The notes under the pieces are model-generated. The model was not told the DNA's origin, ran no database searches, and saw only the letters and a program-made list of their open reading frames with translations. Positions 1 to 64,000 of a stretch of DNA of 64,000 nucleotides are shown here, in pieces; the stretch's first letter is position 1; every line of letters begins with the position of its first letter. Both the position numbers and the translations under genes were made by a program. Location: the sequence record MZ311864.1. One strand, given 5' to 3'. The DNA is from Escherichia phage vB_EcoM_LNA4.

Positions 1-1
1 C

Positions 2-499
2 TGGAACGAGAAGGCTTGGGACGGCTATGAGGCTCGTGCTTTCTTCTGTGTGTGTCGTTGCATCTATGAACTCTCTCAGCGTGGTGAGTCCATTCCTAGC
101 AAGCTATTTACTGTTGCGAAGAACTGGGTTGATTATCTGAAGTGGTTCCAAGACAACAACGAGGGCCGTACCCCAACAATCTTTAACCCTGACGGTACTG
201 TTCTGGCACCAGAGGATGACTTTACAAGCCACATGTCAGCGTTGTTCATGGGTGGTTGCTCCATCCTCGGAATGGCGGGGATGCGTAACCGTATTCCTAA
301 TATTGACATTGTGGCGGAGCGTTGTTTCAGTCTGATCCAAGAGAACTACATCATTCTTACTGCCAATCACCCTATGAATGGTAGCTGGTCTGTTGCCCCT
401 CGTGCAGATACTGACAATGGGATGTTCTTTGGCTTCCATGCTGGGGAACTGTTACGAGGATTTGGACTGTATGCTATGTACAGAAACCTTACAAGATAA
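2..499 (+). CDS. structural protein, 5'-truncated by window edge
   Basis: Frame is open from the window start; ORF track 50..499; immediately upstream of tailspike gene. Confidence 0.4.
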   Translation, partial: WNEKAWDGYEARAFFCVCRCIYELSQRGESIPSKLFTVAKNWVDYLKWFQDNNEGRTPTIFNPDGTVLAPEDDFTSHMSALFMGGCSILGMAGMRNRIPNIDIVAERCFSLIQENYIILTANHPMNGSWSVAPRADTDNGMFFGFHAGELLRGFGLYAMYRNLTR

Positions 500-508
500 G
501 AGGAATTA

Positions 509-2647
509 ATGGCAGAACTATTACCTACCGTCAAGATTTCGGACCTGCCGACTGCGACGGATTCTTTCGAGGGAGATTTTCTGGTTGTTGACCAATCGGA
601 TGCTACACGTAAATCCACATGGTCAAGCCTGTTTTCCCGCTTCGGTGTTATGCGTATGTTCTCATTCCAGGATGGTGGTACGCTGACCTCCGCTAAGGAC
701 CAGGTAATTGACCGAACAACCAACAAGGTATACCAGTGGACGGGGACTTACCCTAAGCTGGTCCCTGCTAACTCAACCCCGGAAAGCACCGGGGGTGTTG
801 GCACCGGAGGGTGGTCAGTTAACGATCCTTCTCTCCGTGGAGACCTTGCCGGGATCAACGGATCAACCTACGTTGGTGGCCCTGCGGGTACGGTGGCACA
901 ATCCCTTGATGGGTTTGTAACACCCTCTCAGTTTGTTGGGAAATACCCATCAACAAGTGAAGCAGTAACTGCAATGGTTGCTTATGCGAAAACCAACAAG
1001 AAAGCTATTCTGGCTTGGGGCTGGGAACTGACACTAGAGACAAGTGTTTACATCGACGGTGTAGAGTGGTATGGTGGTGCATTCAACCAGTCCGGCGGTA
1101 ACCGCTATATGTACTTGTCAAACAGTACATTCCGTTGGACTACCTTTACTGGGGTTTGTACCCGCCACTACGGTGGGCGACTGATCATCACTGATTCTGC
1201 TTGGTTAAACAACACAAACACAGCAGCAATGCTGATTCAGGCACTCCCTGTTGATGGTACAATTGACATTCTTGACAGTGATTTCCGTGGGTGTAAATAC
1301 GGTATCCTGCAACAAGGTACTGGCGCTCTGATCACCCGTGCTCGTTTTGCTCGACTGAACTTCAATGATTTGACAGGCGATGCGATTGAGTGTAACGTTG
1401 TTAACCGTCACTACAAAGCGGGTGGTTTGACAATCGAAGATATCAACATTGACAATATCAACAACACAGACAACTCTCCTAACTGGGGTATCGGTATCGG
1501 TGTTGCTGGTCAGGGTCCATACGGTGCCAACGCTTCCGATGACCAGTACGTCAGTGGGATCATCATTCGTAACGTCAAGATGCGCCGTGTACGTCAGTGT
1601 ATCCACTTCGAACTTTGCCGAGATTTCAAGGTAGAGAACGTAGAGGTTTACCCGGACGCTTCCGTTTCTAACGGTACACTTCTGGCATCGGGCGGTGTTG
1701 TTTGCTACGGCTCTAAAGACTTCATCATTGATGGTGTTCGTGGAGAGATGGTTAATGGTGCAACACGCTTCATTTACTTTGGTTGGGGTGTTAACGCCGG
1801 AACATATGCTGCTCCGTGTCGTGACTTTACGTTGAGAAACGTTAGAACCCACACTGGGCTGGTAGACATCCCTGTGAGTGCCAGAGATGACTGGACTAAC
1901 ACTGTGACGGTTGAGGATGTCGAGTGCGACACCTTCAAATACCGTGGTCTTGTTTCACGTCTTCGTCTTGCAGACATCCGTTGCAATCTCTTTGATGGTA
2001 TCGGTGACTACGAGGCAGGCCAAGGTGAGGCAGGTGGGGCTATGAAACGCTGGGCTTGGTGTTCTGCCGAGATCCTGAATATCAACAGCCTTGATGCTAA
2101 CGGTGTTGCGAACGGTAGTTTTGGACAGGTTGGCTTCGACCATGTTACGACATACGGTTGTAACTTTGACGTAGTTCAACACTCCAAGACAAATGGTAAC
2201 CGTGGTGTTACACTGTTGAACGCTGGGAACATTTACATCGCTGATAACGACCTTTTCCCACAAGGTAAAGAGTTCGTGAAAGGTGACATCATTCTTAAAA
2301 AGACTGGTGGTTTATTCGTTGTTGAAACTGGAGGTTCCTACATTGAAGCAAATGACTTTATCCGTGCTACAACAGTCGGATCTAAGACCATTCAATGTGC
2401 TGCCGATTCCGGAGTAAGTCAGCCTTGGGCGACTCGTGCGTTTAAATCCGCAGGTCTCCAGTTGACCATCCCAGGAGCAGGCGCTGGAGGTACAGACCTG
2501 AAGACAACCGTCATTCGCGCTCCATATCAAAACGGGGCCTGGACAACACCGTTCTATCTGGATATTGCTGATCCTATTCAGACAGCCACTCCTGATAATA
2601 CGGCTCTTGTTTCAACAAACCCGGTAGTATACAGCGAAAGGACTTAA
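509..2647 (+). CDS. tailspike / tail-fibre protein with beta-helix-like repeats
   Basis: 712-aa ORF with Gly/Asn/Thr-rich repetitive beta-helix-like segments; terminator follows. Confidence 0.6.
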   Translation: MAELLPTVKISDLPTATDSFEGDFLVVDQSDATRKSTWSSLFSRFGVMRMFSFQDGGTLTSAKDQVIDRTTNKVYQWTGTYPKLVPANSTPESTGGVGTGGWSVNDPSLRGDLAGINGSTYVGGPAGTVAQSLDGFVTPSQFVGKYPSTSEAVTAMVAYAKTNKKAILAWGWELTLETSVYIDGVEWYGGAFNQSGGNRYMYLSNSTFRWTTFTGVCTRHYGGRLIITDSAWLNNTNTAAMLIQALPVDGTIDILDSDFRGCKYGILQQGTGALITRARFARLNFNDLTGDAIECNVVNRHYKAGGLTIEDINIDNINNTDNSPNWGIGIGVAGQGPYGANASDDQYVSGIIIRNVKMRRVRQCIHFELCRDFKVENVEVYPDASVSNGTLLASGGVVCYGSKDFIIDGVRGEMVNGATRFIYFGWGVNAGTYAAPCRDFTLRNVRTHTGLVDIPVSARDDWTNTVTVEDVECDTFKYRGLVSRLRLADIRCNLFDGIGDYEAGQGEAGGAMKRWAWCSAEILNINSLDANGVANGSFGQVGFDHVTTYGCNFDVVQHSKTNGNRGVTLLNAGNIYIADNDLFPQGKEFVKGDIILKKTGGLFVVETGGSYIEANDFIRATTVGSKTIQCAADSGVSQPWATRAFKSAGLQLTIPGAGAGGTDLKTTVIRAPYQNGAWTTPFYLDIADPIQTATPDNTALVSTNPVVYSERT

Positions 2648-2654
2648 ATAACAA

Positions 2655-2676
2655 GGGGCTTCGGCCCCTTTTCTCA
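2655..2676 (+). terminator. rho-independent terminator
   Basis: GGGGCttcgGCCCC hairpin followed by TTTTCT. Confidence 0.6.
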
Positions 2677-2755
2677 TTATAAGCCTTTATAATTAAATCA
2701 CAATATGATAAAATAGCAACATCTTAGAGCAAAAATCTAGCAAGAGGAGGCGTTC

Positions 2756-4249
2756 GTGGCTGCTCAATATGGATTAAACGACTACGGCTTTGCGATCCCA
2801 TCCCTTGATGATCTAATCGCAGATACAAAGCAGTCACTAATCCGAACTTTCGGTGAGAACTTCAACACACAGTCAAACACTATTGTTGATAAGCTTACCA
2901 CAATTTTGAATGAAAGGGAGTACCAGTTAATCCTTCTGGCTGCGGCTGTGTATTCTGCACAGACCCTTGCAGGTGCTGAAGGTATTTACCTGGATGAACT
3001 GCTTGGTCGTCGTGGTATTTATCGTCGTGGGAAAACAAGAGGCTCCGGTACGGTACAGATGGTTGTAAACAACACTGTGCCATACAACATGATCTACAGT
3101 GCTGCAACATATAGCATCGACAGTGGCAACTTCGTACTTAACCAAGACACCCCGGTAGCTGGTAATATCCTTGCACAGCAAATCCTGAACCCGGACTGGG
3201 TGCTTGGTAACTACACCTTCCAGATGATGAACCAGAATGATGGTACAACTAAGACAATGGCCCTGACCCTGAGCAACAAAACGCCTAACAGCGCTCAGAT
3301 GAATGCCTTTATGTCTTCCATCAAAGACTTTATCATCCAGAACACCACGCAGTTAAACGAAGACAGAATCTTCATTGATTCTGCCAACGGTGCTCTGTAT
3401 ATTGGTTATGATGCCAACAAAAAAATGATCGGTCTTAACAGCCGTGTTGATTTTCGTTCCTCCCCAGTTATCGGGCAGAGAACGATCACGATGGATGTTA
3501 TTGCCGCTGAAGCTGGTGAGATCTCTCGTGAAGCAAACACCGTAACAAACATCAGCCCAACCCCAAGTGGCTTTATCAGTATGACGAACATGGCTGCATT
3601 TAACGATGGGTCAGACGTTGAAACCGATACAGACTACAAGGTCCGTGCTGCTAACAGTACAGCCGCTGGCGCTGCTGCTACCCGTCCTGCTGTCATCTCT
3701 GCTGTTCTTAACGTAGAGGGTGTCAGCAAGGTCCGTGTGTTCTCTAACAACACCGGATCAACGGATCAGTATGGTGTGCCTGCATATAAGTTCGAAACTG
3801 TTGTGTATGGTGGTTCAACTGAGGATATCAGTCAAGCGCTTTATAACACAATTGCATTATCCAACGCAACCTATGGTAATGTCTTCTATGATATCACCAC
3901 AGAGGATGATCAGACAGAACGAATTTTCCACAGTAAGGCTCAGGCCCGTGAACTCGCACTTCGCGTTCGTTACAAAGGGAAACTTCTCTCAGTCACAGAG
4001 CAAAACACAATCAAAGATGCTTTGAAGGCAGTTGTTGATCCTTTAAACATCGCAGACACCCTGTACAACATTCAGTTGGTATCTGCGGTAGGTTCTTCAA
4101 TCTCTCCTGGTCGATTCACTCAACTGTTTGTTGATGTAAAGAATGTTGGTCAACCAGACAGTTCCTACACAAACAGCGATGTGGTGGCCGGGATGACACA
4201 AGTCTTCGCACTGGATACAGACGACATCACCTTCCAGCAAATCATCTAA
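2756..4249 (+). CDS. baseplate J-like protein
   Basis: 497-aa ORF with AGGAGG RBS; N-terminal region resembles baseplate J family; sits among tail genes. Confidence 0.5.
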   Translation: MAAQYGLNDYGFAIPSLDDLIADTKQSLIRTFGENFNTQSNTIVDKLTTILNEREYQLILLAAAVYSAQTLAGAEGIYLDELLGRRGIYRRGKTRGSGTVQMVVNNTVPYNMIYSAATYSIDSGNFVLNQDTPVAGNILAQQILNPDWVLGNYTFQMMNQNDGTTKTMALTLSNKTPNSAQMNAFMSSIKDFIIQNTTQLNEDRIFIDSANGALYIGYDANKKMIGLNSRVDFRSSPVIGQRTITMDVIAAEAGEISREANTVTNISPTPSGFISMTNMAAFNDGSDVETDTDYKVRAANSTAAGAAATRPAVISAVLNVEGVSKVRVFSNNTGSTDQYGVPAYKFETVVYGGSTEDISQALYNTIALSNATYGNVFYDITTEDDQTERIFHSKAQARELALRVRYKGKLLSVTEQNTIKDALKAVVDPLNIADTLYNIQLVSAVGSSISPGRFTQLFVDVKNVGQPDSSYTNSDVVAGMTQVFALDTDDITFQQII

Positions 4250-4259
4250 CGAGGTAAGC

Positions 4260-4892
4260 ATGGCAGATTATCTAAAGGATGTCAACCACATCCATACTCT
4301 GCCAGATTTCGTACAGGGTGGTATTGATTACCTCCCTGGCGATTTTCTGAAAGAGAAAGAAAACCTTGTCAAGTTCATGACGGTATATCTCGAAAGACTT
4401 AAAGCAATTGACGAAATGTGGGTCAATCTGTCTGAAGGTAGATTACTGAAGAATGCAACTGGTGTCAACCTCGATGAGATTGGCAAGCAGGTGGGGATTG
4501 AGCGTAACGGTCTTAGCGATATGAACTATCGTGCGATCATCATCATCCTCCTTGCGAGTGCTGCGAAGCACGGTACAAGACCAGAGGTTATTGACACACT
4601 TGACCAACTGTTCGGGACAGGAAATTTCACCACGTATAAGGGTGACAACTACCGTTTCGACATTAACATTTCAAAGACGTGTTTTGAATTGGAGACAGCC
4701 CTCCAGGAAATCCAAGACATGTTGCCTATGCCTACCCACCTGAGACTCACAGAGTCCAGCGGTACGGCTTTTGGTTTCTCAGGCGATAAGTATGCACTTG
4801 GGTTTGGTTCAGTCCACTCAGGTGGTCGTACAGGTGAAGGTGGCCTTGCACACCTGACATATACGTCTGATGAAGAGAATACCTTGATTTAA
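4260..4892 (+). CDS. baseplate/tail protein
   Basis: 210-aa ORF tightly packed after baseplate J-like gene. Confidence 0.45.
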   Translation: MADYLKDVNHIHTLPDFVQGGIDYLPGDFLKEKENLVKFMTVYLERLKAIDEMWVNLSEGRLLKNATGVNLDEIGKQVGIERNGLSDMNYRAIIIILLASAAKHGTRPEVIDTLDQLFGTGNFTTYKGDNYRFDINISKTCFELETALQEIQDMLPMPTHLRLTESSGTAFGFSGDKYALGFGSVHSGGRTGEGGLAHLTYTSDEENTLI

Positions 4893-4903
4893 GGGAGATA
4901 GCA

Positions 4904-6016
4904 ATGGCAGCGCCAACAGTACCTATTGAAATTTGGGCCTATGGGAACATTGTCCTCCCTAATACCCACGAGTTAAACAAATCCCGTCCTATTGATGACC
5001 TTTGGAACAAAGGTTGGGACATGGGTGAAAAACCTTCTTGCGAAGAGTTCAACTATGTGCTAAACATGGTTACGGCATGGGCCAAGTACATCACTGGTGA
5101 ACAGATCCCCGCTCTTGATAGCCGATTCCTACGTGTTACTCAGAACTTGGCTGATGTACCCAACAAGGCCACTGCTCGTACAAACCTCGATGTGTGGAGC
5201 AAGGGAGAGTCCGACACGCGTTATGTGAATGTGTCTGGTGACACCATGACCGGGAACCTTTCTGTTCCTCGTTTAGATTTGCAGGCATCTTCTTCTGACT
5301 TTGCCTACATCACCACAACTAACCCAGCATCTGACTGGACATACTTTGATTTTGTTCTTGGTGATAATCCAGGGACGGCAGGGTCTTCCGGTGTTGATAC
5401 AATGCGTTTCCGCTTCACACCTTCTGGTGGCAGCATCTTTAACATGATGGAGCTGAACGCTATCAGCGCCACTGCTGCCCTGTGTCGTGTAACAGGTAAC
5501 ATCATCGCGAGCGGAAGTATTCAGGGTTCTTCAATGACAGCAACCTCTGCAACTTTCACGAACGGTACAGTAAGCAACACCTGGACGGTAAACACCCTCC
5601 AGTCAACAACAACCCGTGCGACCAACGTTGTGGCTACAAACAACGTATCCACCGGGACACTGAACGTAAGCTCAACAACCACAACTGCTAACCTTGTTGT
5701 CCAGAACAACAGTGCAACGGTTGGTGGTCGTCACGTTGTCCGTGCTGTGAACGGTAACACTGCTGATGGTAACGGTAACGTAACAATCTCCCTGCCTCCG
5801 CAAGGTGTTCAGGATGTTCGTCTGGGTTCAGAGATCTCTACGAACCGTTATTCTCTTGGTGGTGAATCCTTTGTGTATCGTGCGCCTGGGGGATGTGTTG
5901 TGACAGGTTTCAACATCTGGTCAAAATCTGGTAACAACGATGAATTCCGCGATATGTATTCTCGCCCAATCCAGAAGTATATCAACGGCGGTTGGTACAC
6001 AATCGGACAGCTCTAA
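4904..6016 (+). CDS. tail fibre protein
   Basis: 370 aa, Thr/Asn/Val-rich repetitive fibre-like sequence. Confidence 0.5.
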   Translation: MAAPTVPIEIWAYGNIVLPNTHELNKSRPIDDLWNKGWDMGEKPSCEEFNYVLNMVTAWAKYITGEQIPALDSRFLRVTQNLADVPNKATARTNLDVWSKGESDTRYVNVSGDTMTGNLSVPRLDLQASSSDFAYITTTNPASDWTYFDFVLGDNPGTAGSSGVDTMRFRFTPSGGSIFNMMELNAISATAALCRVTGNIIASGSIQGSSMTATSATFTNGTVSNTWTVNTLQSTTTRATNVVATNNVSTGTLNVSSTTTTANLVVQNNSATVGGRHVVRAVNGNTADGNGNVTISLPPQGVQDVRLGSEISTNRYSLGGESFVYRAPGGCVVTGFNIWSKSGNNDEFRDMYSRPIQKYINGGWYTIGQL

Positions 6017-6027
6017 CAGGAGGCTAA

Positions 6028-6543
6028 ATGGTACACCTTAAGAATGTGGAGATCTATACTCCTGAGAAAGTACCTGAAGAACTCGCAACCTACGGGGTGA
6101 TGTTCTTTAGATCTGAGGATGGTCAGGATTTCTACGAGGCCATCAAAGACATGAAAGAAGACACAATGAAGGTCTTATACGCAGATGGTATTGTAACAGG
6201 GTTTTCCCTTGATGCAAGCTCTCTGTATCCACCGGGTGCCTCTCTCGTTGAGGTCCCTCTGGATAAAGTCCCTGCGGATCTTGAACTTGGTCGGAAATAT
6301 CTCTTTGATGCAAAGACTCTCAAATTCAAAGTCAACCCTGACTTCTTGACAAGAGATCTTGACATCCAGAAGCAAAACCTACTGGCGCTGGCGAACGATA
6401 AGATCGCCCAGTATCAGGATAAGGTGGATCTGGAGACCGCTACCAAGGGAGAGGTAACCGCCCTTAAGAACTGGAAAGCCTATAGAATCAAAGTTCGTGA
6501 AGCGACTGACGTGGGTTCTCTACCAAAACAACCACGCGTGTAA
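6028..6543 (+). CDS. tail fibre assembly (chaperone)-like protein
   Basis: 171 aa directly downstream of a fibre gene; resembles Tfa-type chaperones. Confidence 0.45.
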   Translation: MVHLKNVEIYTPEKVPEELATYGVMFFRSEDGQDFYEAIKDMKEDTMKVLYADGIVTGFSLDASSLYPPGASLVEVPLDKVPADLELGRKYLFDAKTLKFKVNPDFLTRDLDIQKQNLLALANDKIAQYQDKVDLETATKGEVTALKNWKAYRIKVREATDVGSLPKQPRV

Positions 6544-6552
6544 GGAGCTACC

Positions 6553-6867
6553 ATGTCCATTGATCTATTTGCTATCCTGAAAGCTGTCTGGGGCGTTGTC
6601 ACGTTTGTCCTGATTGGTGTCCTTAGAATCACATACTCCGATTACAAAAAAACGCAAGAACGCCTTGATGAACTTGATAAAGATATCATAAGGATTAAGG
6701 CAGAGATGGTCACAAAAGAGAAACTGGATGAGATTCTGGATAAGAAACTCAAGACTGTTCGTGATGACGTTTCAGAATTGCGTAAGGACATCAAAGAAGA
6801 CGTGGGTGATCTGAGAGCAGACCTGAGCAATCAGTTTAAAATGCTCATGGAGCGTCAACTTAGATGA
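6553..6867 (+). CDS. membrane-anchored coiled-coil protein
   Basis: N-terminal hydrophobic helix then charged heptad-like region. Confidence 0.45.
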   Translation: MSIDLFAILKAVWGVVTFVLIGVLRITYSDYKKTQERLDELDKDIIRIKAEMVTKEKLDEILDKKLKTVRDDVSELRKDIKEDVGDLRADLSNQFKMLMERQLR

Positions 6868-7337
6868 TAAGTTCAGCACTGTATTTTATTTGCTTTGCAG
6901 TGCTGCTGCTTAACGCTGACAAGGGAATACGGATCATGTCGATTTTTGGTATGATCCATATTCTTTTAGAGAATGCACTGTACTGGTGGTTCTCTGCTCA
7001 CGGCGTTTATTTTGATTTGTCGTTGTATATGACCCTGTGTTGGTTGCTCGACATCGCCCTTTTATTCGGTACAGCGTGTGTATTGTCGGGATGGAAGAAG
7101 AAGTTGACACTTTCAGTGTCAGTTCCGATACTCTTCTGCCAGATAATAGTCATGCAATTTCCATTCCTCTTACCCTTTGCATTGAACTTTGTCATCAACT
7201 CGTCATATCAGTCCTTAATGGAAGTGCTGATCCTTTGCGCCTCTTTCAAGGATAACACAATCAAAGAGTGGATAAAAACTGCAACAGTGGTAAGCCTCGT
7301 GGTTCTTGCAAGGTTCCTACCCATGTTAGTTCATTGA
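6864..7337 (+). CDS. multi-pass membrane protein
   Basis: 157 aa, several hydrophobic segments; start overlaps previous stop. Confidence 0.45.
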   Translation: MISSALYFICFAVLLLNADKGIRIMSIFGMIHILLENALYWWFSAHGVYFDLSLYMTLCWLLDIALLFGTACVLSGWKKKLTLSVSVPILFCQIIVMQFPFLLPFALNFVINSSYQSLMEVLILCASFKDNTIKEWIKTATVVSLVVLARFLPMLVH

Positions 7338-7352
7338 GAATCTTGAGGAAAT

Positions 7353-7622
7353 ATGTTAAAATCAATAATGAAATTTTTGAAGGATCTCGTTAGGTCACCA
7401 GTTGATCCGGCGAAGGCCTCACACACAAAGTTCTGGAGCAATATCGGCCTGGCATCTATGACCGCAGTATTCCTCTATTGGGGATTCAAAGGCACGTTGA
7501 CAGAGTGGTACATGTGGGTTTATGCACCCACTGTTGCTGCACCGCAACTTATCAGCAAACTCATCTCTCTCCGCTGGGGCGTAACAGAAGCCCAGCGCGA
7601 AGATCAAAAGTCAGACCAATAA
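7353..7622 (+). CDS. small membrane protein
   Basis: 89 aa with central hydrophobic segment. Confidence 0.4.
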   Translation: MLKSIMKFLKDLVRSPVDPAKASHTKFWSNIGLASMTAVFLYWGFKGTLTEWYMWVYAPTVAAPQLISKLISLRWGVTEAQREDQKSDQ

Positions 7623-7632
7623 GGAGACTCTT

Positions 7633-9441
7633 GTGGCAGATATGACTCAATTTGAACAGGCTGTTGATCAGGTCATCGAAGACTCTGAACGCCTGCACAA
7701 AGTTGTCAACGGAACGGCTTCTGAAACTGTTGTTACTGAAGATGGTAGCACCATCCCAACAGTTCGTAAAGCACTTCTCGACAACTTATTTTTCAAGACA
7801 CCGCCTATTCCTTGGGTAGCCGGGTCTCAGGCAACGGTCTTTAACCAGCTTTACGCATTCAACGGTACAAATGGTATCCAGTGGTGGTATGCACCTGGTG
7901 CAACAGCAACCACCCCTGTAACCCTGCCTGCAAACCCATCTACCAGTGTAAGCTGGAGACTGTATAATGATGCGGCTGCGATGGCTTCCATCTATGCCCC
8001 TATCAACAGCCCGATCCTGACTGGTAACCCGCAGGCACCTACCCCTGCTGCTAACAGCAACAGCACCACGATTGCAACAACAGCCTTTGTGACAACAGCA
8101 ATTGCAAGCGCACTGTCCAGCATCTCTGGTGGTAGCGTTACTTTTGCAAACGTAACTGTCTCTGGGGCAACAACACTGAATACCCTTACCGTCAACGGCA
8201 CAACTACGTTAAACGGTCCGGTGAACGCAGACAACTCTACGGGTCGTTTCCAGAACCTGATCTTGACTAAGCAGGCCTCCAGCCTGACATTTGTCTACAC
8301 AGATGCTGCTAACCCGACATTCTTCAAGACACGTCTTGATCCTTACGCGATCCAGACCCATAACCTGCAAACAGACATTATTGTCAACGGTACAGTTTCC
8401 GCTGATGACACCACAATGTCAATGACGGGTGTTGGTAACAACGTCTTCGATTATGTTTATATTCGCGGTAATAACGCGAAAGATATCTCTGCTCCACGAC
8501 TGAAAGTTTCAGGGATGACTGAGGTAGAGAACCTTCACATCACAGGCTCTGTAACTGGTTTAAGCTTCAGTGTAAATGGCTTAGATATCAGCCCTAACTC
8601 TGTAACAACCACAGCAGGTATCACCGTAGGTTCCGATCTGCAAGTGAACGGGTCTGCAACGCTGGGGAACACCACGGTTTCAAGTCTTGAAGTGATCAAT
8701 ACCCTGAAGGTAGATGGTTCTACAACGCTTGTTGACTTCACAGCTTCAAGTGGTACAATCACAGGGCCTTTCACTGTCGGGGGACTAAGCAACCTGAATG
8801 GTGGTTTCACTACAGGATCAGCCAACGGTACAATCGGCGGCAACCTTTCTGTAACCGGATCAACAGAGCTTCTTTCTGGTCTGAATGTAACTGGCGATGT
8901 TGCGATCACTGGTAACCTATCAGCGACTGGCGATGTCAACCTGAATAACGGTTCCGGAACAACAACTGTCAACAACCTTGTGATCCAAGGTACTGTGACA
9001 GGGCTTACTGTTGACCTGACCGGACAATCCATCAGTGTGGCATCCTTGACCGCAACAGGATCTGTGACGACAGCAACACTGACTGTTCAGGATAGTGCAG
9101 ACCTTCCTAATGCCCGTGTTGGATTCTTGACGCTGGTTGCGGAAGATGTTGAGAGTTCCACTGCGAACTGGACCCCAAGCGGGACATCCAACATCTATAC
9201 GGTTCTGGTTGACGCAGACCTGACAATCGGTGCATGGCCTTCTCCACCTAACGCATTCTCTGCAATGATTTACCTGACGCAGGATGCAACCGGAGGACAC
9301 ACGGTAACACTCGACCCTAACTATCTGGTGCTTAACAGCGAAACAATTAACCAGACAGCAGGGTCTGTGACTATTCTTCAACTTACCTACAACGGGGTTG
9401 AAGATGGGGTTATCGACACAGTGATTGTTCGTCGTCCATAA
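7633..9441 (+). CDS. tail fibre protein
   Basis: 602 aa; fibre-like motif NSPILTGNPQAPTPAANSNSTTIATTAFV and long Thr/Gly/Asn/Val repeats. Confidence 0.6.
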   Translation: MADMTQFEQAVDQVIEDSERLHKVVNGTASETVVTEDGSTIPTVRKALLDNLFFKTPPIPWVAGSQATVFNQLYAFNGTNGIQWWYAPGATATTPVTLPANPSTSVSWRLYNDAAAMASIYAPINSPILTGNPQAPTPAANSNSTTIATTAFVTTAIASALSSISGGSVTFANVTVSGATTLNTLTVNGTTTLNGPVNADNSTGRFQNLILTKQASSLTFVYTDAANPTFFKTRLDPYAIQTHNLQTDIIVNGTVSADDTTMSMTGVGNNVFDYVYIRGNNAKDISAPRLKVSGMTEVENLHITGSVTGLSFSVNGLDISPNSVTTTAGITVGSDLQVNGSATLGNTTVSSLEVINTLKVDGSTTLVDFTASSGTITGPFTVGGLSNLNGGFTTGSANGTIGGNLSVTGSTELLSGLNVTGDVAITGNLSATGDVNLNNGSGTTTVNNLVIQGTVTGLTVDLTGQSISVASLTATGSVTTATLTVQDSADLPNARVGFLTLVAEDVESSTANWTPSGTSNIYTVLVDADLTIGAWPSPPNAFSAMIYLTQDATGGHTVTLDPNYLVLNSETINQTAGSVTILQLTYNGVEDGVIDTVIVRRP

Positions 9442-9446
9442 TATCA

Positions 9447-9474
9447 GGGGCTGTCTTCGGACAGCCTTTTCTTT
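9447..9474 (+). terminator. rho-independent terminator
   Basis: GGCTGTCttcgGACAGCC hairpin plus T-tract. Confidence 0.6.
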
Positions 9475-9485
9475 AGGAGGTTTTA

Positions 9486-11189
9486 ATGTTTCCTATTCCA
9501 AGCCTGTTCCTGCTAATGGCGGGTGGTGGTACAACACCCCTACCTCCTGGCGGGGTGAAAAAGATCGCTTTCTCCAGAGAACAAACAACTGGTGTAAAAA
9601 GGTCTATGGCTATTCTTCTAACAGACGGAAGACTATACACCCAAGGTGATAACGCGTGGGGTGAATGTGCAGACGGAACAACAAGCCCGTTCTACGACCA
9701 CTGGAAACTCGCTGCAAGTAATGTAGCAGATGTTTTCGGTGTTGGGAAGGCTTTTGTAGTAAAATATAATAATGGTGGCTGGCAGTATGCGGGGGACCAA
9801 GGACAATTTACAGGTGTCACCTCTAACATGATGGCGTGGACAAGTTTCCCATCCTCAATCACAGGGACTGTGAACCTTGCAAACCTCTCCAGTGTTATTG
9901 GTGGGGGTGGTAACACGTTGTGGTTGATGAACAATGGAACGCTGTATGGTAGCGGGTCCAATGCGAATGGGTGCCTTGGGTCAGGAAACAGTAACTCAAT
10001 CTCTATCCCAAGAACCATCAGCACCTCTTGTGTCAGGGCATACGGTCTACAGGCCTGTACTACATACCTCAACAACGTCGGTGTTCCTCGTGTCTGCGGT
10101 TCTCCATACGGGATCAATGGCTCGTTTGTTGCTATTATGAGTTATGCAAACGTAACGTTCCCAGGTGCCACAGGAACAATCTACGCAAAAGAGTGGATGT
10201 GTAACGAATCAAACACCATCGCCATTGCCTCCACCGGGGCATCAGACACAGATCACTATCTGTATACTCGTGGTATCACAACCAGTAATGGTGCATACGA
10301 GAAAGTTGCCGGGTTTGGGCCTTTCACAACCTTCCGTGTGATCGAGGGCGGTCAGTCAAGATTCTTTATCGCTGATGATGTTTTATATGCTCTTGGTGAT
10401 TCACAGCGTACCCTTGGGCTTGGAGACACCACAACAGCGGTAACTGTGCCGACTGTTATCCCTGTGCCTACCGGGGCAGATTGGGACCTTAGCAAGCTGA
10501 CTTACGTGGCTGACATGAAAGGCGATAACCTGTCACAAGGTGGGACTATCGGGCACTGGATAGTTTATGATGGGAACCTATTCTACACTGGGAGCGCAAA
10601 AGGATTCTTCGGGACCACAACCTCTGTCGGTAAGTTCACCAACGTTCCAGAGAACTCTTTCGAGGGTATCCGTGCCGACTCTATCACAACAGGATCAATT
10701 GGCGTGGCGATTGTTGGTACTACGAAACAGCTTACGTGGTCTATTGATCCACCGGGGGCTGAAATCTATGACCTACAGTTTAGCTCAAGTCATCCAGAGT
10801 TTGCAACAATTGATGCGAATGGGCTTATGACCTTCGTTGCTGAGGGGGGTTTTGACATCACCATGACGGCGAAGACAGGGACAAGCGCAACAACCTTGAC
10901 AGATACTTCAGGGGGTTATGCTTCAACACTTGGAATGGCTACTGATAGCCTTTCTGCGATGACTGTCGGTGAGACAAAACAGCTTGTTTATACGGTAACA
11001 CCAGCGGGTGTTGAGAACCTTGACGGGTACTCTATCTCCTTCTCCAGTGAAGACCCAACGGTTGCGACAGTAAGCTCTACCGGGCTGATCACAGCAGTTG
11101 CTGATGGTGGGACTCGTATCCATGCGACGGCAGCGGTCCAGACCGTAACAGCAGACGATAGCTCTTATCTGTCAGTGAACGCACCATAA
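9486..11189 (+). CDS. tail fibre/adhesin with RCC1-like repeats and Ig-like (Big_2-like) domains
   Basis: 567 aa; repeated GxxGxLG propeller-like motifs then two Ig-like segments. Confidence 0.5.
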   Translation: MFPIPSLFLLMAGGGTTPLPPGGVKKIAFSREQTTGVKRSMAILLTDGRLYTQGDNAWGECADGTTSPFYDHWKLAASNVADVFGVGKAFVVKYNNGGWQYAGDQGQFTGVTSNMMAWTSFPSSITGTVNLANLSSVIGGGGNTLWLMNNGTLYGSGSNANGCLGSGNSNSISIPRTISTSCVRAYGLQACTTYLNNVGVPRVCGSPYGINGSFVAIMSYANVTFPGATGTIYAKEWMCNESNTIAIASTGASDTDHYLYTRGITTSNGAYEKVAGFGPFTTFRVIEGGQSRFFIADDVLYALGDSQRTLGLGDTTTAVTVPTVIPVPTGADWDLSKLTYVADMKGDNLSQGGTIGHWIVYDGNLFYTGSAKGFFGTTTSVGKFTNVPENSFEGIRADSITTGSIGVAIVGTTKQLTWSIDPPGAEIYDLQFSSSHPEFATIDANGLMTFVAEGGFDITMTAKTGTSATTLTDTSGGYASTLGMATDSLSAMTVGETKQLVYTVTPAGVENLDGYSISFSSEDPTVATVSSTGLITAVADGGTRIHATAAVQTVTADDSSYLSVNAP

Positions 11190-11190
11190 C

Positions 11191-11224
11191 AAAAAGGCTC
11201 CCAATCGGGAGCCTTTCTTTTTAT
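11191..11224. terminator. bidirectional rho-independent terminator at strand switch
   Basis: AAAAAGGCTCCCaatcGGGAGCCTTTCTTTTT; convergent genes on both sides. Confidence 0.7.
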
Positions 11225-11652
11225 ACAGCGTTCTTTGCTTCGCCGTGTTGCCTGTGCCACTCTTCATGATGAATAGGGCATAGCCACATAACCTCTAAAG
11301 GTTTATCATAATCACAATGATGAGCCTGTACATCTTCACTTCCGCAAACCCCACAGGGCTGTTTTAATAGCTTGCCGTCACGGATTGCGTTACCTGTTTT
11401 TATATGCACAGATCTCTTCTTCGGATTCTTCTCAATATACTTCCGTTTTGCACGAGTCGCAGCCTCTTTCCCGATACCTTTAACGTATCGCTCTTTCATT
11501 GCTTTACGCTCAGGATTTTGGTCCCTTACCCGATCACGCTCTCTGAGACAAACCCTACACGAAGCGGTTAAGCCATCTCTCGATGCTGCCCTTTTTCCAA
11601 ACTCTTGCGGGGATTTAAGCTCCCCGCAATTGCTACAATGCTTATAAGTCAT
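11221..11652 (-). CDS. HNH endonuclease
   Basis: Paired CxxC motifs and His-rich HNH-like core (CPIHHEEWH). Confidence 0.55.
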   Translation of the reverse strand: MTYKHCSNCGELKSPQEFGKRAASRDGLTASCRVCLRERDRVRDQNPERKAMKERYVKGIGKEAATRAKRKYIEKNPKKRSVHIKTGNAIRDGKLLKQPCGVCGSEDVQAHHCDYDKPLEVMWLCPIHHEEWHRQHGEAKNAV

Positions 11653-11657
11653 TGATT

Positions 11658-12794
11658 CTAAAAGGGAATATCGTCATCGAAGTCCATTGGGGGAGTGTCG
11701 TCGAAGTCAACAGGCGGTGCCTGAACTGTACCGCTCAGAGGCTCCTGTACGGGCTGTGACGGCTTCTGACCTTCTTCCTGTGCAGTTGCACTAGCATAGG
11801 CATAGAACGTCGCTGCAAGGGCATACGCTTCGCGTGTTGCCTTCTCAAGTTCATCTGCGTCGATAGTCTTGCCTTTAACAGCAATTGTCGTTACAGCAAA
11901 CTTAACCGCATTGCCAACTGTCTGGCCTACATCCTTACCTTCAACCTCTGACAGTTCTTTAATCAGCTTGGTTGTGACATCATGTACCACCTTACCAGCA
12001 GCCTCTACATCACCTTTAAAGCCGGAAAGCTTCAGGTTAACGAGGGCATTCATGGCATGACCAGCAGACACACCGACAGGATCATAAGGTGTACGCTTAC
12101 CTTTTCCCCCTGCTCCACCACCCTGACCAGCAGGGCCATAGGCCTTGAAGCTGTTGATGATGTTACCAGTTCCCAGATCAACGAATGCCGCCAGACGACC
12201 ACCTACAGATACCTCTGCCAGTTGCTCATCAGAGAGAACTACACGACCCTCACCTTGTTTCTCATCGTTCACAACTGCAACGTTGCCTTCGATAGACAGG
12301 ATTTCGCCGTAGATCTTAGCACCCTTTCCACCACCAACCTGTGCAGGAGCACTTGACTGCGGAGGTGCGGCATCTGCCGGGGCATCAACCAGGATCTTGA
12401 TGTCCTTCTTCTTACCCTGATAAGAGGTATTGGTTTTGCCGTCTTTCTCATAGGTCTGTTTCTGGACCGGGTAGATGGAGATCTCCGCACCCGGTAACAG
12501 GTCTTTATAGCTACCGTCAGCCTGCTTCACCTGGAACTGGTTTTCGTATTTCAGGTTCTTAACTTCACCTTCACCGAAAGACACAAACTCATCAACGCCA
12601 CCTGCGGTAAGCAGGATAGAGTAACGGTGAGTTGAGGAAATAGTTTTCCCCGCATTAGGACCCTTGTTGATGTGGGTAACCTTGGCAGAACCATCAGCGT
12701 TGATACGCTTGATGAATACACGCTTGATCACGCCTTTAGCTTTCAGTGCAACGGAATCATCAGCCGGGTTCACTACTTCAGTAATTACGCTCAT
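11658..12794 (-). CDS. single-stranded DNA-binding protein (SSB-like)
   Basis: Gly-rich linker and C-terminal tip MDFDDDIPF identical in style to the E. coli SSB tail; start set at ATG after AAGGAG. Confidence 0.55.
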   Translation of the reverse strand: MSVITEVVNPADDSVALKAKGVIKRVFIKRINADGSAKVTHINKGPNAGKTISSTHRYSILLTAGGVDEFVSFGEGEVKNLKYENQFQVKQADGSYKDLLPGAEISIYPVQKQTYEKDGKTNTSYQGKKKDIKILVDAPADAAPPQSSAPAQVGGGKGAKIYGEILSIEGNVAVVNDEKQGEGRVVLSDEQLAEVSVGGRLAAFVDLGTGNIINSFKAYGPAGQGGGAGGKGKRTPYDPVGVSAGHAMNALVNLKLSGFKGDVEAAGKVVHDVTTKLIKELSEVEGKDVGQTVGNAVKFAVTTIAVKGKTIDADELEKATREAYALAATFYAYASATAQEEGQKPSQPVQEPLSGTVQAPPVDFDDTPPMDFDDDIPF

Positions 12795-12807
12795 TCTCTC
12801 TCCTTTA

Positions 12808-13155
12808 TTACTTAGTTTCTTCAGTCTGGGTTTCAGCATTCACACCCAGAAGTCTATCAACAATCAGGTCTTCAACCTGGCTCAACAGGTTCATCGCGAA
12901 GGACGATGCACCGTTCAGTTGCAGCAGGTTGTTACGATGACCACGAACCCATGCTAAAGCCTCTTCAACAGTGCCGTACTGACCACTGTTGATAACTTTT
13001 AGCATTTCATCACGCATACGATCAGACCCGATGAATTGGCTCATCTGAGCGCCAGCGCTTGAAAGGAATACAACAGTTCCAAACTGAGCCTCATCGAGGT
13101 CAAGGAAGTGTAGTTGTTCAGGTTGTTTGTCGATAGGGGTTACTTCTTCAGTCAT
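12808..13155 (-). CDS. hypothetical protein
   Basis: ORF with GGAGG RBS; start at ATG rather than adjacent TTG. Confidence 0.45.
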   Translation of the reverse strand: MTEEVTPIDKQPEQLHFLDLDEAQFGTVVFLSSAGAQMSQFIGSDRMRDEMLKVINSGQYGTVEEALAWVRGHRNNLLQLNGASSFAMNLLSQVEDLIVDRLLGVNAETQTEETK

Positions 13156-13217
13156 CAATCCTCCATTTATGAGTGAACGGGTATCTTACCCGTTTACACT
13201 CGGTATGTCAATAGCTT

Positions 13218-13424
13218 TTAGCGATTTTTCTTCAGCTTTTCAATGATGCTCGAAACACCAGCCACCCCAAAAACACCAAGGATGAAGAGCACGATCACAC
13301 CAACAATAAAGGCAATACCGAAATAGAGCGGTAGAAGAACAAGCCACCAAGACCAGGTGATCACACCACACAGTTTTAGTGTGATGAATACCAGCGCTAA
13401 TAGCGCCATAAAACCAATTTTCAT
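13218..13424 (-). CDS. small membrane protein
   Basis: 68 aa, two hydrophobic helices. Confidence 0.5.
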   Translation of the reverse strand: MKIGFMALLALVFITLKLCGVITWSWWLVLLPLYFGIAFIVGVIVLFILGVFGVAGVSSIIEKLKKNR

Positions 13425-13439
13425 TTTATCTCCCGTAGG

Positions 13440-13706
13440 TTATGAGTGCATCCACGATGGTATGGCTGAAGAGCCACCCATGAATACAGTGCCTGAAGCA
13501 GCAAATGTGTCCAGTGTGCTATCGAGGCCGTTATCAAAATCAACAGCCTGTGGCTTATGCGTCGTCGCTGGAAGCCCACAACATGAGCATTCAAGTGTTG
13601 ATACATAGCCCTCAACCACAGCGTCTGTCTTATGTCCGTGAGGACACCAGAACGATGTCATCTGTTTCAATCGCAACTCCCACTGAAAGAAGAGCTTGAA
13701 TCGCAA
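13440..13706 (-). CDS. hypothetical Cys-containing protein
   Basis: 88-aa ORF overlapping the next ORF in another frame. Confidence 0.3.
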   Translation of the reverse strand: MRFKLFFQWELRLKQMTSFWCPHGHKTDAVVEGYVSTLECSCCGLPATTHKPQAVDFDNGLDSTLDTFAASGTVFMGGSSAIPSWMHS

Positions 13707-14173
13707 GACGAATACGAGTCGTGACTACTTGATGAATGACTCGGTGTATGATGGGAATACGTGTCGCTGATCGTTGTTGTGTTGATGAACACAGCATCAT
13801 CATTTCGACGACGATAACTATCATCATCAGAAACAACACGACTCCGTGGTGGTGCCGGAGGAGCAGGTGGTCGGCTCTTAGACGCAGTTACTGCCCTCTT
13901 CAACTCTTCTGCCTTCAATGGCTTTGCATTGGGTCCAGGAGATGTCTTCGCAGGTGATCGTTCCACAGCAATAGCTTTGGTAACGATCTTCTGTTCTGCA
14001 ACAGTATTCACGGCTTTTGTTGCAATCTCCGAGATCTCTTCCTTTGTCAGGGGAGGGATCTTTGTGACCGTTGTGGTTGTTTGCGAAACAAACGTTGTGT
14101 TGCCGTTACCGACAGTTACAACCGTGTTGTCGGAAGAAAACAGACTCGCCAACCATTTGAAAAATTTACGCAT
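13667..14173 (-). CDS. hypothetical protein with low-complexity C-terminus
   Basis: 168-aa ORF, N-terminal hydrophobic segment; 3' part overlaps 13440..13706. Confidence 0.35.
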   Translation of the reverse strand: MRKFFKWLASLFSSDNTVVTVGNGNTTFVSQTTTTVTKIPPLTKEEISEIATKAVNTVAEQKIVTKAIAVERSPAKTSPGPNAKPLKAEELKRAVTASKSRPPAPPAPPRSRVVSDDDSYRRRNDDAVFINTTTISDTYSHHTPSHSSSSHDSYSSCDSSSSFSGSCD

Positions 14174-14444
14174 AAAATTCCTCCAGTACCTTCCAGATTG
14201 TGTTCAGTTCCCCGCCAGACATCAGGCTCCAGATCACCATGTCCTGATAACCCTTTCGGCAAACATCCGTCTGACGGAATGCTTTGTGGAAGCTCGTTGG
14301 ATTATCCCAATCAACCGGGAGATCGTCAACGTTCTTTTTGAAATAAGAGAGAACGAGTTTCTCTTCCATGTTTGGATTTTCACCCAAACTCGCTTCGTAC
14401 ATCTCTACAAACTTCTGCCCGGTACGTTCTGACTTCATAACCAT
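14166..14444 (-). CDS. hypothetical protein
   Basis: 92-aa ORF in operon context. Confidence 0.45.
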   Translation of the reverse strand: MVMKSERTGQKFVEMYEASLGENPNMEEKLVLSYFKKNVDDLPVDWDNPTSFHKAFRQTDVCRKGYQDMVIWSLMSGGELNTIWKVLEEFYA

Positions 14445-14806
14445 TCGCCAGTCTCCATTTGTTTTGGTGTCAGGGTTTTAACCTGGTTGTCGTCAACTGG
14501 TGCGAACCCAACCACAGGTTTGAAGCAACGCTCTTTCTGTGCATCGAACACATAGAACGCCTCTACCGCCGCTGGCTTGGTACACGTTGTCCAGTGACGC
14601 TTATACATCCCGTACCCGTCAAGGTATGTTGAAAGGTAGTTAAATAGCGTACCGCCACCACCAACCATAAGTGCAATAGCGATCACATAGGTCTTCCATG
14701 AAGATCTGAAAGAAATAACCAGCGCCCAGATCAACATCATTACATACATCATAACCGCTGGAACCCAGTTATTGTGCATGGTAAGCCATTCCCAAAATCC
14801 AATCAT
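14435..14806 (-). CDS. membrane protein
   Basis: 123 aa with hydrophobic segments. Confidence 0.5.
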   Translation of the reverse strand: MIGFWEWLTMHNNWVPAVMMYVMMLIWALVISFRSSWKTYVIAIALMVGGGGTLFNYLSTYLDGYGMYKRHWTTCTKPAAVEAFYVFDAQKERCFKPVVGFAPVDDNQVKTLTPKQMETGEWL

Positions 14807-14809
14807 TCC

Positions 14810-15379
14810 TTACCCTCCAAAAGATGAGCGACTGCTCACAGAGCTACCAAAACCACCACGAGAAGATGTGGTGCTACGAGAAACCGTTGTACGAGGAGAC
14901 TGCACTGTCGGCTTTGCAGCAGAGCTTGTCACCTTGAACGTTTGACCAGGACGTGCATTGTAGCTACGGAACTTATTGTCCATATACTGCCCTGAACGAT
15001 CCTGATACAGCGGTGCTGAATGATAACCGGAGTTCATGCTGTTACCCATCATGTACCCCATCATCAACGGCATCCATGAAGAACCGCTGTCTGAACTGCT
15101 TGGGTTGTGTCGGCACTGATCACCGAACTCAGCGTAGCAGTCAGAGTAAGTAGCATAGCGTGGCGCTGTTTCATTTGCAACCTTTTCTGCTTCCTGTCTT
15201 GCTGCACGACACTGATCTGGTTTGTGCGTATCTGCAATACACTCATCAACATTTTTGTACATCTTCATGTCGATGTCTGCTTGCTCACAACCTGCAACTG
15301 TGATTGCTACCGCAAAAGGCAGGGCATAGCGCCCCACCTTCCGGAAAGCATTCTTATTGATATGCTTTGTTCTTTTCAC
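14810..15379 (-). CDS. YgiB-like (DUF1190-like) lipoprotein
   Basis: Signal peptide with lipobox VAGC; conserved-looking PRYATYSDCYAEFGDQC and WMPLMMGYMMG motifs; Ser/Thr-rich tail. Confidence 0.6.
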   Translation of the reverse strand: MKRTKHINKNAFRKVGRYALPFAVAITVAGCEQADIDMKMYKNVDECIADTHKPDQCRAARQEAEKVANETAPRYATYSDCYAEFGDQCRHNPSSSDSGSSWMPLMMGYMMGNSMNSGYHSAPLYQDRSGQYMDNKFRSYNARPGQTFKVTSSAAKPTVQSPRTTVSRSTTSSRGGFGSSVSSRSSFGG

Positions 15380-15393
15380 TTATCCACCTTTAC

Positions 15394-15573
15394 CTAAACT
15401 AACGAGGGCATCACTGCAACCAGTGCGCCTGCGACCATCCCGATAAACATTCCGCCACCAACTAACCAACCAAAATCCCCTGTTCCAAACTTGAGGCCAC
15501 CGCAAAATGCTGTAAGCACAGAACAGACAGTGATTAAAAGAAATACACTTATGAATACCAGTACCTGTTTCAT
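15394..15573 (-). CDS. small membrane protein (59 aa, below ORF-track cutoff)
   Basis: GAGGA RBS then ATG; hydrophobic MKQVLVFISVFLLITVCSVL... Confidence 0.4.
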   Translation of the reverse strand: MKQVLVFISVFLLITVCSVLTAFCGGLKFGTGDFGWLVGGGMFIGMVAGALVAVMPSLV

Positions 15574-16277
15574 TTTGATTCCTCTTTACGCCACTTGTAA
15601 GCACCATACACAGAGTTTAGCAGGAAAGTGACCCACATTGCAAGGTTTGCTGCTCCAGCACCTTCGTGGTGTAACGTCAGGTTAACCCACATACCTACCG
15701 CAACGATATTCACAATGATCCACACATACCACTGTTCAGCATAACGAGTCATCATTAAGTATGTTGCCAGTACAGACAGGATAGCTGTCGCTGCATCTGG
15801 ACCTGGAAGTGAGCCTTTCAGCAGGGAGATCCCTTCGGCATACAAACCAATCACAATCAGTGTACTAATACCCACCAACCAACGTTGTTTTGTGGTCAGA
15901 TAGTTCTTGATGACATCTGCACGTTCACCGTCAGCAGAAACGTTCAGCTTACGCGCCCAGATAATACCACCAATGACCTGCATAGGGGTGAATAGGACGG
16001 TGTACATGATCGTTTCGCCATACAGTTTATATGTGAATGACACATACGCATACAGCACTGTCGCGATGAAGCCCCAATAGTAGCTGGAAAGTTTACCTTT
16101 CGCAACCAAAATTGCACCGACGATACCTGTCACGGAAGAGATAAACTCCACCATAGTACCACCAGTGACGATAGAAACTGTCGCGATGGATGCGGAACAG
16201 ATCAGAAGCCAGAGGTATTCGAGTTTTGTCCAACCATAGAAGTCTGTCCAGGTTGTTTTTACGTATAGATTCATCAT
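15570..16277 (-). CDS. pnuC: nicotinamide riboside/NMN transporter PnuC
   Basis: 235 aa multi-pass membrane protein with PnuC-like Trp/Gly-rich helices; AGGAG RBS. Confidence 0.75.
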   Translation of the reverse strand: MMNLYVKTTWTDFYGWTKLEYLWLLICSASIATVSIVTGGTMVEFISSVTGIVGAILVAKGKLSSYYWGFIATVLYAYVSFTYKLYGETIMYTVLFTPMQVIGGIIWARKLNVSADGERADVIKNYLTTKQRWLVGISTLIVIGLYAEGISLLKGSLPGPDAATAILSVLATYLMMTRYAEQWYVWIIVNIVAVGMWVNLTLHHEGAGAANLAMWVTFLLNSVYGAYKWRKEESK

Positions 16278-16301
16278 GTAATCTTTTCTCCTGTGCCTAA
16301 T

Positions 16302-16529
16302 TTATAAGGTTACTTGCTCTAACGTTAAAGAGGTTAACCCATATTTTTCTGGTTGTCCAGCAAATTCTTCTTCTGTGTAAGAAAAAGACCAGGAACTCCC
16401 ACGAGCGTCAAACATATCGAACCGTGCAGTGTTCATGTCCGGTGCTTCGATGCAGACGTAGAAGTTGCCGAGAGACATTCCATCCTTCGTCTGTTGGTTC
16501 ATCCCGAAGGTGAAGTAGTATTTGTTCAT
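16302..16529 (-). CDS. hypothetical protein
   Basis: 75-aa ORF between pnuC and nadR-like genes. Confidence 0.45.
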   Translation of the reverse strand: MNKYYFTFGMNQQTKDGMSLGNFYVCIEAPDMNTARFDMFDARGSSWSFSYTEEEFAGQPEKYGLTSLTLEQVTL

Positions 16530-16810
16530 AGAATGCTCTCCAGCCTTTTCAGAAGCACTTCGATCTTTGGATTCGCTGCACCGTTACCGTACAACTTATA
16601 CTTAAGATCCAGTACAGCGTCAAGCAATTCTGGTGCTGCTGCGATCAGTTTTGCATTTGCACGGGCCTCTTCGTAATCCGTCCCGTAACACTTAGCAACC
16701 TTCACATCATGCAGAATACCAGTCCCGACTTCTGTGCCGTCATTAGTCCAAGGACCAGGGGAATATTTAACCATTTTGGCTCCTTTGTTTAGCCCATTCA
16801 ATTGCCGCAA
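16526..16810 (-). CDS. hypothetical protein
   Basis: 94-aa ORF; start may be internal. Confidence 0.4.
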   Translation of the reverse strand: MRQLNGLNKGAKMVKYSPGPWTNDGTEVGTGILHDVKVAKCYGTDYEEARANAKLIAAAPELLDAVLDLKYKLYGNGAANPKIEVLLKRLESIL

Positions 16811-17105
16811 GTATCACATCGCAATGACATGCTACTTCTTTGTTCGGCTGTTTACAAAAGCATACAAGGTCTTTACCGTCCAAGTCAAGCAGATCTTGAA
16901 TAGTTATTTTGCCTGCGCGGATCTGTTGCCATAACCAGACACGATATCTTTCAATTGTGGCCCCACGAGGCTCATCCTTCGACAACTTATATGGGTTAGC
17001 GAATTTAGACTGCTTCAGACCAAGGTGGGGCATTGCTCGCCCCATGTACTCAGCATTCTCAGGTATCACTTTACCGATGTGGTAGAAGTTGAGCACCTTA
17101 GCCAT
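16767..17105 (-). CDS. DUF4326-like protein (CxC...CHC motif)
   Basis: 112 aa with CFCKQ...CHCDV motif. Confidence 0.45.
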   Translation of the reverse strand: MAKVLNFYHIGKVIPENAEYMGRAMPHLGLKQSKFANPYKLSKDEPRGATIERYRVWLWQQIRAGKITIQDLLDLDGKDLVCFCKQPNKEVACHCDVILAAIEWAKQRSQNG

Positions 17106-17530
17106 TAGAAATCCATCCTACTATGAAGCTCCGCTGACATCTCCTTCACCCACTGGGTGATTGGAATATCCTCGTAAACATCGTCGAGCAAAGAGTCCGT
17201 CAGCAACCAAATGATCGCATTGCGAAGATGCTCATCCGACATGCGGGTGATCCGGACAACATTACCTTCCTGTGTTTTCCAGACGAGAATCTGCTCTTTC
17301 TTTTCAGGCCTTGGAAGCATATCATACCCAGCAGGAGCAATCATAATACCATTACAACCGCACAGGCAACGTGTGATCATCTTTTCCCGTTCTAGGAACA
17401 TCAGGGCATTATCAACCACGTCAGTGCTTAGGTTCAACGCCTCTTCGATCACGTAGTGAAAGGTCCATGCCTCAGTTCTCTCCAAATCCTCACTCAGGAA
17501 CTGTAGGATTGCCAGATTAGTTTGATCCAT
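17105..17530 (-). CDS. hypothetical protein
   Basis: 141-aa ORF. Confidence 0.45.
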   Translation of the reverse strand: MDQTNLAILQFLSEDLERTEAWTFHYVIEEALNLSTDVVDNALMFLEREKMITRCLCGCNGIMIAPAGYDMLPRPEKKEQILVWKTQEGNVVRITRMSDEHLRNAIIWLLTDSLLDDVYEDIPITQWVKEMSAELHSRMDF

Positions 17531-17882
17531 CTTTATCCCCTTTCAGGTACGAGATAATCCAGTCTGCCGCCTCTTCGTACTTCTCATAACCAAAGTATTT
17601 ACGACGAGAAAAATATGTGTCGTCATCAGGAACATTGGTCTGATAGTTGAAGTTCCCTGGTTGTCCCCAGTACACATTGATCTGGTCACTGTTACGGCAT
17701 TCAGAGAAAGAAACTTGCTTCGAAAGATCATTCTCACAACTGTGATTCCATTTGGTGATGGAGAACCCTTGTTCACGACAGTTTGCGTATGCCTGAAGTC
17801 CTTCTGATAACTCTGGGGCCTTTTCCAGAATAACCTTCAAGATTCCAAAAGCCTGCTTCATGCTTGAATTACTTACGTTCAT
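17517..17882 (-). CDS. hypothetical protein
   Basis: 121-aa ORF. Confidence 0.45.
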   Translation of the reverse strand: MNVSNSSMKQAFGILKVILEKAPELSEGLQAYANCREQGFSITKWNHSCENDLSKQVSFSECRNSDQINVYWGQPGNFNYQTNVPDDDTYFSRRKYFGYEKYEEAADWIISYLKGDKDGSN

Positions 17883-17883
17883 C

Positions 17884-18957
17884 TTATTCTCCTTTGATAT
17901 TCAGCAAGTTACGGACAGCTTCTTCGGCCTTTTGAATACGATCTTCGTAATCACTGCCGGAGATAACCACCACCTTGCTTGTATCGTAAGATGCTCTGAT
18001 CATTGTGTCAAGCAAAGAATGTGTTTCTTTACGCTTTTCTGGAGTATCCTGCAAGCGAAGAGGATCAGCAACCCACGGAACCTCTGGGGTGAGGAACAAG
18101 AACAAGTCATAGAAATTGTAGCCCTCTTCACGGCTCAGTGTCCGGAACAGCAGATCTGAGTAATCGATCTTGTCTGCACAAACACCAGAGAAGTGTGTGA
18201 TCAGATTTGTGGTGTCGGAGAACATTACCCCACGGTCACCCCAACCTGCCACCTCCATCTCCTTCAGGCGGTGCTCCATTGCAATACGCAGGTAATCCTC
18301 ACGGGTCATTGCAAACTCGCTTGAATGATACTCACGCTCACAGATCAGCCTTCCGATCTCAGGAATCCAGGCAGCACCGAACGTGTGTGCCAAGTGTTCG
18401 GTCATGGTCGTTTTTCCTGTGCTCTCTACACCAATGATAGCCACCTTCTTAATGAAGCGCTTACGTGCAGGCCACGACAAGTGGTAGAAATTCTTGTACG
18501 GGTCATTACGGATCATTGTGGCTGAGACAGGAACAGCTTTACGTTCTGCGTCGATAACAACATGCTTCGCTTCAGGGAAGAACTCACTGAAGTAAGACTC
18601 GTACTCCGGCTCAGAAGAGAAAGCAAAGTCGTACTTAACGAAAGGTTGTTTTTCACGGATCAGTTTTGCATAAGCAGCACCGCCTTCAGGGTATCCGGGG
18701 ATATTCGACTCATCAACGTAGTCAACCTTCACGTTATCCAGACCCTCATCGGCAATAACATCCAGCAGGTCACGATAGCGGTCAGCAAGGCCCAACTTTG
18801 GACGAATCCACTCTGGTTGAGCGTCAACAAATTTCTGGTCATACGACAGGAACAGATACAGGCAACTTACCTGCGAGGCCGCCTGGCGAATGAACTCAAT
18901 ATGCCCGTTGGTCAGCGGTGCAAATTTTCCGAAGATAAGGCCGCGAGTCATAGTCAT
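17884..18957 (-). CDS. nadR: NadR-like bifunctional NMN adenylyltransferase / ribosylnicotinamide kinase (no HTH domain)
   Basis: GKFAPLTNGHIEFI nucleotidyltransferase motif and C-terminal Walker A IIGVESTGKTT; start at ATG after AAGGA RBS. Confidence 0.75.
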   Translation of the reverse strand: MTMTRGLIFGKFAPLTNGHIEFIRQAASQVSCLYLFLSYDQKFVDAQPEWIRPKLGLADRYRDLLDVIADEGLDNVKVDYVDESNIPGYPEGGAAYAKLIREKQPFVKYDFAFSSEPEYESYFSEFFPEAKHVVIDAERKAVPVSATMIRNDPYKNFYHLSWPARKRFIKKVAIIGVESTGKTTMTEHLAHTFGAAWIPEIGRLICEREYHSSEFAMTREDYLRIAMEHRLKEMEVAGWGDRGVMFSDTTNLITHFSGVCADKIDYSDLLFRTLSREEGYNFYDLFLFLTPEVPWVADPLRLQDTPEKRKETHSLLDTMIRASYDTSKVVVISGSDYEDRIQKAEEAVRNLLNIKGE

Positions 18958-18958
18958 A

Positions 18959-19279
18959 TTATTGATCCTTCTGGCATTTGTAGACTTGTGACACACGGGT
19001 CACAGACTTTTTGGTTGGGTTGATAGATGACCCCTGATACCAGCGAGACTCTTCGCTCAGAACATTCCCCACCTGAGCATCCTTTTTAGGGATCACTGTG
19101 TCGATGCAGGTCTCACCCATACTATCCTTCATATGGGACCAAATGCTCAGAGAAAAACGCTCGATCTTGTTGCACACCTCGACCTTGCACATAGGTTCGG
19201 TCTGGAAATCATCATCTTCTTCCGCATGGGCGGCTCCAACAAAAGCCATAGCCAGCAGAGCAATCGTTAATTTTTTCAT
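18959..19279 (-). CDS. secreted/periplasmic protein
   Basis: Signal peptide MKKLTIALLAMAFVGAAHA; Cys-containing mature part. Confidence 0.5.
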   Translation of the reverse strand: MKKLTIALLAMAFVGAAHAEEDDDFQTEPMCKVEVCNKIERFSLSIWSHMKDSMGETCIDTVIPKKDAQVGNVLSEESRWYQGSSINPTKKSVTRVSQVYKCQKDQ

Positions 19280-19312
19280 TTGAATCTCCTCTTGAGATTA
19301 TTTGTTCAGGAT

Positions 19313-19519
19313 TTAGTAACGAGACCACTTCACGCGACCACCGTCGCAGATCAGTTTGTTCTCAACGACAACACCATCAGCACTGTTTGCGAGGCGTTGT
19401 TCACCGTTAGGCTTACAATTATGGGTGACGGTATCTGCGATGTCAACAACAATAAACACCGCAACAACAATTATTCCGACAACCACCAAGGGTTTAATCC
19501 AAGGCATGTGACCACGCAT
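19313..19519 (-). CDS. small membrane-anchored protein
   Basis: AAGGAG RBS then ATG (MRGHMPWIKPLVVVGIIVVAVFIVV...). Confidence 0.45.
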   Translation of the reverse strand: MRGHMPWIKPLVVVGIIVVAVFIVVDIADTVTHNCKPNGEQRLANSADGVVVENKLICDGGRVKWSRY

Positions 19520-19529
19520 TTTATTCTCC

Positions 19530-19724
19530 TTACCAGTTTGAGGCATCAACAATCATTGCACCGAAAATCAGCACAAAGACTTCAAACATGAACATACACA
19601 ATCCGCCGCCCAGAATGTCGTTAGTTTGTTGCTGGTAGTCTGCTGTATAAGCAAGACCAAGCGTGGTGAGCATTGTCAGTGCCATAAGGCACAGGACGGC
19701 ACAAATAAAGTGCGAAAGTTTCAT
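19530..19724 (-). CDS. small membrane protein
   Basis: GGAGG RBS then ATG (MKLSHFICAVLCLMALTML...); upstream part of the longer ORF is the terminator. Confidence 0.45.
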   Translation of the reverse strand: MKLSHFICAVLCLMALTMLTTLGLAYTADYQQQTNDILGGGLCMFMFEVFVLIFGAMIVDASNW

Positions 19725-19748
19725 AGGTCCTCCGTTATTAACTCCCAT

Positions 19749-19783
19749 AACAATAAAGCCCCTCAACCGTGAAGTCAAGGGGC
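19749..19783 (-). terminator. rho-independent terminator
   Basis: AGCCCCTTgacttcacggttgAGGGGCT hairpin with T-rich tail on minus strand. Confidence 0.55.
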
Positions 19784-19790
19784 TTTAAAA

Positions 19791-20189
19791 TTATTTTTTC
19801 AATCCAACAATCCAAGTTAACACGTTGTCTGGTAATTTGGTGATGGTTTTGTACATCTTCACTTCGTCCTTAGTGAGGACACGGATATTCTCATCAACAC
19901 CCACATTATTGTGGTAATCGAAATCAGCATCTCTCTCAATTAAGGTTAGATAATTCCCCTCGCCGGACTCTGGAACATTTCGATGATGTTTAGACCAGTA
20001 GCGTTCAGCGATAAATAGATCCCCTTTTCGATCCCCCGCTAACTTGACGATAAACTTATTCATAAGCTTATCACGAAGAATTATAGACAGGGCATGGGGG
20101 TCCAAACTATCAGCCACCCGGAGGACCTCAGCATCGCCCAGCTCCACATCCACGGTTTGCACCGTGGTTTGTGTGCCTTTTACCTTCAT
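19791..20189 (-). CDS. hypothetical protein
   Basis: 132-aa ORF. Confidence 0.45.
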   Translation of the reverse strand: MKVKGTQTTVQTVDVELGDAEVLRVADSLDPHALSIILRDKLMNKFIVKLAGDRKGDLFIAERYWSKHHRNVPESGEGNYLTLIERDADFDYHNNVGVDENIRVLTKDEVKMYKTITKLPDNVLTWIVGLKK

Positions 20190-20386
20190 GCCTTATCTCC
20201 AAGCAGACCTGGGGGGACAGGAAGGTCCTGCCAGTGTGTGACTGTGAGATTATTTCTGAAATCCCCATCATCCCAGCGTCCATCTTCTGAGCGGAAGGCG
20301 ATCCACAGGTTCTCACCATCAGTGACCAGAACGTATTTACCCACTGAAGGCAACCAAACTTTGCATGAAACCCAATCAGTAAACAT
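20186..20386 (-). CDS. DUF551-like protein
   Basis: 66 aa; W..LP...GKYVLV...THWQDLPVPP pattern. Confidence 0.5.
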   Translation of the reverse strand: MFTDWVSCKVWLPSVGKYVLVTDGENLWIAFRSEDGRWDDGDFRNNLTVTHWQDLPVPPGLLGDKA

Positions 20387-20388
20387 AA

Positions 20389-20862
20389 TTAAATCCTCGC
20401 TTTGTTATTTACAATAGTGGAGATAACCGACTGATTAACTCCGTATAACCTTGCTAACGCTCTCGTTCCACGATCCCTTGAATACGGAACATATGCATCT
20501 CTGATCTCAGCCACTTGTAAATCTGTAAGCTTATGATGAGGATGCTCCTCATTCTTAACAGGCTTCAAAAGTCCGGTCTCTGAGGCATGTTCCATATTCT
20601 CTTTTACGGTTGACCATTCGAGATTATCAACATGGTTGTTCTCTTTGTTACCGTCCTTGTGATTAACAAAGGGTTTGTCATCAGGGTTGGGAATATACTG
20701 CATTGCTACCAGTCTGTGAACAAGAAAGTTCCTAATCTTCCCATCTATAGTTGTATGAACCTTCATGTACCCATTTTTAAGACGGGTTTGTTTTATGACA
20801 TTGCCCGTCTTTACCCTGGTAACAACCTTTCCGTCAACACTAACAACGAACAGGCTGTTCAT
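20389..20862 (-). CDS. HNH homing endonuclease
   Basis: HRLVA...NHKDGNKENNHVDNLEW HNH core; sits beside the DNA polymerase gene. Confidence 0.65.
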   Translation of the reverse strand: MNSLFVVSVDGKVVTRVKTGNVIKQTRLKNGYMKVHTTIDGKIRNFLVHRLVAMQYIPNPDDKPFVNHKDGNKENNHVDNLEWSTVKENMEHASETGLLKPVKNEEHPHHKLTDLQVAEIRDAYVPYSRDRGTRALARLYGVNQSVISTIVNNKARI

Positions 20863-20888
20863 AAAACTCCTTATAAATCAATAACCTG

Positions 20889-23603
20889 TTAATGGCACTC
20901 GGCCCAGTTGCGGCCTGTTAAGTAAGCCCCAGTAATCATGACCGGAGAACCCATCATCTTAGCGGCTTTCTCGACACATTTCACAACCATCTCACCAACA
21001 GGGCAATACTGGATCTTGATCTTGCCGTCTTCACCAAAGATACCTTCGTAAACGGTGTTGCCTTCAGCATCTTTGACCTTTTCCCCATTCTCATCCTTGA
21101 CAGCTTTTCTCCACTCGTGACCGTCGAATACACGGCCCTTTGCTTCCCACTCTGTGACAAAGGCGGTAGCCTCTTCAAGAGTATCGAACTTCCATTTCTT
21201 CAGGTACTTTTTAGGGACCTGAAGCTGGTATTCATCGTGGTAGTAAATCAGGCGACGAACATCGTCATCATACCATCCACGCTTGATCAGTTCCCAGTGC
21301 AGCAGGATACCAACCAAGTCGAACAGAGAAGCACCACCATTCTGCTGGTAAGCATTCAGAAGTGAGTGCTTGGAGCGGGTCCAGATTTTACGACCATCTA
21401 AACCAGGAATGTAACGTTTTCCGGTTGCTTCCCAGAAGTTTTCAAGCCACTCTTTACGACCTTTCAACCCAAAGTTACTATCCCAGAAAGCATCAATTAC
21501 CGCCTGTGCTTTGTCAAGCGAGATGTTCAGCATTGCTGCAATCTTCGCTGCCTGAGCACCGTACATGATACCGTATGTTACACCCTTACCACCGTTACGA
21601 GTAACGAGAGTTCCGGACGCTTTGGTGTACGCCTCGGCGTTTCGTGCGTGAGCATCTCCACTTTCCATGATGCGGAGATATTCACCGCCGTCAAATTGAT
21701 ATGCACCCCATGCGGCGATCATACCTTCCAGGTTGGAACCGTCAATACCTACCTGATAGTATTCATCGGTGACACCCCAAAGCCCTCGCATCTCTTTACC
21801 CAGCAACACCTTAGGATCAGGTTTAGGCATGTTTGCACAAATGGTGTGCTTACAGCGGCCTGTGTTCGTGATCCCAGAGAACCTTGCTGGAAGTTTACCA
21901 TCAATCGCCAGGCGAGGGTGGTTCAACAATCCAGTGTCGTTCTTATCCTCGTCGATAGGGTCGAGAACAGAGCGACGGTTACGCAGTGACAGCCACTTAA
22001 CAATCTGTTTAGCCAAGTGAACATCAATGCGTTCAAGGTTCGGACATAGCTTACCAAAGTTATCCTTCAACTGTGGTGAGGTAGGCAACTGTCGTGCCTT
22101 ACGTCTGAACTTCTTGAATACCTCAGCATAACCCTTATCAGAGGCATGACGCAAGTCAAATTTTCGCTCAGAGATATTAAATTTTTCATCAGAGTTATTC
22201 AAGTGCTCAAGGATCAAAGACTTGTACTCAGATTCAGCAAGCTCTTCGATGTATTTACGAACTAGTTCATCCTGTTCCTCATCAGAACGGGCTTTTTTGA
22301 ACTGGTCCTTGGACACATCCTTCACACGCCACAGCGTAGGCTTCCAGCCTGCGTCCCTGATCAGGTATTTCTTGATGTCGTCCTGGTTAGAGATCTTCAT
22401 CGGAACCATCAGGTCAGGCATCTTCCCGTTTCGCAAATCCTCTTTAGCCTTCTCCATCAGGTCAGGAGGCAACGGAACAAGGGTGTTTTCCTTGTTAAGT
22501 TGAGACCGGATGAAGTCTGCAAAGTGCATAGGGTCTTCAACACCATTTGCAATGCAGTAGCGCTCTCCCGCTGCACTCACTTCTCCGTTGGTCTTAAAGG
22601 CGGTCTTAGGTGGTCCTTTGAACTCCAAAGCTTCACGATTTACCGGATAACCCAACTTGAATTCTAGCCAGTTCCAGCCGTGGTGTGAGATGTTTCCTGC
22701 ACCATCAAACGGGTTAGCTGGGAACTTTGGCTGTTGAGATTTTGTCATCTCTTTCATAGGAAGTAAAGGTTCAACCTCCTCTTCGATCTCGTGCATCATA
22801 ACATCAATGCGATCACGAAGTTTCTCAGCCTCATGCTTGTTGAACGGAACACCCTGAATCTCTTGCTCAATCATCAGGTAATCCGTCAGCATACGGCGAC
22901 GAAGAGCGTTTTTCCAGTTAATCTGACGCATACCTTCGGGTTTATCCGTATACATAAACTGCTTATCATCAGGCCAACGAGCACCAGTGGATTCATCAAT
23001 CAATGCTTTCCACGTCAGTTCGTTGATCAGAACGTCTTCCCACACACGGTTAACGTACTCCCAGAGTGGTTGGTTACGCCAGTCATCAATCTGAACTTTC
23101 TTGTTCGCTACACGATAACCCCATGCAAGTAAGCCATGCGGCCCCACACGGTCACGCTTCCCTGTCACAGGGTTCAGTACAGAATCAGGACAACCATTTG
23201 GTAACGGGCGGTCTGGGTACAGAACACGACTCATTGACAACGTATCGTACAGGTTGACCTGGGTGTCCCCGATAGTCCCCAGGCACTTAGGGTCTTTGAA
23301 CATATCGTATTCAATGCCGGACAGCTTCTTCCAGAGGCGCAGGTCGTAACCAAAGAGGTTATGACACGCAATCCCACGGCAAGTTTTAAGGAACGCCTCA
23401 AGCTCGTCATAAGAGCGGATCGTGAGATTGGCTTCCGTCTTGCTTCGTGCGTATGTTACCGCACTTTCGTACTCTGGGTGTGCAGGATCTAAAAACAGAT
23501 TCCAGTTGTTAACACCATACTCCTTTAACAGGGTGCAGTGGTACTTCGTTACCTCTTCTAACAGGCCATCGGCCTCGTTATCGAGTATAAATAAACCTTT
23601 TAT
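20889..23603 (-). CDS. family A DNA polymerase with 3'-5' exonuclease domain (T7 gp5-like)
   Basis: ILDNEADGL exo motif; RNGGKGVTYGIMYGAQ and YYHDEYQ polymerase motifs; ORF track starts at 23303 but the frame is open upstream to the exo domain with no ATG/GTG/TTG; 5' end set at AUA after AGGAGG. Confidence 0.8.
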   Translation of the reverse strand: MKGLFILDNEADGLLEEVTKYHCTLLKEYGVNNWNLFLDPAHPEYESAVTYARSKTEANLTIRSYDELEAFLKTCRGIACHNLFGYDLRLWKKLSGIEYDMFKDPKCLGTIGDTQVNLYDTLSMSRVLYPDRPLPNGCPDSVLNPVTGKRDRVGPHGLLAWGYRVANKKVQIDDWRNQPLWEYVNRVWEDVLINELTWKALIDESTGARWPDDKQFMYTDKPEGMRQINWKNALRRRMLTDYLMIEQEIQGVPFNKHEAEKLRDRIDVMMHEIEEEVEPLLPMKEMTKSQQPKFPANPFDGAGNISHHGWNWLEFKLGYPVNREALEFKGPPKTAFKTNGEVSAAGERYCIANGVEDPMHFADFIRSQLNKENTLVPLPPDLMEKAKEDLRNGKMPDLMVPMKISNQDDIKKYLIRDAGWKPTLWRVKDVSKDQFKKARSDEEQDELVRKYIEELAESEYKSLILEHLNNSDEKFNISERKFDLRHASDKGYAEVFKKFRRKARQLPTSPQLKDNFGKLCPNLERIDVHLAKQIVKWLSLRNRRSVLDPIDEDKNDTGLLNHPRLAIDGKLPARFSGITNTGRCKHTICANMPKPDPKVLLGKEMRGLWGVTDEYYQVGIDGSNLEGMIAAWGAYQFDGGEYLRIMESGDAHARNAEAYTKASGTLVTRNGGKGVTYGIMYGAQAAKIAAMLNISLDKAQAVIDAFWDSNFGLKGRKEWLENFWEATGKRYIPGLDGRKIWTRSKHSLLNAYQQNGGASLFDLVGILLHWELIKRGWYDDDVRRLIYYHDEYQLQVPKKYLKKWKFDTLEEATAFVTEWEAKGRVFDGHEWRKAVKDENGEKVKDAEGNTVYEGIFGEDGKIKIQYCPVGEMVVKCVEKAAKMMGSPVMITGAYLTGRNWAECH

Positions 23604-23629
23604 GATTCCTCCTATGCAAGGCTGCTTGA

Positions 23630-24253
23630 CTATACTGTCGCAGCGTCTTGTCTCATTTTATAAGCAATGCCTTTTAATCTCGCAACAAGATCGGGATTGG
23701 CATAATCCTTCTCTTCGTATTCCTCAACCATCTCGGCCAGCAATTTAGATTTTGCTAGCAACCATGCTTTATGGGCCTCCAACGCAGTCGAAAATCTACC
23801 CAGTGTTTTGGAAGATATCTGTGCTCGATAAAGCCCCCTATCTAAAGAAACACCCATTGGCAATCCATTCTTACTTATGGAACAGTTAACCAATAAGGAA
23901 TTTAGTTTTTTAGGGACAAAGACACAAGTATCTGGACCATAGACCTTGTTTCCCTCCACCAAGAGGTCTTTATCAAGGTCTAATCCTTCTCCGTTGAGCC
24001 ATGCCTCGTGGCATGGTTGTAACTGGACCCACTTTTTAAAACGCGAAAATACTAACCACTCTTCACAGACATAGACATCGGCATATGTTTTCCTCCTGGT
24101 TTTGAATTTTTTAGAAATACCCCTTTCCAACATACTCCTCCAAAGAGTGTGGTACGGGCATCTCCACAAGGTTACCTTTTTTCCCTCTATTGTTACTGAT
24201 TTGGTAACGGGATAGTCAGCATCGTTTATACCCATGCCACACTTATTGGTCAT
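23630..24253 (-). CDS. hypothetical protein (possible homing-endonuclease-like)
   Basis: 207-aa ORF between primase-helicase and polymerase genes. Confidence 0.4.
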   Translation of the reverse strand: MTNKCGMGINDADYPVTKSVTIEGKKVTLWRCPYHTLWRSMLERGISKKFKTRRKTYADVYVCEEWLVFSRFKKWVQLQPCHEAWLNGEGLDLDKDLLVEGNKVYGPDTCVFVPKKLNSLLVNCSISKNGLPMGVSLDRGLYRAQISSKTLGRFSTALEAHKAWLLAKSKLLAEMVEEYEEKDYANPDLVARLKGIAYKMRQDAATV

Positions 24254-24264
24254 AATAATCGTCC

Positions 24265-26280
24265 TTAGAACGGGGTATCATTCTCGAATTCTGCGGGGTT
24301 AGGAAGCTGAACAGGAGAATCCATAACAGGCGCTGGCACGTTGACCTTGCCTACCGGAGTCTCAAGTTGCAGAGATTGAATCATACCTTCAGGGCGGAGC
24401 ATAACCACCCCATCAAGTTTGAACATCCCGTCTTCCCATACCCAACCAGACGCATCAGTGAATTGTCCGTTTTCATCCATGATCATAGTGTCAGCAACAC
24501 CAAGTTTTTTGTGTGGGCGGTTCTTCATTACAACCACACGCACACGTCCACGAGAACGGTCTGGCAGTTCTTCTGGTTCAACACCTAATACAATCCAGGA
24601 TAATTGCTCCAGTGCAGCAGAACCACGCAGGTCTTCTTTACGTACAGGATACCAGAAAGGCAACATGTTGCCGTCTTTGTCCTTCGGTAGCTGAAGTTCC
24701 TTACGCTTCATGTGGCTAATGCTGAGAATGAACACATCGTACTGCTTACAGAATGCCGCAAGCTCGGTCATGATGTTGTCCAGATCTCGACGTTCGTTAT
24801 CCGACTTAAGGCCAGAGATAACCATGCTGAGGTGGTCAAGGATAATCCACTTACAACCATCCAGGAATACCATCTGCTTCAGCTTCTGAATCAACTGGTC
24901 CGTAGGGATAGAGCCGAAGTGATCAAAGATCTTGATCTTGTCTTCCTTAATCCATCGTTGGTGAATCTCCAGGTGCTGCTCTTCGGTCAGGAACTGCTCA
25001 GGGTCTGCCACGAAAGCTTTAGGGTCAACCTTCAACTCCTCAGCGTACAAGCTGTTTACAGATTCTTCCTCGTCCTCTTCCAGACGGATGATCGCAACCT
25101 TTTCATGTTCAGTCCAACCATCAAGACGAGGGATGCTCATATCTCGAAGGTAGTTCACAATGGCATACTCGATCTTACGTGAGATTGTTGACTTACCACC
25201 ACCAGAAGGGCCAGTTAGTGTCCACAACTCACCAGTACGAGGACCTTTTGTTAACTCATAAAGACGAGGCATACCAGGTAACGGGACACCATCTTTCTTC
25301 TTCTTGCGAAGGTTTTCGATGGTAATGTTGCTCAGGCTGATCAGTTTGTCAGGGACATAGCGATCTTCTGCCTTGGAGAACATGTTCCAGATCTCACGAC
25401 CCTTACCCGCATCGTACATGTCACGAACGTCTTTAACCCCGGAAGGATCATTTCGTTCATTGGGGTAACGTGCCACAAAGATGTTGTCTGTCAGCAGGAA
25501 TGCTGCCACATCGTCTGTTGCTTCTTTACCTTTCTTGACCTTACGTTCCTTTTCCAGAGCGGTTGCTTCATCGTTATCAAAACCGAGAACAACCTTCTCA
25601 TAGCCACGAATGAACTTCTCGTTATTGGCAAAGGTATCTACTGCGTTGGCTGTGCCACAGTTTAATCCGACAAACGGTAATGTCGGAACACCTGCAATCT
25701 CTTCACCGTTCTGAATAGAGGCGATACCTTTCAGAACGCTTGCAGCCCAATCCTTAACACCCTTCGGTGCATTAGGGCTTGCTTGCAGAGCTTTCACGAA
25801 CTCAAAACCTGCCTGCCAACCAGCGGTAACATCCCCCTCGCCCTCTACAATGAAGATCTGTTTACGACCTGCGCCCATAGCGGCTTCGTGTTGACCGAAG
25901 AACTGTGAAGCGGCCTTAACAGTCCCCACAACAGAAAAGTGACCTTTCTTCTCTTTCGGCAGGGTCCAGTCACGTTTTTTATATCCAGTCAGCTTACCGT
26001 ACTTGTCGTAATATGGCAAATAGGTGGCTGTGATCGTCACACCGTCACTTGGGGATACGGATGAACGGATCTTAAAATACTTTGCTGCGTCGAGAGAGAG
26101 GCTCATTTCAGGAACTGGCAGAATGCGGGTGCCATTGACTACAGATTCCAGGGTCTCTTCTTCACGTTGCTGATAACTCACTCTTCCTCCACGATTGCCT
26201 TTACTTCCAAAATTCTGCGCTTTCGGGTTCTCCTGTCCACCTTGTCGGTAAGCAGCCCAATCCGGACCATTTCCCATCAT
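24265..26280 (-). CDS. primase-helicase (T7 gp4-like: Toprim-like N-domain + DnaB-like helicase)
   Basis: Walker A GPSGGGKST, DnaB-like motifs, acidic C-terminus ending DTPF; no N-terminal Cys4 zinc finger. Confidence 0.75.
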   Translation of the reverse strand: MMGNGPDWAAYRQGGQENPKAQNFGSKGNRGGRVSYQQREEETLESVVNGTRILPVPEMSLSLDAAKYFKIRSSVSPSDGVTITATYLPYYDKYGKLTGYKKRDWTLPKEKKGHFSVVGTVKAASQFFGQHEAAMGAGRKQIFIVEGEGDVTAGWQAGFEFVKALQASPNAPKGVKDWAASVLKGIASIQNGEEIAGVPTLPFVGLNCGTANAVDTFANNEKFIRGYEKVVLGFDNDEATALEKERKVKKGKEATDDVAAFLLTDNIFVARYPNERNDPSGVKDVRDMYDAGKGREIWNMFSKAEDRYVPDKLISLSNITIENLRKKKKDGVPLPGMPRLYELTKGPRTGELWTLTGPSGGGKSTISRKIEYAIVNYLRDMSIPRLDGWTEHEKVAIIRLEEDEEESVNSLYAEELKVDPKAFVADPEQFLTEEQHLEIHQRWIKEDKIKIFDHFGSIPTDQLIQKLKQMVFLDGCKWIILDHLSMVISGLKSDNERRDLDNIMTELAAFCKQYDVFILSISHMKRKELQLPKDKDGNMLPFWYPVRKEDLRGSAALEQLSWIVLGVEPEELPDRSRGRVRVVVMKNRPHKKLGVADTMIMDENGQFTDASGWVWEDGMFKLDGVVMLRPEGMIQSLQLETPVGKVNVPAPVMDSPVQLPNPAEFENDTPF

Positions 26281-26286
26281 CTCTCC

Positions 26287-26433
26287 TTAAAATGGCTTAA
26301 CTACCACAGCTACATACCAATTACCGTCAACGGTGATTCCACCACTAATGTGGTAACCCTTTTCAAAATAGGCATTCAGTCGGTCTTCAAGATCCTTGAT
26401 GTCACGACACTGAAGGATTTGTACATTTTTCAA
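26287..26433 (-). CDS. small hypothetical protein (48 aa, TTG start)
   Basis: Protein-like ORF after AGGAGGG; not in ORF track (short). Confidence 0.3.
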   Translation of the reverse strand: MKNVQILQCRDIKDLEDRLNAYFEKGYHISGGITVDGNWYVAVVVKPF

Positions 26434-26441
26434 CTACCCTC

Positions 26442-27134
26442 CTACTTGTTTTCTTGATAGAAAGCCTCTGCAAAACCACGAGGCGTACAGCTACGGATGT
26501 TCTTAGTCTTGATAGACTTGCCACCACACTTCTTCCATCCGGGATTATCTTTGTGCAATTCCTTCACAGGAAGCTTTGTGGGCTGTTTTGCACCATTACC
26601 CATCCAAATACACGTCTTCTTGTTGTAAGCGTCTTGTGGAGGGTATACATGCGGATACAGAGGGTGTACGTCATCAGGAGGAAGATACCCGCCGTAATCC
26701 TTTGGATCAAACATGTAATCTGGTTTGCGATACATCGACGAGAGAACTCCAACCGGGTTCTCAAAAGCCCAAGGAACGCCGCATTCATTACCCAATTTCT
26801 CTACCAGCAGGCATAACTCCATCGCTTCCTTCTGGAAGTTAGGGTTAGCGGCGCGTTTTTTAGCCCAATGTCTTGAACCTGCATTGGTTAGGTGAGTACA
26901 CTCTGGGAAGCCAAAGACGAGGTGAACACCTTCACCAACCATCTCTGCGATCTCTGATGCTTGTTCGTTGGTTTTGTCATGGAAAAACCACATACCAACC
27001 TTAACCAGATTCCCTTCCCGGTGAATGCCGGGGGAATGCTGACCATCAAATGTCCAGACTTCATAGCCAGCCCTTAACCAGGGCTGTGCCATTACAGAGG
27101 TGTAATCATAAAGAATTATGATCTTCTTTGTCAA
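26442..27134 (-). CDS. C5-cytosine methyltransferase-like protein (degenerate motifs)
   Basis: FPEC and ENP at motif IV/VI-like spacing; no clear AdoMet GxG motif. Confidence 0.35.
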   Translation of the reverse strand: MTKKIIILYDYTSVMAQPWLRAGYEVWTFDGQHSPGIHREGNLVKVGMWFFHDKTNEQASEIAEMVGEGVHLVFGFPECTHLTNAGSRHWAKKRAANPNFQKEAMELCLLVEKLGNECGVPWAFENPVGVLSSMYRKPDYMFDPKDYGGYLPPDDVHPLYPHVYPPQDAYNKKTCIWMGNGAKQPTKLPVKELHKDNPGWKKCGGKSIKTKNIRSCTPRGFAEAFYQENK

Positions 27135-27144
27135 TCAACCTCCA

Positions 27145-27408
27145 TCAATGAAGAACTCGGACAACAGTCCCGTTCTCAATTTTATATTTTGCCTCTGCGG
27201 TAACCTGATGGTCTGGCTCGCCATTGATCATCATCGCGATGTTATGGGTTGTTCTGACTAGGGTGTAGTTCAGATACCCGTCTGCTTCATGCTGTGATAC
27301 GATGGTAAAACCTTCGTCCAGCAGTTCAGCCAATTCTGATTCGATATCCGCTTTTTCTCGCTCACTGATCTTGAACTCAACCAGACGGACAGTGTTCTTT
27401 CCAGCCAT
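27145..27408 (-). CDS. hypothetical protein
   Basis: 87-aa ORF. Confidence 0.45.
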   Translation of the reverse strand: MAGKNTVRLVEFKISEREKADIESELAELLDEGFTIVSQHEADGYLNYTLVRTTHNIAMMINGEPDHQVTAEAKYKIENGTVVRVLH

Positions 27409-27689
27409 TAAAAGCTCTCCTCTCGTTCAAAGCAACCTTCAATTTCTGCATTACGCAGATGTTCACGTAGGTGATGGTACAGGACATCATTTGGAATGTC
27501 AACGTAGATCTGGGCGGTGCTTTTGAATACAGCATAATACTCTAAATCCTGAAAACCGTTATAGTCCCAGTCGCTCTCTTTACTGTAGAAATCTGGCTTC
27601 TGAACAGTATAAAGTGCTTCGACCACCACAGCACCGTGATCAGGATGATCGTACTCAAACTCAATCTCTACTTTCTGTGGTTTAATCAT
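27408..27689 (-). CDS. hypothetical protein
   Basis: 93-aa ORF. Confidence 0.45.
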   Translation of the reverse strand: MIKPQKVEIEFEYDHPDHGAVVVEALYTVQKPDFYSKESDWDYNGFQDLEYYAVFKSTAQIYVDIPNDVLYHHLREHLRNAEIEGCFEREESF

Positions 27690-28183
27690 ATTGCCATCTC
27701 CAGATCTGACTTCAGTTGCTCATTCTCTTCAATCAGTGCCTTGATGAAGTAAATCAGGTGAGTTGCTGCACTGTTGCAACCATCCCGGTTAAGCTCGTCG
27801 CTTACTCGTTCTTTTACTTCCTTCCCGTATCCGCTGAGGTCTTCCTTTAAATAGGTACTCACAGCCTTCCACGCATTGCTTTGGCTAACGCGAGAGTCTA
27901 ACTCTTTCAGCAAACGCAAGATATTCTCAGGACAAGCCGTGGCGATGTAGGTTGCATCAACATCGTTATTCCACTGGGACAGATTACCTGTGCTCGCATG
28001 ACGTACAGCAGGCCCCATGTTCGGATCAGTAATGAAGACAGTCTCCATATTCTTATCATCGGAGAAAGCCACCATTGAATGACCGTGCGAATCGATCCAC
28101 CACTGCCCCGGTGTTGCATCCTTTGCCAGACGCTCAAGGTCTTCACGGAGCTTCTCGATTGAACGTTCCTTATTCATTATCAA
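27686..28183 (-). CDS. hypothetical protein
   Basis: 165-aa ORF. Confidence 0.45.
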   Translation of the reverse strand: MIMNKERSIEKLREDLERLAKDATPGQWWIDSHGHSMVAFSDDKNMETVFITDPNMGPAVRHASTGNLSQWNNDVDATYIATACPENILRLLKELDSRVSQSNAWKAVSTYLKEDLSGYGKEVKERVSDELNRDGCNSAATHLIYFIKALIEENEQLKSDLEMAI

Positions 28184-28493
28184 CGCCCTCGTAACGGGAC
28201 ATCGTTAATTGTGTGATGCCAAGAGCCACAGGCTCAGTAGTATCCACCACGAAGGTAACAGTCAGGTTATCTGTAGATTTAGAATCACTCAGATCCACAA
28301 CGATAAAGTCACCCACTTCCGGTGCGTCAGCGCCCATGTCGAGGAAAACAACAGCCTCAGCATATTCACCATCACCGATCACACGGAGCGTGATATCGTT
28401 ACCAGGCCCACGGGTGGTAAAGTCGTATACACGCACCTGCTTAGGCGCTTCATCTTCTTTGGCAAACAGCCAGTTAAACAGCTTTTTCAGCAT
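28170..28493 (-). CDS. hypothetical protein
   Basis: 107-aa ORF. Confidence 0.45.
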   Translation of the reverse strand: MLKKLFNWLFAKEDEAPKQVRVYDFTTRGPGNDITLRVIGDGEYAEAVVFLDMGADAPEVGDFIVVDLSDSKSTDNLTVTFVVDTTEPVALGITQLTMSRYEGVDNE

Positions 28494-28653
28494 TCTTCCG
28501 CTCCTTCAGTTCATTCTCGATATCGTTCAAACGATTCCATGCCTCAAGCTCTGCCTGTTGCATCTCGTCGTGATAATCGCGAGCAACGTCACGCAGTTTT
28601 AATAGCTTCTCTGTGGAAACCTTGCTCAGGTCAGTAAAGTCTTCAACCTGCAT
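28474..28653 (-). CDS. small coiled-coil protein (59 aa)
   Basis: GAAGGAG RBS then ATG; not in ORF track (short). Confidence 0.35.
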   Translation of the reverse strand: MQVEDFTDLSKVSTEKLLKLRDVARDYHDEMQQAELEAWNRLNDIENELKERKNAEKAV

Positions 28654-28654
28654 T

Positions 28655-29164
28655 TTATTCTCCTTCTTTGTTTACAAGACCATCATCAAATGGAATACCG
28701 AAGTATTCACTATTCAGGTCATCGCAGAATTCTACCCATTTCTTCTGGGATTTAATACCGCTACCATCGTTGCCCCATTTCTTGTCACGCTGGATAGCGA
28801 CTTGCTGGACAATGCGGTTAGTCAAGGCGAACGCCATACGATTGCTCATACGACGAAGTGGGTTGCCACGATAATCACCAGCATTGTGCATATGCACCGC
28901 ATCTTCCAAGGAAAAGTGCATCGGAAGAGAGGTGATATCGTTGTTGAATGCACGGACGTAGCCGAAACGACCATCGGTGATGTTTGGGTACTCAGGCAAG
29001 CGACGAGGGACGTAACCAAAGGCAGACATCATCTCGTCAAGAGAGGCCATTTGGATGTGAACGGTGTCCATTGCCTTTTCTGCACGGAGACCGGACATTG
29101 AGTTCCAGTCTTCAATTTCCTTACGGAATTTTTTAGCCAACTCTAAACGAGAAAATGATGCCAT
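28655..29164 (-). CDS. hypothetical protein
   Basis: 169-aa ORF. Confidence 0.45.
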   Translation of the reverse strand: MASFSRLELAKKFRKEIEDWNSMSGLRAEKAMDTVHIQMASLDEMMSAFGYVPRRLPEYPNITDGRFGYVRAFNNDITSLPMHFSLEDAVHMHNAGDYRGNPLRRMSNRMAFALTNRIVQQVAIQRDKKWGNDGSGIKSQKKWVEFCDDLNSEYFGIPFDDGLVNKEGE

Positions 29165-29175
29165 GATTTTATCTC

Positions 29176-30486
29176 CTATTTGCCAGGGAAAGTTCTTTCG
29201 TAGAAGTCTACAATACGTTGGTCAACAATGATATCTTTTTCTTTGACCTTACGCAAGAGTCTTAAACCGTTTGCAGTCGTAGCACGGCTAAAGGCGACGT
29301 ATGCCATACCGGGTGCGAATGCTCCATACCCAAAGTCTACATTAAGGAGCGGCAATGTCAAGCCCTGTGCCTTATGAATTGTCACCGCCCATCCTAAACG
29401 GATAGGGAGTGCTCGATATTCACCAATGGTGATCTTCTCAAGCTCTTCGGTGATAGTCCCATCAGTATTACGGACCTTGATCGGGTTGTACTCAACGTTC
29501 TCCCACACATGCGGTTCAACATCAACAACTTTACCACACTCAAGGCGCACCTTAACACTCTCTTTTCCAAGCTCAATCACCTCACCGCGCGAGCCGTTAA
29601 CATACTCTGGCTCTTCAAACCCCTTCGGGTCGTTCACGGTGATCATTACCTTGGCACCCTCCTTCAGATATAACTCCTCCGGGACAGGTTTTTGGGTGAA
29701 ATCGCCAGTCTTTTTCGCAGAATAAAGCACAGGAAGTCCCGGAATTTCTTCAAAGCGCTTCTTGTTTACCTTATCCGCAGCAGCGTTGGTGGATGTGATC
29801 GTAATCGCATCTGGGATTGCCTGACCACCACGGTAACAGACACCGTTAAGTTCCCTCACAATATCAGGAATACGCTGTCCACGACGAAGACAGTTAAGCA
29901 ACCCTGAGAAACGCGTGCTGTTCTGGCGATAAACCTTCTCAAGAATAACCGGGTAAGGGTTAAGCTCTTGCCACGTATCGGAGAAGCAACACAATTCCGT
30001 TGGGTGGAACTGGAAGTACATTTCCTTTTCCGCCTCTGTGAGGACAGGTGGGTTCTGGAAGAAGTCCCCAAACATGCAAATCTGCAAACCACCGAAAGGT
30101 TTGTTTGGTTCTCTACGTGCAATACGGCACTTCATATCCATTTCCCAAAGCTTATCAGCACGAAACATACTGATCTCATCAATGATTATGATCTTTAATG
30201 CTTTGCTTTTCAAAAGTTTTTTTACTTTAGGCTTTAATTCTTCCGCTTCTTTCTTTGTCGCAACACCCATTGATAATCTAAACGCACGGTGAGCCGTCAT
30301 ACCATCAACGTTAATGGCAGCAGCCCCCGTAGGGGCTACAGTTAGAACGGAACCTGCGTAAAGAGATTGGATGGTCTTAATGGTGTAGCTTTTGCCACTA
30401 CCTCCGGGACCCGTAACGAATACGTTGTCACCGGACATGATAGCACCAAGGGCTGCTTCAACGCCCACGCCAAAATCAGACATCAA
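29176..30486 (-). CDS. Dda/RecD-like superfamily 1 helicase
   Basis: Walker A VTGPGGSGKS and APTGAAA motif. Confidence 0.7.
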   Translation of the reverse strand: MMSDFGVGVEAALGAIMSGDNVFVTGPGGSGKSYTIKTIQSLYAGSVLTVAPTGAAAINVDGMTAHRAFRLSMGVATKKEAEELKPKVKKLLKSKALKIIIIDEISMFRADKLWEMDMKCRIARREPNKPFGGLQICMFGDFFQNPPVLTEAEKEMYFQFHPTELCCFSDTWQELNPYPVILEKVYRQNSTRFSGLLNCLRRGQRIPDIVRELNGVCYRGGQAIPDAITITSTNAAADKVNKKRFEEIPGLPVLYSAKKTGDFTQKPVPEELYLKEGAKVMITVNDPKGFEEPEYVNGSRGEVIELGKESVKVRLECGKVVDVEPHVWENVEYNPIKVRNTDGTITEELEKITIGEYRALPIRLGWAVTIHKAQGLTLPLLNVDFGYGAFAPGMAYVAFSRATTANGLRLLRKVKEKDIIVDQRIVDFYERTFPGK

Positions 30487-31763
30487 TCCTCCTTAGTTTC
30501 TTCTTCCAGGTAGATTTGTTCCAAGATTTCACCTGCTGCACCAATTACCAGAATATCTGGTGCGCCCACTGGCTTGTCCACACCCGTCAACACCTCATAA
30601 CGACAGCAACGGCACTTCTGCTGGTTGTAGTCGTAAGGAACACTTACAACGTCAGCCGGGTTAACAGCTACCTCGATAAGGCTGTTACCAACAAAGCCGC
30701 CTGCGTATTCCAGAGAGGCAATGTGCAGACCTTGGCTACAGGAGACACTTGGATTATCTTCAACCATGTTTCGTGGCATAGAAATAATCTGGCCTTTGTA
30801 GTTTGGAACCTTCTTGGTGCGGGTATCGCGAGGACCATCAGCAGTGTTGGTGATCTTCTTGTACGCCTTAACGTCACCATTTTCAAGGATCTCAAGGTCG
30901 TTGTGCTGAATAAAATCATACAGCATCTTCACAGAGGCATAAGACGGGTTGTGCATCAGCTTCTGCATGAACTTCACATAACGCTCATCGAAAGTATCAT
31001 TGTTGATATCGTTGAGGATACGTTTTGCAAGAGTGGTCTCTTGCTTCTGCCCGTGCCAGTACAGAACACCATCCAATAGCTTCAGGTCTGGACCGAGATC
31101 AACGACCTTCTCTGCCTTCGCTTCCTTCCCTGCTTCGATCAGGGCGATAGCCCCATCAATGTCGCCCTCAATCAACAGCAGACCGACATCCGGGAAGATA
31201 TCGTTGTCACGGTTAATCGTGTGCTGAGTACCATCAGGCATAGAGATGCAGACGTTACCGGGAGTCATGATGACCACAGGGTCTTTCTTCTCGGTGACCT
31301 CTTCGTCGAAATATGTTTTCGGTGCAGACTCTTCAACAACCACACTCACAGGGACCTTGTAAGGCTCCGGCAATAGTGTGACCGTTGCTTCGATATGCAG
31401 GTCGGTTACTTCGAAAGTGACTTCCCAGCGTTTTCCCTGCTTACCAAGATCCTTAACAACACCGTAGTTTACCCCCCGGTCACCCTGGGCGTGGTCAATA
31501 ATCTTAGCATTCTTTTTGCCCTTTGCAAAGTCACGGGCCTCACCACGACTTCCGAAGAACATAGAAGACCGAGCAGGAACGGCTTCAGAGGTGAAGCTCA
31601 TGTCAACTTCTGGGGGCTTAGAAGCCCCTTGACTATCTTTTGGTACAACCATCCAACGGCCTTCTGCCAGCACCGCTGGTGATACACCACGGTCTACAAC
31701 CTTCATACCGTTGAGGGATGCGTACTCACGCGCCTTACTGCGGGATTCAAAAAGATTACTCAT
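30483..31763 (-). CDS. rIIB-like protein (putative)
   Basis: 426-aa ORF directly downstream of the GHKL ATPase gene with ATGA overlap; assignment by position. Confidence 0.3.
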   Translation of the reverse strand: MSNLFESRSKAREYASLNGMKVVDRGVSPAVLAEGRWMVVPKDSQGASKPPEVDMSFTSEAVPARSSMFFGSRGEARDFAKGKKNAKIIDHAQGDRGVNYGVVKDLGKQGKRWEVTFEVTDLHIEATVTLLPEPYKVPVSVVVEESAPKTYFDEEVTEKKDPVVIMTPGNVCISMPDGTQHTINRDNDIFPDVGLLLIEGDIDGAIALIEAGKEAKAEKVVDLGPDLKLLDGVLYWHGQKQETTLAKRILNDINNDTFDERYVKFMQKLMHNPSYASVKMLYDFIQHNDLEILENGDVKAYKKITNTADGPRDTRTKKVPNYKGQIISMPRNMVEDNPSVSCSQGLHIASLEYAGGFVGNSLIEVAVNPADVVSVPYDYNQQKCRCCRYEVLTGVDKPVGAPDILVIGAAGEILEQIYLEEETKED

Positions 31764-33754
31764 TTATTTTCTCCTTTGCTATCAATAAGTTGTCTATACT
31801 CAACCATCTCTGGTGAGTTAAAGTACTTCAGGTCAATGTATTTCAGAAGAGGATATTTTGCCTTTTTAGCAGCAAGCAAATTCTTCCCGATTCGCATACG
31901 TGCCTTGACGATGCGCTCCGCTTTTCTTTCAATATCATAGTAACCCATGATGTTAGAGAGGGCTGAAGACATATTGACCTTTTGTACATATTCAGGGTCT
32001 TCTTTCACTCCAATCCCAAAGACAGCAAGACAACTTACCATGTACCGATAATCAGTTGTCTTAGTAAATTGTTTGAGATGATACTCCATAAGATTTGTTT
32101 TAGCAAGCTCATAAAGGTCATCACGGTCAATGATTCGCGTTTCTTCTGGCAACCAACCTGAACGATTCAATGGAACGATGTACAGTTTTCCTGTTACACC
32201 AAGTTCTTTCAGGAAGGTTTCAGACTGTGTATAGCGATGAGTCAGCGAGGAAACAGACCCCAGTGGACAATCACCTTTCACCTGACCACCGCTGTAAATC
32301 ATAGCTGCGTCAATGTCATCAAACTGAGCACGAGAAATCCTTGTTTTGTGGACAGACCCATCTTGTTCAATAATCCAAACAGCGTGACCAGGCTCATACA
32401 GGCTGTAGCCACCATACTTTCTATCACCCTTCTCTACAGGCCGTTTTTCAAGCTCTGATAACTTAAAGACCATTCCCTCGAAGAAGGGATCTTTCAGAAT
32501 ATCTAAGGCTTCATAGCGTTCAGTAACAAATACACGCATATTTCTTTTTTCAGACAACCACTGACACTTAGACCGGATGCACCTATGATCATCATCATAA
32601 ACCAAAGGGTATCCGTTCATAAGCTCAGAATAGCCGTAATTTTGTTCTTTTAGCCGTTTGCTACCTTTTCCACCAAAGGTGATGCAGTCTTCTATTCTGA
32701 ATGTTCCAAAATGCTCTTTGAACTTGTCAGCGATGAAACCAGAACCAAATCGGTTAGAGAAATATCCGCCGACACGGTTCATATAATCCAAAACTTCTTT
32801 TAGGGTCGTGAATTGTTGAAGTTCTTTAACCACCTGTTCCCCACGCTTTTCAATTGCCTGGGTAACAAATCTCTCAAGGCGGTCACGAAATCCGCGATCA
32901 TTCTTACCTTCAATAGTCCATTCACGCCCAGGGTTTACGTCACAATCCCCAATAGGAATGGAAACCATCATCATAGGCCATTCTTTGTTAGTGGACAGGA
33001 AATTAGACAGATAAGGTTGTTGCCCCATAACCACAACGCTGTCGGAGTTTTTGGATACAGACCCATACATTTCCAGCAGCCAACCACTATCTTTATCTTC
33101 ATAACGGTACTGCACCGGGTAGGTACGGTCGTTAAGTTCAGACGTGACGAATGGGTCATTGATCTCAAACGGAAACTTAGCGTAACGCAGGCATTTTACA
33201 ATGGCCTGACGATATTTGTAAGTCTCAGAAGGATCGACGTTGAATTTGATTTCAACACCATTTTCTTCTTCTGTTTGTGATTCGTGCAGAGGAACAACCT
33301 CCGGGATACCCTCGTTTTTGTGGACAGAGTAAACAGTTTTAATTCCGTCCTTAATCGACGTGACCGTAAACATATCCGTCACAGTAAACGGGGCTTTAGA
33401 CCCGATACCTTTTGCGCCAATCAGATCGTTAGAATCACGCTTGGTGGAAGACCCCAACATCATAAAGGTCTGGGTGACCATATTGAAATCCATACCAAGC
33501 CCTGAATCACGCACAGAATACCACGGTTCGAGATCGGTTGGAGAGTGGATGACAATCGCTTTCTCACGGCACCCAGCCTCCGTGTGTGAGTCTACAGCGT
33601 TGAACAGCGGTTCACGCACCGCAGCCAGAACTTTATCATTGTAAATACCGTCGATCAGGATGCTGAAAGTCTCAGCATTGATTGCGATCCCTGCCTGATA
33701 GCGCTGTACGCTACCCGTTACCTGGACCTTCTCTTCGGCACGTTGGATTATCAT
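31760..33754 (-). CDS. rIIA-like GHKL-family ATPase
   Basis: GHKL motifs (LFNAVDSHTEAG, VRDSGLGMD, IGAKGIGSKAPF); no Toprim motif. Confidence 0.5.
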   Translation of the reverse strand: MIIQRAEEKVQVTGSVQRYQAGIAINAETFSILIDGIYNDKVLAAVREPLFNAVDSHTEAGCREKAIVIHSPTDLEPWYSVRDSGLGMDFNMVTQTFMMLGSSTKRDSNDLIGAKGIGSKAPFTVTDMFTVTSIKDGIKTVYSVHKNEGIPEVVPLHESQTEEENGVEIKFNVDPSETYKYRQAIVKCLRYAKFPFEINDPFVTSELNDRTYPVQYRYEDKDSGWLLEMYGSVSKNSDSVVVMGQQPYLSNFLSTNKEWPMMMVSIPIGDCDVNPGREWTIEGKNDRGFRDRLERFVTQAIEKRGEQVVKELQQFTTLKEVLDYMNRVGGYFSNRFGSGFIADKFKEHFGTFRIEDCITFGGKGSKRLKEQNYGYSELMNGYPLVYDDDHRCIRSKCQWLSEKRNMRVFVTERYEALDILKDPFFEGMVFKLSELEKRPVEKGDRKYGGYSLYEPGHAVWIIEQDGSVHKTRISRAQFDDIDAAMIYSGGQVKGDCPLGSVSSLTHRYTQSETFLKELGVTGKLYIVPLNRSGWLPEETRIIDRDDLYELAKTNLMEYHLKQFTKTTDYRYMVSCLAVFGIGVKEDPEYVQKVNMSSALSNIMGYYDIERKAERIVKARMRIGKNLLAAKKAKYPLLKYIDLKYFNSPEMVEYRQLIDSKGENK

Positions 33755-33765
33755 CCGTTTCTCCT

Positions 33766-33939
33766 CTATTTGCAGTTATTTATGGGGTTTCTTTTGCGAG
33801 CCTTCCGCACGATGTAGATACCTGCCAGCAGGCCAAGAGCGTAAGCTCCAGACACTTGCTCCCAGAACATCCATTGAGTTAAAGACAGTATCACAAGATA
33901 TGGGATAATGCAAACACAAAGTAGCAAAATACTCTTCAT
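33766..33939 (-). CDS. small membrane protein (holin-like candidate)
   Basis: 58 aa from internal ATG with GGGAG RBS; hydrophobic core then basic tail. Confidence 0.4.
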   Translation of the reverse strand: MKSILLLCVCIIPYLVILSLTQWMFWEQVSGAYALGLLAGIYIVRKARKRNPINNCK

Positions 33940-33943
33940 ACGT

Positions 33944-34474
33944 TCAGGCTCCCTGGGATTCAGGCTTTTCTTTGTAGAAAATGTGGTTATCAATCCTTAC
34001 AGTGCGAATCATAACTTTCGTCCAGTATGGCTTAACCTTCTTTGAGTGATAATACGTAGAACCCTTAGTGATGTCAAGGGCATCGTAAACAATTTTATTG
34101 GTCGTGTGGACTTTGATCAGAAATGAGGCGAACTCCTTTGCCTTTTCCCAGCGTTCCTTTTCATACACTTTGAAAGAAGAACTTCCGGATGTCCAGGAGA
34201 ATTGTCCAGACTGATAAACGATCTTCTTCACGGTGTGTGGGAACTTATCGTTGTCCTTGCGGTTCAGGGTAACAAAGGCGATAGACATCATCCCAGAGTC
34301 GCTCTCACCACGGGCTTCACGATACATATTACATGCCAAGATATTTACCGCTGAGTCATCTTTTTTGCAGAGATGAATCACCTTGGGCTTCTTTGCGTTG
34401 TCTTTAGCCAGTACAGGCGTGGTGGCTAGAGAAAAAGCACAGGCGGTTGCCAGAATAAGGTTCTTTACTTTCAA
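33944..34474 (-). CDS. SleB-like cell-wall hydrolase with signal peptide
   Basis: NMYREARGESDSG...AFVTLNR...VYQSGQFSW motifs; signal peptide; start placed at TTG after GGAG. Confidence 0.65.
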   Translation of the reverse strand: MKVKNLILATACAFSLATTPVLAKDNAKKPKVIHLCKKDDSAVNILACNMYREARGESDSGMMSIAFVTLNRKDNDKFPHTVKKIVYQSGQFSWTSGSSSFKVYEKERWEKAKEFASFLIKVHTTNKIVYDALDITKGSTYYHSKKVKPYWTKVMIRTVRIDNHIFYKEKPESQGA

Positions 34475-34488
34475 ATTACGCTCCAAAT

Positions 34489-34513
34489 TAAAAAGCCCCA
34501 GGGTAGGGGCTAT
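34489..34513 (-). terminator. rho-independent terminator
   Basis: AGCCCCtaccctGGGGCT hairpin then TTTTT on minus strand. Confidence 0.5.
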
Positions 34514-34516
34514 CAA

Positions 34517-34873
34517 TTAACGGCGGGAGATGTCGCCTGAGACAGTTTTTACATTGCCTTCTATTGTTTTTGCAAGTACATCTCCGGACACAGTGGTAAC
34601 GTCACCAAGTGCGCCGTTTTCGACATGAACATCACCAGAGGTGGTTTTGATATTACCAGCTACTGTGCCGTATACGTTGACATCGCCAGATACCGTGCTG
34701 ACCCCTTTAACGTCGCCGTTAATCACGACAGTGATGTTCTTTTCTTGTGTGGTGTGGATGATCTGTCCGTTAAGGATAATGTTATCCCCGTCAGACGTGA
34801 TATGAACATCCCCGGCCACAATACTACCATTGAGAATCTTGCCGTTAATGGTAATAACATTAGAGTTTACCAT
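34517..34873 (-). CDS. bactofilin-like beta-helical repeat protein
   Basis: Repeats of GDV.V.G.V.G....SGDV; start at ATG after AGGAG. Confidence 0.5.
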   Translation of the reverse strand: MVNSNVITINGKILNGSIVAGDVHITSDGDNIILNGQIIHTTQEKNITVVINGDVKGVSTVSGDVNVYGTVAGNIKTTSGDVHVENGALGDVTTVSGDVLAKTIEGNVKTVSGDISRR

Positions 34874-34901
34874 ATTTTCTCCTCTTAATAAATCCTTAAG
34901 C

Positions 34902-35081
34902 TTATCCACGCATCGGAACAATTGGCTCTAAATCCTCTTCTGGGTACAACCGCCAGCCCAGCATATCAAAAGAATAACACCAACCATCTTGCCATTGCAC
35001 ATCGGTGATTCTCATAACCCTGCCAGTGTGTTTGTCACGAACAAAGTGATTAACTTCGAACTTCGGTTGTGTCTGCTGCAT
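34902..35081 (-). CDS. hypothetical protein
   Basis: 59 aa from internal ATG with GAGGA RBS. Confidence 0.4.
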   Translation of the reverse strand: MQQTQPKFEVNHFVRDKHTGRVMRITDVQWQDGWCYSFDMLGWRLYPEEDLEPIVPMRG

Positions 35082-35235
35082 GAATGATCCTCGCTTTTTG
35101 AACTGAGAAGACAAACGTACCATGTTCCTCTACGTATTGTCTACCCATTTCTTCATCTTCGAAGATAAGAGTATCAACCTCAGACTTCACTGGCCTGTCC
35201 TTAACAGGCCGTGAGGTGCATACGATTAGCGCCAT
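35050..35235 (-). CDS. hypothetical protein
   Basis: 62 aa; ATG overlaps stop of RNA ligase gene (TAATG). Confidence 0.35.
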   Translation of the reverse strand: MALIVCTSRPVKDRPVKSEVDTLIFEDEEMGRQYVEEHGTFVFSVQKARIIHAADTTEVRS

Positions 35236-36281
35236 TACAGAGGACTCTCGTTCAGCTTCTGCATGTACCAACCACGAGATTTGTTGCTGATGAACTTCGC
35301 AACATCCTTCATGGTCAGGGAGTTAGCTTCCAGAACATCGCCTTCTTCCTTGTTGATGTCACGGCTAACCCAGGCAATGAACTCACCGATCTTAGATTGG
35401 TCGAGACCAACTTCACCAAGAGCCTGCTCAAGGCGGTTCTCAGTCACAGCGTACTCAACGAACTCACGCATGTTCTGGAGCCGTACCGGGTCAACCTCTG
35501 CCAGGGTTTTAACCTTGGATACAGAGTGCTTCTCACCCTTCACTTTGAACCACAGGCCGGAGTCTTTAGCCAGTTCTGGTTGCAGCGGGGACCAAACGAT
35601 ACCCTCACCTACACCCTCAACACCAAAGTGTTTACCAACCGGGCAGGATGCTTCCACCTGCATCGTCAGGGTTGTCAGATCGTTCTGTACCTGCTCAGGT
35701 TCATTGAACGGAATATTCACGGACCAGAAACCAAAGTCAAGAACACTGAAGATCCGCTCTTGTGGCAGGCCAATGCCGTACTGGAAGTTTGGTGGCATCC
35801 AGTTCAGGGCGTTGCCCTCTTCATTGCGACCAACAGCAACACGGAAGATCGTGAAGAAAGGTTCAACCTCACTTACAGCCACACCTTTCTGGATACCACG
35901 ACCAGCCCACTCACCAGCGATCTCAACCGGGAAGGAGAACGGTGTGCCGTTGCATTCGCATAGGTATTTAACCTGCTCCAGAAGTTCTTTGGTATCTTTA
36001 CGCACCATGAACGCAGCAAAGCCGTTGTTGTCGTCACCGACTTGGACGATACGTTCTTTGGACTGGAAAACAACCTCATCTTCAGAGTGGAAGACAATGC
36101 TGCCATTGGTCCCGTGGATCTTAACCGTACCAATGTACGGGATCAGGTACTGATCCGGCGCAACAACCTTACGCTTGATGTTACCATTCTCATCAATCCC
36201 GTCAAAGGTCAGACGATCATGGATTGCCTTAATCACTTGGCGGAACTGGTGAGTGCTTGGGTATTTAATAGGTTTAGTCAA
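35235..36281 (-). CDS. RNA ligase (Rnl2-like)
   Basis: Motif I VKIHGTNGS and GEWAGRGIQKGV match the T4 Rnl2 pattern; start set at TTG after AAGGAG. Confidence 0.7.
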   Translation of the reverse strand: MTKPIKYPSTHQFRQVIKAIHDRLTFDGIDENGNIKRKVVAPDQYLIPYIGTVKIHGTNGSIVFHSEDEVVFQSKERIVQVGDDNNGFAAFMVRKDTKELLEQVKYLCECNGTPFSFPVEIAGEWAGRGIQKGVAVSEVEPFFTIFRVAVGRNEEGNALNWMPPNFQYGIGLPQERIFSVLDFGFWSVNIPFNEPEQVQNDLTTLTMQVEASCPVGKHFGVEGVGEGIVWSPLQPELAKDSGLWFKVKGEKHSVSKVKTLAEVDPVRLQNMREFVEYAVTENRLEQALGEVGLDQSKIGEFIAWVSRDINKEEGDVLEANSLTMKDVAKFISNKSRGWYMQKLNESPL

Positions 36282-36663
36282 CTTTAGACTCCTTTTTAGG
36301 TGCAATCGCTTGTGTGATCAGGTTGTCGATGTCGTCAACCCACTCTGGGGTGCGTAGGAACAGCATCAGATTCATTGTCTGAAGCAAATACGCACTGTTT
36401 TGTGTGATCGCATAGATATCGTAACCATCTACCAGCAGTCGTTCAACTGTCGATGTACGGATGGGCTTATTATCAAAGCCACGGCCTTGATGATCACGAC
36501 CATCTAAAAAACCACAAATACAACGAGGCCAGACCTCTACGTGGGGACGGGCATTAACCACCACCCCAGCAAAGAGCTTACCACCGATGAATTTTGGTTC
36601 AGGAACAGTCTGTGCCAGACGAATTGGATCACCAACACCAACCTCAGATTTACTCATTGTCAT
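36274..36663 (-). CDS. hypothetical protein
   Basis: 129 aa from ATG after GAGGGG RBS. Confidence 0.45.
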   Translation of the reverse strand: MTMSKSEVGVGDPIRLAQTVPEPKFIGGKLFAGVVVNARPHVEVWPRCICGFLDGRDHQGRGFDNKPIRTSTVERLLVDGYDIYAITQNSAYLLQTMNLMLFLRTPEWVDDIDNLITQAIAPKKESKVD

Positions 36664-36922
36664 TACTTTTCCCCTCAAATATGTATCGTACAAGAAGTTC
36701 ACTAATCTGAACTATGACATAACGCGTTTGTTCATCGAACTTAACCTTCACCGGGCGATCCCCGTTATTCGGATCATAGACAGTCTTGGAGCAAAGATTC
36801 CATGCGTTCTTAGCCGCCCCGGTGGTGACCCACCCAATCTTTGTACCGTTCGAGTTCCAAAGCTTACCCTCTTGAGTATCGTATATGACGAATACTGAGT
36901 CAAGGTGTTTTTTAGACTTCAT
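36650..36922 (-). CDS. hypothetical protein (paralog of next gene)
   Basis: About 90 aa; shares pattern with 36912..37154 product. Confidence 0.4.
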   Translation of the reverse strand: MKSKKHLDSVFVIYDTQEGKLWNSNGTKIGWVTTGAAKNAWNLCSKTVYDPNNGDRPVKVKFDEQTRYVIVQISELLVRYIFEGKSNDNE

Positions 36923-37154
36923 GAGCAACAATTCCGTCTGGTGTGATCGCCACCCGGACAATCTTAAAGCGTGTTTGCTCACCGAACTTACAGCGAAGCG
37001 GATTCTTCGCACTGGAAGAAAATGCGGTCTTAGCAATCCCAGAGGATGAATATGCTACACGGTTCATACCAGAGAACCAGAAAGAGTTGCTTTCAGTATC
37101 AAGAATAGCAAATAGCTCTTTCTGTTGCTCTGCGGATTTATGCTTGTAGTACAT
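36912..37154 (-). CDS. hypothetical protein (paralog of previous gene)
   Basis: 80 aa; GGAGG RBS. Confidence 0.45.
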   Translation of the reverse strand: MYYKHKSAEQQKELFAILDTESNSFWFSGMNRVAYSSSGIAKTAFSSSAKNPLRCKFGEQTRFKIVRVAITPDGIVAHEV

Positions 37155-37354
37155 TATTCCTCCAGTTTCCAGCCGCGTTTATTAAGCCACTCGTCGATTT
37201 GAATCCCGTTGCCATCACCACTTGGCTTCTCAGCACCAAGCAATAACACAACAAAACTCTGTCCACGAGGGGCTGTATATGAGAACACTGTGTTCCCAAC
37301 ATGAAGATCGATCTTTTTGGTATGTGCAACCATACCGTCTTTTAGTTCAATCAT
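37154..37354 (-). CDS. hypothetical protein
   Basis: 66 aa from internal ATG overlapping upstream stop (ATGA). Confidence 0.4.
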   Translation of the reverse strand: MIELKDGMVAHTKKIDLHVGNTVFSYTAPRGQSFVVLLLGAEKPSGDGNGIQIDEWLNKRGWKLEE

Positions 37355-37536
37355 TTCCAGTTCCCATTGAAAAGCCGCAGCACCAAGAGGTTCATGAAGT
37401 ACAGGGGCCAAAGCAGGCCCATGAACACACCACCAAGAAGATCCATAGTGTCTAATCTCCAGAATTGCTGCGCTCTTTTCATGAAGATATAAAACCCTAC
37501 AAATGCGAACAGAAGATAGGTAATCCCAACCATCAC
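37351..37536 (-). CDS. small membrane protein
   Basis: 61 aa, two hydrophobic helices. Confidence 0.45.
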   Translation of the reverse strand: MMVGITYLLFAFVGFYIFMKRAQQFWRLDTMDLLGGVFMGLLWPLYFMNLLVLRLFNGNWK

Positions 37537-38024
37537 TTTTTCTCCGGAAGGATATAAACTGTTACATCACAATCCCAGAAAACAGATTTGATCATCGCTT
37601 CAATGACGTTCCAGTCACCACCTGCAAGACCAGCACCGATTTTCGGGAAGCCGATTTTGTAGTCAGCCATAGAGCCGTCTGTAAAGCTCTGTAAGGCCTT
37701 CTTCATCTGATCCAACGAATCATACAGGGCATTGTAATCGAGGTCACGTAGGCCCTGTTTACGGCGATTATAACCATATTGCGAATACAGATTAAATCCT
37801 GCGAGAGATCCGTCCTTCATGAAGGCCACAGTGAAGGTCCCAAGTTTGGCTTTATCACCTTTCTCGGTCTTCAGATCCGCAGCGTACATTTTAGGGAACG
37901 CTTCTTTGATCAGTGGAGCTATACCGCTACCCATTGTGCAATAACAATTGCAGCCATGCGCAAAAACATTAACCTCACCAGATTTCACAGCCTCAATTAG
38001 GTCGCCTACTTTATACTTAAGCAT
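37533..38024 (-). CDS. macro-domain protein (ADP-ribose binding/processing)
   Basis: 163 aa; AHGCNCYCTMGSGIA and GFPKIGAGLAGGDW resemble macro-domain Gly-rich loops. Confidence 0.6.
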   Translation of the reverse strand: MLKYKVGDLIEAVKSGEVNVFAHGCNCYCTMGSGIAPLIKEAFPKMYAADLKTEKGDKAKLGTFTVAFMKDGSLAGFNLYSQYGYNRRKQGLRDLDYNALYDSLDQMKKALQSFTDGSMADYKIGFPKIGAGLAGGDWNVIEAMIKSVFWDCDVTVYILPEKK

Positions 38025-38527
38025 CAGTCCTCCACTATAATATCATGAATCGTTTTTACGTATGCTTGATAACATTCACTCGCTTCCTCAGCGGAGTCGA
38101 ATGTTCCAAGGTGGATCTTACTATACACAGCATGGTATCTTAACCTAGTCCACCTTTTGTCTACGAATACACCACGGAATCCTGTTTGGTTCTTCTTTCC
38201 TCTGCTGTAATTGTAGACGTTTACAAACTTCTGGACATCCCTGAGGTTAGTAATACGATTGTTATCTTTTTGTCTGTCCTTGTGGTCAATAAAATAAGTG
38301 GGCCACACGCCGTAATAAAAAGCCCAGGCCACTCTGTGTGCCAAGAAGTAAAAACCTTTACCTTCAATCTTAACACCAAGCCTTACGTAACCGTCTTTTC
38401 TTTTTGTGCCTGCAACCTTTCCAAAATGACGACGAGCGAGAGGATTGATACACGTAAACAAACCTGTCTCAGGGTCATATGAGAAGGAAGATTTAAGCGC
38501 CTGTAATGCCTCTTCACTCTCCTTCAT
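38024..38527 (-). CDS. HNH homing endonuclease with AP2-like DNA-binding domain
   Basis: AHRVAW...IDHKDRQKDNNRITNLR HNH core and GFRGV...RW AP2-like region. Confidence 0.6.
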   Translation of the reverse strand: MKESEEALQALKSSFSYDPETGLFTCINPLARRHFGKVAGTKRKDGYVRLGVKIEGKGFYFLAHRVAWAFYYGVWPTYFIDHKDRQKDNNRITNLRDVQKFVNVYNYSRGKKNQTGFRGVFVDKRWTRLRYHAVYSKIHLGTFDSAEEASECYQAYVKTIHDIIVED

Positions 38528-38745
38528 CAGTAATCCTCTTTCAGTATACTCATGATAGGCTCGATAAGATATTGAGCCTTAACCTTTTTATAACCACCAG
38601 GGTCAGGAACCTTCATTGTGATAACGTGATGTTCGCCAATGATCTCTATATCAAAGTCATCACATGAGAATGTTGCAACCCGCCCAACAACTGTCAGGAT
38701 TGATACCTGTTTTGGTCTTGAATCATCAAGAATCGTCATGCACAA
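38527..38745 (-). CDS. hypothetical protein
   Basis: 72-aa ORF. Confidence 0.4.
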   Translation of the reverse strand: MCMTILDDSRPKQVSILTVVGRVATFSCDDFDIEIIGEHHVITMKVPDPGGYKKVKAQYLIEPIMSILKEDY

Positions 38746-38912
38746 CTCCTTTCTATGAAAGCAGTCATGCTCTCACGAGCTTCTGCTTTGGTTTTAGCAC
38801 AGACAACGAACACTCGATGCCCTTTATAGGTGTATCCTCCCATAACAATGTTGGCGGTGTCAAGCCACCAACGCTCGTTTAGTTCAGATTTTGGGAATTT
38901 AAACTTAGCCAT
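38736..38912 (-). CDS. hypothetical protein
   Basis: 58 aa from internal ATG overlapping upstream stop. Confidence 0.35.
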   Translation of the reverse strand: MAKFKFPKSELNERWWLDTANIVMGGYTYKGHRVFVVCAKTKAEARESMTAFIERSCA

Positions 38913-39109
38913 TAGCGATTGTACCATGCAACATGTGTGGCCCACTCTGGACGTGGTTTCCAGCAACTTAGGTTCGACTCATACTTGTCGTTTTTGCACC
39001 AGTAACCGTCCCCATCGTCAGGGATGAATGCCCCGACCCTAACACAGTTTGTCCAGTCCTCCACGGACATAACATCAGCATAGTCCGGGATGGGTTTGAA
39101 TTCTACCAT
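38912..39109 (-). CDS. hypothetical protein
   Basis: 65-aa ORF. Confidence 0.4.
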   Translation of the reverse strand: MVEFKPIPDYADVMSVEDWTNCVRVGAFIPDDGDGYWCKNDKYESNLSCWKPRPEWATHVAWYNR

Positions 39110-39396
39110 AACTCCCCCTTCATTAAGACAATATGGTTGCGTTGAGCAAAGTCACGAACAAAGTGAACATACTCTTTGTCGTGTTCAGAAATCTTAGCCA
39201 GAATCGCCCCGGCAGATTCACCAGCAGTCCAAGAAGACTGGCAGAAACCACTGTCTTCTCGAATGTGACAGTTCTTTGCATCAGGACCGTACTGGTCTTT
39301 CACGTAGTCGATATCGAGGGAGCCAAGACGAACAAGGCGATCATCGCCCTCTTTATCAACGATGTAAATATAACCGAAACCAGGTCTACGACTCAT
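39103..39396 (-). CDS. hypothetical protein
   Basis: 97-aa ORF. Confidence 0.45.
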   Translation of the reverse strand: MSRRPGFGYIYIVDKEGDDRLVRLGSLDIDYVKDQYGPDAKNCHIREDSGFCQSSWTAGESAGAILAKISEHDKEYVHFVRDFAQRNHIVLMKGELW

Positions 39397-39545
39397 GCTT
39401 TGCTCTCCACGTAATATGGTAGGCGTCTGATCAGGTCTTCAGGAGCACCGTTCTCTGTCCAGGTAAGGCCCTGGTCACCAGACACATAGCCTTTCCCGTT
39501 GACAAACTTGCGCCAGACATTGCGGAACTGGTTTTTGTAGATCAT
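39393..39545 (-). CDS. small hypothetical protein (50 aa)
   Basis: ATGA overlaps at both ends; not in ORF track (short). Confidence 0.35.
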   Translation of the reverse strand: MIYKNQFRNVWRKFVNGKGYVSGDQGLTWTENGAPEDLIRRLPYYVESKA

Positions 39546-39763
39546 TCGATCACGCTCCAGCCTTCATCCTGCCAGGATTCTCCACGATACCAACCTGCCA
39601 TAGGGCAACCGTCTTCTGCGTAGATACGACCACCAACCATTTCAAACCACTCATCACTGGTGAAATATTGGTTGCGTACACGCTTACCTTCGCGCATGGC
39701 CTGCTGTGCTTCTTTCCAGGTTAATTTAGACACGGAATTGCCCCTTCTTGTTCTTGAAGCCAT
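39542..39763 (-). CDS. possible DUF2829/Tad2-like small protein
   Basis: 73 aa; TWKEAQQAMREGKRVRN...W pattern; from memory only. Confidence 0.3.
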   Translation of the reverse strand: MASRTRRGNSVSKLTWKEAQQAMREGKRVRNQYFTSDEWFEMVGGRIYAEDGCPMAGWYRGESWQDEGWSVIE

Positions 39764-40067
39764 TAGAGATCTTCTGACCAGCCAAGAATTTCGGATTTGT
39801 CAGACGAGATTCAAAAGACTGACGGACCTTGTGTGCCAGCTTAGAGCAGTAATCCACATCGGACAGTGCTTCTTGGTTCGCTTTAACACGGATACGCTTC
39901 ACACTCGGAACGATGGTCAGACCACCAAAGCCGTCAACGTAATAGAACTCGACCTCATAACCGTCAGTGGTCAGTTCGTTGAAGATTGGGAATGTCTGTT
40001 GCAGTGCCTCTTTATGTGCAAGAGACATCAGACGTTGTTGGTCGTTCAAAGTTTCAGTGATTTGCAT
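39726..40067 (-). CDS. hypothetical protein
   Basis: 113 aa from ATG after GAGGA RBS. Confidence 0.45.
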   Translation of the reverse strand: MQITETLNDQQRLMSLAHKEALQQTFPIFNELTTDGYEVEFYYVDGFGGLTIVPSVKRIRVKANQEALSDVDYCSKLAHKVRQSFESRLTNPKFLAGQKISNGFKNKKGQFRV

Positions 40068-40125
40068 TGAGTTTATCCTCGTTTTGTTTGGTATGCACAA
40101 AGATTAACAGCCTCCGAAGAGGCTG

Positions 40126-40815
40126 TCAAATGTTTTTCGCAGGTTTTTTAGATGATCCTCGGTTGTAGGGTATTCCTCCCCACTCCATGTTCTCAATTAT
40201 ATATCCATTGAAGCATGTCTCATCCCCACACTCGTGCTGTGTTTTTGTCAGGAATGTTATGTAATTTCGATCTTCTGTTACCATGTGTACACTGTACATT
40301 TCCCTGAACCTGTCACATCGCAAGATAGTTCCGGGGATGCTTACCTTATCCCTTGAAGGTTTGTAATAATTAGCCCGATCCTGGATAGACAGGTACGCAC
40401 CAAGACAGGCGGCCTTCAGAGAGCAAGAGACCTTCAGATTATCAAAATCACCCCCGCTGATATACCACAGCAGGAGGGGTGGAGGACAATCCTCAAACGC
40501 AACACCCGCCCATTCACCGAAGGGGAATATTCCCCTTTCGATAAAATTGAGGTGCCTGCGCTGTGTGTCTGTCTCCACATCAACATAACTTCTTTTCTGC
40601 TTCAGGTCTATGCTTCTGTCGTAACTCTCCTCTCCCAACAAAGGTAAAGACCTTTTAAAGTAGTCTTCAGCAGCAAATTCAGGACTGTAGCTCTCCGAAC
40701 CAAGGGAGATAACAGAGGCATAAGCCCATTCATCTCCACTGTTGATGCAGAGTTTAAGCTCATAAAACCCAAGCTCATGTTGTTGACGATACAGAATCCA
40801 GCGATCTACAGACAC
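40126..40815 (-). CDS. hypothetical protein
   Basis: 229-aa ORF. Confidence 0.45.
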   Translation of the reverse strand: MSVDRWILYRQQHELGFYELKLCINSGDEWAYASVISLGSESYSPEFAAEDYFKRSLPLLGEESYDRSIDLKQKRSYVDVETDTQRRHLNFIERGIFPFGEWAGVAFEDCPPPLLLWYISGGDFDNLKVSCSLKAACLGAYLSIQDRANYYKPSRDKVSIPGTILRCDRFREMYSVHMVTEDRNYITFLTKTQHECGDETCFNGYIIENMEWGGIPYNRGSSKKPAKNI

Positions 40816-40824
40816 AAAGCCCCC

Positions 40825-42033
40825 TTAGTTCACGATTGCATCAACACCATCAGAGAAGTTCTTACGGTATTCTGTGATGATCTCCATGACAACCGGGTAT
40901 TTCTGGAGCAGTTTAGCAGGTAAACGCTCACGGTTCCCGGACATTAAGATCGCTTTACCGAAGGAGTTCTCCTGGATGAACGACATGAACACAGAACTAA
41001 CGAAGTCGCGGTTGGATGCCGTATCATGCTGACCGAAGTTATCATACATATACTTCAGGAAGTTCGCAGCGAACGCGATTACCTCATCGTCGGTATACTC
41101 TTTGTTCTGGATCGCCTTGCGTAACCAGATAGACCCCTGAGAGCCTAGAGTCCACAGGATATCCGAAGAGTCAGCACCCGTATGTTTGGTGAGTTTGCCA
41201 CTCATAACATCTTGGATAGAGACCATTTTGGAGATACGGGTATGGTATTCCCACAGTTCGTTAGCCAGAGGCTTACCGATACTGCCCTGCAACGATGCCA
41301 GAGCCAGACGAGCAGACAACAGGCCAGCGTCATAATCGTACAGAATATCACTTGCCGTTACCCAGGTGCGTGGTGTGGCGTATGAAGGGGAGTTAATCTC
41401 CAGCATCTCTTCATAGTTCTCAATCTTACCTGGGTTTGCGCTCACAAAACCAACAACCGATGGATGGACATCGTTGTGCATGGCGTAGTCCTGCAACCAG
41501 ACAGTCGTGTCGTAATCCAGTTCGACGAGGATCATACGGTTAGCTAGCGGAGCTTCCAGCATACTTACCGCAGTACCATCACCAGGGCGGTTGCCTGCAC
41601 CTGCAAACACCGCACCTGCCGGGAATTTGTATGTACCGATCTTGTGATCAAGCATGATCTGATAGGCAACTTTCTGGAGATATGGTTCCGCGTGTAGCAA
41701 TTCATCCAGGAATACAATACCCTTCCAGTTCGGGTCATCAGGCCAGAAGCTTGGAATAGCATACACAGTGCGTGTAATACCATTGTCGTCGGTTACGGGG
41801 ATCTGCACCCCAACAACGTCAGACGGTTCTTTATCCGCAAGACGGAAGTCGATCAGGTTATCGTCGCGGTCACCAAACATCATGTTGGCTACCTGCTTCA
41901 TTGCCTGGCTCTTGCCAAGACCTGCACCGCCAAACATCATCAGGGCGCGTCCACGACGCTGACAGAACTTCATCAGATCAGGCACATCCCGAAGCGTGAT
42001 ACGGTTCTCGTCAAAAATGTTACGACTCGACAT
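40825..42033 (-). CDS. AAA+ ATPase (MoxR/AAA_5-like)
   Basis: Walker A MFGGAGLGKSQ and Walker B VFLDELL; start at ATG after AAGGAG. Confidence 0.6.
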   Translation of the reverse strand: MSSRNIFDENRITLRDVPDLMKFCQRRGRALMMFGGAGLGKSQAMKQVANMMFGDRDDNLIDFRLADKEPSDVVGVQIPVTDDNGITRTVYAIPSFWPDDPNWKGIVFLDELLHAEPYLQKVAYQIMLDHKIGTYKFPAGAVFAGAGNRPGDGTAVSMLEAPLANRMILVELDYDTTVWLQDYAMHNDVHPSVVGFVSANPGKIENYEEMLEINSPSYATPRTWVTASDILYDYDAGLLSARLALASLQGSIGKPLANELWEYHTRISKMVSIQDVMSGKLTKHTGADSSDILWTLGSQGSIWLRKAIQNKEYTDDEVIAFAANFLKYMYDNFGQHDTASNRDFVSSVFMSFIQENSFGKAILMSGNRERLPAKLLQKYPVVMEIITEYRKNFSDGVDAIVN

Positions 42034-42262
42034 TAGTTTGTCTCCTTTGTTCAAGATAGTTTTCGATTATCCCCTCTACATCTCCGGGGTCGATATCATT
42101 GTATAGGGTATGGATTCTCTCTGCAAGGTCTTTCGGCAATAACTTATCTGTTTGATGCACCCTACCAGCACCAAAAACCACATACCATGCACGACGACTC
42201 AGGCGGTGCCGTTGACGAGGAACGTCCCTGTTAAAATCTAAAGGCTTCACTTCTCCACCCAT
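42020..42262 (-). CDS. hypothetical protein
   Basis: 80-aa ORF. Confidence 0.4.
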   Translation of the reverse strand: MGGEVKPLDFNRDVPRQRHRLSRRAWYVVFGAGRVHQTDKLLPKDLAERIHTLYNDIDPGDVEGIIENYLEQRRQTNVES

Positions 42263-42618
42263 ACTCGATTCTCATCACACCAGTTGTAAAGATCTTTCAT
42301 GATGTCGTTGAACTCCCGCATCGGTGTATAATGCCGGATCGGATCTGCATCATGCCCCTCTGCCTCACATTCCGCAATGGAAGCCTGCCACTCAAGATAT
42401 GTAGGGACATCCCGGAAATAGATTATAATATCAACAAGGTCTGCATCACACTGAACGCTGTCGTAGCTTGCCTTGTTCGGGAATTTAAATTCCAGACGAC
42501 GAGCAATCTCTTTCGCAAGCTCATGAACTGTTTTATCAGTCCAATCTTCAGGGCCACACTCGCCGTTTCGCTTTCTCCACACATCATCAATGCGGAGGGT
42601 TTGTTTCCACTCAGCCAT
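42247..42618 (-). CDS. hypothetical protein
   Basis: 123-aa ORF. Confidence 0.45.
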   Translation of the reverse strand: MAEWKQTLRIDDVWRKRNGECGPEDWTDKTVHELAKEIARRLEFKFPNKASYDSVQCDADLVDIIIYFRDVPTYLEWQASIAECEAEGHDADPIRHYTPMREFNDIMKDLYNWCDENRVWVEK

Positions 42619-43099
42619 TGGTTATTTTCCTCAATTCAAATTCGTCACCATACCCGATCATATGCCCTTTGGCAGTGATCACCTTTTCTCCGAACACGCT
42701 GCCAGTGCATTTACCAATGAAAACTTCCGGCATATCTTCCTCAGACAGGAGAATATCTACCTTGAACTTGCCTTGATAATGTCTAGCATTGTAATGTGGC
42801 CCTTTATCATCTGTCTTGTGCCAGCATTTGCCGTTCCAGCGATATTTATTGTGCTTGTACCATGTATATGATACCCAGTTATCCTGCGCTATATGGTCCA
42901 CCTGAACAGTAATCAGTCGTCCTGTGCTGCGAAGTAGATCGTCATATTGCTTTTCGTATAACTTCGCACGATTTTTCATATCGTTGTAATACTGTTGATA
43001 GCGATCCGCCCTGTTGACCATAACCTTGAGGATACTCTCGATTGGTGTGCCTTTCTCAAGATGTTCTTCATAAAGCTGTTTGCTTGATTTGATATTCAT
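42611..43099 (-). CDS. hypothetical protein
   Basis: 162-aa ORF. Confidence 0.45.
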   Translation of the reverse strand: MNIKSSKQLYEEHLEKGTPIESILKVMVNRADRYQQYYNDMKNRAKLYEKQYDDLLRSTGRLITVQVDHIAQDNWVSYTWYKHNKYRWNGKCWHKTDDKGPHYNARHYQGKFKVDILLSEEDMPEVFIGKCTGSVFGEKVITAKGHMIGYGDEFELRKITNG

Positions 43100-43308
43100 T
43101 TAAGCTCCTTAATGGATTCCAGGTCAAGGTAGTCATCACCACCCACCACTTTCCCGTCAGTTTTGCGATACTTTACGACTTTTCCGGTCTCTGAATGCTG
43201 GTAAGACATCCAGTAACGAGGCGTTTCGCGAAGTTTCTCAGTCCACGCCCAGCCGAGGCGGGGTTTTTTGACTGTACCTTTGTGGGTGTAACCTTGATTT
43301 CTGGACAT
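43096..43308 (-). CDS. hypothetical protein
   Basis: 70-aa ORF; overlaps 43173..43529 in another frame. Confidence 0.35.
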   Translation of the reverse strand: MSRNQGYTHKGTVKKPRLGWAWTEKLRETPRYWMSYQHSETGKVVKYRKTDGKVVGGDDYLDLESIKELK

Positions 43309-43529
43309 TCTTTGCTCCTGTATAGAGTCACTTTGTAAAGATTCTGATCGTAAATCAAAAAAGGCCTTGACACCGGACCGACAGACCTGTATCTACGATT
43401 CACCTGAATGTAGCCGCGCTCCTCCAACTTGAGAACGAGCTTACTTACTTTCCATGAAGGAATTCCCAGCAGGAACCCCATCTGTTTCTGAGTATACTTG
43501 TTTGTGCGGAGCAGTGTCAATAGATTCAT
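43173..43529 (-). CDS. winged-helix-like DNA-binding protein (3' end uncertain)
   Basis: N-terminal HTH-like segment; C-terminal part overlaps neighbouring ORF. Confidence 0.35.
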   Translation of the reverse strand: MNLLTLLRTNKYTQKQMGFLLGIPSWKVSKLVLKLEERGYIQVNRRYRSVGPVSRPFLIYDQNLYKVTLYRSKECPEIKVTPTKVQSKNPASAGRGLRNFAKRLVTGCLTSIQRPEKS

Positions 43530-44035
43530 AATTGCGACAGCATGTTGATTGCTTCGTGATGTTCTTTCATCTTTGTCAGACGAAGATACATGTCATGGTA
43601 CTTACGAATACGAAGCAAGTCTTTATCGCTAAGTCCTTTCAGACGACGAACATCAGAGTTGTGTCGCAGGTCTGCGAGCTTAACACGGATTGCATCGTAG
43701 TTTCTTGCAATACCCTGGAAATACTCCTCCGGTGTCTGATTTGGTGTTTTCGTCAAAAGAACCACAGCATCTTTAACACGATTAGAGAAGCCCAACAGCA
43801 CTAGGTCAGCAGCCGTCACATCGGTATCTTCCACCACATCGTGAAGAGCCGCGATAGCCATAAGCTGAAAATCATCGCTCTTCAGGTAGTGCATCACCTT
43901 TAGCGGGTGGAGGATGTAGGGGTTACCACCCTTATCTTTCTGATTCAGGTGTCCTTCTGCTGCAATCTTGATAGCCAGGGCAAGTTCTTGCGCCGGGGTT
44001 AAAACTGGAATCGTGGAATTGTAAGTTCGTACCAT
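43526..44035 (-). CDS. HD-domain (p)ppGpp hydrolase-like protein (RelA/SpoT-type)
   Basis: GHLNQKDKGGNPYILHPLKV and AALHDVVEDT HD motifs. Confidence 0.65.
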   Translation of the reverse strand: MVRTYNSTIPVLTPAQELALAIKIAAEGHLNQKDKGGNPYILHPLKVMHYLKSDDFQLMAIAALHDVVEDTDVTAADLVLLGFSNRVKDAVVLLTKTPNQTPEEYFQGIARNYDAIRVKLADLRHNSDVRRLKGLSDKDLLRIRKYHDMYLRLTKMKEHHEAINMLSQL

Positions 44036-45027
44036 CTTTGTTGCTCCATCATGTTAAAAGGTTTGATCTTGAGTGTATCAAAACCATCAATGTTGTCAAG
44101 CCAGAATTCATCTTTATATCCAGCCATTTCCATCATCATTAACTCTTCCGGGCTGGGTGTCTCCCCTGCCATCATGTTTCTGAGTCTTTCATCCCAGCGG
44201 AAAGTGAATAATGTCTCATTTTTATTGCAAATTAATAGTGCTTCACGGGCATTTTTAATCTTAACACTACGATCACGTAGATGAAACACACTGTGACCAA
44301 TGTGATTACACTGGACATCAAAGTTATCCCTGTCTCTGAAGTCACAAAACACCAGGAGATCACCGATAGACAAGGATATACCGAGAATATCAATATCGTT
44401 TTTAGACCTCTGTGTGAATTTCGATTCAAGACCGTACCTGCGGAACTCCGCATTGATGAAAAGATCTGGTTCACAACGGCCCATTTGTCTGATAAGGGGC
44501 TTCAACAAGCCGAGGAACTCTCTTGTACGGCTTGAAAATCTCCAGGCCGAACCCTTTGTAAGGGCATCACCATCCCCATGACCACGGATAATGGCTGAAA
44601 CATTTCCCCGCGATACCTCTTCCCGCTCGAAAGGACTTGAGGTAGAGGCTCTATCTCTGATATCTACCTCAAGACGGGCTAAAAACCGCCTATCAAGGCT
44701 CTCTCGTCGATAATCTCCCCAGTCACACCCCCAGAACCAAGAGAATGGGCCATTCCTTGTGTCTACTTTCTCAAGCAAGCACCTAAGTATTTCAGCAAAG
44801 GGGTTATCTTGCATCACCGTGGGGTTAAGCCTTGAAAGAAAGTCATCACTGTCCATTCTTGGCGTATCCCAGATACCCAGCATTGCCTTTTGACGGTACT
44901 GTTGTTCTCTTTGCCAATGTTCAATCAGGTCGCGAGTTGTCTGGTCATCTTTTAACATGCTCCAGTCTATATCAGCAGTCACCTTTGGGACGGCTACCTG
45001 TCGAACATCAATGTTGAATTTATTCAT
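43999..45027 (-). CDS. hypothetical protein (first gene of minus-strand operon)
   Basis: 342 aa from internal ATG; sequence upstream of that ATG is promoter-like. Confidence 0.5.
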   Translation of the reverse strand: MNKFNIDVRQVAVPKVTADIDWSMLKDDQTTRDLIEHWQREQQYRQKAMLGIWDTPRMDSDDFLSRLNPTVMQDNPFAEILRCLLEKVDTRNGPFSWFWGCDWGDYRRESLDRRFLARLEVDIRDRASTSSPFEREEVSRGNVSAIIRGHGDGDALTKGSAWRFSSRTREFLGLLKPLIRQMGRCEPDLFINAEFRRYGLESKFTQRSKNDIDILGISLSIGDLLVFCDFRDRDNFDVQCNHIGHSVFHLRDRSVKIKNAREALLICNKNETLFTFRWDERLRNMMAGETPSPEELMMMEMAGYKDEFWLDNIDGFDTLKIKPFNMMEQQRWYELTIPRFQF

Positions 45028-45090
45028 GTTTATCTCTCTCTCAAACAAATGTACACAAAGCATACACTGTAAAAAATTTGAAATCAAGTG

Positions 45091-45119
45091 TTGACAGTGT
45101 GGAAGCAATCCAGGATAAT
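45091..45119 (+). promoter_or_regulatory. sigma70-like promoter
   Basis: TTGACA-17 bp-GATAAT upstream of AAGGAG and the 45158 start; divergent from minus operon. Confidence 0.6.
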
Positions 45120-45157
45120 TCCCCCAACAAGAACGGGAACAACCCAAGGAGTAGAAA

Positions 45158-46063
45158 ATGTTTGATGTGAAAAAGAAATTTACCGCCAGTGAGATCAAAA
45201 GTCTAGAAGAACGTTATCGTAAAAAGGTTGAGCGCACAAAGAAACGTGGCCTTGAGTTCAGCCTGACGCTTGATGACTGGTTCATGATGGGTGAGAAGCT
45301 CTTAGGTATTGGCAAATGTGACTATACCAACATGGACTTTAGTATGCGCTCTGTGCATGGTGAGAAAGACCCTCTTTATCCAACCGTTGAGCGTATCAAT
45401 GATAAGAAAGGTTATGTCCGTGGTAACGTTTGTGTTGTCCTGCAACGCGCTAACGAACTGAAAGATTGCTTGGTTGACAAGAAGACGGCAATCACTATAA
45501 TTGAACCACTTGATCGTGAGATCGTTCAGGCAATGATGCTGAACATGTCAAAAGAGCATATGGAACAACTGAAACTAAAATATATTCCACAAGAGGAGAA
45601 AGAAATGCCAGTAGATACTTCTGTAGTTGTAGATAAAGTAGAGATTTCTGAAGAGCGCACCGCGTCTTCCGCAATGGAACTTGCTGAACAACATTTCCAC
45701 AAACAACCACCTACGGCAGAAGAAACCACTGCACCAGTGGAAGAAAAGCAGAAGCTTCCAGACGATGTTGCTGTGGCACTGGCCTACGCCAACTACTGCA
45801 AAACATTCTCTGATGCGGGTATGAACGTTTCTGTGACCTATGCACAATTTAAGGCGAAGTATATTCGCAACACCTGCTCTCTGACCGGAGAGAAGTTGTC
45901 TGGAGAGCCAAAGGCGATCCTTATCATGGATCTGAAAGTCGGTTTTGCTAAAGACAACTTCATTATTGTGTCGAAGAAAATGGAAACGGCGCTTACTCAA
46001 CTGATCATTCAGACAGAAATGAGCCTCCCTAAAATCACTGCGATGCTCAACAAGGTGGTGTAA
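45158..46063 (+). CDS. hypothetical protein with internally duplicated domain
   Basis: 301 aa; two related segments ending in G(Y/F)xxxN(V/F)x(V/I)V. Confidence 0.5.
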   Translation: MFDVKKKFTASEIKSLEERYRKKVERTKKRGLEFSLTLDDWFMMGEKLLGIGKCDYTNMDFSMRSVHGEKDPLYPTVERINDKKGYVRGNVCVVLQRANELKDCLVDKKTAITIIEPLDREIVQAMMLNMSKEHMEQLKLKYIPQEEKEMPVDTSVVVDKVEISEERTASSAMELAEQHFHKQPPTAEETTAPVEEKQKLPDDVAVALAYANYCKTFSDAGMNVSVTYAQFKAKYIRNTCSLTGEKLSGEPKAILIMDLKVGFAKDNFIIVSKKMETALTQLIIQTEMSLPKITAMLNKVV

Positions 46064-46323
46064 TGTACGAAGATATCCTGGGCCGACCCGCGTCGGCTCC
46101 TGAACAAAAGATGATGGACAGGGGATTCGTTCCCCCGTTCAAAGTTGGTGACCGGGTTTGTCTTGCTAATGCTCAGAATGTGGTATCAACCATTACTGCA
46201 ACGGTTTTGTTTGCTGTACCACCCAACCCGGTGCAGCCACAGCCAGCATTAACCTGGGGATTCCGGCTTGAAGGTTGGACAGATTTTTTACCAGGTGAAG
46301 CAATAAAACCATTTGCATCCTAG
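46063..46323 (+). CDS. hypothetical protein
   Basis: 86-aa ORF, start overlaps previous stop. Confidence 0.4.
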   Translation: MYEDILGRPASAPEQKMMDRGFVPPFKVGDRVCLANAQNVVSTITATVLFAVPPNPVQPQPALTWGFRLEGWTDFLPGEAIKPFAS

Positions 46324-46340
46324 CACACAACGTGTATAAT
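46313..46340 (+). promoter_or_regulatory. sigma70-like promoter
   Basis: TTGCAT-16 bp-TATAAT. Confidence 0.5.
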
Positions 46341-46381
46341 CAGGTCATCATTAGATGGCCTTTTTTTATTTGGAGAGAAGA

Positions 46382-47818
46382 ATGTATAAAGACGAATCGG
46401 AGATGATCTCCAAGCTACAAGATTCAGCCCTGAAGCTGATACAGTCAGCACGTATTGCATTACTGCAACATCGTCCATTTTACGGAACTTTGCTGAGTTC
46501 TTTGCCGATCATCGCAGACTGGAGATGGCTACCAACCGCTGCAACAGATCACCGACATCTGTACTATAACCCTGAGTTTATTATGGGGATGCCTGCCGAA
46601 CGCAAAAAGAAAGTCTTTGAGCGTATTGACAATCACCCCTCCATGACACAGCAGGAAAAAGATGACTACAAAGAGTATGTCAATGTTTTCTATCGAAAGA
46701 AGACACCAAAAGAGGTGGTAGTCATTCTGATGCACGAAGTTCGCCACATCACCAACGATCACATGGCCCGTGGGAAGAGCTTCAACTCAAAAATGTACAA
46801 CATTGCAGCGGATCAGTACATCAACACAGATTTAGTGGCTGTAGACCTTGGTCCAAGAAACACCTCATTGAAGTTCTTCCCGTTGGGAGCACAGACCAAG
46901 TTTGACAAAAACAAAGAATTTGGGTTCCTTGCGTACTGTTATTGTGATTTCTCATTCCAGAACAAGACAGCGGAAGAGATTTACGAGATGATTTACAATG
47001 GCAAGACAGTTGTTGGTCATCCTATGGGTGCTCATATTGGGGATTATGACCCCGAACGAGACATCCTGGGGTACGTAGACCCACACCCAAGCCTCGGTCC
47101 AATAGCTAAAGATGAGAATCTTGCATGGTCAGCGGGGCTGATTGACGCTGCAATGAGTGCAGCAGGCGGTGAAGGCCCGAAAGAGGCACGGGAATTGGTG
47201 GCAAGATCTCGTAAACCACACATTGATTACATGAAAATCATTAAACAGCGTATGGTCTCTCGTGTAAGATCTCACCTTTCTTACCGTAAACCAGCACGTC
47301 GATCAGGGTCTGTGACCCAAGTTCTGCGTAATTATGGTGCAATCACCCATAAGCAGAGCGTGATTTTGCCGGGAAGGAAGCAATCTGAGACAATTGACAT
47401 CGTGGTATGCTTCGATGTGTCTGGTTCTATCAGCCAGAAAACCATGACTCGCATCTTTAACGAGATTATTGGTCTGTGTACCCTGTATAAATGCTTCCGG
47501 GTAACACTTTTCTGCTGGTCAACCGAAGTTGGCGAGGTAAAAGTATACACCCAGGACAATATCAAGGAGATGCTGGACTACCATGTTACCTCCACAGGCG
47601 GTACACGGGCTGGTGTTGCGTTTGAATACATCGAAAAGAATATCCCTGATGCAAAAGATGTGATAATCTTTACAGACGGGTATATTGAAGATCTCAGTTC
47701 CCGCAAAAAGGACTGGGGTAAGATGTGGGATACACTATGGGTATTGTGTGGTCGTAACAAATCCAAGTACGACCCACCATTCGGGAGGGCAGTTGACTTA
47801 GATGAACACGCAAAATAA
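46382..47818 (+). CDS. metallopeptidase-like (HExxH) + von Willebrand A domain protein (DUF2201-like)
   Basis: LMHEVRHITNDH zinc-peptidase-like motif and C-terminal DIVVCFDVSGSIS MIDAS-like motif; start at ATG after GGAGAG. Confidence 0.55.
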   Translation: MYKDESEMISKLQDSALKLIQSARIALLQHRPFYGTLLSSLPIIADWRWLPTAATDHRHLYYNPEFIMGMPAERKKKVFERIDNHPSMTQQEKDDYKEYVNVFYRKKTPKEVVVILMHEVRHITNDHMARGKSFNSKMYNIAADQYINTDLVAVDLGPRNTSLKFFPLGAQTKFDKNKEFGFLAYCYCDFSFQNKTAEEIYEMIYNGKTVVGHPMGAHIGDYDPERDILGYVDPHPSLGPIAKDENLAWSAGLIDAAMSAAGGEGPKEARELVARSRKPHIDYMKIIKQRMVSRVRSHLSYRKPARRSGSVTQVLRNYGAITHKQSVILPGRKQSETIDIVVCFDVSGSISQKTMTRIFNEIIGLCTLYKCFRVTLFCWSTEVGEVKVYTQDNIKEMLDYHVTSTGGTRAGVAFEYIEKNIPDAKDVIIFTDGYIEDLSSRKKDWGKMWDTLWVLCGRNKSKYDPPFGRAVDLDEHAK

Positions 47819-48188
47819 GCTAATTGTTACAGGACTCACTGTAGATGTTGACTTTATGTACAGTGGGTCAATGGTCAGAATCGGTTTTCATGAGGGAAGA
47901 GACTACATTGAGTATCTGATCTCCTCTAATCGCCGTGCATTGTCCATTAAGAGATTCAAAAACGCCAGATGGGGAACCATAATTGAACCAGACTTCACTG
48001 TAAATCCTTTGGATATCAGTGACGAAGAGGATTTTATGGTGAGTATTCTTCCGGGAATGAATCATTTCGAGCGTTCTTTGTACAAAATGGCAGGTATTGT
48101 CGCGAAAATGTGGCATAACGATGCTGATGAGAACTATGCTCGGAACTACGTCATAGAGTATCTTAAGGATTACCTGGTGGCACCATGA
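47802..48188 (+). CDS. hypothetical protein
   Basis: 128-aa ORF. Confidence 0.45.
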   Translation: MNTQNKLIVTGLTVDVDFMYSGSMVRIGFHEGRDYIEYLISSNRRALSIKRFKNARWGTIIEPDFTVNPLDISDEEDFMVSILPGMNHFERSLYKMAGIVAKMWHNDADENYARNYVIEYLKDYLVAP

Positions 48189-48481
48189 GGATAGATAAGT
48201 CTTTCAGTGTGTTGTGCTCATATGGAATCCTGTCAAACCCGAAGGTCTCACCAACAGATCTTCGGGTCTATCTGTACATCAAGTTCAGGTGGCAGTTTTT
48301 CCAGAGTAAGGGGGCTGAGTTCGTAGAGTCTGTAAGCACCATAGCAGAGGCCGTCAGTATGAGTCCCAGAAGTGTGCAGAGGTCATTGAAGAATCTTGAG
48401 TCTCTTGGATACCTGGAGGTGGTTGAGAGGTCAGGGAAAACAAGCCTCTATATTCCGCTTGACGAACTGGTTAAGAAGTAG
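48185..48481 (+). CDS. winged-helix DNA-binding protein
   Basis: STIAEAVSMSPRSVQRSLKNLESLGYLEVVERSGK HTH-like segment. Confidence 0.5.
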   Translation: MRIDKSFSVLCSYGILSNPKVSPTDLRVYLYIKFRWQFFQSKGAEFVESVSTIAEAVSMSPRSVQRSLKNLESLGYLEVVERSGKTSLYIPLDELVKK

Positions 48482-48716
48482 CCAACCCCCGACAAAAACG
48501 TAGGGGGAGGGGTGACAAAAACGACCTACGATATAATAAAGAACTAAATAATAAAGAAACAAACAAATAAAATAAGATCTTTATAAAAAAGACTTGATCT
48601 AAAGATTTGTTAGTGTATAGTTGGTTTCAAGAGGAAGTGATGGAGCAACAGCGAAACACTTCAGATGTGTGTGGAAGTTCAATGTGCTCGGAGGCATGGG
48701 CGACAGGAGCTTCTAA

Positions 48717-49145
48717 ATGCGACGAATCAACTGGGGGCGGCGCGAAGCCGACAACAAAATGGTTAACATTAAACGTTCTATTCAGCGTCTGGTTCCACAG
48801 TACCGTGTTGTTACAAGCGGTTCCGATTGCTCTTGTCATATTGATGACGATTGTGATTGTATGCCTAGCCTGTATTTGACAGAGCGTGGTTGTACTGGTT
48901 TTGGTGGTGGTCACTGGACTTACACAGACGAAACCTGTCCAAAGTCTATCGACTCTTGGGGTAAGGCTTACTGGTGTGAGTTCCTGGGTTTACCTGGCTT
49001 CTGGGCGATGGGTGAAGAAGATGCAGCAGAAACTTTGCGAGATCGTCTTGACAGCATGTGCCAGTGTGCTAATATCAACGGTGTCAACAACAAACGTGCG
49101 GAAGCACTTATTGCAGAACTTAACTCTACAAAGGAGAATAACTAA
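48717..49145 (+). CDS. Cys-rich hypothetical protein
   Basis: 142-aa ORF with GGAG RBS. Confidence 0.45.
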   Translation: MRRINWGRREADNKMVNIKRSIQRLVPQYRVVTSGSDCSCHIDDDCDCMPSLYLTERGCTGFGGGHWTYTDETCPKSIDSWGKAYWCEFLGLPGFWAMGEEDAAETLRDRLDSMCQCANINGVNNKRAEALIAELNSTKENN

Positions 49146-49786
49146 TGTCATGGGCCTTTCTGATTTACTTAATTGATGTACTCACCACTGACGGTACTTA
49201 CAGCGGTTGGGGTTTCCTGATGTTCATCTTCGCCATTGCATACGGGGTCATGTATGCATTCCAGAAGTGCTATGAAGAAACTGACGGCAAGGTACGTTAT
49301 GGATTCTTCTTAGGTCAAAACTTGGTTCTTAACCAAGACTGGAACCACTTGAAGGCTGGGGAAACCATTGTTGTGACTAATATTGACAATGATGGTACGT
49401 TAAAGGTTCGATATCCTAACGGGGAGTCCTCTAATTGGCTGCGTTTTTCTACAGTAGAGCAGATCTCCGCCCAGCGACCTAACCCTGATGCGCCGCAAGT
49501 GCCTGTTCGTGACCTGACAAAAGGACCACGTAAGGTGGCAGTTGCAGGGCTGATCGTTTGCTTCCTCGGTATTCTGTATGCTAACTTTATGCCTCAGAAA
49601 GAGACTGCGTACAAGATGCTGGCTGCATATGTAGGTCAGAATGTGGTGGAGTCACCTCGTACTCAGCAACTGGCAGACAGTACGATCAAGTATCTTGATG
49701 CTCAGATCAAGAAGTACACAGACGAGCTTGATGCCACCGCTAAAGCAGAGCAGGCTGAGAAGGCCAAAGAGAAGGAGTCTAAATGA
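49145..49786 (+). CDS. membrane protein
   Basis: 213 aa, hydrophobic helices, charged C-terminus. Confidence 0.5.
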   Translation: MSWAFLIYLIDVLTTDGTYSGWGFLMFIFAIAYGVMYAFQKCYEETDGKVRYGFFLGQNLVLNQDWNHLKAGETIVVTNIDNDGTLKVRYPNGESSNWLRFSTVEQISAQRPNPDAPQVPVRDLTKGPRKVAVAGLIVCFLGILYANFMPQKETAYKMLAAYVGQNVVESPRTQQLADSTIKYLDAQIKKYTDELDATAKAEQAEKAKEKESK

Positions 49787-50121
49787 CAGGAATCGCTGAA
49801 CGCGTACTCCAGTCCTCAATCCGGGCGCAAGCCCGGACTGTTGATTCAGTCTTCAAGAACCTCGTAGAGGAAGTTGGGGAACTATCGCGAGCACTAAACC
49901 GCCCCTGGCGTTGTGATGAACCTGCAATTGGTGAAATTGCTGATGTTCTTAACTGTGTGATTGACTTGGCATTCTTGCTTGAGTTACAGGATTGTATCAA
50001 TCCTCGTGAGGATGATATGCCAGCAATCGTAGAAACAGTTCAACGCCGCCTTGAGCACTACGTTGATAAGAAGTGTGGCAAGTGGGATCGTTGTGAGAAT
50101 GCAGATCCGGGGGCGCTGTGA
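49783..50121 (+). CDS. MazG-like nucleotide pyrophosphohydrolase
   Basis: EEVGELSRAL and GEIADVLNCVIDLA motifs. Confidence 0.55.
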   Translation: MTGIAERVLQSSIRAQARTVDSVFKNLVEEVGELSRALNRPWRCDEPAIGEIADVLNCVIDLAFLLELQDCINPREDDMPAIVETVQRRLEHYVDKKCGKWDRCENADPGAL

Positions 50122-50462
50122 AGCCATTTGAAAGTAAGCGGATAGCGCTTGACTTCGATGATACCTTCACCCTAGACCCTCAAAGGTGGGCTGAGTTTGT
50201 CCACCTGTTCTGTTCTCGCGGGTCTGGTTGGTCGGTGAAGTTTGTTACCTTCCGACACGAAACGGATCGCAATGAAGACATCGAATACTGGGCTGAGAAA
50301 CTTGGCATTGACATCATCTACTGTGGTGGTGTACAGAAGGCTACAGTTTGTGCAAAAGCGGGTTGGGTTCCGGATGTCTGGGTAGACGACTTCCCAGCAC
50401 TGATCCCGATGAAACAACAACTCCAGGGTATGATCCTTGGCATAGAGAAGAACGGAGGATGA
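50118..50462 (+). CDS. HAD-like phosphatase (putative)
   Basis: IALDFDDTF DxDxT-type motif. Confidence 0.4.
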   Translation: MKPFESKRIALDFDDTFTLDPQRWAEFVHLFCSRGSGWSVKFVTFRHETDRNEDIEYWAEKLGIDIIYCGGVQKATVCAKAGWVPDVWVDDFPALIPMKQQLQGMILGIEKNGG

Positions 50463-50463
50463 T

Positions 50464-50610
50464 GTGGCGTATTACATTTTCAAGTTCTGGGAGAAGCTTT
50501 ATGACCTGAGCTACTTCTTGTTCGGCAACCTGCCGATCACATACGATGTAAAACATAAAATGAATATGGCTTGGATGAAGTATCAGATGAGCCAGAAGCA
50601 TGGTCAGTAA
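50464..50610 (+). CDS. small hypothetical protein (GTG start)
   Basis: GGAGGA RBS 5 nt upstream of GTG; 48 aa. Confidence 0.25.
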   Translation: MAYYIFKFWEKLYDLSYFLFGNLPITYDVKHKMNMAWMKYQMSQKHGQ

Positions 50611-50627
50611 AATCTGACACCACAATG

Positions 50628-50666
50628 CCCCGTAAAGCTCACCAATCGAGTTCTACGGGGTTTTTA
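50628..50666 (+). terminator. rho-independent terminator
   Basis: CCCCGTA...TACGGGG stem followed by TTTTT. Confidence 0.55.
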
Positions 50667-50734
50667 GCATGTAAGGTAGGCGAACGTACAGCCTTTGATT
50701 AGAAACGCTCAGAAGAGCTTACAGGAGCTTTTAG

Positions 50735-51559
50735 ATGACTACAGTATTTCATACCACAGAGATCATTCCCCACAACAAGAAACGTTTTGATGTTCCGGAC
50801 ATCGAGACAGACCTGAAAAAGATCTATGAAAGCACAGAGCATGAGCTATCATATCTTGAGTTTTCAAGTGATCCTGATGATGAGACTGACTTTGATAAGC
50901 AAAAGGGCAAGGTGGAGTCGGAGCTTGAAGAACTTAAGTCCTATGCAAAGAGTTCTGAGATTGCTGATTACCAGGCCTACGTTGAGGCGCTTGAGCGACA
51001 GATTGAAGCCCTGACATGGAGCCTCCTCAATGTTGCTCGCCGTGCTGATAACATGTCCCGTGATATTGTATCACTCGACAACAGAATGGACAGGACGGAG
51101 ATTGCAGACGAGTTTGACTACATCGTGGGAGATGCCCTCAACGAACTTGGGTGCGAAATGCCTCTACGCAGATGTCTCCAGGAGCGTGGCTGGAATGAGT
51201 GGCAAAGGGATTACCTGAACAGTATCATCCCCACCAACAGGGCCATAGAGCTTTTGGTTCATGCAAGTACACCAAGTGAAATGGTTCTCGGTATTGATAG
51301 CTGGATTTCAGTGCAGGATGACCGTGTAACCATCATAAATGGCGATGACCGCATCCACATTGGCAAAGCGTCTGATGAGATTGCTATCCATACGTTCATA
51401 GATGGTAAAAGTTCTTTTTTCCTGACGGCAGACCTGAAAGATATTTTCATGGACATCCTTCATCCAACTGACGAAGAGATTCAGATGTATGAGATGGCCC
51501 ACCACAAGAGCTATGATATTTGTATGTGGCGTGATATTTTCGGCAAGAAACCCGAATGA
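50735..51559 (+). CDS. hypothetical protein
   Basis: 274-aa ORF; RBS lies inside the repeated GCTTACAGGAGCTTT element. Confidence 0.5.
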   Translation: MTTVFHTTEIIPHNKKRFDVPDIETDLKKIYESTEHELSYLEFSSDPDDETDFDKQKGKVESELEELKSYAKSSEIADYQAYVEALERQIEALTWSLLNVARRADNMSRDIVSLDNRMDRTEIADEFDYIVGDALNELGCEMPLRRCLQERGWNEWQRDYLNSIIPTNRAIELLVHASTPSEMVLGIDSWISVQDDRVTIINGDDRIHIGKASDEIAIHTFIDGKSSFFLTADLKDIFMDILHPTDEEIQMYEMAHHKSYDICMWRDIFGKKPE

Positions 51560-51623
51560 AAACTGTGTGATATTTGCCCTTGATATTTGTCAGGGCATTT
51601 TGAACTGGAAACCAAAATGAAAA

Positions 51624-51650
51624 TCGAAATGGTTTTCGAAATGGTTTTCC
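51624..51650. repeat. tandem CGAAATGGTTTTC repeat (x2)
   Basis: cgaaatggttttcgaaatggttttcc read directly. Confidence 0.6.
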
Positions 51651-51827
51651 TTTCAGGTGTCCTGGTAAATCCATTTTATTGTGAGTTAAGATCTCAAACC
51701 CTCCGACAAATTATCTCAAATCTCCCAGCGCAACATGCTGATTGTTAAGGAAATTCACAGGCACGAATGCAGTAATTATGTCAAAATTCCAGAAATGCTA
51801 AATCCATTTTATTGGTTGTTAAGTCTG

Positions 51828-52033
51828 GGTACTCGATCACTTTTTCGATTTAGGAATCGTATTTTTTCTACACCGTTCAAAAAATTTTTCTAGGTAGAGA
51901 TCGGGTTCTCGATCGATTTTTCAAAATCGAGATCGTATTTTTTCTCGCTATCGAAAAAATTTTCGCGCCCGGTTCTCGATCGACTTTTCAGTTTCAAAAA
52001 CGTATTTTTTCTATACACGCGAAAAAATTTTTT
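51828..52033. repeat. three tandem direct repeats of about 65 bp (iteron-like)
   Basis: GGT(A/T)CTCGATC..TTTTTC....CGTATTTTTTCT......AAAAAATTTT repeated three times. Confidence 0.7.
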
Positions 52034-52408
52034 GGGATCAATAATTTTCTCACACACGCACACGCGATGTCAAGATAAATTTTTATGTTGAATGGGAAGC
52101 ATTCTCATTTAGCTTTTTGAATGATAATCATTCTCGTTTGCAGAATGACGGGCACCCCCGGTGTTTTGTACTCCGGTTTCAATGTTCCCGCTATGTCATA
52201 ATAATAGCATAGCCAGCCCCAGGATCAAGCGGCTTTACAAATCTTTACAAATCTCAAAAGTCCGAACTACCGGCGATTCACCTTCCGACCTGGCACCCGC
52301 GCCCGGTACGTTAGCCCCGCCTTTTCGCCGTGGGGTGGCGTTTTCTCTTCTGTCTGATAAATATAGCCCAGGGCCGCACGGATTGCAAGCCCCAGGACAA
52401 AATATTTT

Positions 52409-52600
52409 TTAGTCTTCCCGGCTATCCCATAACACCGCGCCGGACTCACTCACTGCCTTTGTGCCATAGTAAAACCCGGACACGCTCGCACGTTCTGCAA
52501 ACGGCAAAGGAACGATCCTAACCTGGGGCGCTCCGCGCTCACTCTCCCAGGTGTACAGGGTTACCATTGTTTCGCTTGCAACTACTTTCCCGTTTGCCAT
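52409..52600 (-). CDS. hypothetical protein (early-type gene on minus strand)
   Basis: 63 aa; GAGAGGTAAACGAAATG signature as in plus-strand early genes; TTGCAT..TATAT promoter-like upstream. Confidence 0.45.
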   Translation of the reverse strand: MANGKVVASETMVTLYTWESERGAPQVRIVPLPFAERASVSGFYYGTKAVSESGAVLWDSRED

Positions 52601-52703
52601 TTCGTTTACCTCTCTTGTGTGTGTCCTTATATAGTACACGATCCCCGCCGGGATGCAACCACACCGGGCAAAAAGATTTTTAAAATATTTGCATCCAGGG
52701 GTA

Positions 52704-52732
52704 TTGACGGTAATTAGTAAAGCGTTTACTAT
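52704..52732 (+). promoter_or_regulatory. sigma70-like promoter
   Basis: TTGACG-17 bp-TACTAT. Confidence 0.55.
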
Positions 52733-52782
52733 TCATCTCATCAGGGCGACACACCGCCGCCCACACTCAAAAGGTAAAGCAA

Positions 52783-53313
52783 ATGGACACTATCGAAACT
52801 TTCAACTACTCTTCAAACGGCATTGATTTTACTGTTAACGTTGTTAACTTTAATGAGTTTACCGGGTTCGCGGATCAATGGGAAATGACCGACGATCACG
52901 AAGGTGGGGTAACGGTTCAAAATCCGCAAGCCTGCCGAAACTCTTACAAGTACGCGATCCCGCTTCAATACAGCTTGAAAGAAAGGATCGCCAACCTGAT
53001 AAGCCAGGGTGATGAGAATCCATCGGCTAACGCTTACAAGGCCGCACAAGAGGCATTAGAGCGCGATTTAAACGCTAGTGATTATGGTTTCGTGGTAACT
53101 GCTACCGCAAACGGGATCACGCTCCTGGACGGCGAAACAATGGGGTGTAGTTTCGATTATTCATATGATGATAATGAAACGTTGATCGACGCTGCAAAAG
53201 ATGTTTACAAGGAAAACGGGATCGACGCCGAAGCCCTGGAAGCTGCAAAGAAAGCAGGCGCGGATCTGCTGTCTAATATCGACGGCCTGAAAAATATTTT
53301 AAAAGTAGCTTGA
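52783..53313 (+). CDS. acidic hypothetical protein
   Basis: 176 aa, Asp/Glu-rich; AAAGGTAAA-type SD. Confidence 0.55.
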   Translation: MDTIETFNYSSNGIDFTVNVVNFNEFTGFADQWEMTDDHEGGVTVQNPQACRNSYKYAIPLQYSLKERIANLISQGDENPSANAYKAAQEALERDLNASDYGFVVTATANGITLLDGETMGCSFDYSYDDNETLIDAAKDVYKENGIDAEALEAAKKAGADLLSNIDGLKNILKVA

Positions 53314-53339
53314 TCACCAGGTTCTGATCGGTTATCTTA
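53311..53339 (+). promoter_or_regulatory. sigma70-like promoter
   Basis: TTGATC-17 bp-TATCTT, then hairpin and SD. Confidence 0.45.
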
Positions 53340-53346
53340 CTAACAA

Positions 53347-53365
53347 GCCGGGGACGCTCCCCGGC
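53347..53365 (+). repeat. GC-rich hairpin (GCCGGGG-N-CCCCGGC family)
   Basis: GCCGGGGAcgcTCCCCGGC about 20 nt upstream of ATG. Confidence 0.7.
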
Positions 53366-53386
53366 ACTAACGAAAGGTAAAACAGA

Positions 53387-53683
53387 ATGAAAATTTCCGC
53401 TAACAAACAATTGATCGGCACTGTTAAAAATTATGTCAGGAATCCGTATGAGTTCGGCGGGTATCCGAAAATTTTGATCATGCGTGATGGCGGTTGCCTT
53501 TGTTCAAAATGCGCCCGTGAAAATTTCCCGCGCCTGCTGGAAGAGTTAAGGGATGAATGCGATCCGGCCTGGATGCCTGCCGGGGTAGATGTTTATTGGG
53601 AAGGGGCGGATCTACCGTGTGATCATTGTAACACCCCGATCCCTAGCGCCTATGGCGATCCGGAAGATGACACCGAAGAATAA
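53387..53683 (+). CDS. hypothetical Cys-containing protein
   Basis: 98-aa ORF with promoter/hairpin/SD. Confidence 0.5.
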   Translation: MKISANKQLIGTVKNYVRNPYEFGGYPKILIMRDGGCLCSKCARENFPRLLEELRDECDPAWMPAGVDVYWEGADLPCDHCNTPIPSAYGDPEDDTEE

Positions 53684-53692
53684 AATTAATTG

Positions 53693-53722
53693 TTGACGCT
53701 GGCTAATGTCTGGGGCTATAAT
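53693..53722 (+). promoter_or_regulatory. sigma70-like promoter
   Basis: TTGACG-17/18 bp-(C)TATAAT. Confidence 0.55.
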
Positions 53723-53773
53723 CTCCGGACATTGACAAGCGAAACAAACAACCACACTAAACGAGGTTACACC

Positions 53774-54103
53774 ATGAATAACTATTTCAATTCCCGCGCC
53801 CTGGCTCGTACTGCTGCAAAATCAAACGGTGGCAAAGTGATCGACAACGGCACCGCCGCACCTACTGGTAAACGTTGGCAAGTGATCCCCGGCGTTATGG
53901 TTGAAGCAATCCAGGACACCGCCGATCAACGTGCTGAAATGGAAAGCGCCCCGATTGTTACGCTGGAAGTAAAAACAGGTTATCGCAACCGTAAAGCGGT
54001 GCGTGTCTCTTATGTACACGATGCAAACGGCAAGCCGATCCCAGTGATGCACAAACGATCCCAGGTTGCCGCCCGGTTAGCTGCTCATATGGCGCGTAGC
54101 TGA
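53774..54103 (+). CDS. hypothetical protein
   Basis: 109 aa from ATG after ACGAGGT SD, downstream of promoter. Confidence 0.5.
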   Translation: MNNYFNSRALARTAAKSNGGKVIDNGTAAPTGKRWQVIPGVMVEAIQDTADQRAEMESAPIVTLEVKTGYRNRKAVRVSYVHDANGKPIPVMHKRSQVAARLAAHMARS

Positions 54104-54204
54104 TGACCTGGGGGCAAATGGTTAGCGATCCTTTCTTGTGTGTGATGGGGATCATTCTGATCGGCGTGATGATAAAAATACTTCTCACACTGCCGAAAAT
54201 ATAA

Positions 54205-54234
54205 TTGACAAGCGCCGGGAATCCGGCGCATAAT
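54205..54234 (+). promoter_or_regulatory. sigma70-like promoter
   Basis: TTGACA-18 bp-CATAAT; spacer holds a CGCCGGgaatCCGGCG palindrome. Confidence 0.55.
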
Positions 54235-54264
54235 ACCCAAACCAAAACAAACGAGGTAAACGAA

Positions 54265-54462
54265 ATGGCAAAGGCTCCACGTGTTAATAAATGGCTTTAT
54301 GAAATCATCGTACAGGAAAGAACTTGTAACGGTTGGGAAGATTCTTGCGCCGAGGCAAATTGGTCTGATGCGGTAGCAACAAAGAAAGATTATCGCCGCA
54401 ACGGGTACGAAGCCCGGATCATTGAACGCCGCACACCTAACCCGGATTATGTTGCAAAATAA
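54265..54462 (+). CDS. hypothetical protein
   Basis: 65 aa from ATG after ACGAGGTAAACGAA. Confidence 0.5.
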   Translation: MAKAPRVNKWLYEIIVQERTCNGWEDSCAEANWSDAVATKKDYRRNGYEARIIERRTPNPDYVAK

Positions 54463-54464
54463 AT

Positions 54465-54493
54465 TTGCAATCCTAAGCTAGATCGATTACATT
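54465..54493 (+). promoter_or_regulatory. sigma70-like promoter
   Basis: TTGCAA-17 bp-TACATT. Confidence 0.45.
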
Positions 54494-54502
54494 ATAAATC
54501 AA

Positions 54503-54521
54503 GGCGGGAATAGTTCCCGCC
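54503..54521 (+). repeat. GC-rich hairpin
   Basis: GGCGGGAAtagTTCCCGCC upstream of AAAAGGTAATACAAAATG. Confidence 0.65.
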
Positions 54522-54542
54522 ACACTGAAAAGGTAATACAAA

Positions 54543-54836
54543 ATGACTACCACAAACAAAACCACTACCGCCCCAGCAAAATTTTTCCTCGCTCGTATCT
54601 ATTGCATGTATGACGGTAAAGAGTTCCCAGCCGTGGATCTGATTGTTGATCACTCCCTGGAAGATGCAACCAACGAAGCCGAAAACCGTTGCGCCGCCGC
54701 TCACTATTCCTTTTCCGATATCGACGAAGTGAACGAAAGCGGTTATTGGTCTGATTGTGGCGCTCATGTTGTACGCGTTAAATCTGTAACAGAAATTAGC
54801 GCCGCCACCTATGAAGAGATAAAAAATCTCCTGTAA
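54543..54836 (+). CDS. hypothetical protein
   Basis: 97-aa ORF. Confidence 0.5.
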   Translation: MTTTNKTTTAPAKFFLARIYCMYDGKEFPAVDLIVDHSLEDATNEAENRCAAAHYSFSDIDEVNESGYWSDCGAHVVRVKSVTEISAATYEEIKNLL

Positions 54837-54839
54837 GTA

Positions 54840-54868
54840 TTGACACCCCAGCGAGTAAAGCGGATAAT
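54840..54868 (+). promoter_or_regulatory. sigma70-like promoter
   Basis: TTGACA-17 bp-GATAAT. Confidence 0.6.
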
Positions 54869-54877
54869 TCTATTCAA

Positions 54878-54895
54878 GCCGGGACGGTTCCCGGC
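54878..54895 (+). repeat. GC-rich hairpin
   Basis: GCCGGGAcggtTCCCGGC. Confidence 0.65.
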
Positions 54896-54915
54896 ACTGA
54901 CCGAAGGTAAAGAAA

Positions 54916-55314
54916 ATGGCAAAGTTTAAAACCTCAATCAATCTTTATGACGCTGTGAACCGCCTGAAAGAAGTTTCACGCGAAAATCAAACCGGGGATT
55001 TTTTCGTGGTTGTTGACTCCTTTGATTTTGGGCGTGATGTTAACGGAAACACGATCAACAAATACCGCGCCACGCTCCACCGTGGGGATCTGCTATCCGT
55101 GCAAAATGGTTATACTGGTTTCGGGGTCACCGTCCTGGAATCACCACGCCGCCGCGAACAATCCCACAATGAAGGGCAAAGCGCCGCGCTTTACTGGTTG
55201 GAAAAAATCGGTTATGATCTGGCTTATGAGTCTATGACTTATGCGCCCCACACCAAAAAGCAAGGCTATCGCCACGTTTACCGGGTAACGAACAATTATT
55301 TAAAGGGGCTTTAA
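54916..55314 (+). CDS. hypothetical protein
   Basis: 132-aa ORF. Confidence 0.5.
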   Translation: MAKFKTSINLYDAVNRLKEVSRENQTGDFFVVVDSFDFGRDVNGNTINKYRATLHRGDLLSVQNGYTGFGVTVLESPRRREQSHNEGQSAALYWLEKIGYDLAYESMTYAPHTKKQGYRHVYRVTNNYLKGL

Positions 55315-55315
55315 C

Positions 55316-55459
55316 ATGTTTAATGTCGTGGTGATTAATAAGAAAACGGGTAAAAAAGTGGTGATGAATCGATCCCCGTTGTCACACGGTGAAGCCTGCG
55401 CTATGCTGTCAAAAATCACTCGTTACCCGTGGCGGGTTGAAAAAATAGAAAGTATTTAA
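55316..55459 (+). CDS. small hypothetical protein (47 aa)
   Basis: ATG 1 nt after previous stop; not in ORF track (short). Confidence 0.35.
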   Translation: MFNVVVINKKTGKKVVMNRSPLSHGEACAMLSKITRYPWRVEKIESI

Positions 55460-55471
55460 AGGCGGTGTGAA

Positions 55472-55657
55472 ATGGTTGTAAGCATGGATAACGGGCAAGT
55501 ATTGACGATCTTTAATTCTGCAAGCCGCACAATTGAGGACGTAAAGCAAGAGGCAAGCCAACGGATCGACAACCTAAAGATCCCCGGCAAGCTGTTAGAT
55601 GATAGCCTGAAAGTGATCTCCGCTTTCGATTCTTTTGGGAAAGAAATCACTAAATAG
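55472..55657 (+). CDS. hypothetical protein
   Basis: 61-aa ORF. Confidence 0.45.
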   Translation: MVVSMDNGQVLTIFNSASRTIEDVKQEASQRIDNLKIPGKLLDDSLKVISAFDSFGKEITK

Positions 55658-55660
55658 TTG

Positions 55661-55689
55661 TTGACTCTTAATAGATGGGGCTTTAAGAT
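55661..55689 (+). promoter_or_regulatory. sigma70-like promoter
   Basis: TTGACT-17 bp-TAAGAT. Confidence 0.5.
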
Positions 55690-55753
55690 AAGCCCTATCA
55701 AGTAAGAGAAATAACCCGGCAATAATGCCAAACCAAACAAAAGGTAAATTATC

Positions 55754-56320
55754 ATGAATAACAAAATCACTTTCAACGATCAAGACGTAGCCGTTTTTAA
55801 CTTCCTGAAAGAAAAAGGGATTGAATTTAAAGCAGTACACGGCGGAGTCAATAATGATCCTAGTTGGGAAGCGGATCTGTTTTTCGTGTCTTTTGAGCGT
55901 AACGGCAAAATGTACCGTTCAGAATTTAAAACTGGTACAGGTCACCGCGTAGGCCGTCATAGTGGCTTAACCTCTCAGGATAAAAAAGAGCTTGATAAAG
56001 TTGGCGCACAAATCGCCATCGTAGATCAAAAGCACTGGACACGCGACGATTACAAGCGTAATGATAATAAAGCTATGTCTTTTGGTTATCGTGTTTACGT
56101 TGCGACACCTTGCGCCGCAAACGTGCTTTACTGCCTGCTGTCTGATATGTCTTTTGGTGATGAAACTCATGCTGATTTTTGCGCTAATATGGGCTATGAT
56201 GAGGACAGCCGCAAAGGTTTAGAAATGTATCTCGAATGTCAGAAAGTAGGACAGGAGATCCGCAAAATCTTTACAGGTGAGGAACTGGAAGCCCTGCGCG
56301 AAATGTTAGAGGATTATTAA
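55754..56320 (+). CDS. hypothetical protein
   Basis: 188-aa ORF with AAAAGGTAAATTATC SD. Confidence 0.5.
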   Translation: MNNKITFNDQDVAVFNFLKEKGIEFKAVHGGVNNDPSWEADLFFVSFERNGKMYRSEFKTGTGHRVGRHSGLTSQDKKELDKVGAQIAIVDQKHWTRDDYKRNDNKAMSFGYRVYVATPCAANVLYCLLSDMSFGDETHADFCANMGYDEDSRKGLEMYLECQKVGQEIRKIFTGEELEALREMLEDY

Positions 56321-56323
56321 ACC

Positions 56324-56671
56324 GTGTTTAAAATCCTGTTTTTGGTGGCTGCTGCTGCTATCTACTGGAAGATCCCCGCTAGACTATGGCGGGGAGTTCT
56401 CTGGATTTACTACGAATACAGGATCGGCAAAGTGTATCACTATATAGAATATAAGTTTCACGGGAACCATTACCACACCCGGCGATCCGGGGCATTAAAT
56501 GATCTTGAGGGTAACGGGCTATTGTGTGAGGTGAAAAAGCGAGGCGGCAAAATCACTTATCACAAAGAAGGAACAAAAGAGCAAATCACCGAGATCATAG
56601 AGTGGCGAGCTAATGAGCTAGCAGAAAAACAAGGCCGGATCATTCAACATGCACACAACAAACGAAAATAA
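56324..56671 (+). CDS. hypothetical protein with N-terminal hydrophobic segment
   Basis: 115-aa ORF, GTG start. Confidence 0.45.
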   Translation: MFKILFLVAAAAIYWKIPARLWRGVLWIYYEYRIGKVYHYIEYKFHGNHYHTRRSGALNDLEGNGLLCEVKKRGGKITYHKEGTKEQITEIIEWRANELAEKQGRIIQHAHNKRK

Positions 56672-56685
56672 AACGAGGGTTTAAA

Positions 56686-56889
56686 ATGCGAAATATTGAG
56701 AAGATGACAAGCAAGCGTGATCGCCTGGCTTACGGTGAAGTAAACGAGCGCCGCCAACGTAACGACAAACTACACAAGCCGGAAAGGGTCGCTAAAACCT
56801 GGACGCCTGACCGTTATGATCCAAACCTCAATAAAAGGTTAGCGGATCGCAAACGTGCTTTACAGTGGCAAGCCGTACAAAATGACTAA
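56686..56889 (+). CDS. small basic protein
   Basis: 67 aa, Arg/Lys-rich. Confidence 0.45.
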   Translation: MRNIEKMTSKRDRLAYGEVNERRQRNDKLHKPERVAKTWTPDRYDPNLNKRLADRKRALQWQAVQND

Positions 56890-56894
56890 ACAAA

Positions 56895-56921
56895 GGCCGG
56901 GATAATTTCCCGGCTTTTTTC
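56895..56921 (+). terminator. rho-independent terminator
   Basis: GGCCGGGAtaatTTCCCGGC then TTTTTT. Confidence 0.75.
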
Positions 56922-57138
56922 TATGCAAAAAAGTGAATTTAAAGAGTTCTCAGGCAGGCAATGCACTTGCCAGGGTTCGACGTTGAAGCGCTTAGAGAGG
57001 CTTACAGGAGCTTTAAAGCGGTATCACGGCACCGCGCCACGCTCAAAAGGCCTTAAATTTAGTCACAAGGTGAAACTATTTGCATATGATTGAATGCTTA
57101 TGCAAAACAGTGAATATTGTAAAGATTTAATAATTTTC

Positions 57139-57166
57139 TTGCGTCCTGGCGTGAATCTGTTAATAT
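57139..57166 (+). promoter_or_regulatory. sigma70-like promoter
   Basis: TTGCGT-16 bp-TAATAT. Confidence 0.5.
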
Positions 57167-57218
57167 TTAACACGTAGGGCGACATAGTGAAGCCCACACA
57201 ATCAAAAGGTAAATTATC

Positions 57219-57509
57219 ATGTGTAAAGTAATGAATGCTCTGACTAAAAACGCCCTAGAAAACAAATACCTGGGCAAAATGGTTTATCATAATTATGGTC
57301 AAATCGGGTTCGGTGTGGTCACCGGGATCGATGACCGTGATCCCACAAAATTACGTTTACGCGTGAAGTTTACCCGCAATAATACCCCGGCGCATATCCA
57401 GAAATATGACAACCGCGCGGATCGTGTTCGTTGCCTCCTGCCTCAATCGGTCACCGTGTCCCGTGTGCGTTATGAGGATTACAACCGCACAAACCAGATC
57501 AAGAAATAG
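57219..57509 (+). CDS. hypothetical protein
   Basis: 96-aa ORF. Confidence 0.5.
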   Translation: MCKVMNALTKNALENKYLGKMVYHNYGQIGFGVVTGIDDRDPTKLRLRVKFTRNNTPAHIQKYDNRADRVRCLLPQSVTVSRVRYEDYNRTNQIKK

Positions 57510-57510
57510 C

Positions 57511-57538
57511 TTGCAATCTGCGCCGCTTATGGTATCTT
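57511..57538 (+). promoter_or_regulatory. sigma70-like promoter
   Basis: TTGCAA-16 bp-TATCTT. Confidence 0.5.
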
Positions 57539-57585
57539 TATTCATAGGCGGCAATAATGCCACCACTTAAAGAGAGGTAAACAAA

Positions 57586-57687
57586 ATGTTAGATTATACA
57601 AACCTTTGGTGTGTGGCTGCTCTTGTATCTTTCATCGTTGCGGCTTGCTCTGTGGTCGCTATCCATATTATTTTAGAGGATCGTTAA
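57586..57687 (+). CDS. small hydrophobic peptide (33 aa)
   Basis: GAGAGGTAAACAAAATG then a single hydrophobic helix; not in ORF track (short). Confidence 0.35.
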   Translation: MLDYTNLWCVAALVSFIVAACSVVAIHIILEDR

Positions 57688-57688
57688 T

Positions 57689-57907
57689 ATGTTCGGGTTT
57701 ATCGTTATGGCCTGCCATATCTCGCTAACTTCAATGAAGTTAGATTGTAGCTGGGATGTTAAAAAAACATTCCAAACAGAACAGGCTTGCAACGTGTACG
57801 AAAACGAATACACGCTAGGCAAAGGCGAGCAGATCGGGGTCTGTGATGAGTTAGATCCTGGCGTTAAAGAAGGCGATAAACGCCCTATTCTCACCCTCAA
57901 AAAGTAA
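57689..57907 (+). CDS. small secreted/membrane Cys-containing protein
   Basis: 72 aa with N-terminal hydrophobic segment. Confidence 0.45.
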   Translation: MFGFIVMACHISLTSMKLDCSWDVKKTFQTEQACNVYENEYTLGKGEQIGVCDELDPGVKEGDKRPILTLKK

Positions 57908-57916
57908 GGGTTTACC

Positions 57917-58102
57917 ATGTTTGAAGTATTCGCCGGAATGTGTTTTTATGCCGCTATGGGCTTGCAACGTTGCGATGATTTCATCGTTGAATCATACGAC
58001 GATCAATTAACCTGTGAGATCGTAGCCAATGACTACCGCACGGATCGCCGCTGGATTAATCCCGCTTGCATCCCATCGCCGGAAGTTGAACCAATGCCAT
58101 AA
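57917..58102 (+). CDS. hypothetical protein
   Basis: 61-aa ORF. Confidence 0.4.
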   Translation: MFEVFAGMCFYAAMGLQRCDDFIVESYDDQLTCEIVANDYRTDRRWINPACIPSPEVEPMP

Positions 58103-58109
58103 AATAAAT

Positions 58110-58138
58110 TTGACAACGGGGAACCGTTGATCAATAAT
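58110..58138 (+). promoter_or_regulatory. sigma70-like promoter
   Basis: TTGACA-17 bp-AATAAT. Confidence 0.55.
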
Positions 58139-58148
58139 TACCAGACAA

Positions 58149-58169
58149 GGCCGGGAGCGGTTCCCGGTC
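58149..58169 (+). repeat. GC-rich hairpin
   Basis: GGCCGGGAgcggTTCCCGGTC. Confidence 0.65.
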
Positions 58170-58186
58170 ACCTGGTGAGGTGAATC

Positions 58187-58303
58187 ATGAAAGGTTACCA
58201 AGTAGAATACACTACCGAAAACCCGGTTTACACCGAAGCGCGGATCATGTGTCGTCTGGTGTGGTTTTTCGTGATCTTCCTGCTGTTATTATCTTTATTC
58301 TAA
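58187..58303 (+). CDS. small membrane peptide (38 aa)
   Basis: Promoter, hairpin, GGTGAGGTGAATCATG; C-terminal hydrophobic helix. Confidence 0.35.
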   Translation: MKGYQVEYTTENPVYTEARIMCRLVWFFVIFLLLLSLF

Positions 58304-58318
58304 AACGAGGTTTTAAAA

Positions 58319-58660
58319 ATGGAACTGGCAAATAAATTTTTCTTCCTGGCTGGCGTATCTGACAAAGCAAAATGTGATTTTCGTCGTTTCGATGATAAAA
58401 CATTGTTGCGTTTTTGTCATGTTAATGACACTGTAAACGCTGATCGCCTGGATATCATGATCCGCACGGAAAACAGCATTGATCACGCTTCACAAAGACC
58501 TTGCAAGGCGCATTATGTATCTTATCAGCTTGAAAGTGTGAAGGGTTATGTAAAACAGGCTGATAGCCTGCCGATCCGTGATGCTCTGGACGTTTTCGCG
58601 GTAGTTGTTGAGATTGTTAATGATGTTTTTCCGGTTGACTCTGAAAATCAGATCGGCTAA
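58319..58660 (+). CDS. hypothetical protein
   Basis: 113-aa ORF. Confidence 0.45.
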   Translation: MELANKFFFLAGVSDKAKCDFRRFDDKTLLRFCHVNDTVNADRLDIMIRTENSIDHASQRPCKAHYVSYQLESVKGYVKQADSLPIRDALDVFAVVVEIVNDVFPVDSENQIG

Positions 58661-58664
58661 AGTA
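58636..58664 (+). promoter_or_regulatory. sigma70-like promoter
   Basis: TTGACT-17 bp-TAAAGT overlapping end of previous gene. Confidence 0.4.
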
Positions 58665-58673
58665 TTCTAACAG

Positions 58674-58694
58674 GCCGGGGATTGTCCCCGGTCA
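58674..58694 (+). repeat. GC-rich hairpin
   Basis: GGCCGGGGAttgTCCCCGGTC. Confidence 0.7.
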
Positions 58695-58713
58695 CAATAG
58701 AAAGGTAAATATT

Positions 58714-58947
58714 ATGGCACGTTACACTAAAACCGTGGATATCTGGGACGCTCAAACCAACGTTGCAAAATTGCAGCCGGGGCAATGGGTAGAGGCTGGC
58801 AAAGGCGGTGATCGCGGGATCTTCTGTGGTGTAAAACGCTCTGGATCTGTGGTTGTTGCCTGGAAGAATAACGCAAGCAACCATAAGCGCGGCGGGTATC
58901 GTGGCTATATTTCCGATCTGTTTTCTTATGCTAAAGTGTGGGCTTGA
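58714..58947 (+). CDS. hypothetical protein
   Basis: 77-aa ORF. Confidence 0.5.
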   Translation: MARYTKTVDIWDAQTNVAKLQPGQWVEAGKGGDRGIFCGVKRSGSVVVAWKNNASNHKRGGYRGYISDLFSYAKVWA

Positions 58948-58949
58948 TT

Positions 58950-59282
58950 ATGAAAAATAAAAATGTTTATTGGTCTTCCTCGTGCGGTCGCCTTTGTCTG
59001 ATTTTCCGTGACCGTGACCAGGTAGAAGAGATCGCCCACTCTGGGGACTGTGAAGCCTCCACCGTTGAAGCCTTGCCCTATTTCCGGGACGGCTTACAGT
59101 TTAGCGCCTACACCGATCAAATGATCCGGGATTACCTGGCCGAAACCGGGATCGAGCGTGAAGGGGTAGACGGGATCGACAACATGGATCGCCACACCCT
59201 GGAAATGTACCTGTTATGGATCGCGGCTTGCGATATGCTGGACGTGTTCAACATTGGCGATGATTACGGGGAAGATGAATAA
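58950..59282 (+). CDS. hypothetical acidic protein
   Basis: 110 aa from ATG (ORF track starts at upstream GTG). Confidence 0.45.
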   Translation: MKNKNVYWSSSCGRLCLIFRDRDQVEEIAHSGDCEASTVEALPYFRDGLQFSAYTDQMIRDYLAETGIEREGVDGIDNMDRHTLEMYLLWIAACDMLDVFNIGDDYGEDE

Positions 59283-59288
59283 AAACGC

Positions 59289-59317
59289 TTGCAAGCCAGG
59301 TGCGGATCGGTTAATAT
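59289..59317 (+). promoter_or_regulatory. sigma70-like promoter
   Basis: TTGCAA-17 bp-TAATAT. Confidence 0.55.
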
Positions 59318-59325
59318 CTTTTTGA

Positions 59326-59347
59326 GGCCGGGGAATACCTCCCCGGC
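59326..59347 (+). repeat. GC-rich hairpin
   Basis: GGCCGGGGAatacctCCCCGGC. Confidence 0.65.
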
Positions 59348-59368
59348 AAGCCAGAAAGGTAAACAAAA

Positions 59369-59758
59369 ATGCAAAATTTCATCACTATCACCAATAACGA
59401 TAAACTGCAATCTCTGATCGGTATCCTTAACGATGTTTCACCGTTTATCGTTAAAAATCTTTACGCACATTTGAAAAATGTTAAACCCGCTATTTGGTCT
59501 GCTCATTGCTATGACCAGGACGAAAGCGCGGCGGCATACATGATCGAAATGTTAAAAGATAGTATGCAACTTTGTTTATCTCAAAGCGTTATTAATGAAG
59601 TTGATAGCCGTTTATCTCTGGCTATTGAATACCAGGTGCAAGCAATGTATAATCAGTTAGACATTGAAGAGCAGCAAGATCAGGATTCATTCTGGGATCG
59701 TGCTGATGCTCAAAGCGCCTTTGATGACCGTTTAGCAATGTATGCTAACGAATACTAA
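59369..59758 (+). CDS. hypothetical acidic protein
   Basis: 129-aa ORF. Confidence 0.5.
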   Translation: MQNFITITNNDKLQSLIGILNDVSPFIVKNLYAHLKNVKPAIWSAHCYDQDESAAAYMIEMLKDSMQLCLSQSVINEVDSRLSLAIEYQVQAMYNQLDIEEQQDQDSFWDRADAQSAFDDRLAMYANEY

Positions 59759-59767
59759 ACAAAACAA

Positions 59768-59787
59768 GGCCGGGGACGTTCCCCGGC
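59768..59787 (+). repeat. GC-rich hairpin
   Basis: GGCCGGGGAcgtTCCCCGGC. Confidence 0.7.
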
Positions 59788-59808
59788 ATAATCTGAAAGG
59801 TAAAGCAA

Positions 59809-60033
59809 ATGTTAAAGAATCAAACCGGGCAAACTGAATTTTTACGCAACCTTATCGCTGGTGAAAAGGCTGTATGGTTCTGTGAAGGTGCAAACGTAGA
59901 TCCGGAAATGCGGAAAATGACCGCCACCGTGTGCAAGGCGAAACTAGGCTTTAAAATCCGTCAATCAAAAGCCCTGATCGTTACTCCTGATTCTATCCCG
60001 CAAGCAATCATCATTATTGAGCGTATATCATGA
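59809..60033 (+). CDS. hypothetical protein
   Basis: 74-aa ORF. Confidence 0.45.
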   Translation: MLKNQTGQTEFLRNLIAGEKAVWFCEGANVDPEMRKMTATVCKAKLGFKIRQSKALIVTPDSIPQAIIIIERIS

Positions 60034-60257
60034 AAAAAGTAATTTTTGATAACAAGAAAAACACGGTAACCGCTCAAAAGGTCGGGGAGTATATCGAACT
60101 TTCGGATCTGTATAGTGACGCGCCGATCCGCTTGTCACCTGCTGAATATAAAAATGCTGATTTGGTTAAACATGTTGTCGCTATGGAGTTCGAATTTTTC
60201 GAATATCTAGCCTCTTTTGAGGATGATTTTAATAGTGATGGGCTTTACGGCGCATGA
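60030..60257 (+). CDS. hypothetical acidic protein
   Basis: 75-aa ORF, ATGA overlap with previous gene. Confidence 0.45.
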   Translation: MKKVIFDNKKNTVTAQKVGEYIELSDLYSDAPIRLSPAEYKNADLVKHVVAMEFEFFEYLASFEDDFNSDGLYGA

Positions 60258-60403
60258 TCATTTACGTCAACGTTTTAAACGGGAATCGTTACCGCTGGCG
60301 CGGTTCCCGTGTCCTGGCTCTGATGTCTGGTGAATGGGTTCAAAGTCAGCACTTACGCCCCGCCGATCTCTCACATTTTCCGTTTATAGGTATCAAAGAA
60401 TGA
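60254..60403 (+). CDS. small hypothetical protein (49 aa)
   Basis: ATGA overlaps at both ends; not in ORF track (short). Confidence 0.3.
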   Translation: MIIYVNVLNGNRYRWRGSRVLALMSGEWVQSQHLRPADLSHFPFIGIKE

Positions 60404-60738
60404 AATATGAAATCACCCCGGAAGATATCAAAACACGCGCCCTTGATAGCGCCCGTTACACCTTAACAAAGCGTGAAGGCCTGCAACTATTTTCAATCTG
60501 TTTTATTCATCCTGATGATCCTGATTTTCAATCTGATCCGGTTGAGTTCTGGGCTAGTAGCTGGGAAACGGCTTATGATGAGCTGATGAATAATGTAAAC
60601 ACTTTCGAATCTTACGGCCTGTCAAGTTTTAGCCAGACAGATCGCCCCCTGGAGGATGAGAACGTTAGAGCGTGGATCAACCACTACAACGCCCTTTATA
60701 ACCTCGTGTTTATTCATGGGGAGAGTAAAGAAGTGTAA
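60400..60738 (+). CDS. hypothetical protein
   Basis: 112 aa from ATG overlapping upstream stop. Confidence 0.45.
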   Translation: MKYEITPEDIKTRALDSARYTLTKREGLQLFSICFIHPDDPDFQSDPVEFWASSWETAYDELMNNVNTFESYGLSSFSQTDRPLEDENVRAWINHYNALYNLVFIHGESKEV

Positions 60739-60745
60739 AGAGCTA

Positions 60746-60774
60746 TTGACGTGGTGATCTGCCTATAGTAATAT
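60746..60774 (+). promoter_or_regulatory. sigma70-like promoter
   Basis: TTGACG-17 bp-TAATAT. Confidence 0.55.
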
Positions 60775-60830
60775 TTATCTCGTAGGGCAAACAAACGAAA
60801 TCACACAAAACAGACTAAGAGGTAAATCAA

Positions 60831-61196
60831 ATGTTAAACGCTAAAACTGTTGCTCATGTTGGTTGGGATTCAAACGCGTATGAGGGTGAGTGGTGCGAAG
60901 ATTACCGCCGTACTGAATGGGCTTACAAAATCCAGATCGAACTGGTAGACGGTTCACGCTTTTACCTTGATCAATCCTTACTGACTTCTGAAACTCATGA
61001 TTTTGAAGAAATCAAAGCTATTCAGGATCGCCGTGTAGCTCGCATTGAAAAACATTTGGCCGCTGGCGGTTCACTGAATGAAAAACACTGGTACGAAACC
61101 GATCCGGCTTATGGCTCTGAAGCTTATCAGCGCCTGGATGATATGGGAGAGTTTAAAGCCCGTGAAGAAAAAGAGTTTCAACTGACCGGACGTTAA
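60831..61196 (+). CDS. hypothetical protein
   Basis: 121-aa ORF. Confidence 0.5.
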   Translation: MLNAKTVAHVGWDSNAYEGEWCEDYRRTEWAYKIQIELVDGSRFYLDQSLLTSETHDFEEIKAIQDRRVARIEKHLAAGGSLNEKHWYETDPAYGSEAYQRLDDMGEFKAREEKEFQLTGR

Positions 61197-61212
61197 CAGA
61201 TTAAAAGGCGCT

Positions 61213-61241
61213 TGCAATGGTGAGCGCTTTTTGATAAATTA
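61213..61241 (+). promoter_or_regulatory. sigma70-like promoter
   Basis: TTGCAA-17 bp-TAAATT. Confidence 0.45.
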
Positions 61242-61272
61242 ATGTCTCACCAAACAAATGAGGTAAACGGCA

Positions 61273-61596
61273 ATGACTAAAACAGAATTTTTCGCAATCA
61301 TCACCGATCATCTGAAAAGACTTAACGGTCAATTTAACGCTTTCGGTGAATATGTCGCCTTTGACGTTCCAAAATACACCGCCGCCGATCTTGCTCCTTA
61401 TGAGTTCCACGAAGATCCGGAAAATTACGCTAAATGGAAAGCAGAAAACCCGGATTATCCCTGGGTAGCTCATGCGTCAGGCTATACTATGAAAAATTGC
61501 TGGTTAGTCGGCCTTATCAATCATCGCTCATATGAAGCCGCCACCAAACAAGCGAAGATTTTCGCACGTTGGATCGCTGAATACCAAACCAAATAA
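61273..61596 (+). CDS. hypothetical protein
   Basis: 107-aa ORF. Confidence 0.5.
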   Translation: MTKTEFFAIITDHLKRLNGQFNAFGEYVAFDVPKYTAADLAPYEFHEDPENYAKWKAENPDYPWVAHASGYTMKNCWLVGLINHRSYEAATKQAKIFARWIAEYQTK

Positions 61597-61604
61597 ACCC
61601 ACCG

Positions 61605-61621
61605 GGGGCGCTAGTCGCCCC
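61605..61621 (+). repeat. GC-rich hairpin
   Basis: GGGGCGctagtCGCCCC upstream of GAGAGGTAAACAAAATG. Confidence 0.6.
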
Positions 61622-61645
61622 GCTATCATATGAGAGGTAAACAAA

Positions 61646-62011
61646 ATGGATCTTAAGAAAATCAATCTTTTAGCCCTGAAAAAGGGTGATATGCTGTTTC
61701 GTGGGTCTTTGTGTGAAGTCCTGGAAATATCAGCGCCGTTTATGCGTGGCTATGGTTATGATAACCATTATTACAAGGCCGAAACGGTAGCGATCAAATG
61801 TCAAGCCGTATATGATTACGATGTTAACTATTCAAAAGAAAGCGGCAAGCCATTAACGCCCCGTGAATATGTTTTTGATTATCCGATTGAATCACAAGTG
61901 ATGATCGTTACATCTGGCGAAACGGTCACCGTGACAAGCGCTACCGGGAATTTTGACGATAAAACAGGTCATTATCTGTTACCCGGTCAAACAATTAATG
62001 TTATTGAGTGA
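61646..62011 (+). CDS. hypothetical protein
   Basis: 121-aa ORF. Confidence 0.5.
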   Translation: MDLKKINLLALKKGDMLFRGSLCEVLEISAPFMRGYGYDNHYYKAETVAIKCQAVYDYDVNYSKESGKPLTPREYVFDYPIESQVMIVTSGETVTVTSATGNFDDKTGHYLLPGQTINVIE

Positions 62012-62017
62012 TGACAA

Positions 62018-62281
62018 GTGATTAACCTTGTTTATCATGTGAGCAAAACCAACATTAGCCGGGCTATCTGCCTGGCTTGCTTGTTTGCTGTTTTGTCAAA
62101 TGTTTTTTACGGTTGGCTGGCCTGCCTTGTGTTAAGTGACGCAACCGCCCAGACAGTTAACACCATGATCGATGTTTTGCAGCTTGCTTTATATTGTGGT
62201 GTAAAGCTGTACAGATTTAAACGCCTGGACCGTTACGATCTACCTTTCATCATTGGCGGATCACTGGCTATTATGTTGTAA
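62018..62281 (+). CDS. membrane protein
   Basis: 87 aa, GTG start, hydrophobic helices; last gene before terminator. Confidence 0.45.
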   Translation: MINLVYHVSKTNISRAICLACLFAVLSNVFYGWLACLVLSDATAQTVNTMIDVLQLALYCGVKLYRFKRLDRYDLPFIIGGSLAIML

Positions 62282-62285
62282 TCTA

Positions 62286-62308
62286 GGCCGGGATTATTCC
62301 CGGCTTTT
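62286..62308 (+). terminator. rho-independent terminator closing the early block
   Basis: GGCCGGGAttatTCCCGGC then TTTT. Confidence 0.7.
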
Positions 62309-62428
62309 GCATATCATAACCCACACCAAACCACAACCCAAAATCTTTACCCGCTTTTATGTTGGTTGCAATATCGCAACTGAGAATTATTCTCACCAAT
62401 CCCGTTGGCAATTATGCAATAAAGTGAA

Positions 62429-62448
62429 TTTAAAGAGATCTCTTTAAA
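62429..62448. repeat. 20-bp perfect palindrome (operator-like)
   Basis: TTTAAAGAGATCTCTTTAAA is its own reverse complement. Confidence 0.8.
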
Positions 62449-63406
62449 GACATACAACGGCAAGCCTAACAGATAAACCCTCTCAAAACGCGTTATATTG
62501 CGTTTAATCGTGTATCTTTACCCGCCTTTGACTCACTCACACCCCAAAAATGATAACGCAGGTTATCAAGTGAATAAACACCGTGTTTTTATGCAAATTG
62601 AGTGAATACGAAGCAAAAACCCTGAAATGATAACTTTTCTCATCTAACCCTTTGTGTGAACTGCCTTTTTTGAGCATAGAAATCATCTTTTGTCAAATAA
62701 AATATCGTTCGCGTAATCGTGGGGAGTGGCGCGAGCGGAGCGAGCGACACAATAACACGAAGGGTAACTCAAACGATAATAAATATCGTTTTCGTTCGCG
62801 TTATCGTGGCTCGTTAGCGCTATTGTCGCATAGCGATTCAATGTTACACATTGAACCCGTAAACGGGCAAGGCTAAGCGTTAACAGACAGGATGACTAGA
62901 ATGATGAATAATTAACAATGCAACTATTACATAGTTGAAGTATTTTATAACCTCGCCACGATAACACCGATTAGCTGATCGCTAATCGCCCTCGTGTTAT
63001 TGTGTCGCCAGGTTATGAAGATCAAAGGCATTTAATTAGCCTTTAATGGTTGACAAACCATGATTAATAGAACTGTAAACCAGGCCGCTGGCCTGCTAAT
63101 TGCTGGTTTTCTTGAGCATGAAAAGGTGTGCGAAGCTGGCTAACTGTCAAGTGTTTTATTGATAGGAAAAGTCTATTAAAGCCAGGCGTAGCAAGGGCTA
63201 AACGAGAATTGTTATCATGTGGCTAAATGCTCAAGATAGGTAGAATTGCTAAACACATATTTCCCTCTGTGTCAAGCTTTTTGTGGCAAATTTACAAAAT
63301 ATTTTCCATTTGAGAATGGTTTTCATTTCGAAACTGAAATCGAAATCGTATTCAGAATGATTATCATTTGCATTCTCATCGACAAAACACCCCACAAAGT
63401 GAATAA

Positions 63407-63425
63407 TAACAGGTGTAAACTGTCA
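63407..63425. repeat. 19-bp direct repeat, copy 1
   Basis: TAACAGGTGTAAACTGTCA. Confidence 0.8.
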
Positions 63426-63598
63426 TGCTGGTAACATGTAGCAGGCTATTGGTTGCTGTCTGGTATGGTTCACTGATGCAATGATAACATATGTGACTAT
63501 ATGGCCTGTTGCCCGGTGACCTCTGGTGCGTATAACGTGTATTATGTTAAATAGAGACATTCACACAAATATAACCAAGTCAATAGCAAATCGTGCTG

Positions 63599-63617
63599 TA
63601 ACAGGTGTAAACTGTCA
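63599..63617. repeat. 19-bp direct repeat, copy 2
   Basis: TAACAGGTGTAAACTGTCA, identical to copy at 63407. Confidence 0.8.
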
Positions 63618-64000
63618 CATTGCTAATAGTTGCACTTGTAATCATTAGTTTCGTTGCGAAATCATCATGCAATCATCGTGCCAAGAACTCGATGGGGTCT
63701 CGTGGTCAGACCTCTCAGATATTTTGTAAAGATCCTTGACAACCCGGAGGGGCTGTGATTGTCCGTCTAACACATCAGACATAGAGACAACAGATATTTT
63801 CGTCCCCAAGAGATACAGACCAGGGGCCTCTTTTATTTCCCTCCGGGCGGGGGAGGGGGTGGGTTTTAGTTAGTGATGAGCCACTGACAAGGCGATATGC
63901 TTATGCTGTAAACATGTTGTGTGGTATGTGTTTATGGAATGGCGTTTTATAGACATGACAATTTGTTAATGAAATGTACACTATGGTAGGCAGGGGCGGT

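Follow-up and report, generated by a model that had tools for sequence, protein, structure and literature searches.

The closest described counterparts of the locus reported here are the promoter-early stem-loops (PeSLs) of the T4-like phages RB49/phi1, T4/PST, and KVP40/nt-1 (Arbiol et al. 2010, PMC2839356; Comeau et al. 2014, PMC4122927). A PeSL is a cassette located between small genes of unknown function, in which an AT-rich stretch and a sigma-70-type promoter are combined with a stem-loop of G/C runs that includes G-T pairs, with an SD sequence and ATG at the 3' end. This stem-loop may occupy the promoter spacer, cover either the -35 or the -10 box, or follow the -10 box. Cassettes cluster within a variable part of the genome, and junctions of indels and replacements between close relatives fall within them.

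We analyzed a window of 64,000 nt from Escherichia phage vB_EcoM_LNA4 (MZ311864.1), an rV5-like Seunavirus (Vequintavirinae) with 99% identity to Enterobacter phage EC152. A variable array of ~28 small genes of unknown function is punctuated there by repeated intergenic cassettes, 50 to 95 nt long, in which a hairpin is one module. Their order is AT-rich DNA, a predicted sigma-70 promoter, a GC stem-loop, an A-rich leader, the SD sequence AAGGTAAA, and ATG, and the PeSL definition matches them feature by feature (PMC2839356; PMC4122927). They differ from PeSLs in belonging to the Vequintavirinae rather than to T4-like phages, in the stem family (GCCGGGG/GGCGGGA), and in the commonest position of the hairpin, which is past the -10 box and within the predicted transcript, whereas the spacer and the -10 box are commonest in phi1/RB49 and the PST stem-loop lies 5' of the promoter. 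The cassettes and terminators of the array are as follows.

53310-53389, + strand: cassette; promoter TTGATC-17-TATCTT (53310-53338), hairpin 53347-53365 (GCCGGGGA cgc TCCCCGGC), SD AAAGGTAAA, ATG 53387.
53693-53776, + strand: cassette; promoter TTGACG-18-TATAAT, 11- to 12-bp hairpin at ~53704-53735 whose loop contains the -10 box (two + strand G·U pairs; -15.1 kcal/mol, z -3.9).
54205-54267, + strand: cassette; hairpin GCGCCGG gaat CCGGCGC (54212-54229; -15.6 kcal/mol, z -4.3) in the 18-nt spacer of TTGACA...CATAAT.
54465-54545, + strand: cassette; promoter TTGCAA-17-TACATT, hairpin 54503-54521 (GGCGGGAA tag TTCCCGCC), SD, ATG 54543 (leader folding z -4.4).
54840-54918, + strand: cassette; promoter TTGACA-17-GATAAT, hairpin 54878-54895 (GCCGGGA cggt TCCCGGC), SD, ATG 54916.
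55661-55756, + strand: cassette; promoter TTGACT-17-TAAGAT, 10-bp hairpin 55674-55699 whose loop is the -10 box (-16.6 kcal/mol, z -4.9).
56892-56921, + strand: canonical intrinsic terminator; hairpin 56892-56918 on the family stem (AAAGGCCGGGA taatt TCCCGGCTTTT), then T's (-18.2 kcal/mol, z -5.4).
57511-57588, + strand: cassette; promoter TTGCAA-16-TATCTT, 10- to 11-bp hairpin 57522-57552 with the -10 box in its loop (-17.3 kcal/mol, z -3.4), and a second, small hairpin at 57547-57564.
58110-58189, + strand: cassette; promoter TTGACA-17-AATAAT, hairpin 58149-58169 (GGCCGGGA gcggt TCCCGGTC), SD GAGGTGA, ATG 58187.
58635-58716, + strand: cassette; promoter TTGACT-17-TAAAGT within the upstream gene, hairpin 58673-58693 (GGCCGGGGA ttg TCCCCGGTC) with one G·U pair, SD, ATG 58714.
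59289-59371, + strand: cassette; promoter TTGCAA-17-TAATAT, hairpin 59327-59347 (GCCGGGGA atacc TCCCCGGC), SD, ATG 59369 (leader folding z -3.3).
59759-59811, + strand: cassette with no clear promoter (best match only 5/12); stop codon, 9 to 10 nt, hairpin 59769-59787 (GCCGGGGA cgt TCCCCGGC), SD, ATG 59809.
61203-61275, + strand: terminator/promoter overlap; U-tract hairpin 61203-61232 (-20 kcal/mol, z -6.7) whose loop includes the -35 box, TTGCAA; -10 box, TAAATT (61235-61240); ATG 61273.
61597-61648, + strand: cassette with no clear promoter; hairpin 61605-61621 (GGGGCG ctagt CGCCCC), SD GAGAGGTAAA, ATG 61646 (whole-leader folding z only -0.5).
62285-62310, + strand: canonical intrinsic terminator; hairpin 62285-62306 on the family stem (AGGCCGGGA ttat TCCCGGCTT), then TTG (-16.4 kcal/mol, z -4.0).

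The original prediction had listed ten near-identical GC-rich stem-loops of the form GCCGGGG-N3-6-CCCCGGC. A hairpin scan and the sequence itself recovered all ten, but the literal pattern fits only 2 sites; the 54503 stem is a variant, and the stem at 61605 differs in sequence. The looser core GCCGGG-N4-9-CCCGGY occurs at 8 sites, against 0.02 expected from 100 shuffles, none of which reached 14 strand-matches. All 8 sites lie within 53.3 to 62.3 kb, and the core was found nowhere else in ~150 kb of the genome. Likewise, strong hits of a hairpin covariance model (E<0.01) in the window all fall within 53.3 to 59.8 kb, including the terminator at 56.9 kb; the model gave no strong hit at that threshold over 100 kb of the remaining EC152 genome, and no member of the sequence family was found elsewhere in the window (53 kb) or at EC152 positions 10 to 110 kb. 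The hairpins form a real, nonrandom family situated just 5' of ribosome sites, in an array of small genes with predicted promoters. Among the ten, only 56892 and 62285 carry a U tract, as had been stated; that list lacked a third terminator with a U tract, 61203-61232. Terminator 56892 closes the first gene block, and terminator 62285, which is annotated as a terminator in PVP-SE1, closes the array. The family as a whole resembles rho-independent terminators in having a GC-rich 7- to 11-bp stem and a short loop 3' of a gene, and the hairpins at 56892, 61203, and 62285 are full terminators with the same or similar stems, but the eight other hairpins lack a U tract and most lie 3' of a promoter.

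Among 15 intergenic regions of 49 to 329 nt, a sigma-70-like promoter was present in 13 and a stable hairpin in 13. The proposed location in the 5' leader near the start codon was borne out: the eight U-less stems end 21, 21, 20, 17, 20, 21, 21, and 24 nt from the ATG, a range of 17 to 24 nt. Placement between promoter and SD, claimed for all of them, applies to six of the eight, since no convincing promoter precedes 59769 or 61605. In these six, the stem begins 8 to 10 nt past the end of the -10 box and ends 17 to 21 nt before the ATG, so the stem probably forms the 5' end of the transcript. A sample of 40 distinct cassettes from ten phages, in which a promoter was counted when at least 8 of 12 consensus positions matched, gave the same geometry: a promoter lies 5' of the hairpin in 30, and in 29 of these 30, the distance from the -10 box to the stem is 7 to 10 nt (mode, 9), which would leave a 5' tail of only ~1 to 4 unpaired nucleotides. 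These predicted start sites are placed by consensus spacing alone, since we found no mapped transcript ends for any related phage. When the leaders were folded, all eight U-less hairpins appeared in the minimum-free-energy structure (approximately -12 to -17 kcal/mol), and the centroid structures left the ribosome site open. Five additional hairpins overlap the promoter itself, lying in the spacer or holding the -10 or -35 box in the loop, and across the cassettes, the position of the hairpin ranges from the -35 box to +1.

The cassette architecture is present in Seunavirus, Mydovirus, Henunavirus, and Vequintavirus. At orthologous sites located by flanking homology alone, a hairpin of similar energy is always kept while stem and loop change; the KE22 site orthologous to cassette 53310 has a different stem with pairing retained, and EspYZU14 carries an unrelated stem, GCCCCGG/CCGGGGT, at the 59769 position. 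The 61605 stem is kept, with varying loops, in R7, EspYZU14, FENT2, and BIS47, and hairpin 57522-57552 is kept in GAP31, 4MG, FENT2, and EspYZU14. Cassette 58110 is 95 to 98% identical across phages whose genes share ~83% identity; its hairpin holds a conserved G·U pair and shows a compensatory C-G to G-C change in FENT2. Similar compensatory changes were seen in promoter-embedded stems, from GTC/GAC to GTG/CAC in the R7 and PVP-SE1 counterparts of the ~53704 hairpin (the BIS47 stem is perfect) and from GAT/ATC to GGT/ACC at 55674, while PVP-SE1-type phages have CTGGCGC at 54212, giving a G·U pair on the + strand. Covariance analysis across related phages, suggested with the original prediction, showed that stems covary and loops drift: changes occur on both sides in 6 of 7 stem pairs, and the observed covariation was reached by 0 of 500 shuffles, although the 100% pairing is partly built in because these stems were selected for folding. 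Two stem "alleles," GCCGGGG and GGCGGGA, account for much of the covariation; they could spread via exchange of whole hairpins rather than stepwise compensation. Structural conservation favors the sense strand: where a distinct stem has a single internal mismatch, the + strand shows G·U in 32 cases and A·C in 8 (~15 versus 2 after manual removal of chance extensions and coding hits). Stem covariation, drifting loops, and the sense-strand G·U excess together indicate a role at the RNA level.

The cassettes also contain recombinant junctions. Homology between relatives stops 4 to 8 nt past the ATG and returns at the next cassette. Gene 54543-54836 sits between two cassettes in the window; at this place, R7 and PVP-SE1 carry a single chimera of the two, with 54465 supplying its left part and 54840 its right part. 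Gene 58714-58947 is missing in PVP-SE1, and the present/absent boundary falls exactly at the cassette edge; the 58673 hairpin is replaced in EspYZU14. EspYZU14 also has the promoter of one cassette fused to the hairpin of another, with an accompanying deletion. Any viable gene swap would be expected to have its junctions at gene boundaries. Since the cassettes are repeated and conserved, they may also serve as homologous crossover sites at which genes are gained, lost, and exchanged.

On balance, we think it likely that these hairpins represent the stem-loop part of PeSL-type cassettes, acting as 5' or intercistronic stabilizers of mRNA, not as terminators, and that the cassettes are crossover sites too. 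The stem-loop would work as a sense-strand RNA. In the subclass recognized by the original prediction, the hairpin would lie at about +2 to +5 of its own transcript, 5' terminal, leaving the ribosome site free. In E. coli, 5'-terminal hairpins hinder the 5'-end-dependent decay that involves RppH and RNase E, and stabilizer hairpins of this kind were reportedly described for the ompA and papA mRNAs by Emory, Bouvet and Belasco in 1992 and by Bricker and Belasco in 1999 (both cited in PMC3997798). The present leaders resemble these in having a stable hairpin a few nucleotides from the predicted 5' end and a single-stranded ribosome site; they differ in that the 5' ends are predicted and that the same hairpins also occur without promoters or inside them. 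Of the four functions originally proposed, 5' stabilization seems to fit best, given a stem near the predicted start and an unpaired ribosome-binding site. It cannot be the sole function, since 59769 and 61605 are promoter-less and five hairpins lie 5' of the cassette start site. In read-through RNA from upstream promoters, the same hairpins, together with those buried in promoters, would lie between cistrons, where they could block 3' exonucleases or attenuate read-through, and the same stem with a U tract would supply the true terminators of the array. Control of operon processing by stem-loops is established in E. coli, where REP elements and selective RNA processing and stabilization (PMC10667835) likewise involve stable U-less hairpins between cistrons, able to stop 3' exonucleases and to influence how strongly neighboring genes are expressed relative to one another; REP elements, however, have no sequence relation to the present hairpins, which are phage-borne and promoter-fused.

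A different reading, which we consider rather unlikely, is that the U-less hairpins are attenuators or leaky terminators that damp read-through from the many promoters farther upstream, each gene being driven mainly by its own promoter. The family stem with a U tract makes the real terminators of the array, the promoter-less hairpins come directly after stop codons, and the promoter-embedded hairpins would be transcribed only by read-through, yet they have sense-strand G·U pairs and have undergone compensatory changes. However, intrinsic termination in E. coli requires a U tract, and only 0 to 2 U residues occur in the 7 nt past each of the eight stems; moreover, six hairpins lie inside their own predicted transcripts, ~5 to 25 nt from the start, where efficient termination would silence the gene. 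Leaky termination without a U tract, one of the functions originally proposed, has been claimed for RB49 PeSLs, and the strong attenuation measured for one RB49 stem-loop, which cut downstream lacZ expression about as much as rrnB T1 (PMC2839356), favors it, but it is hard to square with the position within the transcript and the missing U tract. We give distinctly less credence to the idea that the palindromes matter only as DNA, through homology or structure for recombination (mini-circles, gene shuffling) or as cruciforms. Recombinant junctions do lie in or beside hairpins, orthologous sites exchange whole stems, and the crossover points of PeSL mini-circles have been mapped to the stem-loop or right next to it (PMC2839356), but the G·U bias is not expected from a double-stranded target or a two-armed cruciform, pairing is kept while loops diverge, and the hairpins keep a narrow range of distances from the -10 box and the ATG.

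Two further proposals of the original prediction fit poorly. That a single phage or host regulator switches the early array through these hairpins, as DNA operators (+1 to +20) or as RNA sites, is very improbable: the stem GCCGGGG/CCCCGGC recurs at high identity and overlaps the start-site region, a frequent operator location, but loops of 3 to 7 nt share no common sequence, orthologous or paralogous sites carry unrelated stems that nevertheless pair (GGGGCG, GCCCCGG, GGGCGGC, GTGGCGG, and GCCAGGG), and the hairpin moves within the cassette between the -35 box and +1. Hardly credible is the notion that RNase III cuts polycistronic early RNA into units at these hairpins. Intercistronic hairpins in a phage early region recall T7, a lytic phage with structured RNA between early genes, and cleavage by RNase III was suggested solely by the original prediction; the T7 sites, however, are long imperfect duplexes of ~20 bp or more, and RNase III requires about two helical turns of duplex in its substrates, whereas the present hairpins are simple, with stems of just 6 to 10 bp and folds that show no longer-range pairing. 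The family, its placement, and the two canonical terminators among the ten thus stood, unlike the RNase III and single-regulator ideas. The composite cassettes, the five promoter-overlapping hairpins, the gene-swap junctions, and the published PeSL counterpart had been overlooked.

Returning to the PeSL-type reading, the hairpins probably stabilize or punctuate the messages of a putative early array. The cassettes described here extend to a new phage lineage a kind of cassette previously described only in T4-like phages.

All ten GC-rich stem-loops of the original prediction were recovered by a hairpin scan and inspection of the sequence, eight lacking a U tract (stems starting at 53347, 54503, 54878, 58149, 58673, 59327, 59769, and 61605) and two followed by one (56892 and 62285). 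The pattern under which they had been grouped, GCCGGGG-N3-6-CCCCGGC, matches only two sites when taken literally, and we therefore relied on a looser core, GCCGGG-N4-9-CCCGGY, together with a generic hairpin scan; the looser core is present at 8 sites, against 0.02 expected. Of the ten, 54503 is a stem variant (GGCGGGAA/TTCCCGCC) and 61605 has a different stem (GGGGCG/CGCCCC). The hairpin observation is real and statistically solid. No member of the sequence family was found in the rest of the window or in positions 10 to 110 kb of the related phage EC152, and Rfam 15 covariance models searched against both strands of 52000-64000 gave no match at E values up to 1.

The eight U-less stems end 17 to 24 nt before an ATG, in keeping with their proposed position upstream of start codons. 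When the leaders were folded, all eight hairpins were part of the minimum-free-energy structure, and in none of the eight centroid folds was the Shine-Dalgarno (SD) sequence or the ATG paired. A GC-rich hairpin directly followed by a U tract, the feature of an intrinsic terminator, was found only at 56892, 61203, and 62285; the eight U-less hairpins lack it, having 0 to 2 T residues in the 7 nt after the stem. The U tracts assigned to 56892 and 62285 are thus borne out, but a third terminator, at 61203-61232, had been overlooked. The scan also flagged four sites as terminators on the minus strand; these were rejected, since their T-rich tails merely complement the CAA- or A-rich start region and the G·U pairs of the stems become A·C on that strand.

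Over 53000-62400, the window shares 99.3% identity with Enterobacter phage EC152, 96.6% with Cronobacter phage GAP31, 91.7% with coliphage 4MG, and ~85% with Salmonella phage PVP-SE1; like these four phages, it belongs to the rV5-like myoviruses of the genus Seunavirus (subfamily Vequintavirinae). An array of ~28 small plus-strand open reading frames (ORFs) of 33 to 188 amino acids (aa) lies between 52.8 and 62.3 kb. None of the 10 array ORFs tested had a Pfam match, and, apart from one doubtful "DNA ligase" label, no function is assigned to their PHROG families. Gene content varies even against the 99%-identical EC152. Small genes without known function are thus clustered in a hyperplastic region, as is characteristic of the promoter-early stem-loop (PeSL) cassettes of T4-like phages. 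The ligase label belongs to a 98-aa ORF (53387-53683), so named in EC152, BIS47, and PHROG 18452; the ORF contains CxxC...CxxC motifs, and the label is probably a propagated error, because the ORF has no Pfam match and is far too short.

A composite cassette recurs among the 15 intergenic regions of the array. Its elements follow a set order: the upstream stop codon, an AT-rich stretch, a sigma-70-like promoter, the hairpin, an A-rich leader, an SD sequence, and the ATG. At the sequence level, 13 of the 15 regions contain a match to TTGACA/TTGCAA-16..18-TAnnnT, four of them at 11 of 12 positions. The AT-rich stretch, judged by eye, lies before the -35 box and beside the upstream stop codon (for example, taaAATAAATTTGACA, taaAATTAATTGTTGACG, AAAATATAATTGACA, and taaATTTGCAA), and every cassette has the SD sequence AAGGTAAA or GAGGTAAA 5 to 8 nt before the ATG. 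Thirteen hairpins are stable stem-loops with G/C runs (-10 to -20 kcal/mol), and their G·U pairs are on the sense strand. The position of the hairpin relative to the promoter differs among the cassettes, as follows.

Six sites, plus strand: hairpin after the -10 box, the stem starting 8 to 10 nt past it
54212, plus strand: hairpin in the promoter spacer
~53704-53735, 55674-55699, and 57522-57552, plus strand: hairpins with the -10 box within the loop
61203-61232, plus strand: hairpin with the -35 box within the loop, plus a U tract
59769 and 61605, plus strand: hairpins directly after a stop codon, with no convincing promoter

The five hairpins that overlap promoters (54212, 53704, 55674, 57522, and 61203) are additional to the ten predicted and fold significantly better than shuffled sequences, with z scores of -3.4 to -6.7. 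Folding of cassette 60746 was not significant (z score of -0.3), and sequence inspection of cassette 57140 revealed no more than a weak inverted repeat with mismatches. Of 40 distinct cassettes from ten phages with the hairpin after the promoter, 30 contain a promoter that agrees with the consensus at 8 or more of 12 positions, and in 29 of these 30 the gap between the -10 box and the stem is 7 to 10 nt, with a mode of 9. Transcription usually starts 7 to 8 nt after the -10 box; with this consensus spacing, the 5' end of the transcript is predicted to lie 1 to 4 nt before the stem.

Two other sequence elements were observed beside these. On the minus strand outside the array, 40104-40129 resembles a promoter whose spacer holds a GC hairpin (TTGACAGCCTCttcgGAGGCTGTTAATCT), so that promoter-embedded hairpins may occur elsewhere in the genome. 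Directly behind each of the two canonical terminators is a 30-nt motif, TATGCAAWAAAGTGAATTTAAAGAGWTCTC (56922-56951 and 62413-62442), of which a partial copy lies at 57099-57115. The motif is kept after the orthologous terminators in GAP31, 4MG, R7, FENT2, and BIS47 and may be a protein-binding site or a middle or late promoter not of the sigma-70 type.

Orthologous hairpins are kept in the relatives, while their loops vary (cgc/acgcg, ttg/atcgc, atacc/tgg/gcggt, and cgt/acg/acat/tcat). Orthologues located by flanking homology alone always had similar fold energy despite differing stems. The stem changes include the following.

53347, plus strand: stem GCCGGGGA/TCCCCGGC in the window versus GGCGGGAA/TTCCCGCC in KE22
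58149, plus strand: C-G to G-C flip in FENT2
53704, plus strand (-10 box in the loop): GTC/GAC to GTG/CAC in the PVP-SE1 group; perfect stem in BIS47
55674, plus strand: GAT/ATC to GGT/ACC

Covariance had been proposed as a check, and in a fixed-register alignment of 22 distinct stems, 6 of 7 stem pairs were changed on both sides. The observed covariation score was reached by none of 500 shuffles, a result to be read with the caveat that the 22 stems were picked because they fold and that most of the signal comes from two stem "alleles." A MAFFT alignment of 39 whole leaders was out of structural register and was discarded; it was replaced by a covariance model built from nine equal-length hairpins, by the fixed-length alignment, and by orthologue mapping via flanks. 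The alignment from the covariance-model search was left out of the pair counts, because it mixed palindromic matches from both strands.

Among distinct plus-strand stems with a single internal mismatch, G·U outnumbered A·C 32 to 8, and after hand removal of chance extensions and coding-region matches, ~15 to 2. Such a bias would be absent if the target were double-stranded DNA; the constraint must therefore bear on one strand only, that of sense polarity, and RNA is the simplest candidate. The bias is also present in the promoter-embedded hairpins, which are transcribed only in read-through RNA. Overall identity to PVP-SE1 is equal for cassettes and genes (83.6% versus 83.3%); typical cassettes reach ~90% once a 329-nt gap is omitted, a modest excess over genes.

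We compared the window with six relatives by BLAST. Alignment blocks end 4 to 8 nt after start codons (53393, 54272, 59376, 60834, and 61652) and restart at the start of the next cassette or hairpin (53687, 54481, 54871, 59769, 61600, and 62285). By manual tally, 21 of 32 distinct breakpoints fall within 10 nt of a cassette, the remainder being mostly at tight gene junctions. In R7 and PVP-SE1, gene 54543-54836 is absent, and a single chimeric cassette joins the left part of cassette 54465 to the right part of cassette 54840, with the crossover in the SD region. Gene 58714-58947 shows presence or absence exactly after cassette 58635, and in EspYZU14 the promoter of this cassette is fused to the hairpin of another and the gene is mostly deleted. 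In these cases, indel and replacement junctions lie in cassettes, and two cassettes in one phage correspond to one chimeric cassette in another, the pattern described for PeSLs. These junctions are supportive rather than decisive, since any viable gene swap is expected to have its junctions at gene boundaries.

Other differences among these phages were noted in and around the array. A 47-aa ORF (55316-55459) is missing in EC152, which is otherwise 99.9% identical here (window 55306-55450); the breakpoints are in SD regions that resemble each other, ATTTAAAGGGG and ATTTAAAGGCG, suggesting that the ORF was recently lost or gained through short homology, with no cassette involved. Just upstream of promoter cassette 60746, EC152 and GAP31 contain an additional 0.5 to 0.8 kb that is absent from the window (at 60725-60738; EC152 8640-9131 and GAP31 9966-10788), with small ORFs and a terminator, CCGGGGC ttgttttct GTCCCGG TTTTT. 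On its 3' side, the plus-strand array meets a minus-strand gene block in an ORF-poor zone (62310-64000) that has a 28-nt direct repeat at 63407 and 63599 and a conserved hairpin, TCCCTCC-GGGCGGG-GGAGGGG, at 63837-63859. The equivalent zone of Hena1 is annotated with a direct terminal repeat, and 62310-64000 may thus hold genome ends, packaging signals, or an origin.

The cassette design, partly with the same stems, was found in four genera, as listed here.

Mydovirus: cassette design present in BIS47
Henunavirus: cassette design present in Hena1
Seunavirus: cassette design present in FENT2 and KE22
Vequintavirus: cassettes in rV5 itself, on the coding strand of the equivalent array; two of them use GGCGGGAA/TTCCCGCC

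An IMG/VR scan for the exact GGCGGGAA hairpin with its flanks returned five contigs, four of them of Vequintavirinae type; the cassette is present in the two contigs designated L015 and L018. The fifth contig was set aside as a chance match in GC-rich coding DNA. The scan thus gave no sign that other phage families have identical cassettes. On the minus strand, rV5 also has three copies of a different intergenic hairpin element (20833-20856, 24577-24600, and 25208-25231), with the sequence TTTATTTTTA-GATGGCCTTG-actt-CAGGGCCATC-AATAAAGTAAAC, in which TTGACT spans the stem-loop junction; it constitutes a second type of repeated cassette in this phage. According to GenBank notes, several minus-strand genes of the equivalent array in rV5 (16600-31000) are similar to hypothetical proteins of RB49, the T4-like phage in which PeSLs were discovered, and GAP31_053 (GAP31 4555-4782), an insert adjoining a cassette, is noted as similar to a protein of cyanophage P-SSM2. 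These likenesses hint that the two myovirus lineages have exchanged small genes.

Several functions had been offered for the hairpins, and this interpretation proved partly right. RNase III sites comprise ~20 bp or more of (imperfect) duplex RNA; the stems here are 6 to 10 bp, and no longer pairing appeared in the folds, so that a role as RNase III processing sites is unlikely. Binding by one common regulator is likewise unlikely, given that the loops are variable, the stems interchangeable, and the position variable. Attenuation has a precedent: the authors of the PeSL study regarded the stem-loop as a terminator or attenuator, and one RB49 stem-loop strongly lowered expression of a downstream reporter (PMC2839356). 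Most of the hairpins described here have no U tract and fall within their own cassette's transcript, where efficient termination would silence the gene that follows.

A hairpin lying only a few nt from the 5' end and followed by an open ribosome site is known to protect E. coli mRNAs from 5'-end-dependent decay; the primary papers are among the references of PMC3997798. The hairpins resemble stabilizers of the ompA type in that the ribosome binding site is left open in all eight leaders (centroid folds). Stabilizers of this type have only a few unpaired nt ahead of the hairpin, and their removal shortens mRNA half-life; here, the gap of 7 to 10 nt after the -10 box predicts a tail of 1 to 4 nt, and 59769 and 61605 lack a promoter. 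Stable intercistronic stem-loops stop 3' exonucleases and set relative expression within operons (PMC10667835). On these grounds, our preferred reading is that the hairpins serve as RNA "punctuation." On the message of its own cassette, the hairpin would form a 5' cap; in read-through RNA, it would act as a 3' barrier or mild attenuator; and true termination would be limited to the sites with a following U tract (56892, 61203, and 62285). The repeated cassettes would also serve as recombination substrates. On our analysis, there is an even chance that stabilization rather than attenuation is the main role. It is conceivable, if improbable, that the cassettes form a stem-loop-centered exchange system with integron-like logic, independent in rV5-like and T4-like myoviruses, in which the stem-loop in single-stranded, sense-strand nucleic acid would be the preferred point of crossover or cleavage and released promoter-gene mini-circles would move small host-takeover genes between phages.

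The cassettes share with PeSLs a sigma-70 promoter with an AT-rich upstream stretch; a stem-loop with G/C runs and G-T pairs, whose position varies (within the promoter spacer, overlapping the -35 or the -10 box, or downstream of the latter); a 3' end formed by the SD sequence and ATG; clustering of small genes of unknown function in hyperplastic regions; and cassette-mediated indels between close relatives (PMC2839356; PMC4122927). The difference is one of lineage, not anatomy: PeSLs have been described only in T4-like phages, whereas the window is from a Seunavirus. We found neither these hairpins nor PeSLs reported for rV5-like phages in the literature; the rV5 paper lists promoters and terminators only, and in the stretch examined, the GenBank entry of PVP-SE1 has annotations for no more than three promoters and one terminator. 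The array very probably consists of PeSL-type cassettes in which the hairpin is under selection for its structure, and the element represents, in Vequintavirinae, an already described type of phage cassette for regulation and recombination.

For annotation, this explains why most intergenic hairpins in these genomes merit no terminator label. The cassettes also offer a compact collection of naturally tuned parts (promoter, 5' hairpin, and ribosome binding site), including stem-covarying variants that would be useful for testing how 5' and intercistronic hairpins control mRNA lifetime during infection. If our reading is right, the PeSL design is not peculiar to T4-like phages and would be a general means for large lytic phages to organize and reshuffle pools of small early genes, every gene coming with a strong promoter of host type, RNA punctuation, and a ribosome site of its own.

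Follow-up and report, generated by a model that had tools for sequence, protein, structure and literature searches.

What role could be played by a 1.7-kb stretch of DNA that contains no credible gene and that, in every relative examined, is flanked by convergent gene blocks? The question is raised by positions 62310-64000 of a 64,000-nucleotide stretch of Escherichia phage vB_EcoM_LNA4 (MZ311864.1), the whole of which is referred to below as the window. The source phage belongs to a Seunavirus-like group within the Vequintavirinae, its nearest relatives being GAP31, EC152 and 4MG. An earlier note, made from the sequence of the window, envisaged here an origin, a packaging or genome-terminus control region, or a locus for small regulatory RNAs. 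Here we argue for a joint reading, to which we assign a probability of roughly 0.55: a genome terminus with a direct terminal repeat (DTR), accompanied by a DNA-level packaging or processing element of a Vequintavirinae phage. That the locus is a genome terminus, or concatemer junction, with a DTR appears very probable. The DTR as such is already known; the novel part is the fold-back element, of which we found no published description in the literature.

Contents of the non-coding region

Most of the features that had been listed for this region are indeed there, namely, the perfect 20-bp palindrome TTTAAAGAGATCTCTTTAAA, which was confirmed both by reading the sequence and by a repeat search, the 19-bp direct repeat in two exact copies, the repeats of the CGTAATCGTGG / CCACGATAAC type (in direct orientation at 62705 and 62792, inverted at 62955) and the G-rich tract GGGCGGGGGAGGGGGTGGG (63845-63863). 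The lack of credible ORFs was borne out as well: the longest one comprises 74 aa, and every reading frame is broken by indels of 1 or 2 nt in close relatives. In contrast, the motif GAAATCGAAAT, which had been listed as common to this region and the one at 51.6 kb, is present 3 times where 2.1 copies are expected, i.e. at the level of chance, and the supposed DnaA boxes fared no better (see below). What had escaped the earlier note is the main feature of the locus: the scattered inverted repeats nest into one large fold that is supported by covariation.

The GC content drops to 0.41 across 62-64 kb, searches of the region for tRNA and tmRNA gave no matches, and the tandem repeats in it amount to a trivial 11-nt doublet. 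The Rho-independent terminator at the left border (Table 1) is conserved in the alignment of Seuna-, Mydo- and Henunavirus relatives and is annotated in the PVP-SE1, Mydo and Gotham records; an automated terminator scan did not list it. The region is conserved in relatives, as the earlier note had proposed to check, and parts of it exceed the neighbouring protein genes in conservation. In particular, positions 62690-62822 are 90-93% identical to their counterparts in Mydoviruses, compared to 66-68% for the adjacent gene.

Table 1. Features of the terminus region and its left border (positions in the window; strand given where assigned)
Feature	Positions	Strand	Basis or remarks
Rho-independent terminator GGCCGGGATTATTCCCGGCTTTTGC	62286-62310	+	ends the + strand small-gene block; read in the sequence
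Insertion (about 55 nt) of small hairpins, flanked by duplicated TTATG	62357-62416		alignment
Perfect 20-bp palindrome	62429-62448		sequence reading, repeat search, alignment
Hairpin TGATAAC/GTTATCA	62551-62568		GC pair replaced by AT (compensatory)
Branched inverted-repeat element, domain 1	62690-63056		fold and covariation; upstream of the DTR
Domain 1, closing pairs TGTC/GACA			
Domain 1, GC hairpin	62706-62737		
Domain 1, 20-bp outer helix	62745-62765 / 62988-63007		
Domain 1, hairpin	62772-62790		
Domain 1, invariant 11-bp inner helix	62800-62810 / 62955-62965		
Domain 1, variable apex	62811-62954		
Window-specific 52-nt apex insertion	62821-62872		three small hairpins: TCGC-ATA-GCGA, TTCAATGT-TAC-ACATTGAA, CCCG-TAAA-CGGG
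Domain 1, hairpin	62969-62987		
Invariant motif TCGTTCGCGTWATCGTGG	copy A 62705-62722; copy B 62792-62809; copy C 62955-62965	+ (copy A)	copy C inverted and partial
Domain 2 stem TCTTGAGCAT / ATGCTCAAGA	63110-63119 / 63227-63236 (whole 63110-63236)		variable interior
Putative DTR, 516 bp	63252-63767		end-to-end alignment with KPP-1, DP and Hena1 repeats
19-bp direct repeat TAACAGGTGTAAACTGTCA in the DTR	63407-63425 and 63599-63617	+	repeat search, alignment of relatives
Near-invariant island GCGTATAACGTGTATTATGTTAAAT inside the DTR	63524-63552		holds a TATTAT -10-like hexamer
C-rich/G-rich hairpin followed by TTTT, includes the G-rich tract	63837-63865	+	terminator-like; just within left-end unique DNA

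A probable genome terminus with a direct terminal repeat

The assignment of a putative DTR in LNA4 is by homology with experimentally determined or annotated repeats. Positions 63252-63767 match, over the full length, the DTR of KPP-1, the repeat_region of DP and DTR1/2 of Hena1. For KPP-1, two-fold coverage together with PhageTerm served to delimit the DTR (514 bp; PMC9862379), and the terminal repeat of Gotham was reported to be 459 bp long (PMC7471380); the latter is found directly 3' of a homologue of the element described below. Both boundaries are conserved: the junction motifs TGCTA/AACAC on the left and GTCCGTC/TAACA on the right (...TGTCCGTC/TAACA..., the slash marking the cut) are present in 18 of 18 relatives, at a distance of 509-516 bp from each other, and they are identical in Hena1, which was deposited with both DTR1 and DTR2. 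In the relatives, terminal repeats of the 460-520 bp class occupy both ends of the virion DNA. The window corresponds to a collapsed or permuted assembly with one copy of the DTR, which we infer to be duplicated at both ends of the virion DNA. Since 63252-63767 is the homologue of these DTRs, the DNA to the left of it, non-coding over 62311-63251, represents the right-hand end of the unique part of the genome, and the DNA to the right of 63767 represents the left-hand one. The proposal of a genome terminus or packaging region, one of those made initially, thus gains support.

Within the DTR, the near-invariant island has been kept in five genera, with matches that include CR3, PBES 02 and Pectobacterium and Serratia phages, and a promoter scan flagged an overlapping stretch (63516-63545). 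Of the two 19-bp repeats, the second is restricted to the clade of LNA4 itself and to FENT2, so that the two-copy pairing is lineage-specific.

A branched fold that is maintained by selection

Intramolecular base-pairing in domain 1 is under selection. The z-score of the fold of this domain is -11.3 when it is treated as RNA and -8.3 when it is treated as DNA. The consensus fold of 23 sequences contains 61 pairs, with 99.4% paired, 9 compensatory and none changed on one side only. Doubly changed cells number 48, compared to 13.2 ± 3.2 in shuffles, none of the 500 shuffles reaching the observed value, and a slide control, in which the partners were shifted, yielded no compensatory pairs. Although its sequence differs, the outer helix is perfectly complementary over 18-22 bp in each of seven lineages, which belong to five genera; in Henuna-, Certre- and Vequintavirus, the helix has been replaced and yet is perfect. 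Concerted change at the two half-sites of a protein-binding site could mimic covariation.

The motif TCGTTCGCGTWATCGTGG is invariant in the 23 sequences, has been kept in Erwinia phages and, within the 64-kb window, is found at this locus only; it is a candidate protein-recognition site. The apex is variable. Its 52-nt insertion is missing in GAP31, EC152 and 4MG, and the CAATGTTACACATTG hairpin recurs elsewhere within the element in YZU14 and KE23. A still more distant pairing, of 62627-62652 with 63193-63218 (81% complementary), is lost in GAP31, EC152, KPP-1 and AV124 and was excluded from the structure. Domain 2, a second stem between domain 1 and the DTR, has 10 pairs, 3 of them compensatory; Erwinia phages carry CGTGGGC / GCCCACG at its position, and it covaries in Henunavirus. 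Its end lies 13-16 nt from the left DTR cut. The distance between domain 1 and the DTR is variable, being about 245 bp here and longer where cassettes have been inserted.

Folded DNA or structured RNA?

The compensatory pairing in the element fits structured RNA and folded DNA alike. Of the two, folded-back DNA (a cruciform or a snap-back) is the reading that we prefer, because the folding is strand-symmetric and because a search of Rfam 15 with the region gave no match, neither at the gathering score nor at E<=1. Specifically, the consensus energies of the two strands are nearly equal (Alifold, -101.0 versus -102.5), the DNA fold z-scores are equal on both strands, and the strand difference per sequence has a mean of -1.5 kcal/mol, the + strand folding better in 15 of 25 relatives, with no consistent asymmetry. 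No consistent signal emerged when we attempted to assign an RNA strand via G.U asymmetry. A weak hint at a fold of the + strand comes from three invariant appositions that are T.G on this strand and A.C mismatches on the other (62708/62735, 62714/62729 and 62765/62988).

The alternative, a large structured non-coding RNA (roughly 370-650 nt) encoded by the element, with RNA helices behind the covariation, appears quite unlikely. Some phages carry ornate large RNAs, the analogue invoked here, and an RNA would agree with the multi-branch fold with its long closing helix and compensatory changes, with loops that are in part GNRA-like (GTAA), with the three appositions just mentioned, which are G.U-compatible, and with the TTGACA-like motifs near the element. 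The equal folding of the two strands and the missing Rfam family, however, count against it, as does the pattern of change: no one-sided or wobble change is seen at the covarying pairs, and no G.U pair in any version of the 18-22-bp perfect helix in the seven lineages, which is atypical for RNA. An RNA duplex of this length, moreover, is expected to be cut by RNase III. Nor did we recognise a conserved pair of promoter and terminator around the element, which itself lies 3' of a strong conserved terminator; promoter-like matches number 8 versus 7.1 expected by chance, and the TTGACA at 63051, while conserved, comes without a co-conserved -10 element. Nor is a locus for small regulatory RNAs supported, Rfam giving no match and the fold showing no strand asymmetry.

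Packaging, replication, or binding sites on duplex DNA

As folded DNA, the element could act either as a cruciform extruded from the duplex or as a snap-back in transiently single-stranded DNA. We suggest, considering the odds to be even, that it is a DNA-level packaging or processing signal, i.e. a cis-acting signal that would be read by the packaging machinery on replicated concatemers. The invariant motifs (the three copies of TCGTTCGCGTWATCGTGG, TTGTCAA/TTGACAA, and the TTGAGCAT/ATGCTCAA pairs) would then be protein-recognition sites, probably for terminase subunits, and the folded arms might provide the geometry that positions cleavage at the left junction motif and, later, at the right one. 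The fold-back may also assist in doubling the one copy of the repeat that is present at the junction, so as to provide each daughter genome with a copy. In support of a packaging signal are the position of the element, its conservation and the insertion data on Bas54 (see below); the role in packaging is inferred from position and from the analogy with T7/T3, and the binding of terminase is putative. The variable distance to the DTR argues against domain 1 being a rigid measuring device, and extrusion of a cruciform with loops of 70-240 nt is kinetically difficult in duplex DNA. A bolder proposition, that the cruciform or snap-back is mechanistically required to make the terminal repeats or else that the element gives rise to a large, structured and essential RNA belonging to a new family, seems doubtful to us. 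In the former case, for example, the terminase nuclease could cut a four-way-junction-like structure, or a folded 3' end could prime the synthesis that duplicates the single junction copy. If true, this would be a conserved, essential, structure-based answer to the repeat-duplication problem across a whole subfamily of large myoviruses.

A replication signal is compatible with a role in packaging and, taken as the explanation of the element, is unlikely. Conceivably, the element serves as an origin or, with its hairpins recruiting a primase or a helicase loader on displaced single-stranded DNA, as a single-strand initiation site; at the end of the chromosome, it would secure priming near the terminus. 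The structure-dependence and strand symmetry of the element, its local hairpins with 3-4-nt loops, the invariant motif that is directly repeated 87 bp apart and the insertion-free homologous gap of Bas54 can all be accommodated in this way, and the left part of the DTR, about a third of it, is AT-rich and contains GAATGATTCTCAT-like repeats, six of them in CR3. No 13-mer-type repeats of the unwinding-element kind were identified, and the ATTCTCAT-type iterons that are clear in CR3 number 2 in the window versus 0.6 expected, with no significant enrichment. Against a replication signal, single-strand initiation signals work one way round, and no strand bias was found; the tight coupling of the domain 2 stem to the DTR cut site is more natural for processing; the subfamily has no mapped origin; and DnaA boxes are absent. 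As to the latter, a DnaA-dependent origin, for which only the AGTGAATAA-type motifs speak, can practically be dismissed: 62310-64000 contains 0 matches to the TTWTNCACA consensus, the whole window has 3 versus 7.6 expected, and AAGTGAATAA with <=1 mismatch occurs 7 times versus 6.1 expected, the frequency thus being that of chance, and is not conserved, the relatives having AACTGAATAA at that position. A further possibility, a very unlikely one in our view, is that the repeats are protein sites on ordinary duplex DNA, like the R sites of lambda cosB, with no fold-back at all, the covariation stemming from co-evolution of half-sites with their protein or from homogenisation of repeats. This would agree with the sequence invariance of the inner motifs, which come in direct and inverted orientations, and with the occurrence of TTGAGCAT and TGTCAA in both orientations as well. 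It is at odds with outer arms that match at all 18-22 positions in seven lineages and yet differ at most positions between genera, with several small hairpins that vary freely in sequence while their pairing is kept, and with inserted cassettes that have only hairpin potential in common. Recombination between the arms is not evident either, the apex never being inverted: a reverse-strand comparison of 23 apex sequences, which addressed a flip/flop inversion, matched internal palindromes only.

Relation to known systems

The DTRs of Vequintavirinae (KPP-1, 514 bp; Hena1, 519 bp; Gotham, 459 bp; T7-type in the PhageTerm classification) and the putative one of LNA4 are homologous in sequence, belong to one length class, share identical junction motifs and are located alike between convergent blocks; the repeat itself does not differ, with the LNA4 window showing one collapsed copy. 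At the concatemer junction of T7 and T3, pacB is located next to the repeat, at its right-end side; a hairpin-ended intermediate is reported to have been proposed as the primer for duplication of the repeat, in work by Chung, Nardone and Hinkle, from 1990, and by Hashimoto and Fujisawa, from 1992. LNA4 resembles these phages in that its terminal repeat is short and is accompanied, in the unique DNA that adjoins the right-hand copy, by a candidate cis element, fold-back DNA being implicated in processing in both cases. The LNA4 element shows no sequence similarity to its T7/T3 counterpart, exceeds it by far in size (about 370-650 bp) and is branched and conserved through covariation; no pause site for a phage RNA polymerase is evident, the phages are myoviruses with unrelated gene content, and the role is a putative one. 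The cos site of lambda (cosN, cosB with its R sites and IHF bend, cosQ) is likewise a multipartite cis site with motifs in two orientations beside a separate cleavage site; lambda, however, has cohesive ends, and its sites act on bent duplex DNA and are not known to be selected for intramolecular pairing. Parvoviruses have T- or Y-shaped inverted terminal repeats, which share with the element a long stem around at least two small hairpins near a genome end and a structure-dependent function, whereas the element of LNA4 is internal (245 bp from the end), belongs to double-stranded DNA with unrelated replication and shows no flip/flop in relatives.

The rV5-like phage Bas54 belongs to a different genus and contains, in its bas54_0134/0135 gap of about 2.5 kb (compared to 1.7+ kb in LNA4), a syntenic homologue of the element together with the DTR. 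According to the HIDEN-SEQ preprint, this gap contains no transposon insertions (10.1101/2025.11.20.689424); at 2-2.5 kb, it is the only large non-coding stretch without insertions, and its importance was reported with anatomy and mechanism unexplained (10.1101/2025.11.20.689424). The lack of insertions would be explained by the presence of a packaging or processing element; technical causes or the DTR alone could also account for it. The gap now has an anatomy, namely, the DTR, the cut-site motifs and the fold-back element, with separable sequence-dependent and structure-dependent parts. The Vequintavirinae (rV5, PVP-SE1 and phi92-type relatives, with many therapy candidates) are broad-host-range, widely used phages whose replication and packaging signals are unmapped. 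For annotators, the locus shows where to open these genomes, the small ORFs called here being spurious; for engineering, it marks DNA to be left intact.

Small features around the element

The insertion at 62357-62416 is present in LNA4, EC152, PVP-SE1, GEC_vB_MG and FENT2, nearly identical where present, and absent from GAP31, 4MG, YZU08 and SPLA5a; it occurs once in the window. The hairpin cassettes are not genome-wide dispersed repeats: within the window, the modules are confined to this locus. A metagenome scan with an 18-mer gave mostly chance matches, true relatives accounting for 7 of 25 stretches. The possibility that L007 and L011 represent a contig broken at the apex was rejected, as they are adjacent pieces of one contig, intact in L037. 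Conservation of the palindrome is confined to its GAGATCTC core, which 8 of 18 relatives have at a fixed distance from the element. In the TGATAAC/GTTATCA hairpin, 11 sequences have GC as the pair 62552-62567 and 12 have AT, and the pair is broken in none. Finally, hairpins comparable to the terminator-like one in the left-end unique DNA (CCTCC...GGAGG) are found 3' of the DTR in Bas57 and CR3.

Direct terminal repeat at the locus

A megablast search with positions 62282-64000 matched 57 phage records, Vequintavirinae without exception, headed by GAP31 (93%), EC152 (96%) and 4MG (92%), with PVP-SE1-type Seunaviruses and Klebsiella Mydoviruses next. In every relative, the locus is a gap of 1.7-2.5 kb, bordered on the left by a plus-strand block of small genes closed by a terminator and on the right by minus-strand genes pointing to the gap; it is either unannotated or carries scattered tiny ORFs that disagree between records. 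As the earlier note held, the region contains no credible ORF (the longest is at most 74 aa), and coding can be excluded because close relatives differ by 1- and 2-nt indels. Public annotation of the locus is unreliable (records MW882934 (EspYZU08), OY757067, OY978796, OY979426 and PQ002171): a 159-nt ORF within the terminal repeat is labelled 'ligase', the non-coding match is called 'major head protein', 'terminase large subunit' or 'tail fiber protein' in some Klebsiella phage records, and SEW_6S, Seunavirus-like by sequence, is nevertheless filed as Demerecviridae.

The record of Klebsiella phage DP closes with an annotated repeat_region of 514 bp, and the direct terminal repeat (DTR) of KPP-1, assigned from two-fold coverage and PhageTerm, also measures 514 bp (116,316-116,829; PMC9862379). 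Both align to the same segment of the window (63252-63767), and the junctions match: ...TGCTA|AACAC... at its left edge, ...TGTCCGTC|TAACAC... at its right. Erwinia phage Hena1, whose record carries two identical 519-bp copies annotated as "direct terminal repeat 1" and "direct terminal repeat 2", shares both junction motifs, which are present in 18/18 relatives examined at a spacing of 509-516 bp. In the rV5-like phage Gotham, a terminal repeat of 459 bp (PMC7471380) lies directly downstream of the homologous upstream element. Judged by homology to the relatives' repeats, the window holds a 516-bp DTR as a single collapsed copy; the unique sequence has its right end to the left of this copy and its left end to the right.

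In the middle of the DTR, a near-invariant island of 27-29 nt is kept in five genera (Seuna-, Mydo-, Henuna-, Certre- and Vequintavirus). It includes a TATTAT hexamer, beside which no conserved -35 element was found among the genera compared, and may act as either promoter or protein site. In CR3 (stored stretch L057, 1599-2190), six same-strand ATTCTCAT-type repeats (GAATGATTCTCAT), resembling iterons, lie around and within the start of the putative terminal repeat; only two or three, all degenerate, are present in the window. Ro1 and FENT2 carry a tandem duplication of the left junction motif immediately ahead of the DTR start (…GTGTGTTA GTGTATTGCTA|AACAC), which hints at slippage, or at more than one round of processing, at the cut site. 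Similarity to many relatives (EC152, 4MG, SPLA5a, KE22, SalP219) ends sharply at 63787, 20 nt beyond the right boundary, so the left unique end appears to open with a mosaic or recombination breakpoint.

Fold-back element upstream of the repeat

The palindrome, the two copies of the 19-bp repeat, the G-rich tract and the CGTAATCGTGG / CCACGATAAC repeats listed in the earlier note are all where it placed them. Conservation of the palindrome is limited to a GAGATCTC core, and the second copy of the 19-bp repeat is clade-specific. The 30-bp stretch spanning the palindrome's left half (62413-62442) recurs in both GAP31 and EC152 about 6 kb farther upstream, in an early-block intergenic gap (L001 51-80; L003 141-170); the window lacks this second copy. 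The GAAATCGAAAT motif, claimed to be common to the 51.6-kb region, occurs at chance frequency.

The inverted repeats form a nest (62691/63055, 62745/63007, 62800/62965). The RNA fold of 62600-63260 is far stronger than that of shuffles (z = -11.3 on the plus and -6.95 on the minus strand), as is the DNA fold of the core, 62690-63056 (z = -8.27 and -8.35 on the two strands). When 23 Seuna- and Mydovirus sequences are aligned, the consensus fold has 61 pairs with 99.4% of cells paired; nine pairs changed on both sides and none one-sidedly. None of 500 shuffles matched the observed paired fraction, doubly-changed cells (48 versus 13.2 ± 3.2) or covariation score, and sliding the partners by 1-3 columns reduced pairing to 22-57% with no compensatory pairs. 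The strongest evidence of pairing comes from the outer helix of distant genera, which keeps its position and perfect complementarity while its sequence differs.

Features of the locus and versions of the outer helix (coordinates are those of the window)
Feature	Coordinates	Left arm or motif	Right arm
Cassette sites	62357-62416; 62821-62872
Palindrome, 20 bp	62429-62448
Fold-back element	62690-63056
Outer helix, window	62745-62765 / 62988-63007	GCGACACAATAACACGAAGGG	CCCTCGTGTTATTGTGTCGC
Outer helix, PVP-SE1 and KPP-1 clades		variant of window's arm	variant of window's arm
Outer helix, pEp_SNUABM_01		GCCACCTATAAAAGCAAGTAG	CTACTTGCTTTTATAGGTGGC
Outer helix, Hena1		AGCCACCTATAAACGCTGATAG	CTATCAGCGTTTATAGGTGGCT
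Outer helix, CR3		GACCAATAGAAAACAGGT	ACCTGTTTTCTATTGGTC
Outer helix, Bas57		GACATAATATAAAAGCAG	CTGCTTTTATATTATGTC
Inner helix	62800-62810 / 62955-62965	GTTATCGTGGC	GCCACGATAAC
Second stem	63110-63119 / 63227-63236
DTR	63252-63767
ATTCTCAT-type repeats, degenerate	63315-63380
19-bp repeat, two copies	63407; 63599
DTR island	63524-63552	GCGTATAACGTGTATTATGTTAAAT
G-rich tract	63845-63863

The inner helix and the direct copies of TCGTTCGCGTWATCGTGG are sequence-invariant in Seuna-, Mydo- and Henunaviruses and, within the 64-kb window, confined to the locus. Since these motifs are invariant and the outer helix varies while remaining complementary, the element mixes sequence-constrained parts, which are probably protein sites, with parts constrained solely in complementarity. 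Its segment 62690-62822 is 90-93% identical to that of Mydoviruses, as against 66-68% for the neighbouring gene. The second stem, which is moderately supported, closes 13-16 nt short of the left DTR boundary in all lineages; three of its 10 pairs are compensatory and a few cells are broken, and the Erwinia phage version (CGTGGGC / GCCCACG) is compensatory as well.

Possible function

Our preferred reading, given as a whole a probability of about 0.55, is that the locus is the concatemer junction and that the fold-back element is a DNA signal acting in cis, through which terminase recognizes the DNA and the ends are formed. Alongside the observed DTR homology, conserved cut-site motifs, base-pairing constraint and position of the element, we infer that the structure forms in DNA, where terminase would read it and form the ends; possibly, it would also serve duplication of the terminal repeat. 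The right-end side of the repeat is also where T7 and T3 have pacB and a hairpin-ended intermediate, and the element here would be their counterpart in position. A replication or priming signal seems unlikely, and sites for proteins on duplex DNA with no fold-back at all, quite doubtful. A DnaA origin, suggested by motifs in the earlier note, is highly improbable: TTWTNCACA is absent from the region and occurs three times in the whole window versus 7.6 expected, and the DnaA-box-like AAGTGAATAA is as frequent as by chance.

A large structured RNA is slightly less plausible than a replication signal. The consensus energies of the two strands are equal (-101.0 and -102.5), the plus strand folds better in only 15/25 relatives (mean difference -1.5 kcal/mol), there are no wobble intermediates at covarying pairs and no G.T pair in any version of the 18-22-bp outer helix, and Rfam yields no match to the element even at E<=1. 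Hence a strand-symmetric DNA structure is favoured, short of proof; three invariant T.G appositions on the plus strand are a weak hint to the contrary.

In Bas54 (phage MaxBurger), the 0134/0135 gap (L061 1866-4377) includes the homologous element and the DTR start; the HIDEN-SEQ preprint (10.1101/2025.11.20.689424) found it free of transposon insertions, a result shown in this relative only. Bas57, the sibling of Bas54, has the complete anatomy of the locus. Among Vequintavirinae, the terminal repeat has been described before. A literature search found no published description of the fold-back element; this element, its two-tier constraint and the link to the insertion-free gap appear to be new.

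Hairpin cassettes and contig ends

Lineage-specific insertions of 50-80 nt at the locus each consist of two or three clustered small perfect hairpins, with loops including TAAA, GTAA and TAC. Besides the two sites in the window, they occur in L002 (6682-6760; same site in L016, L019 and L018), in L013 and L022 (~3380-3430) and, within domain 2 (63110-63236), in L002, L009, L012, L020 and L022. Their presence varies between close relatives, short duplications (TTATG or GTGTTATWGTGTC) border some of them, one site holds different cassettes in PVP-SE1/GEC_vB_MG/AV124 and in FENT2, and the hairpin CAATGTTACACATTG occupies one site in the window and another in YZU14/KE23. They resemble mini-cassettes, either mobile or produced by slippage, that are restricted to this locus.

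Five independent deposited genomes or metagenome contigs start (L005, L058) or stop (L006, L024, L046) inside the element (window about 62785-63006), by our estimate far above expectation for a ~250-bp target in a 145-kb genome; this could reflect a fold-back assembly or coverage artefact, or real minor DNA ends. In PBES 02 (L058), the right arm of the CR3-type repeat is exactly where the record begins; SalP219 begins at the 3' arm of one of the small hairpins in the apex.
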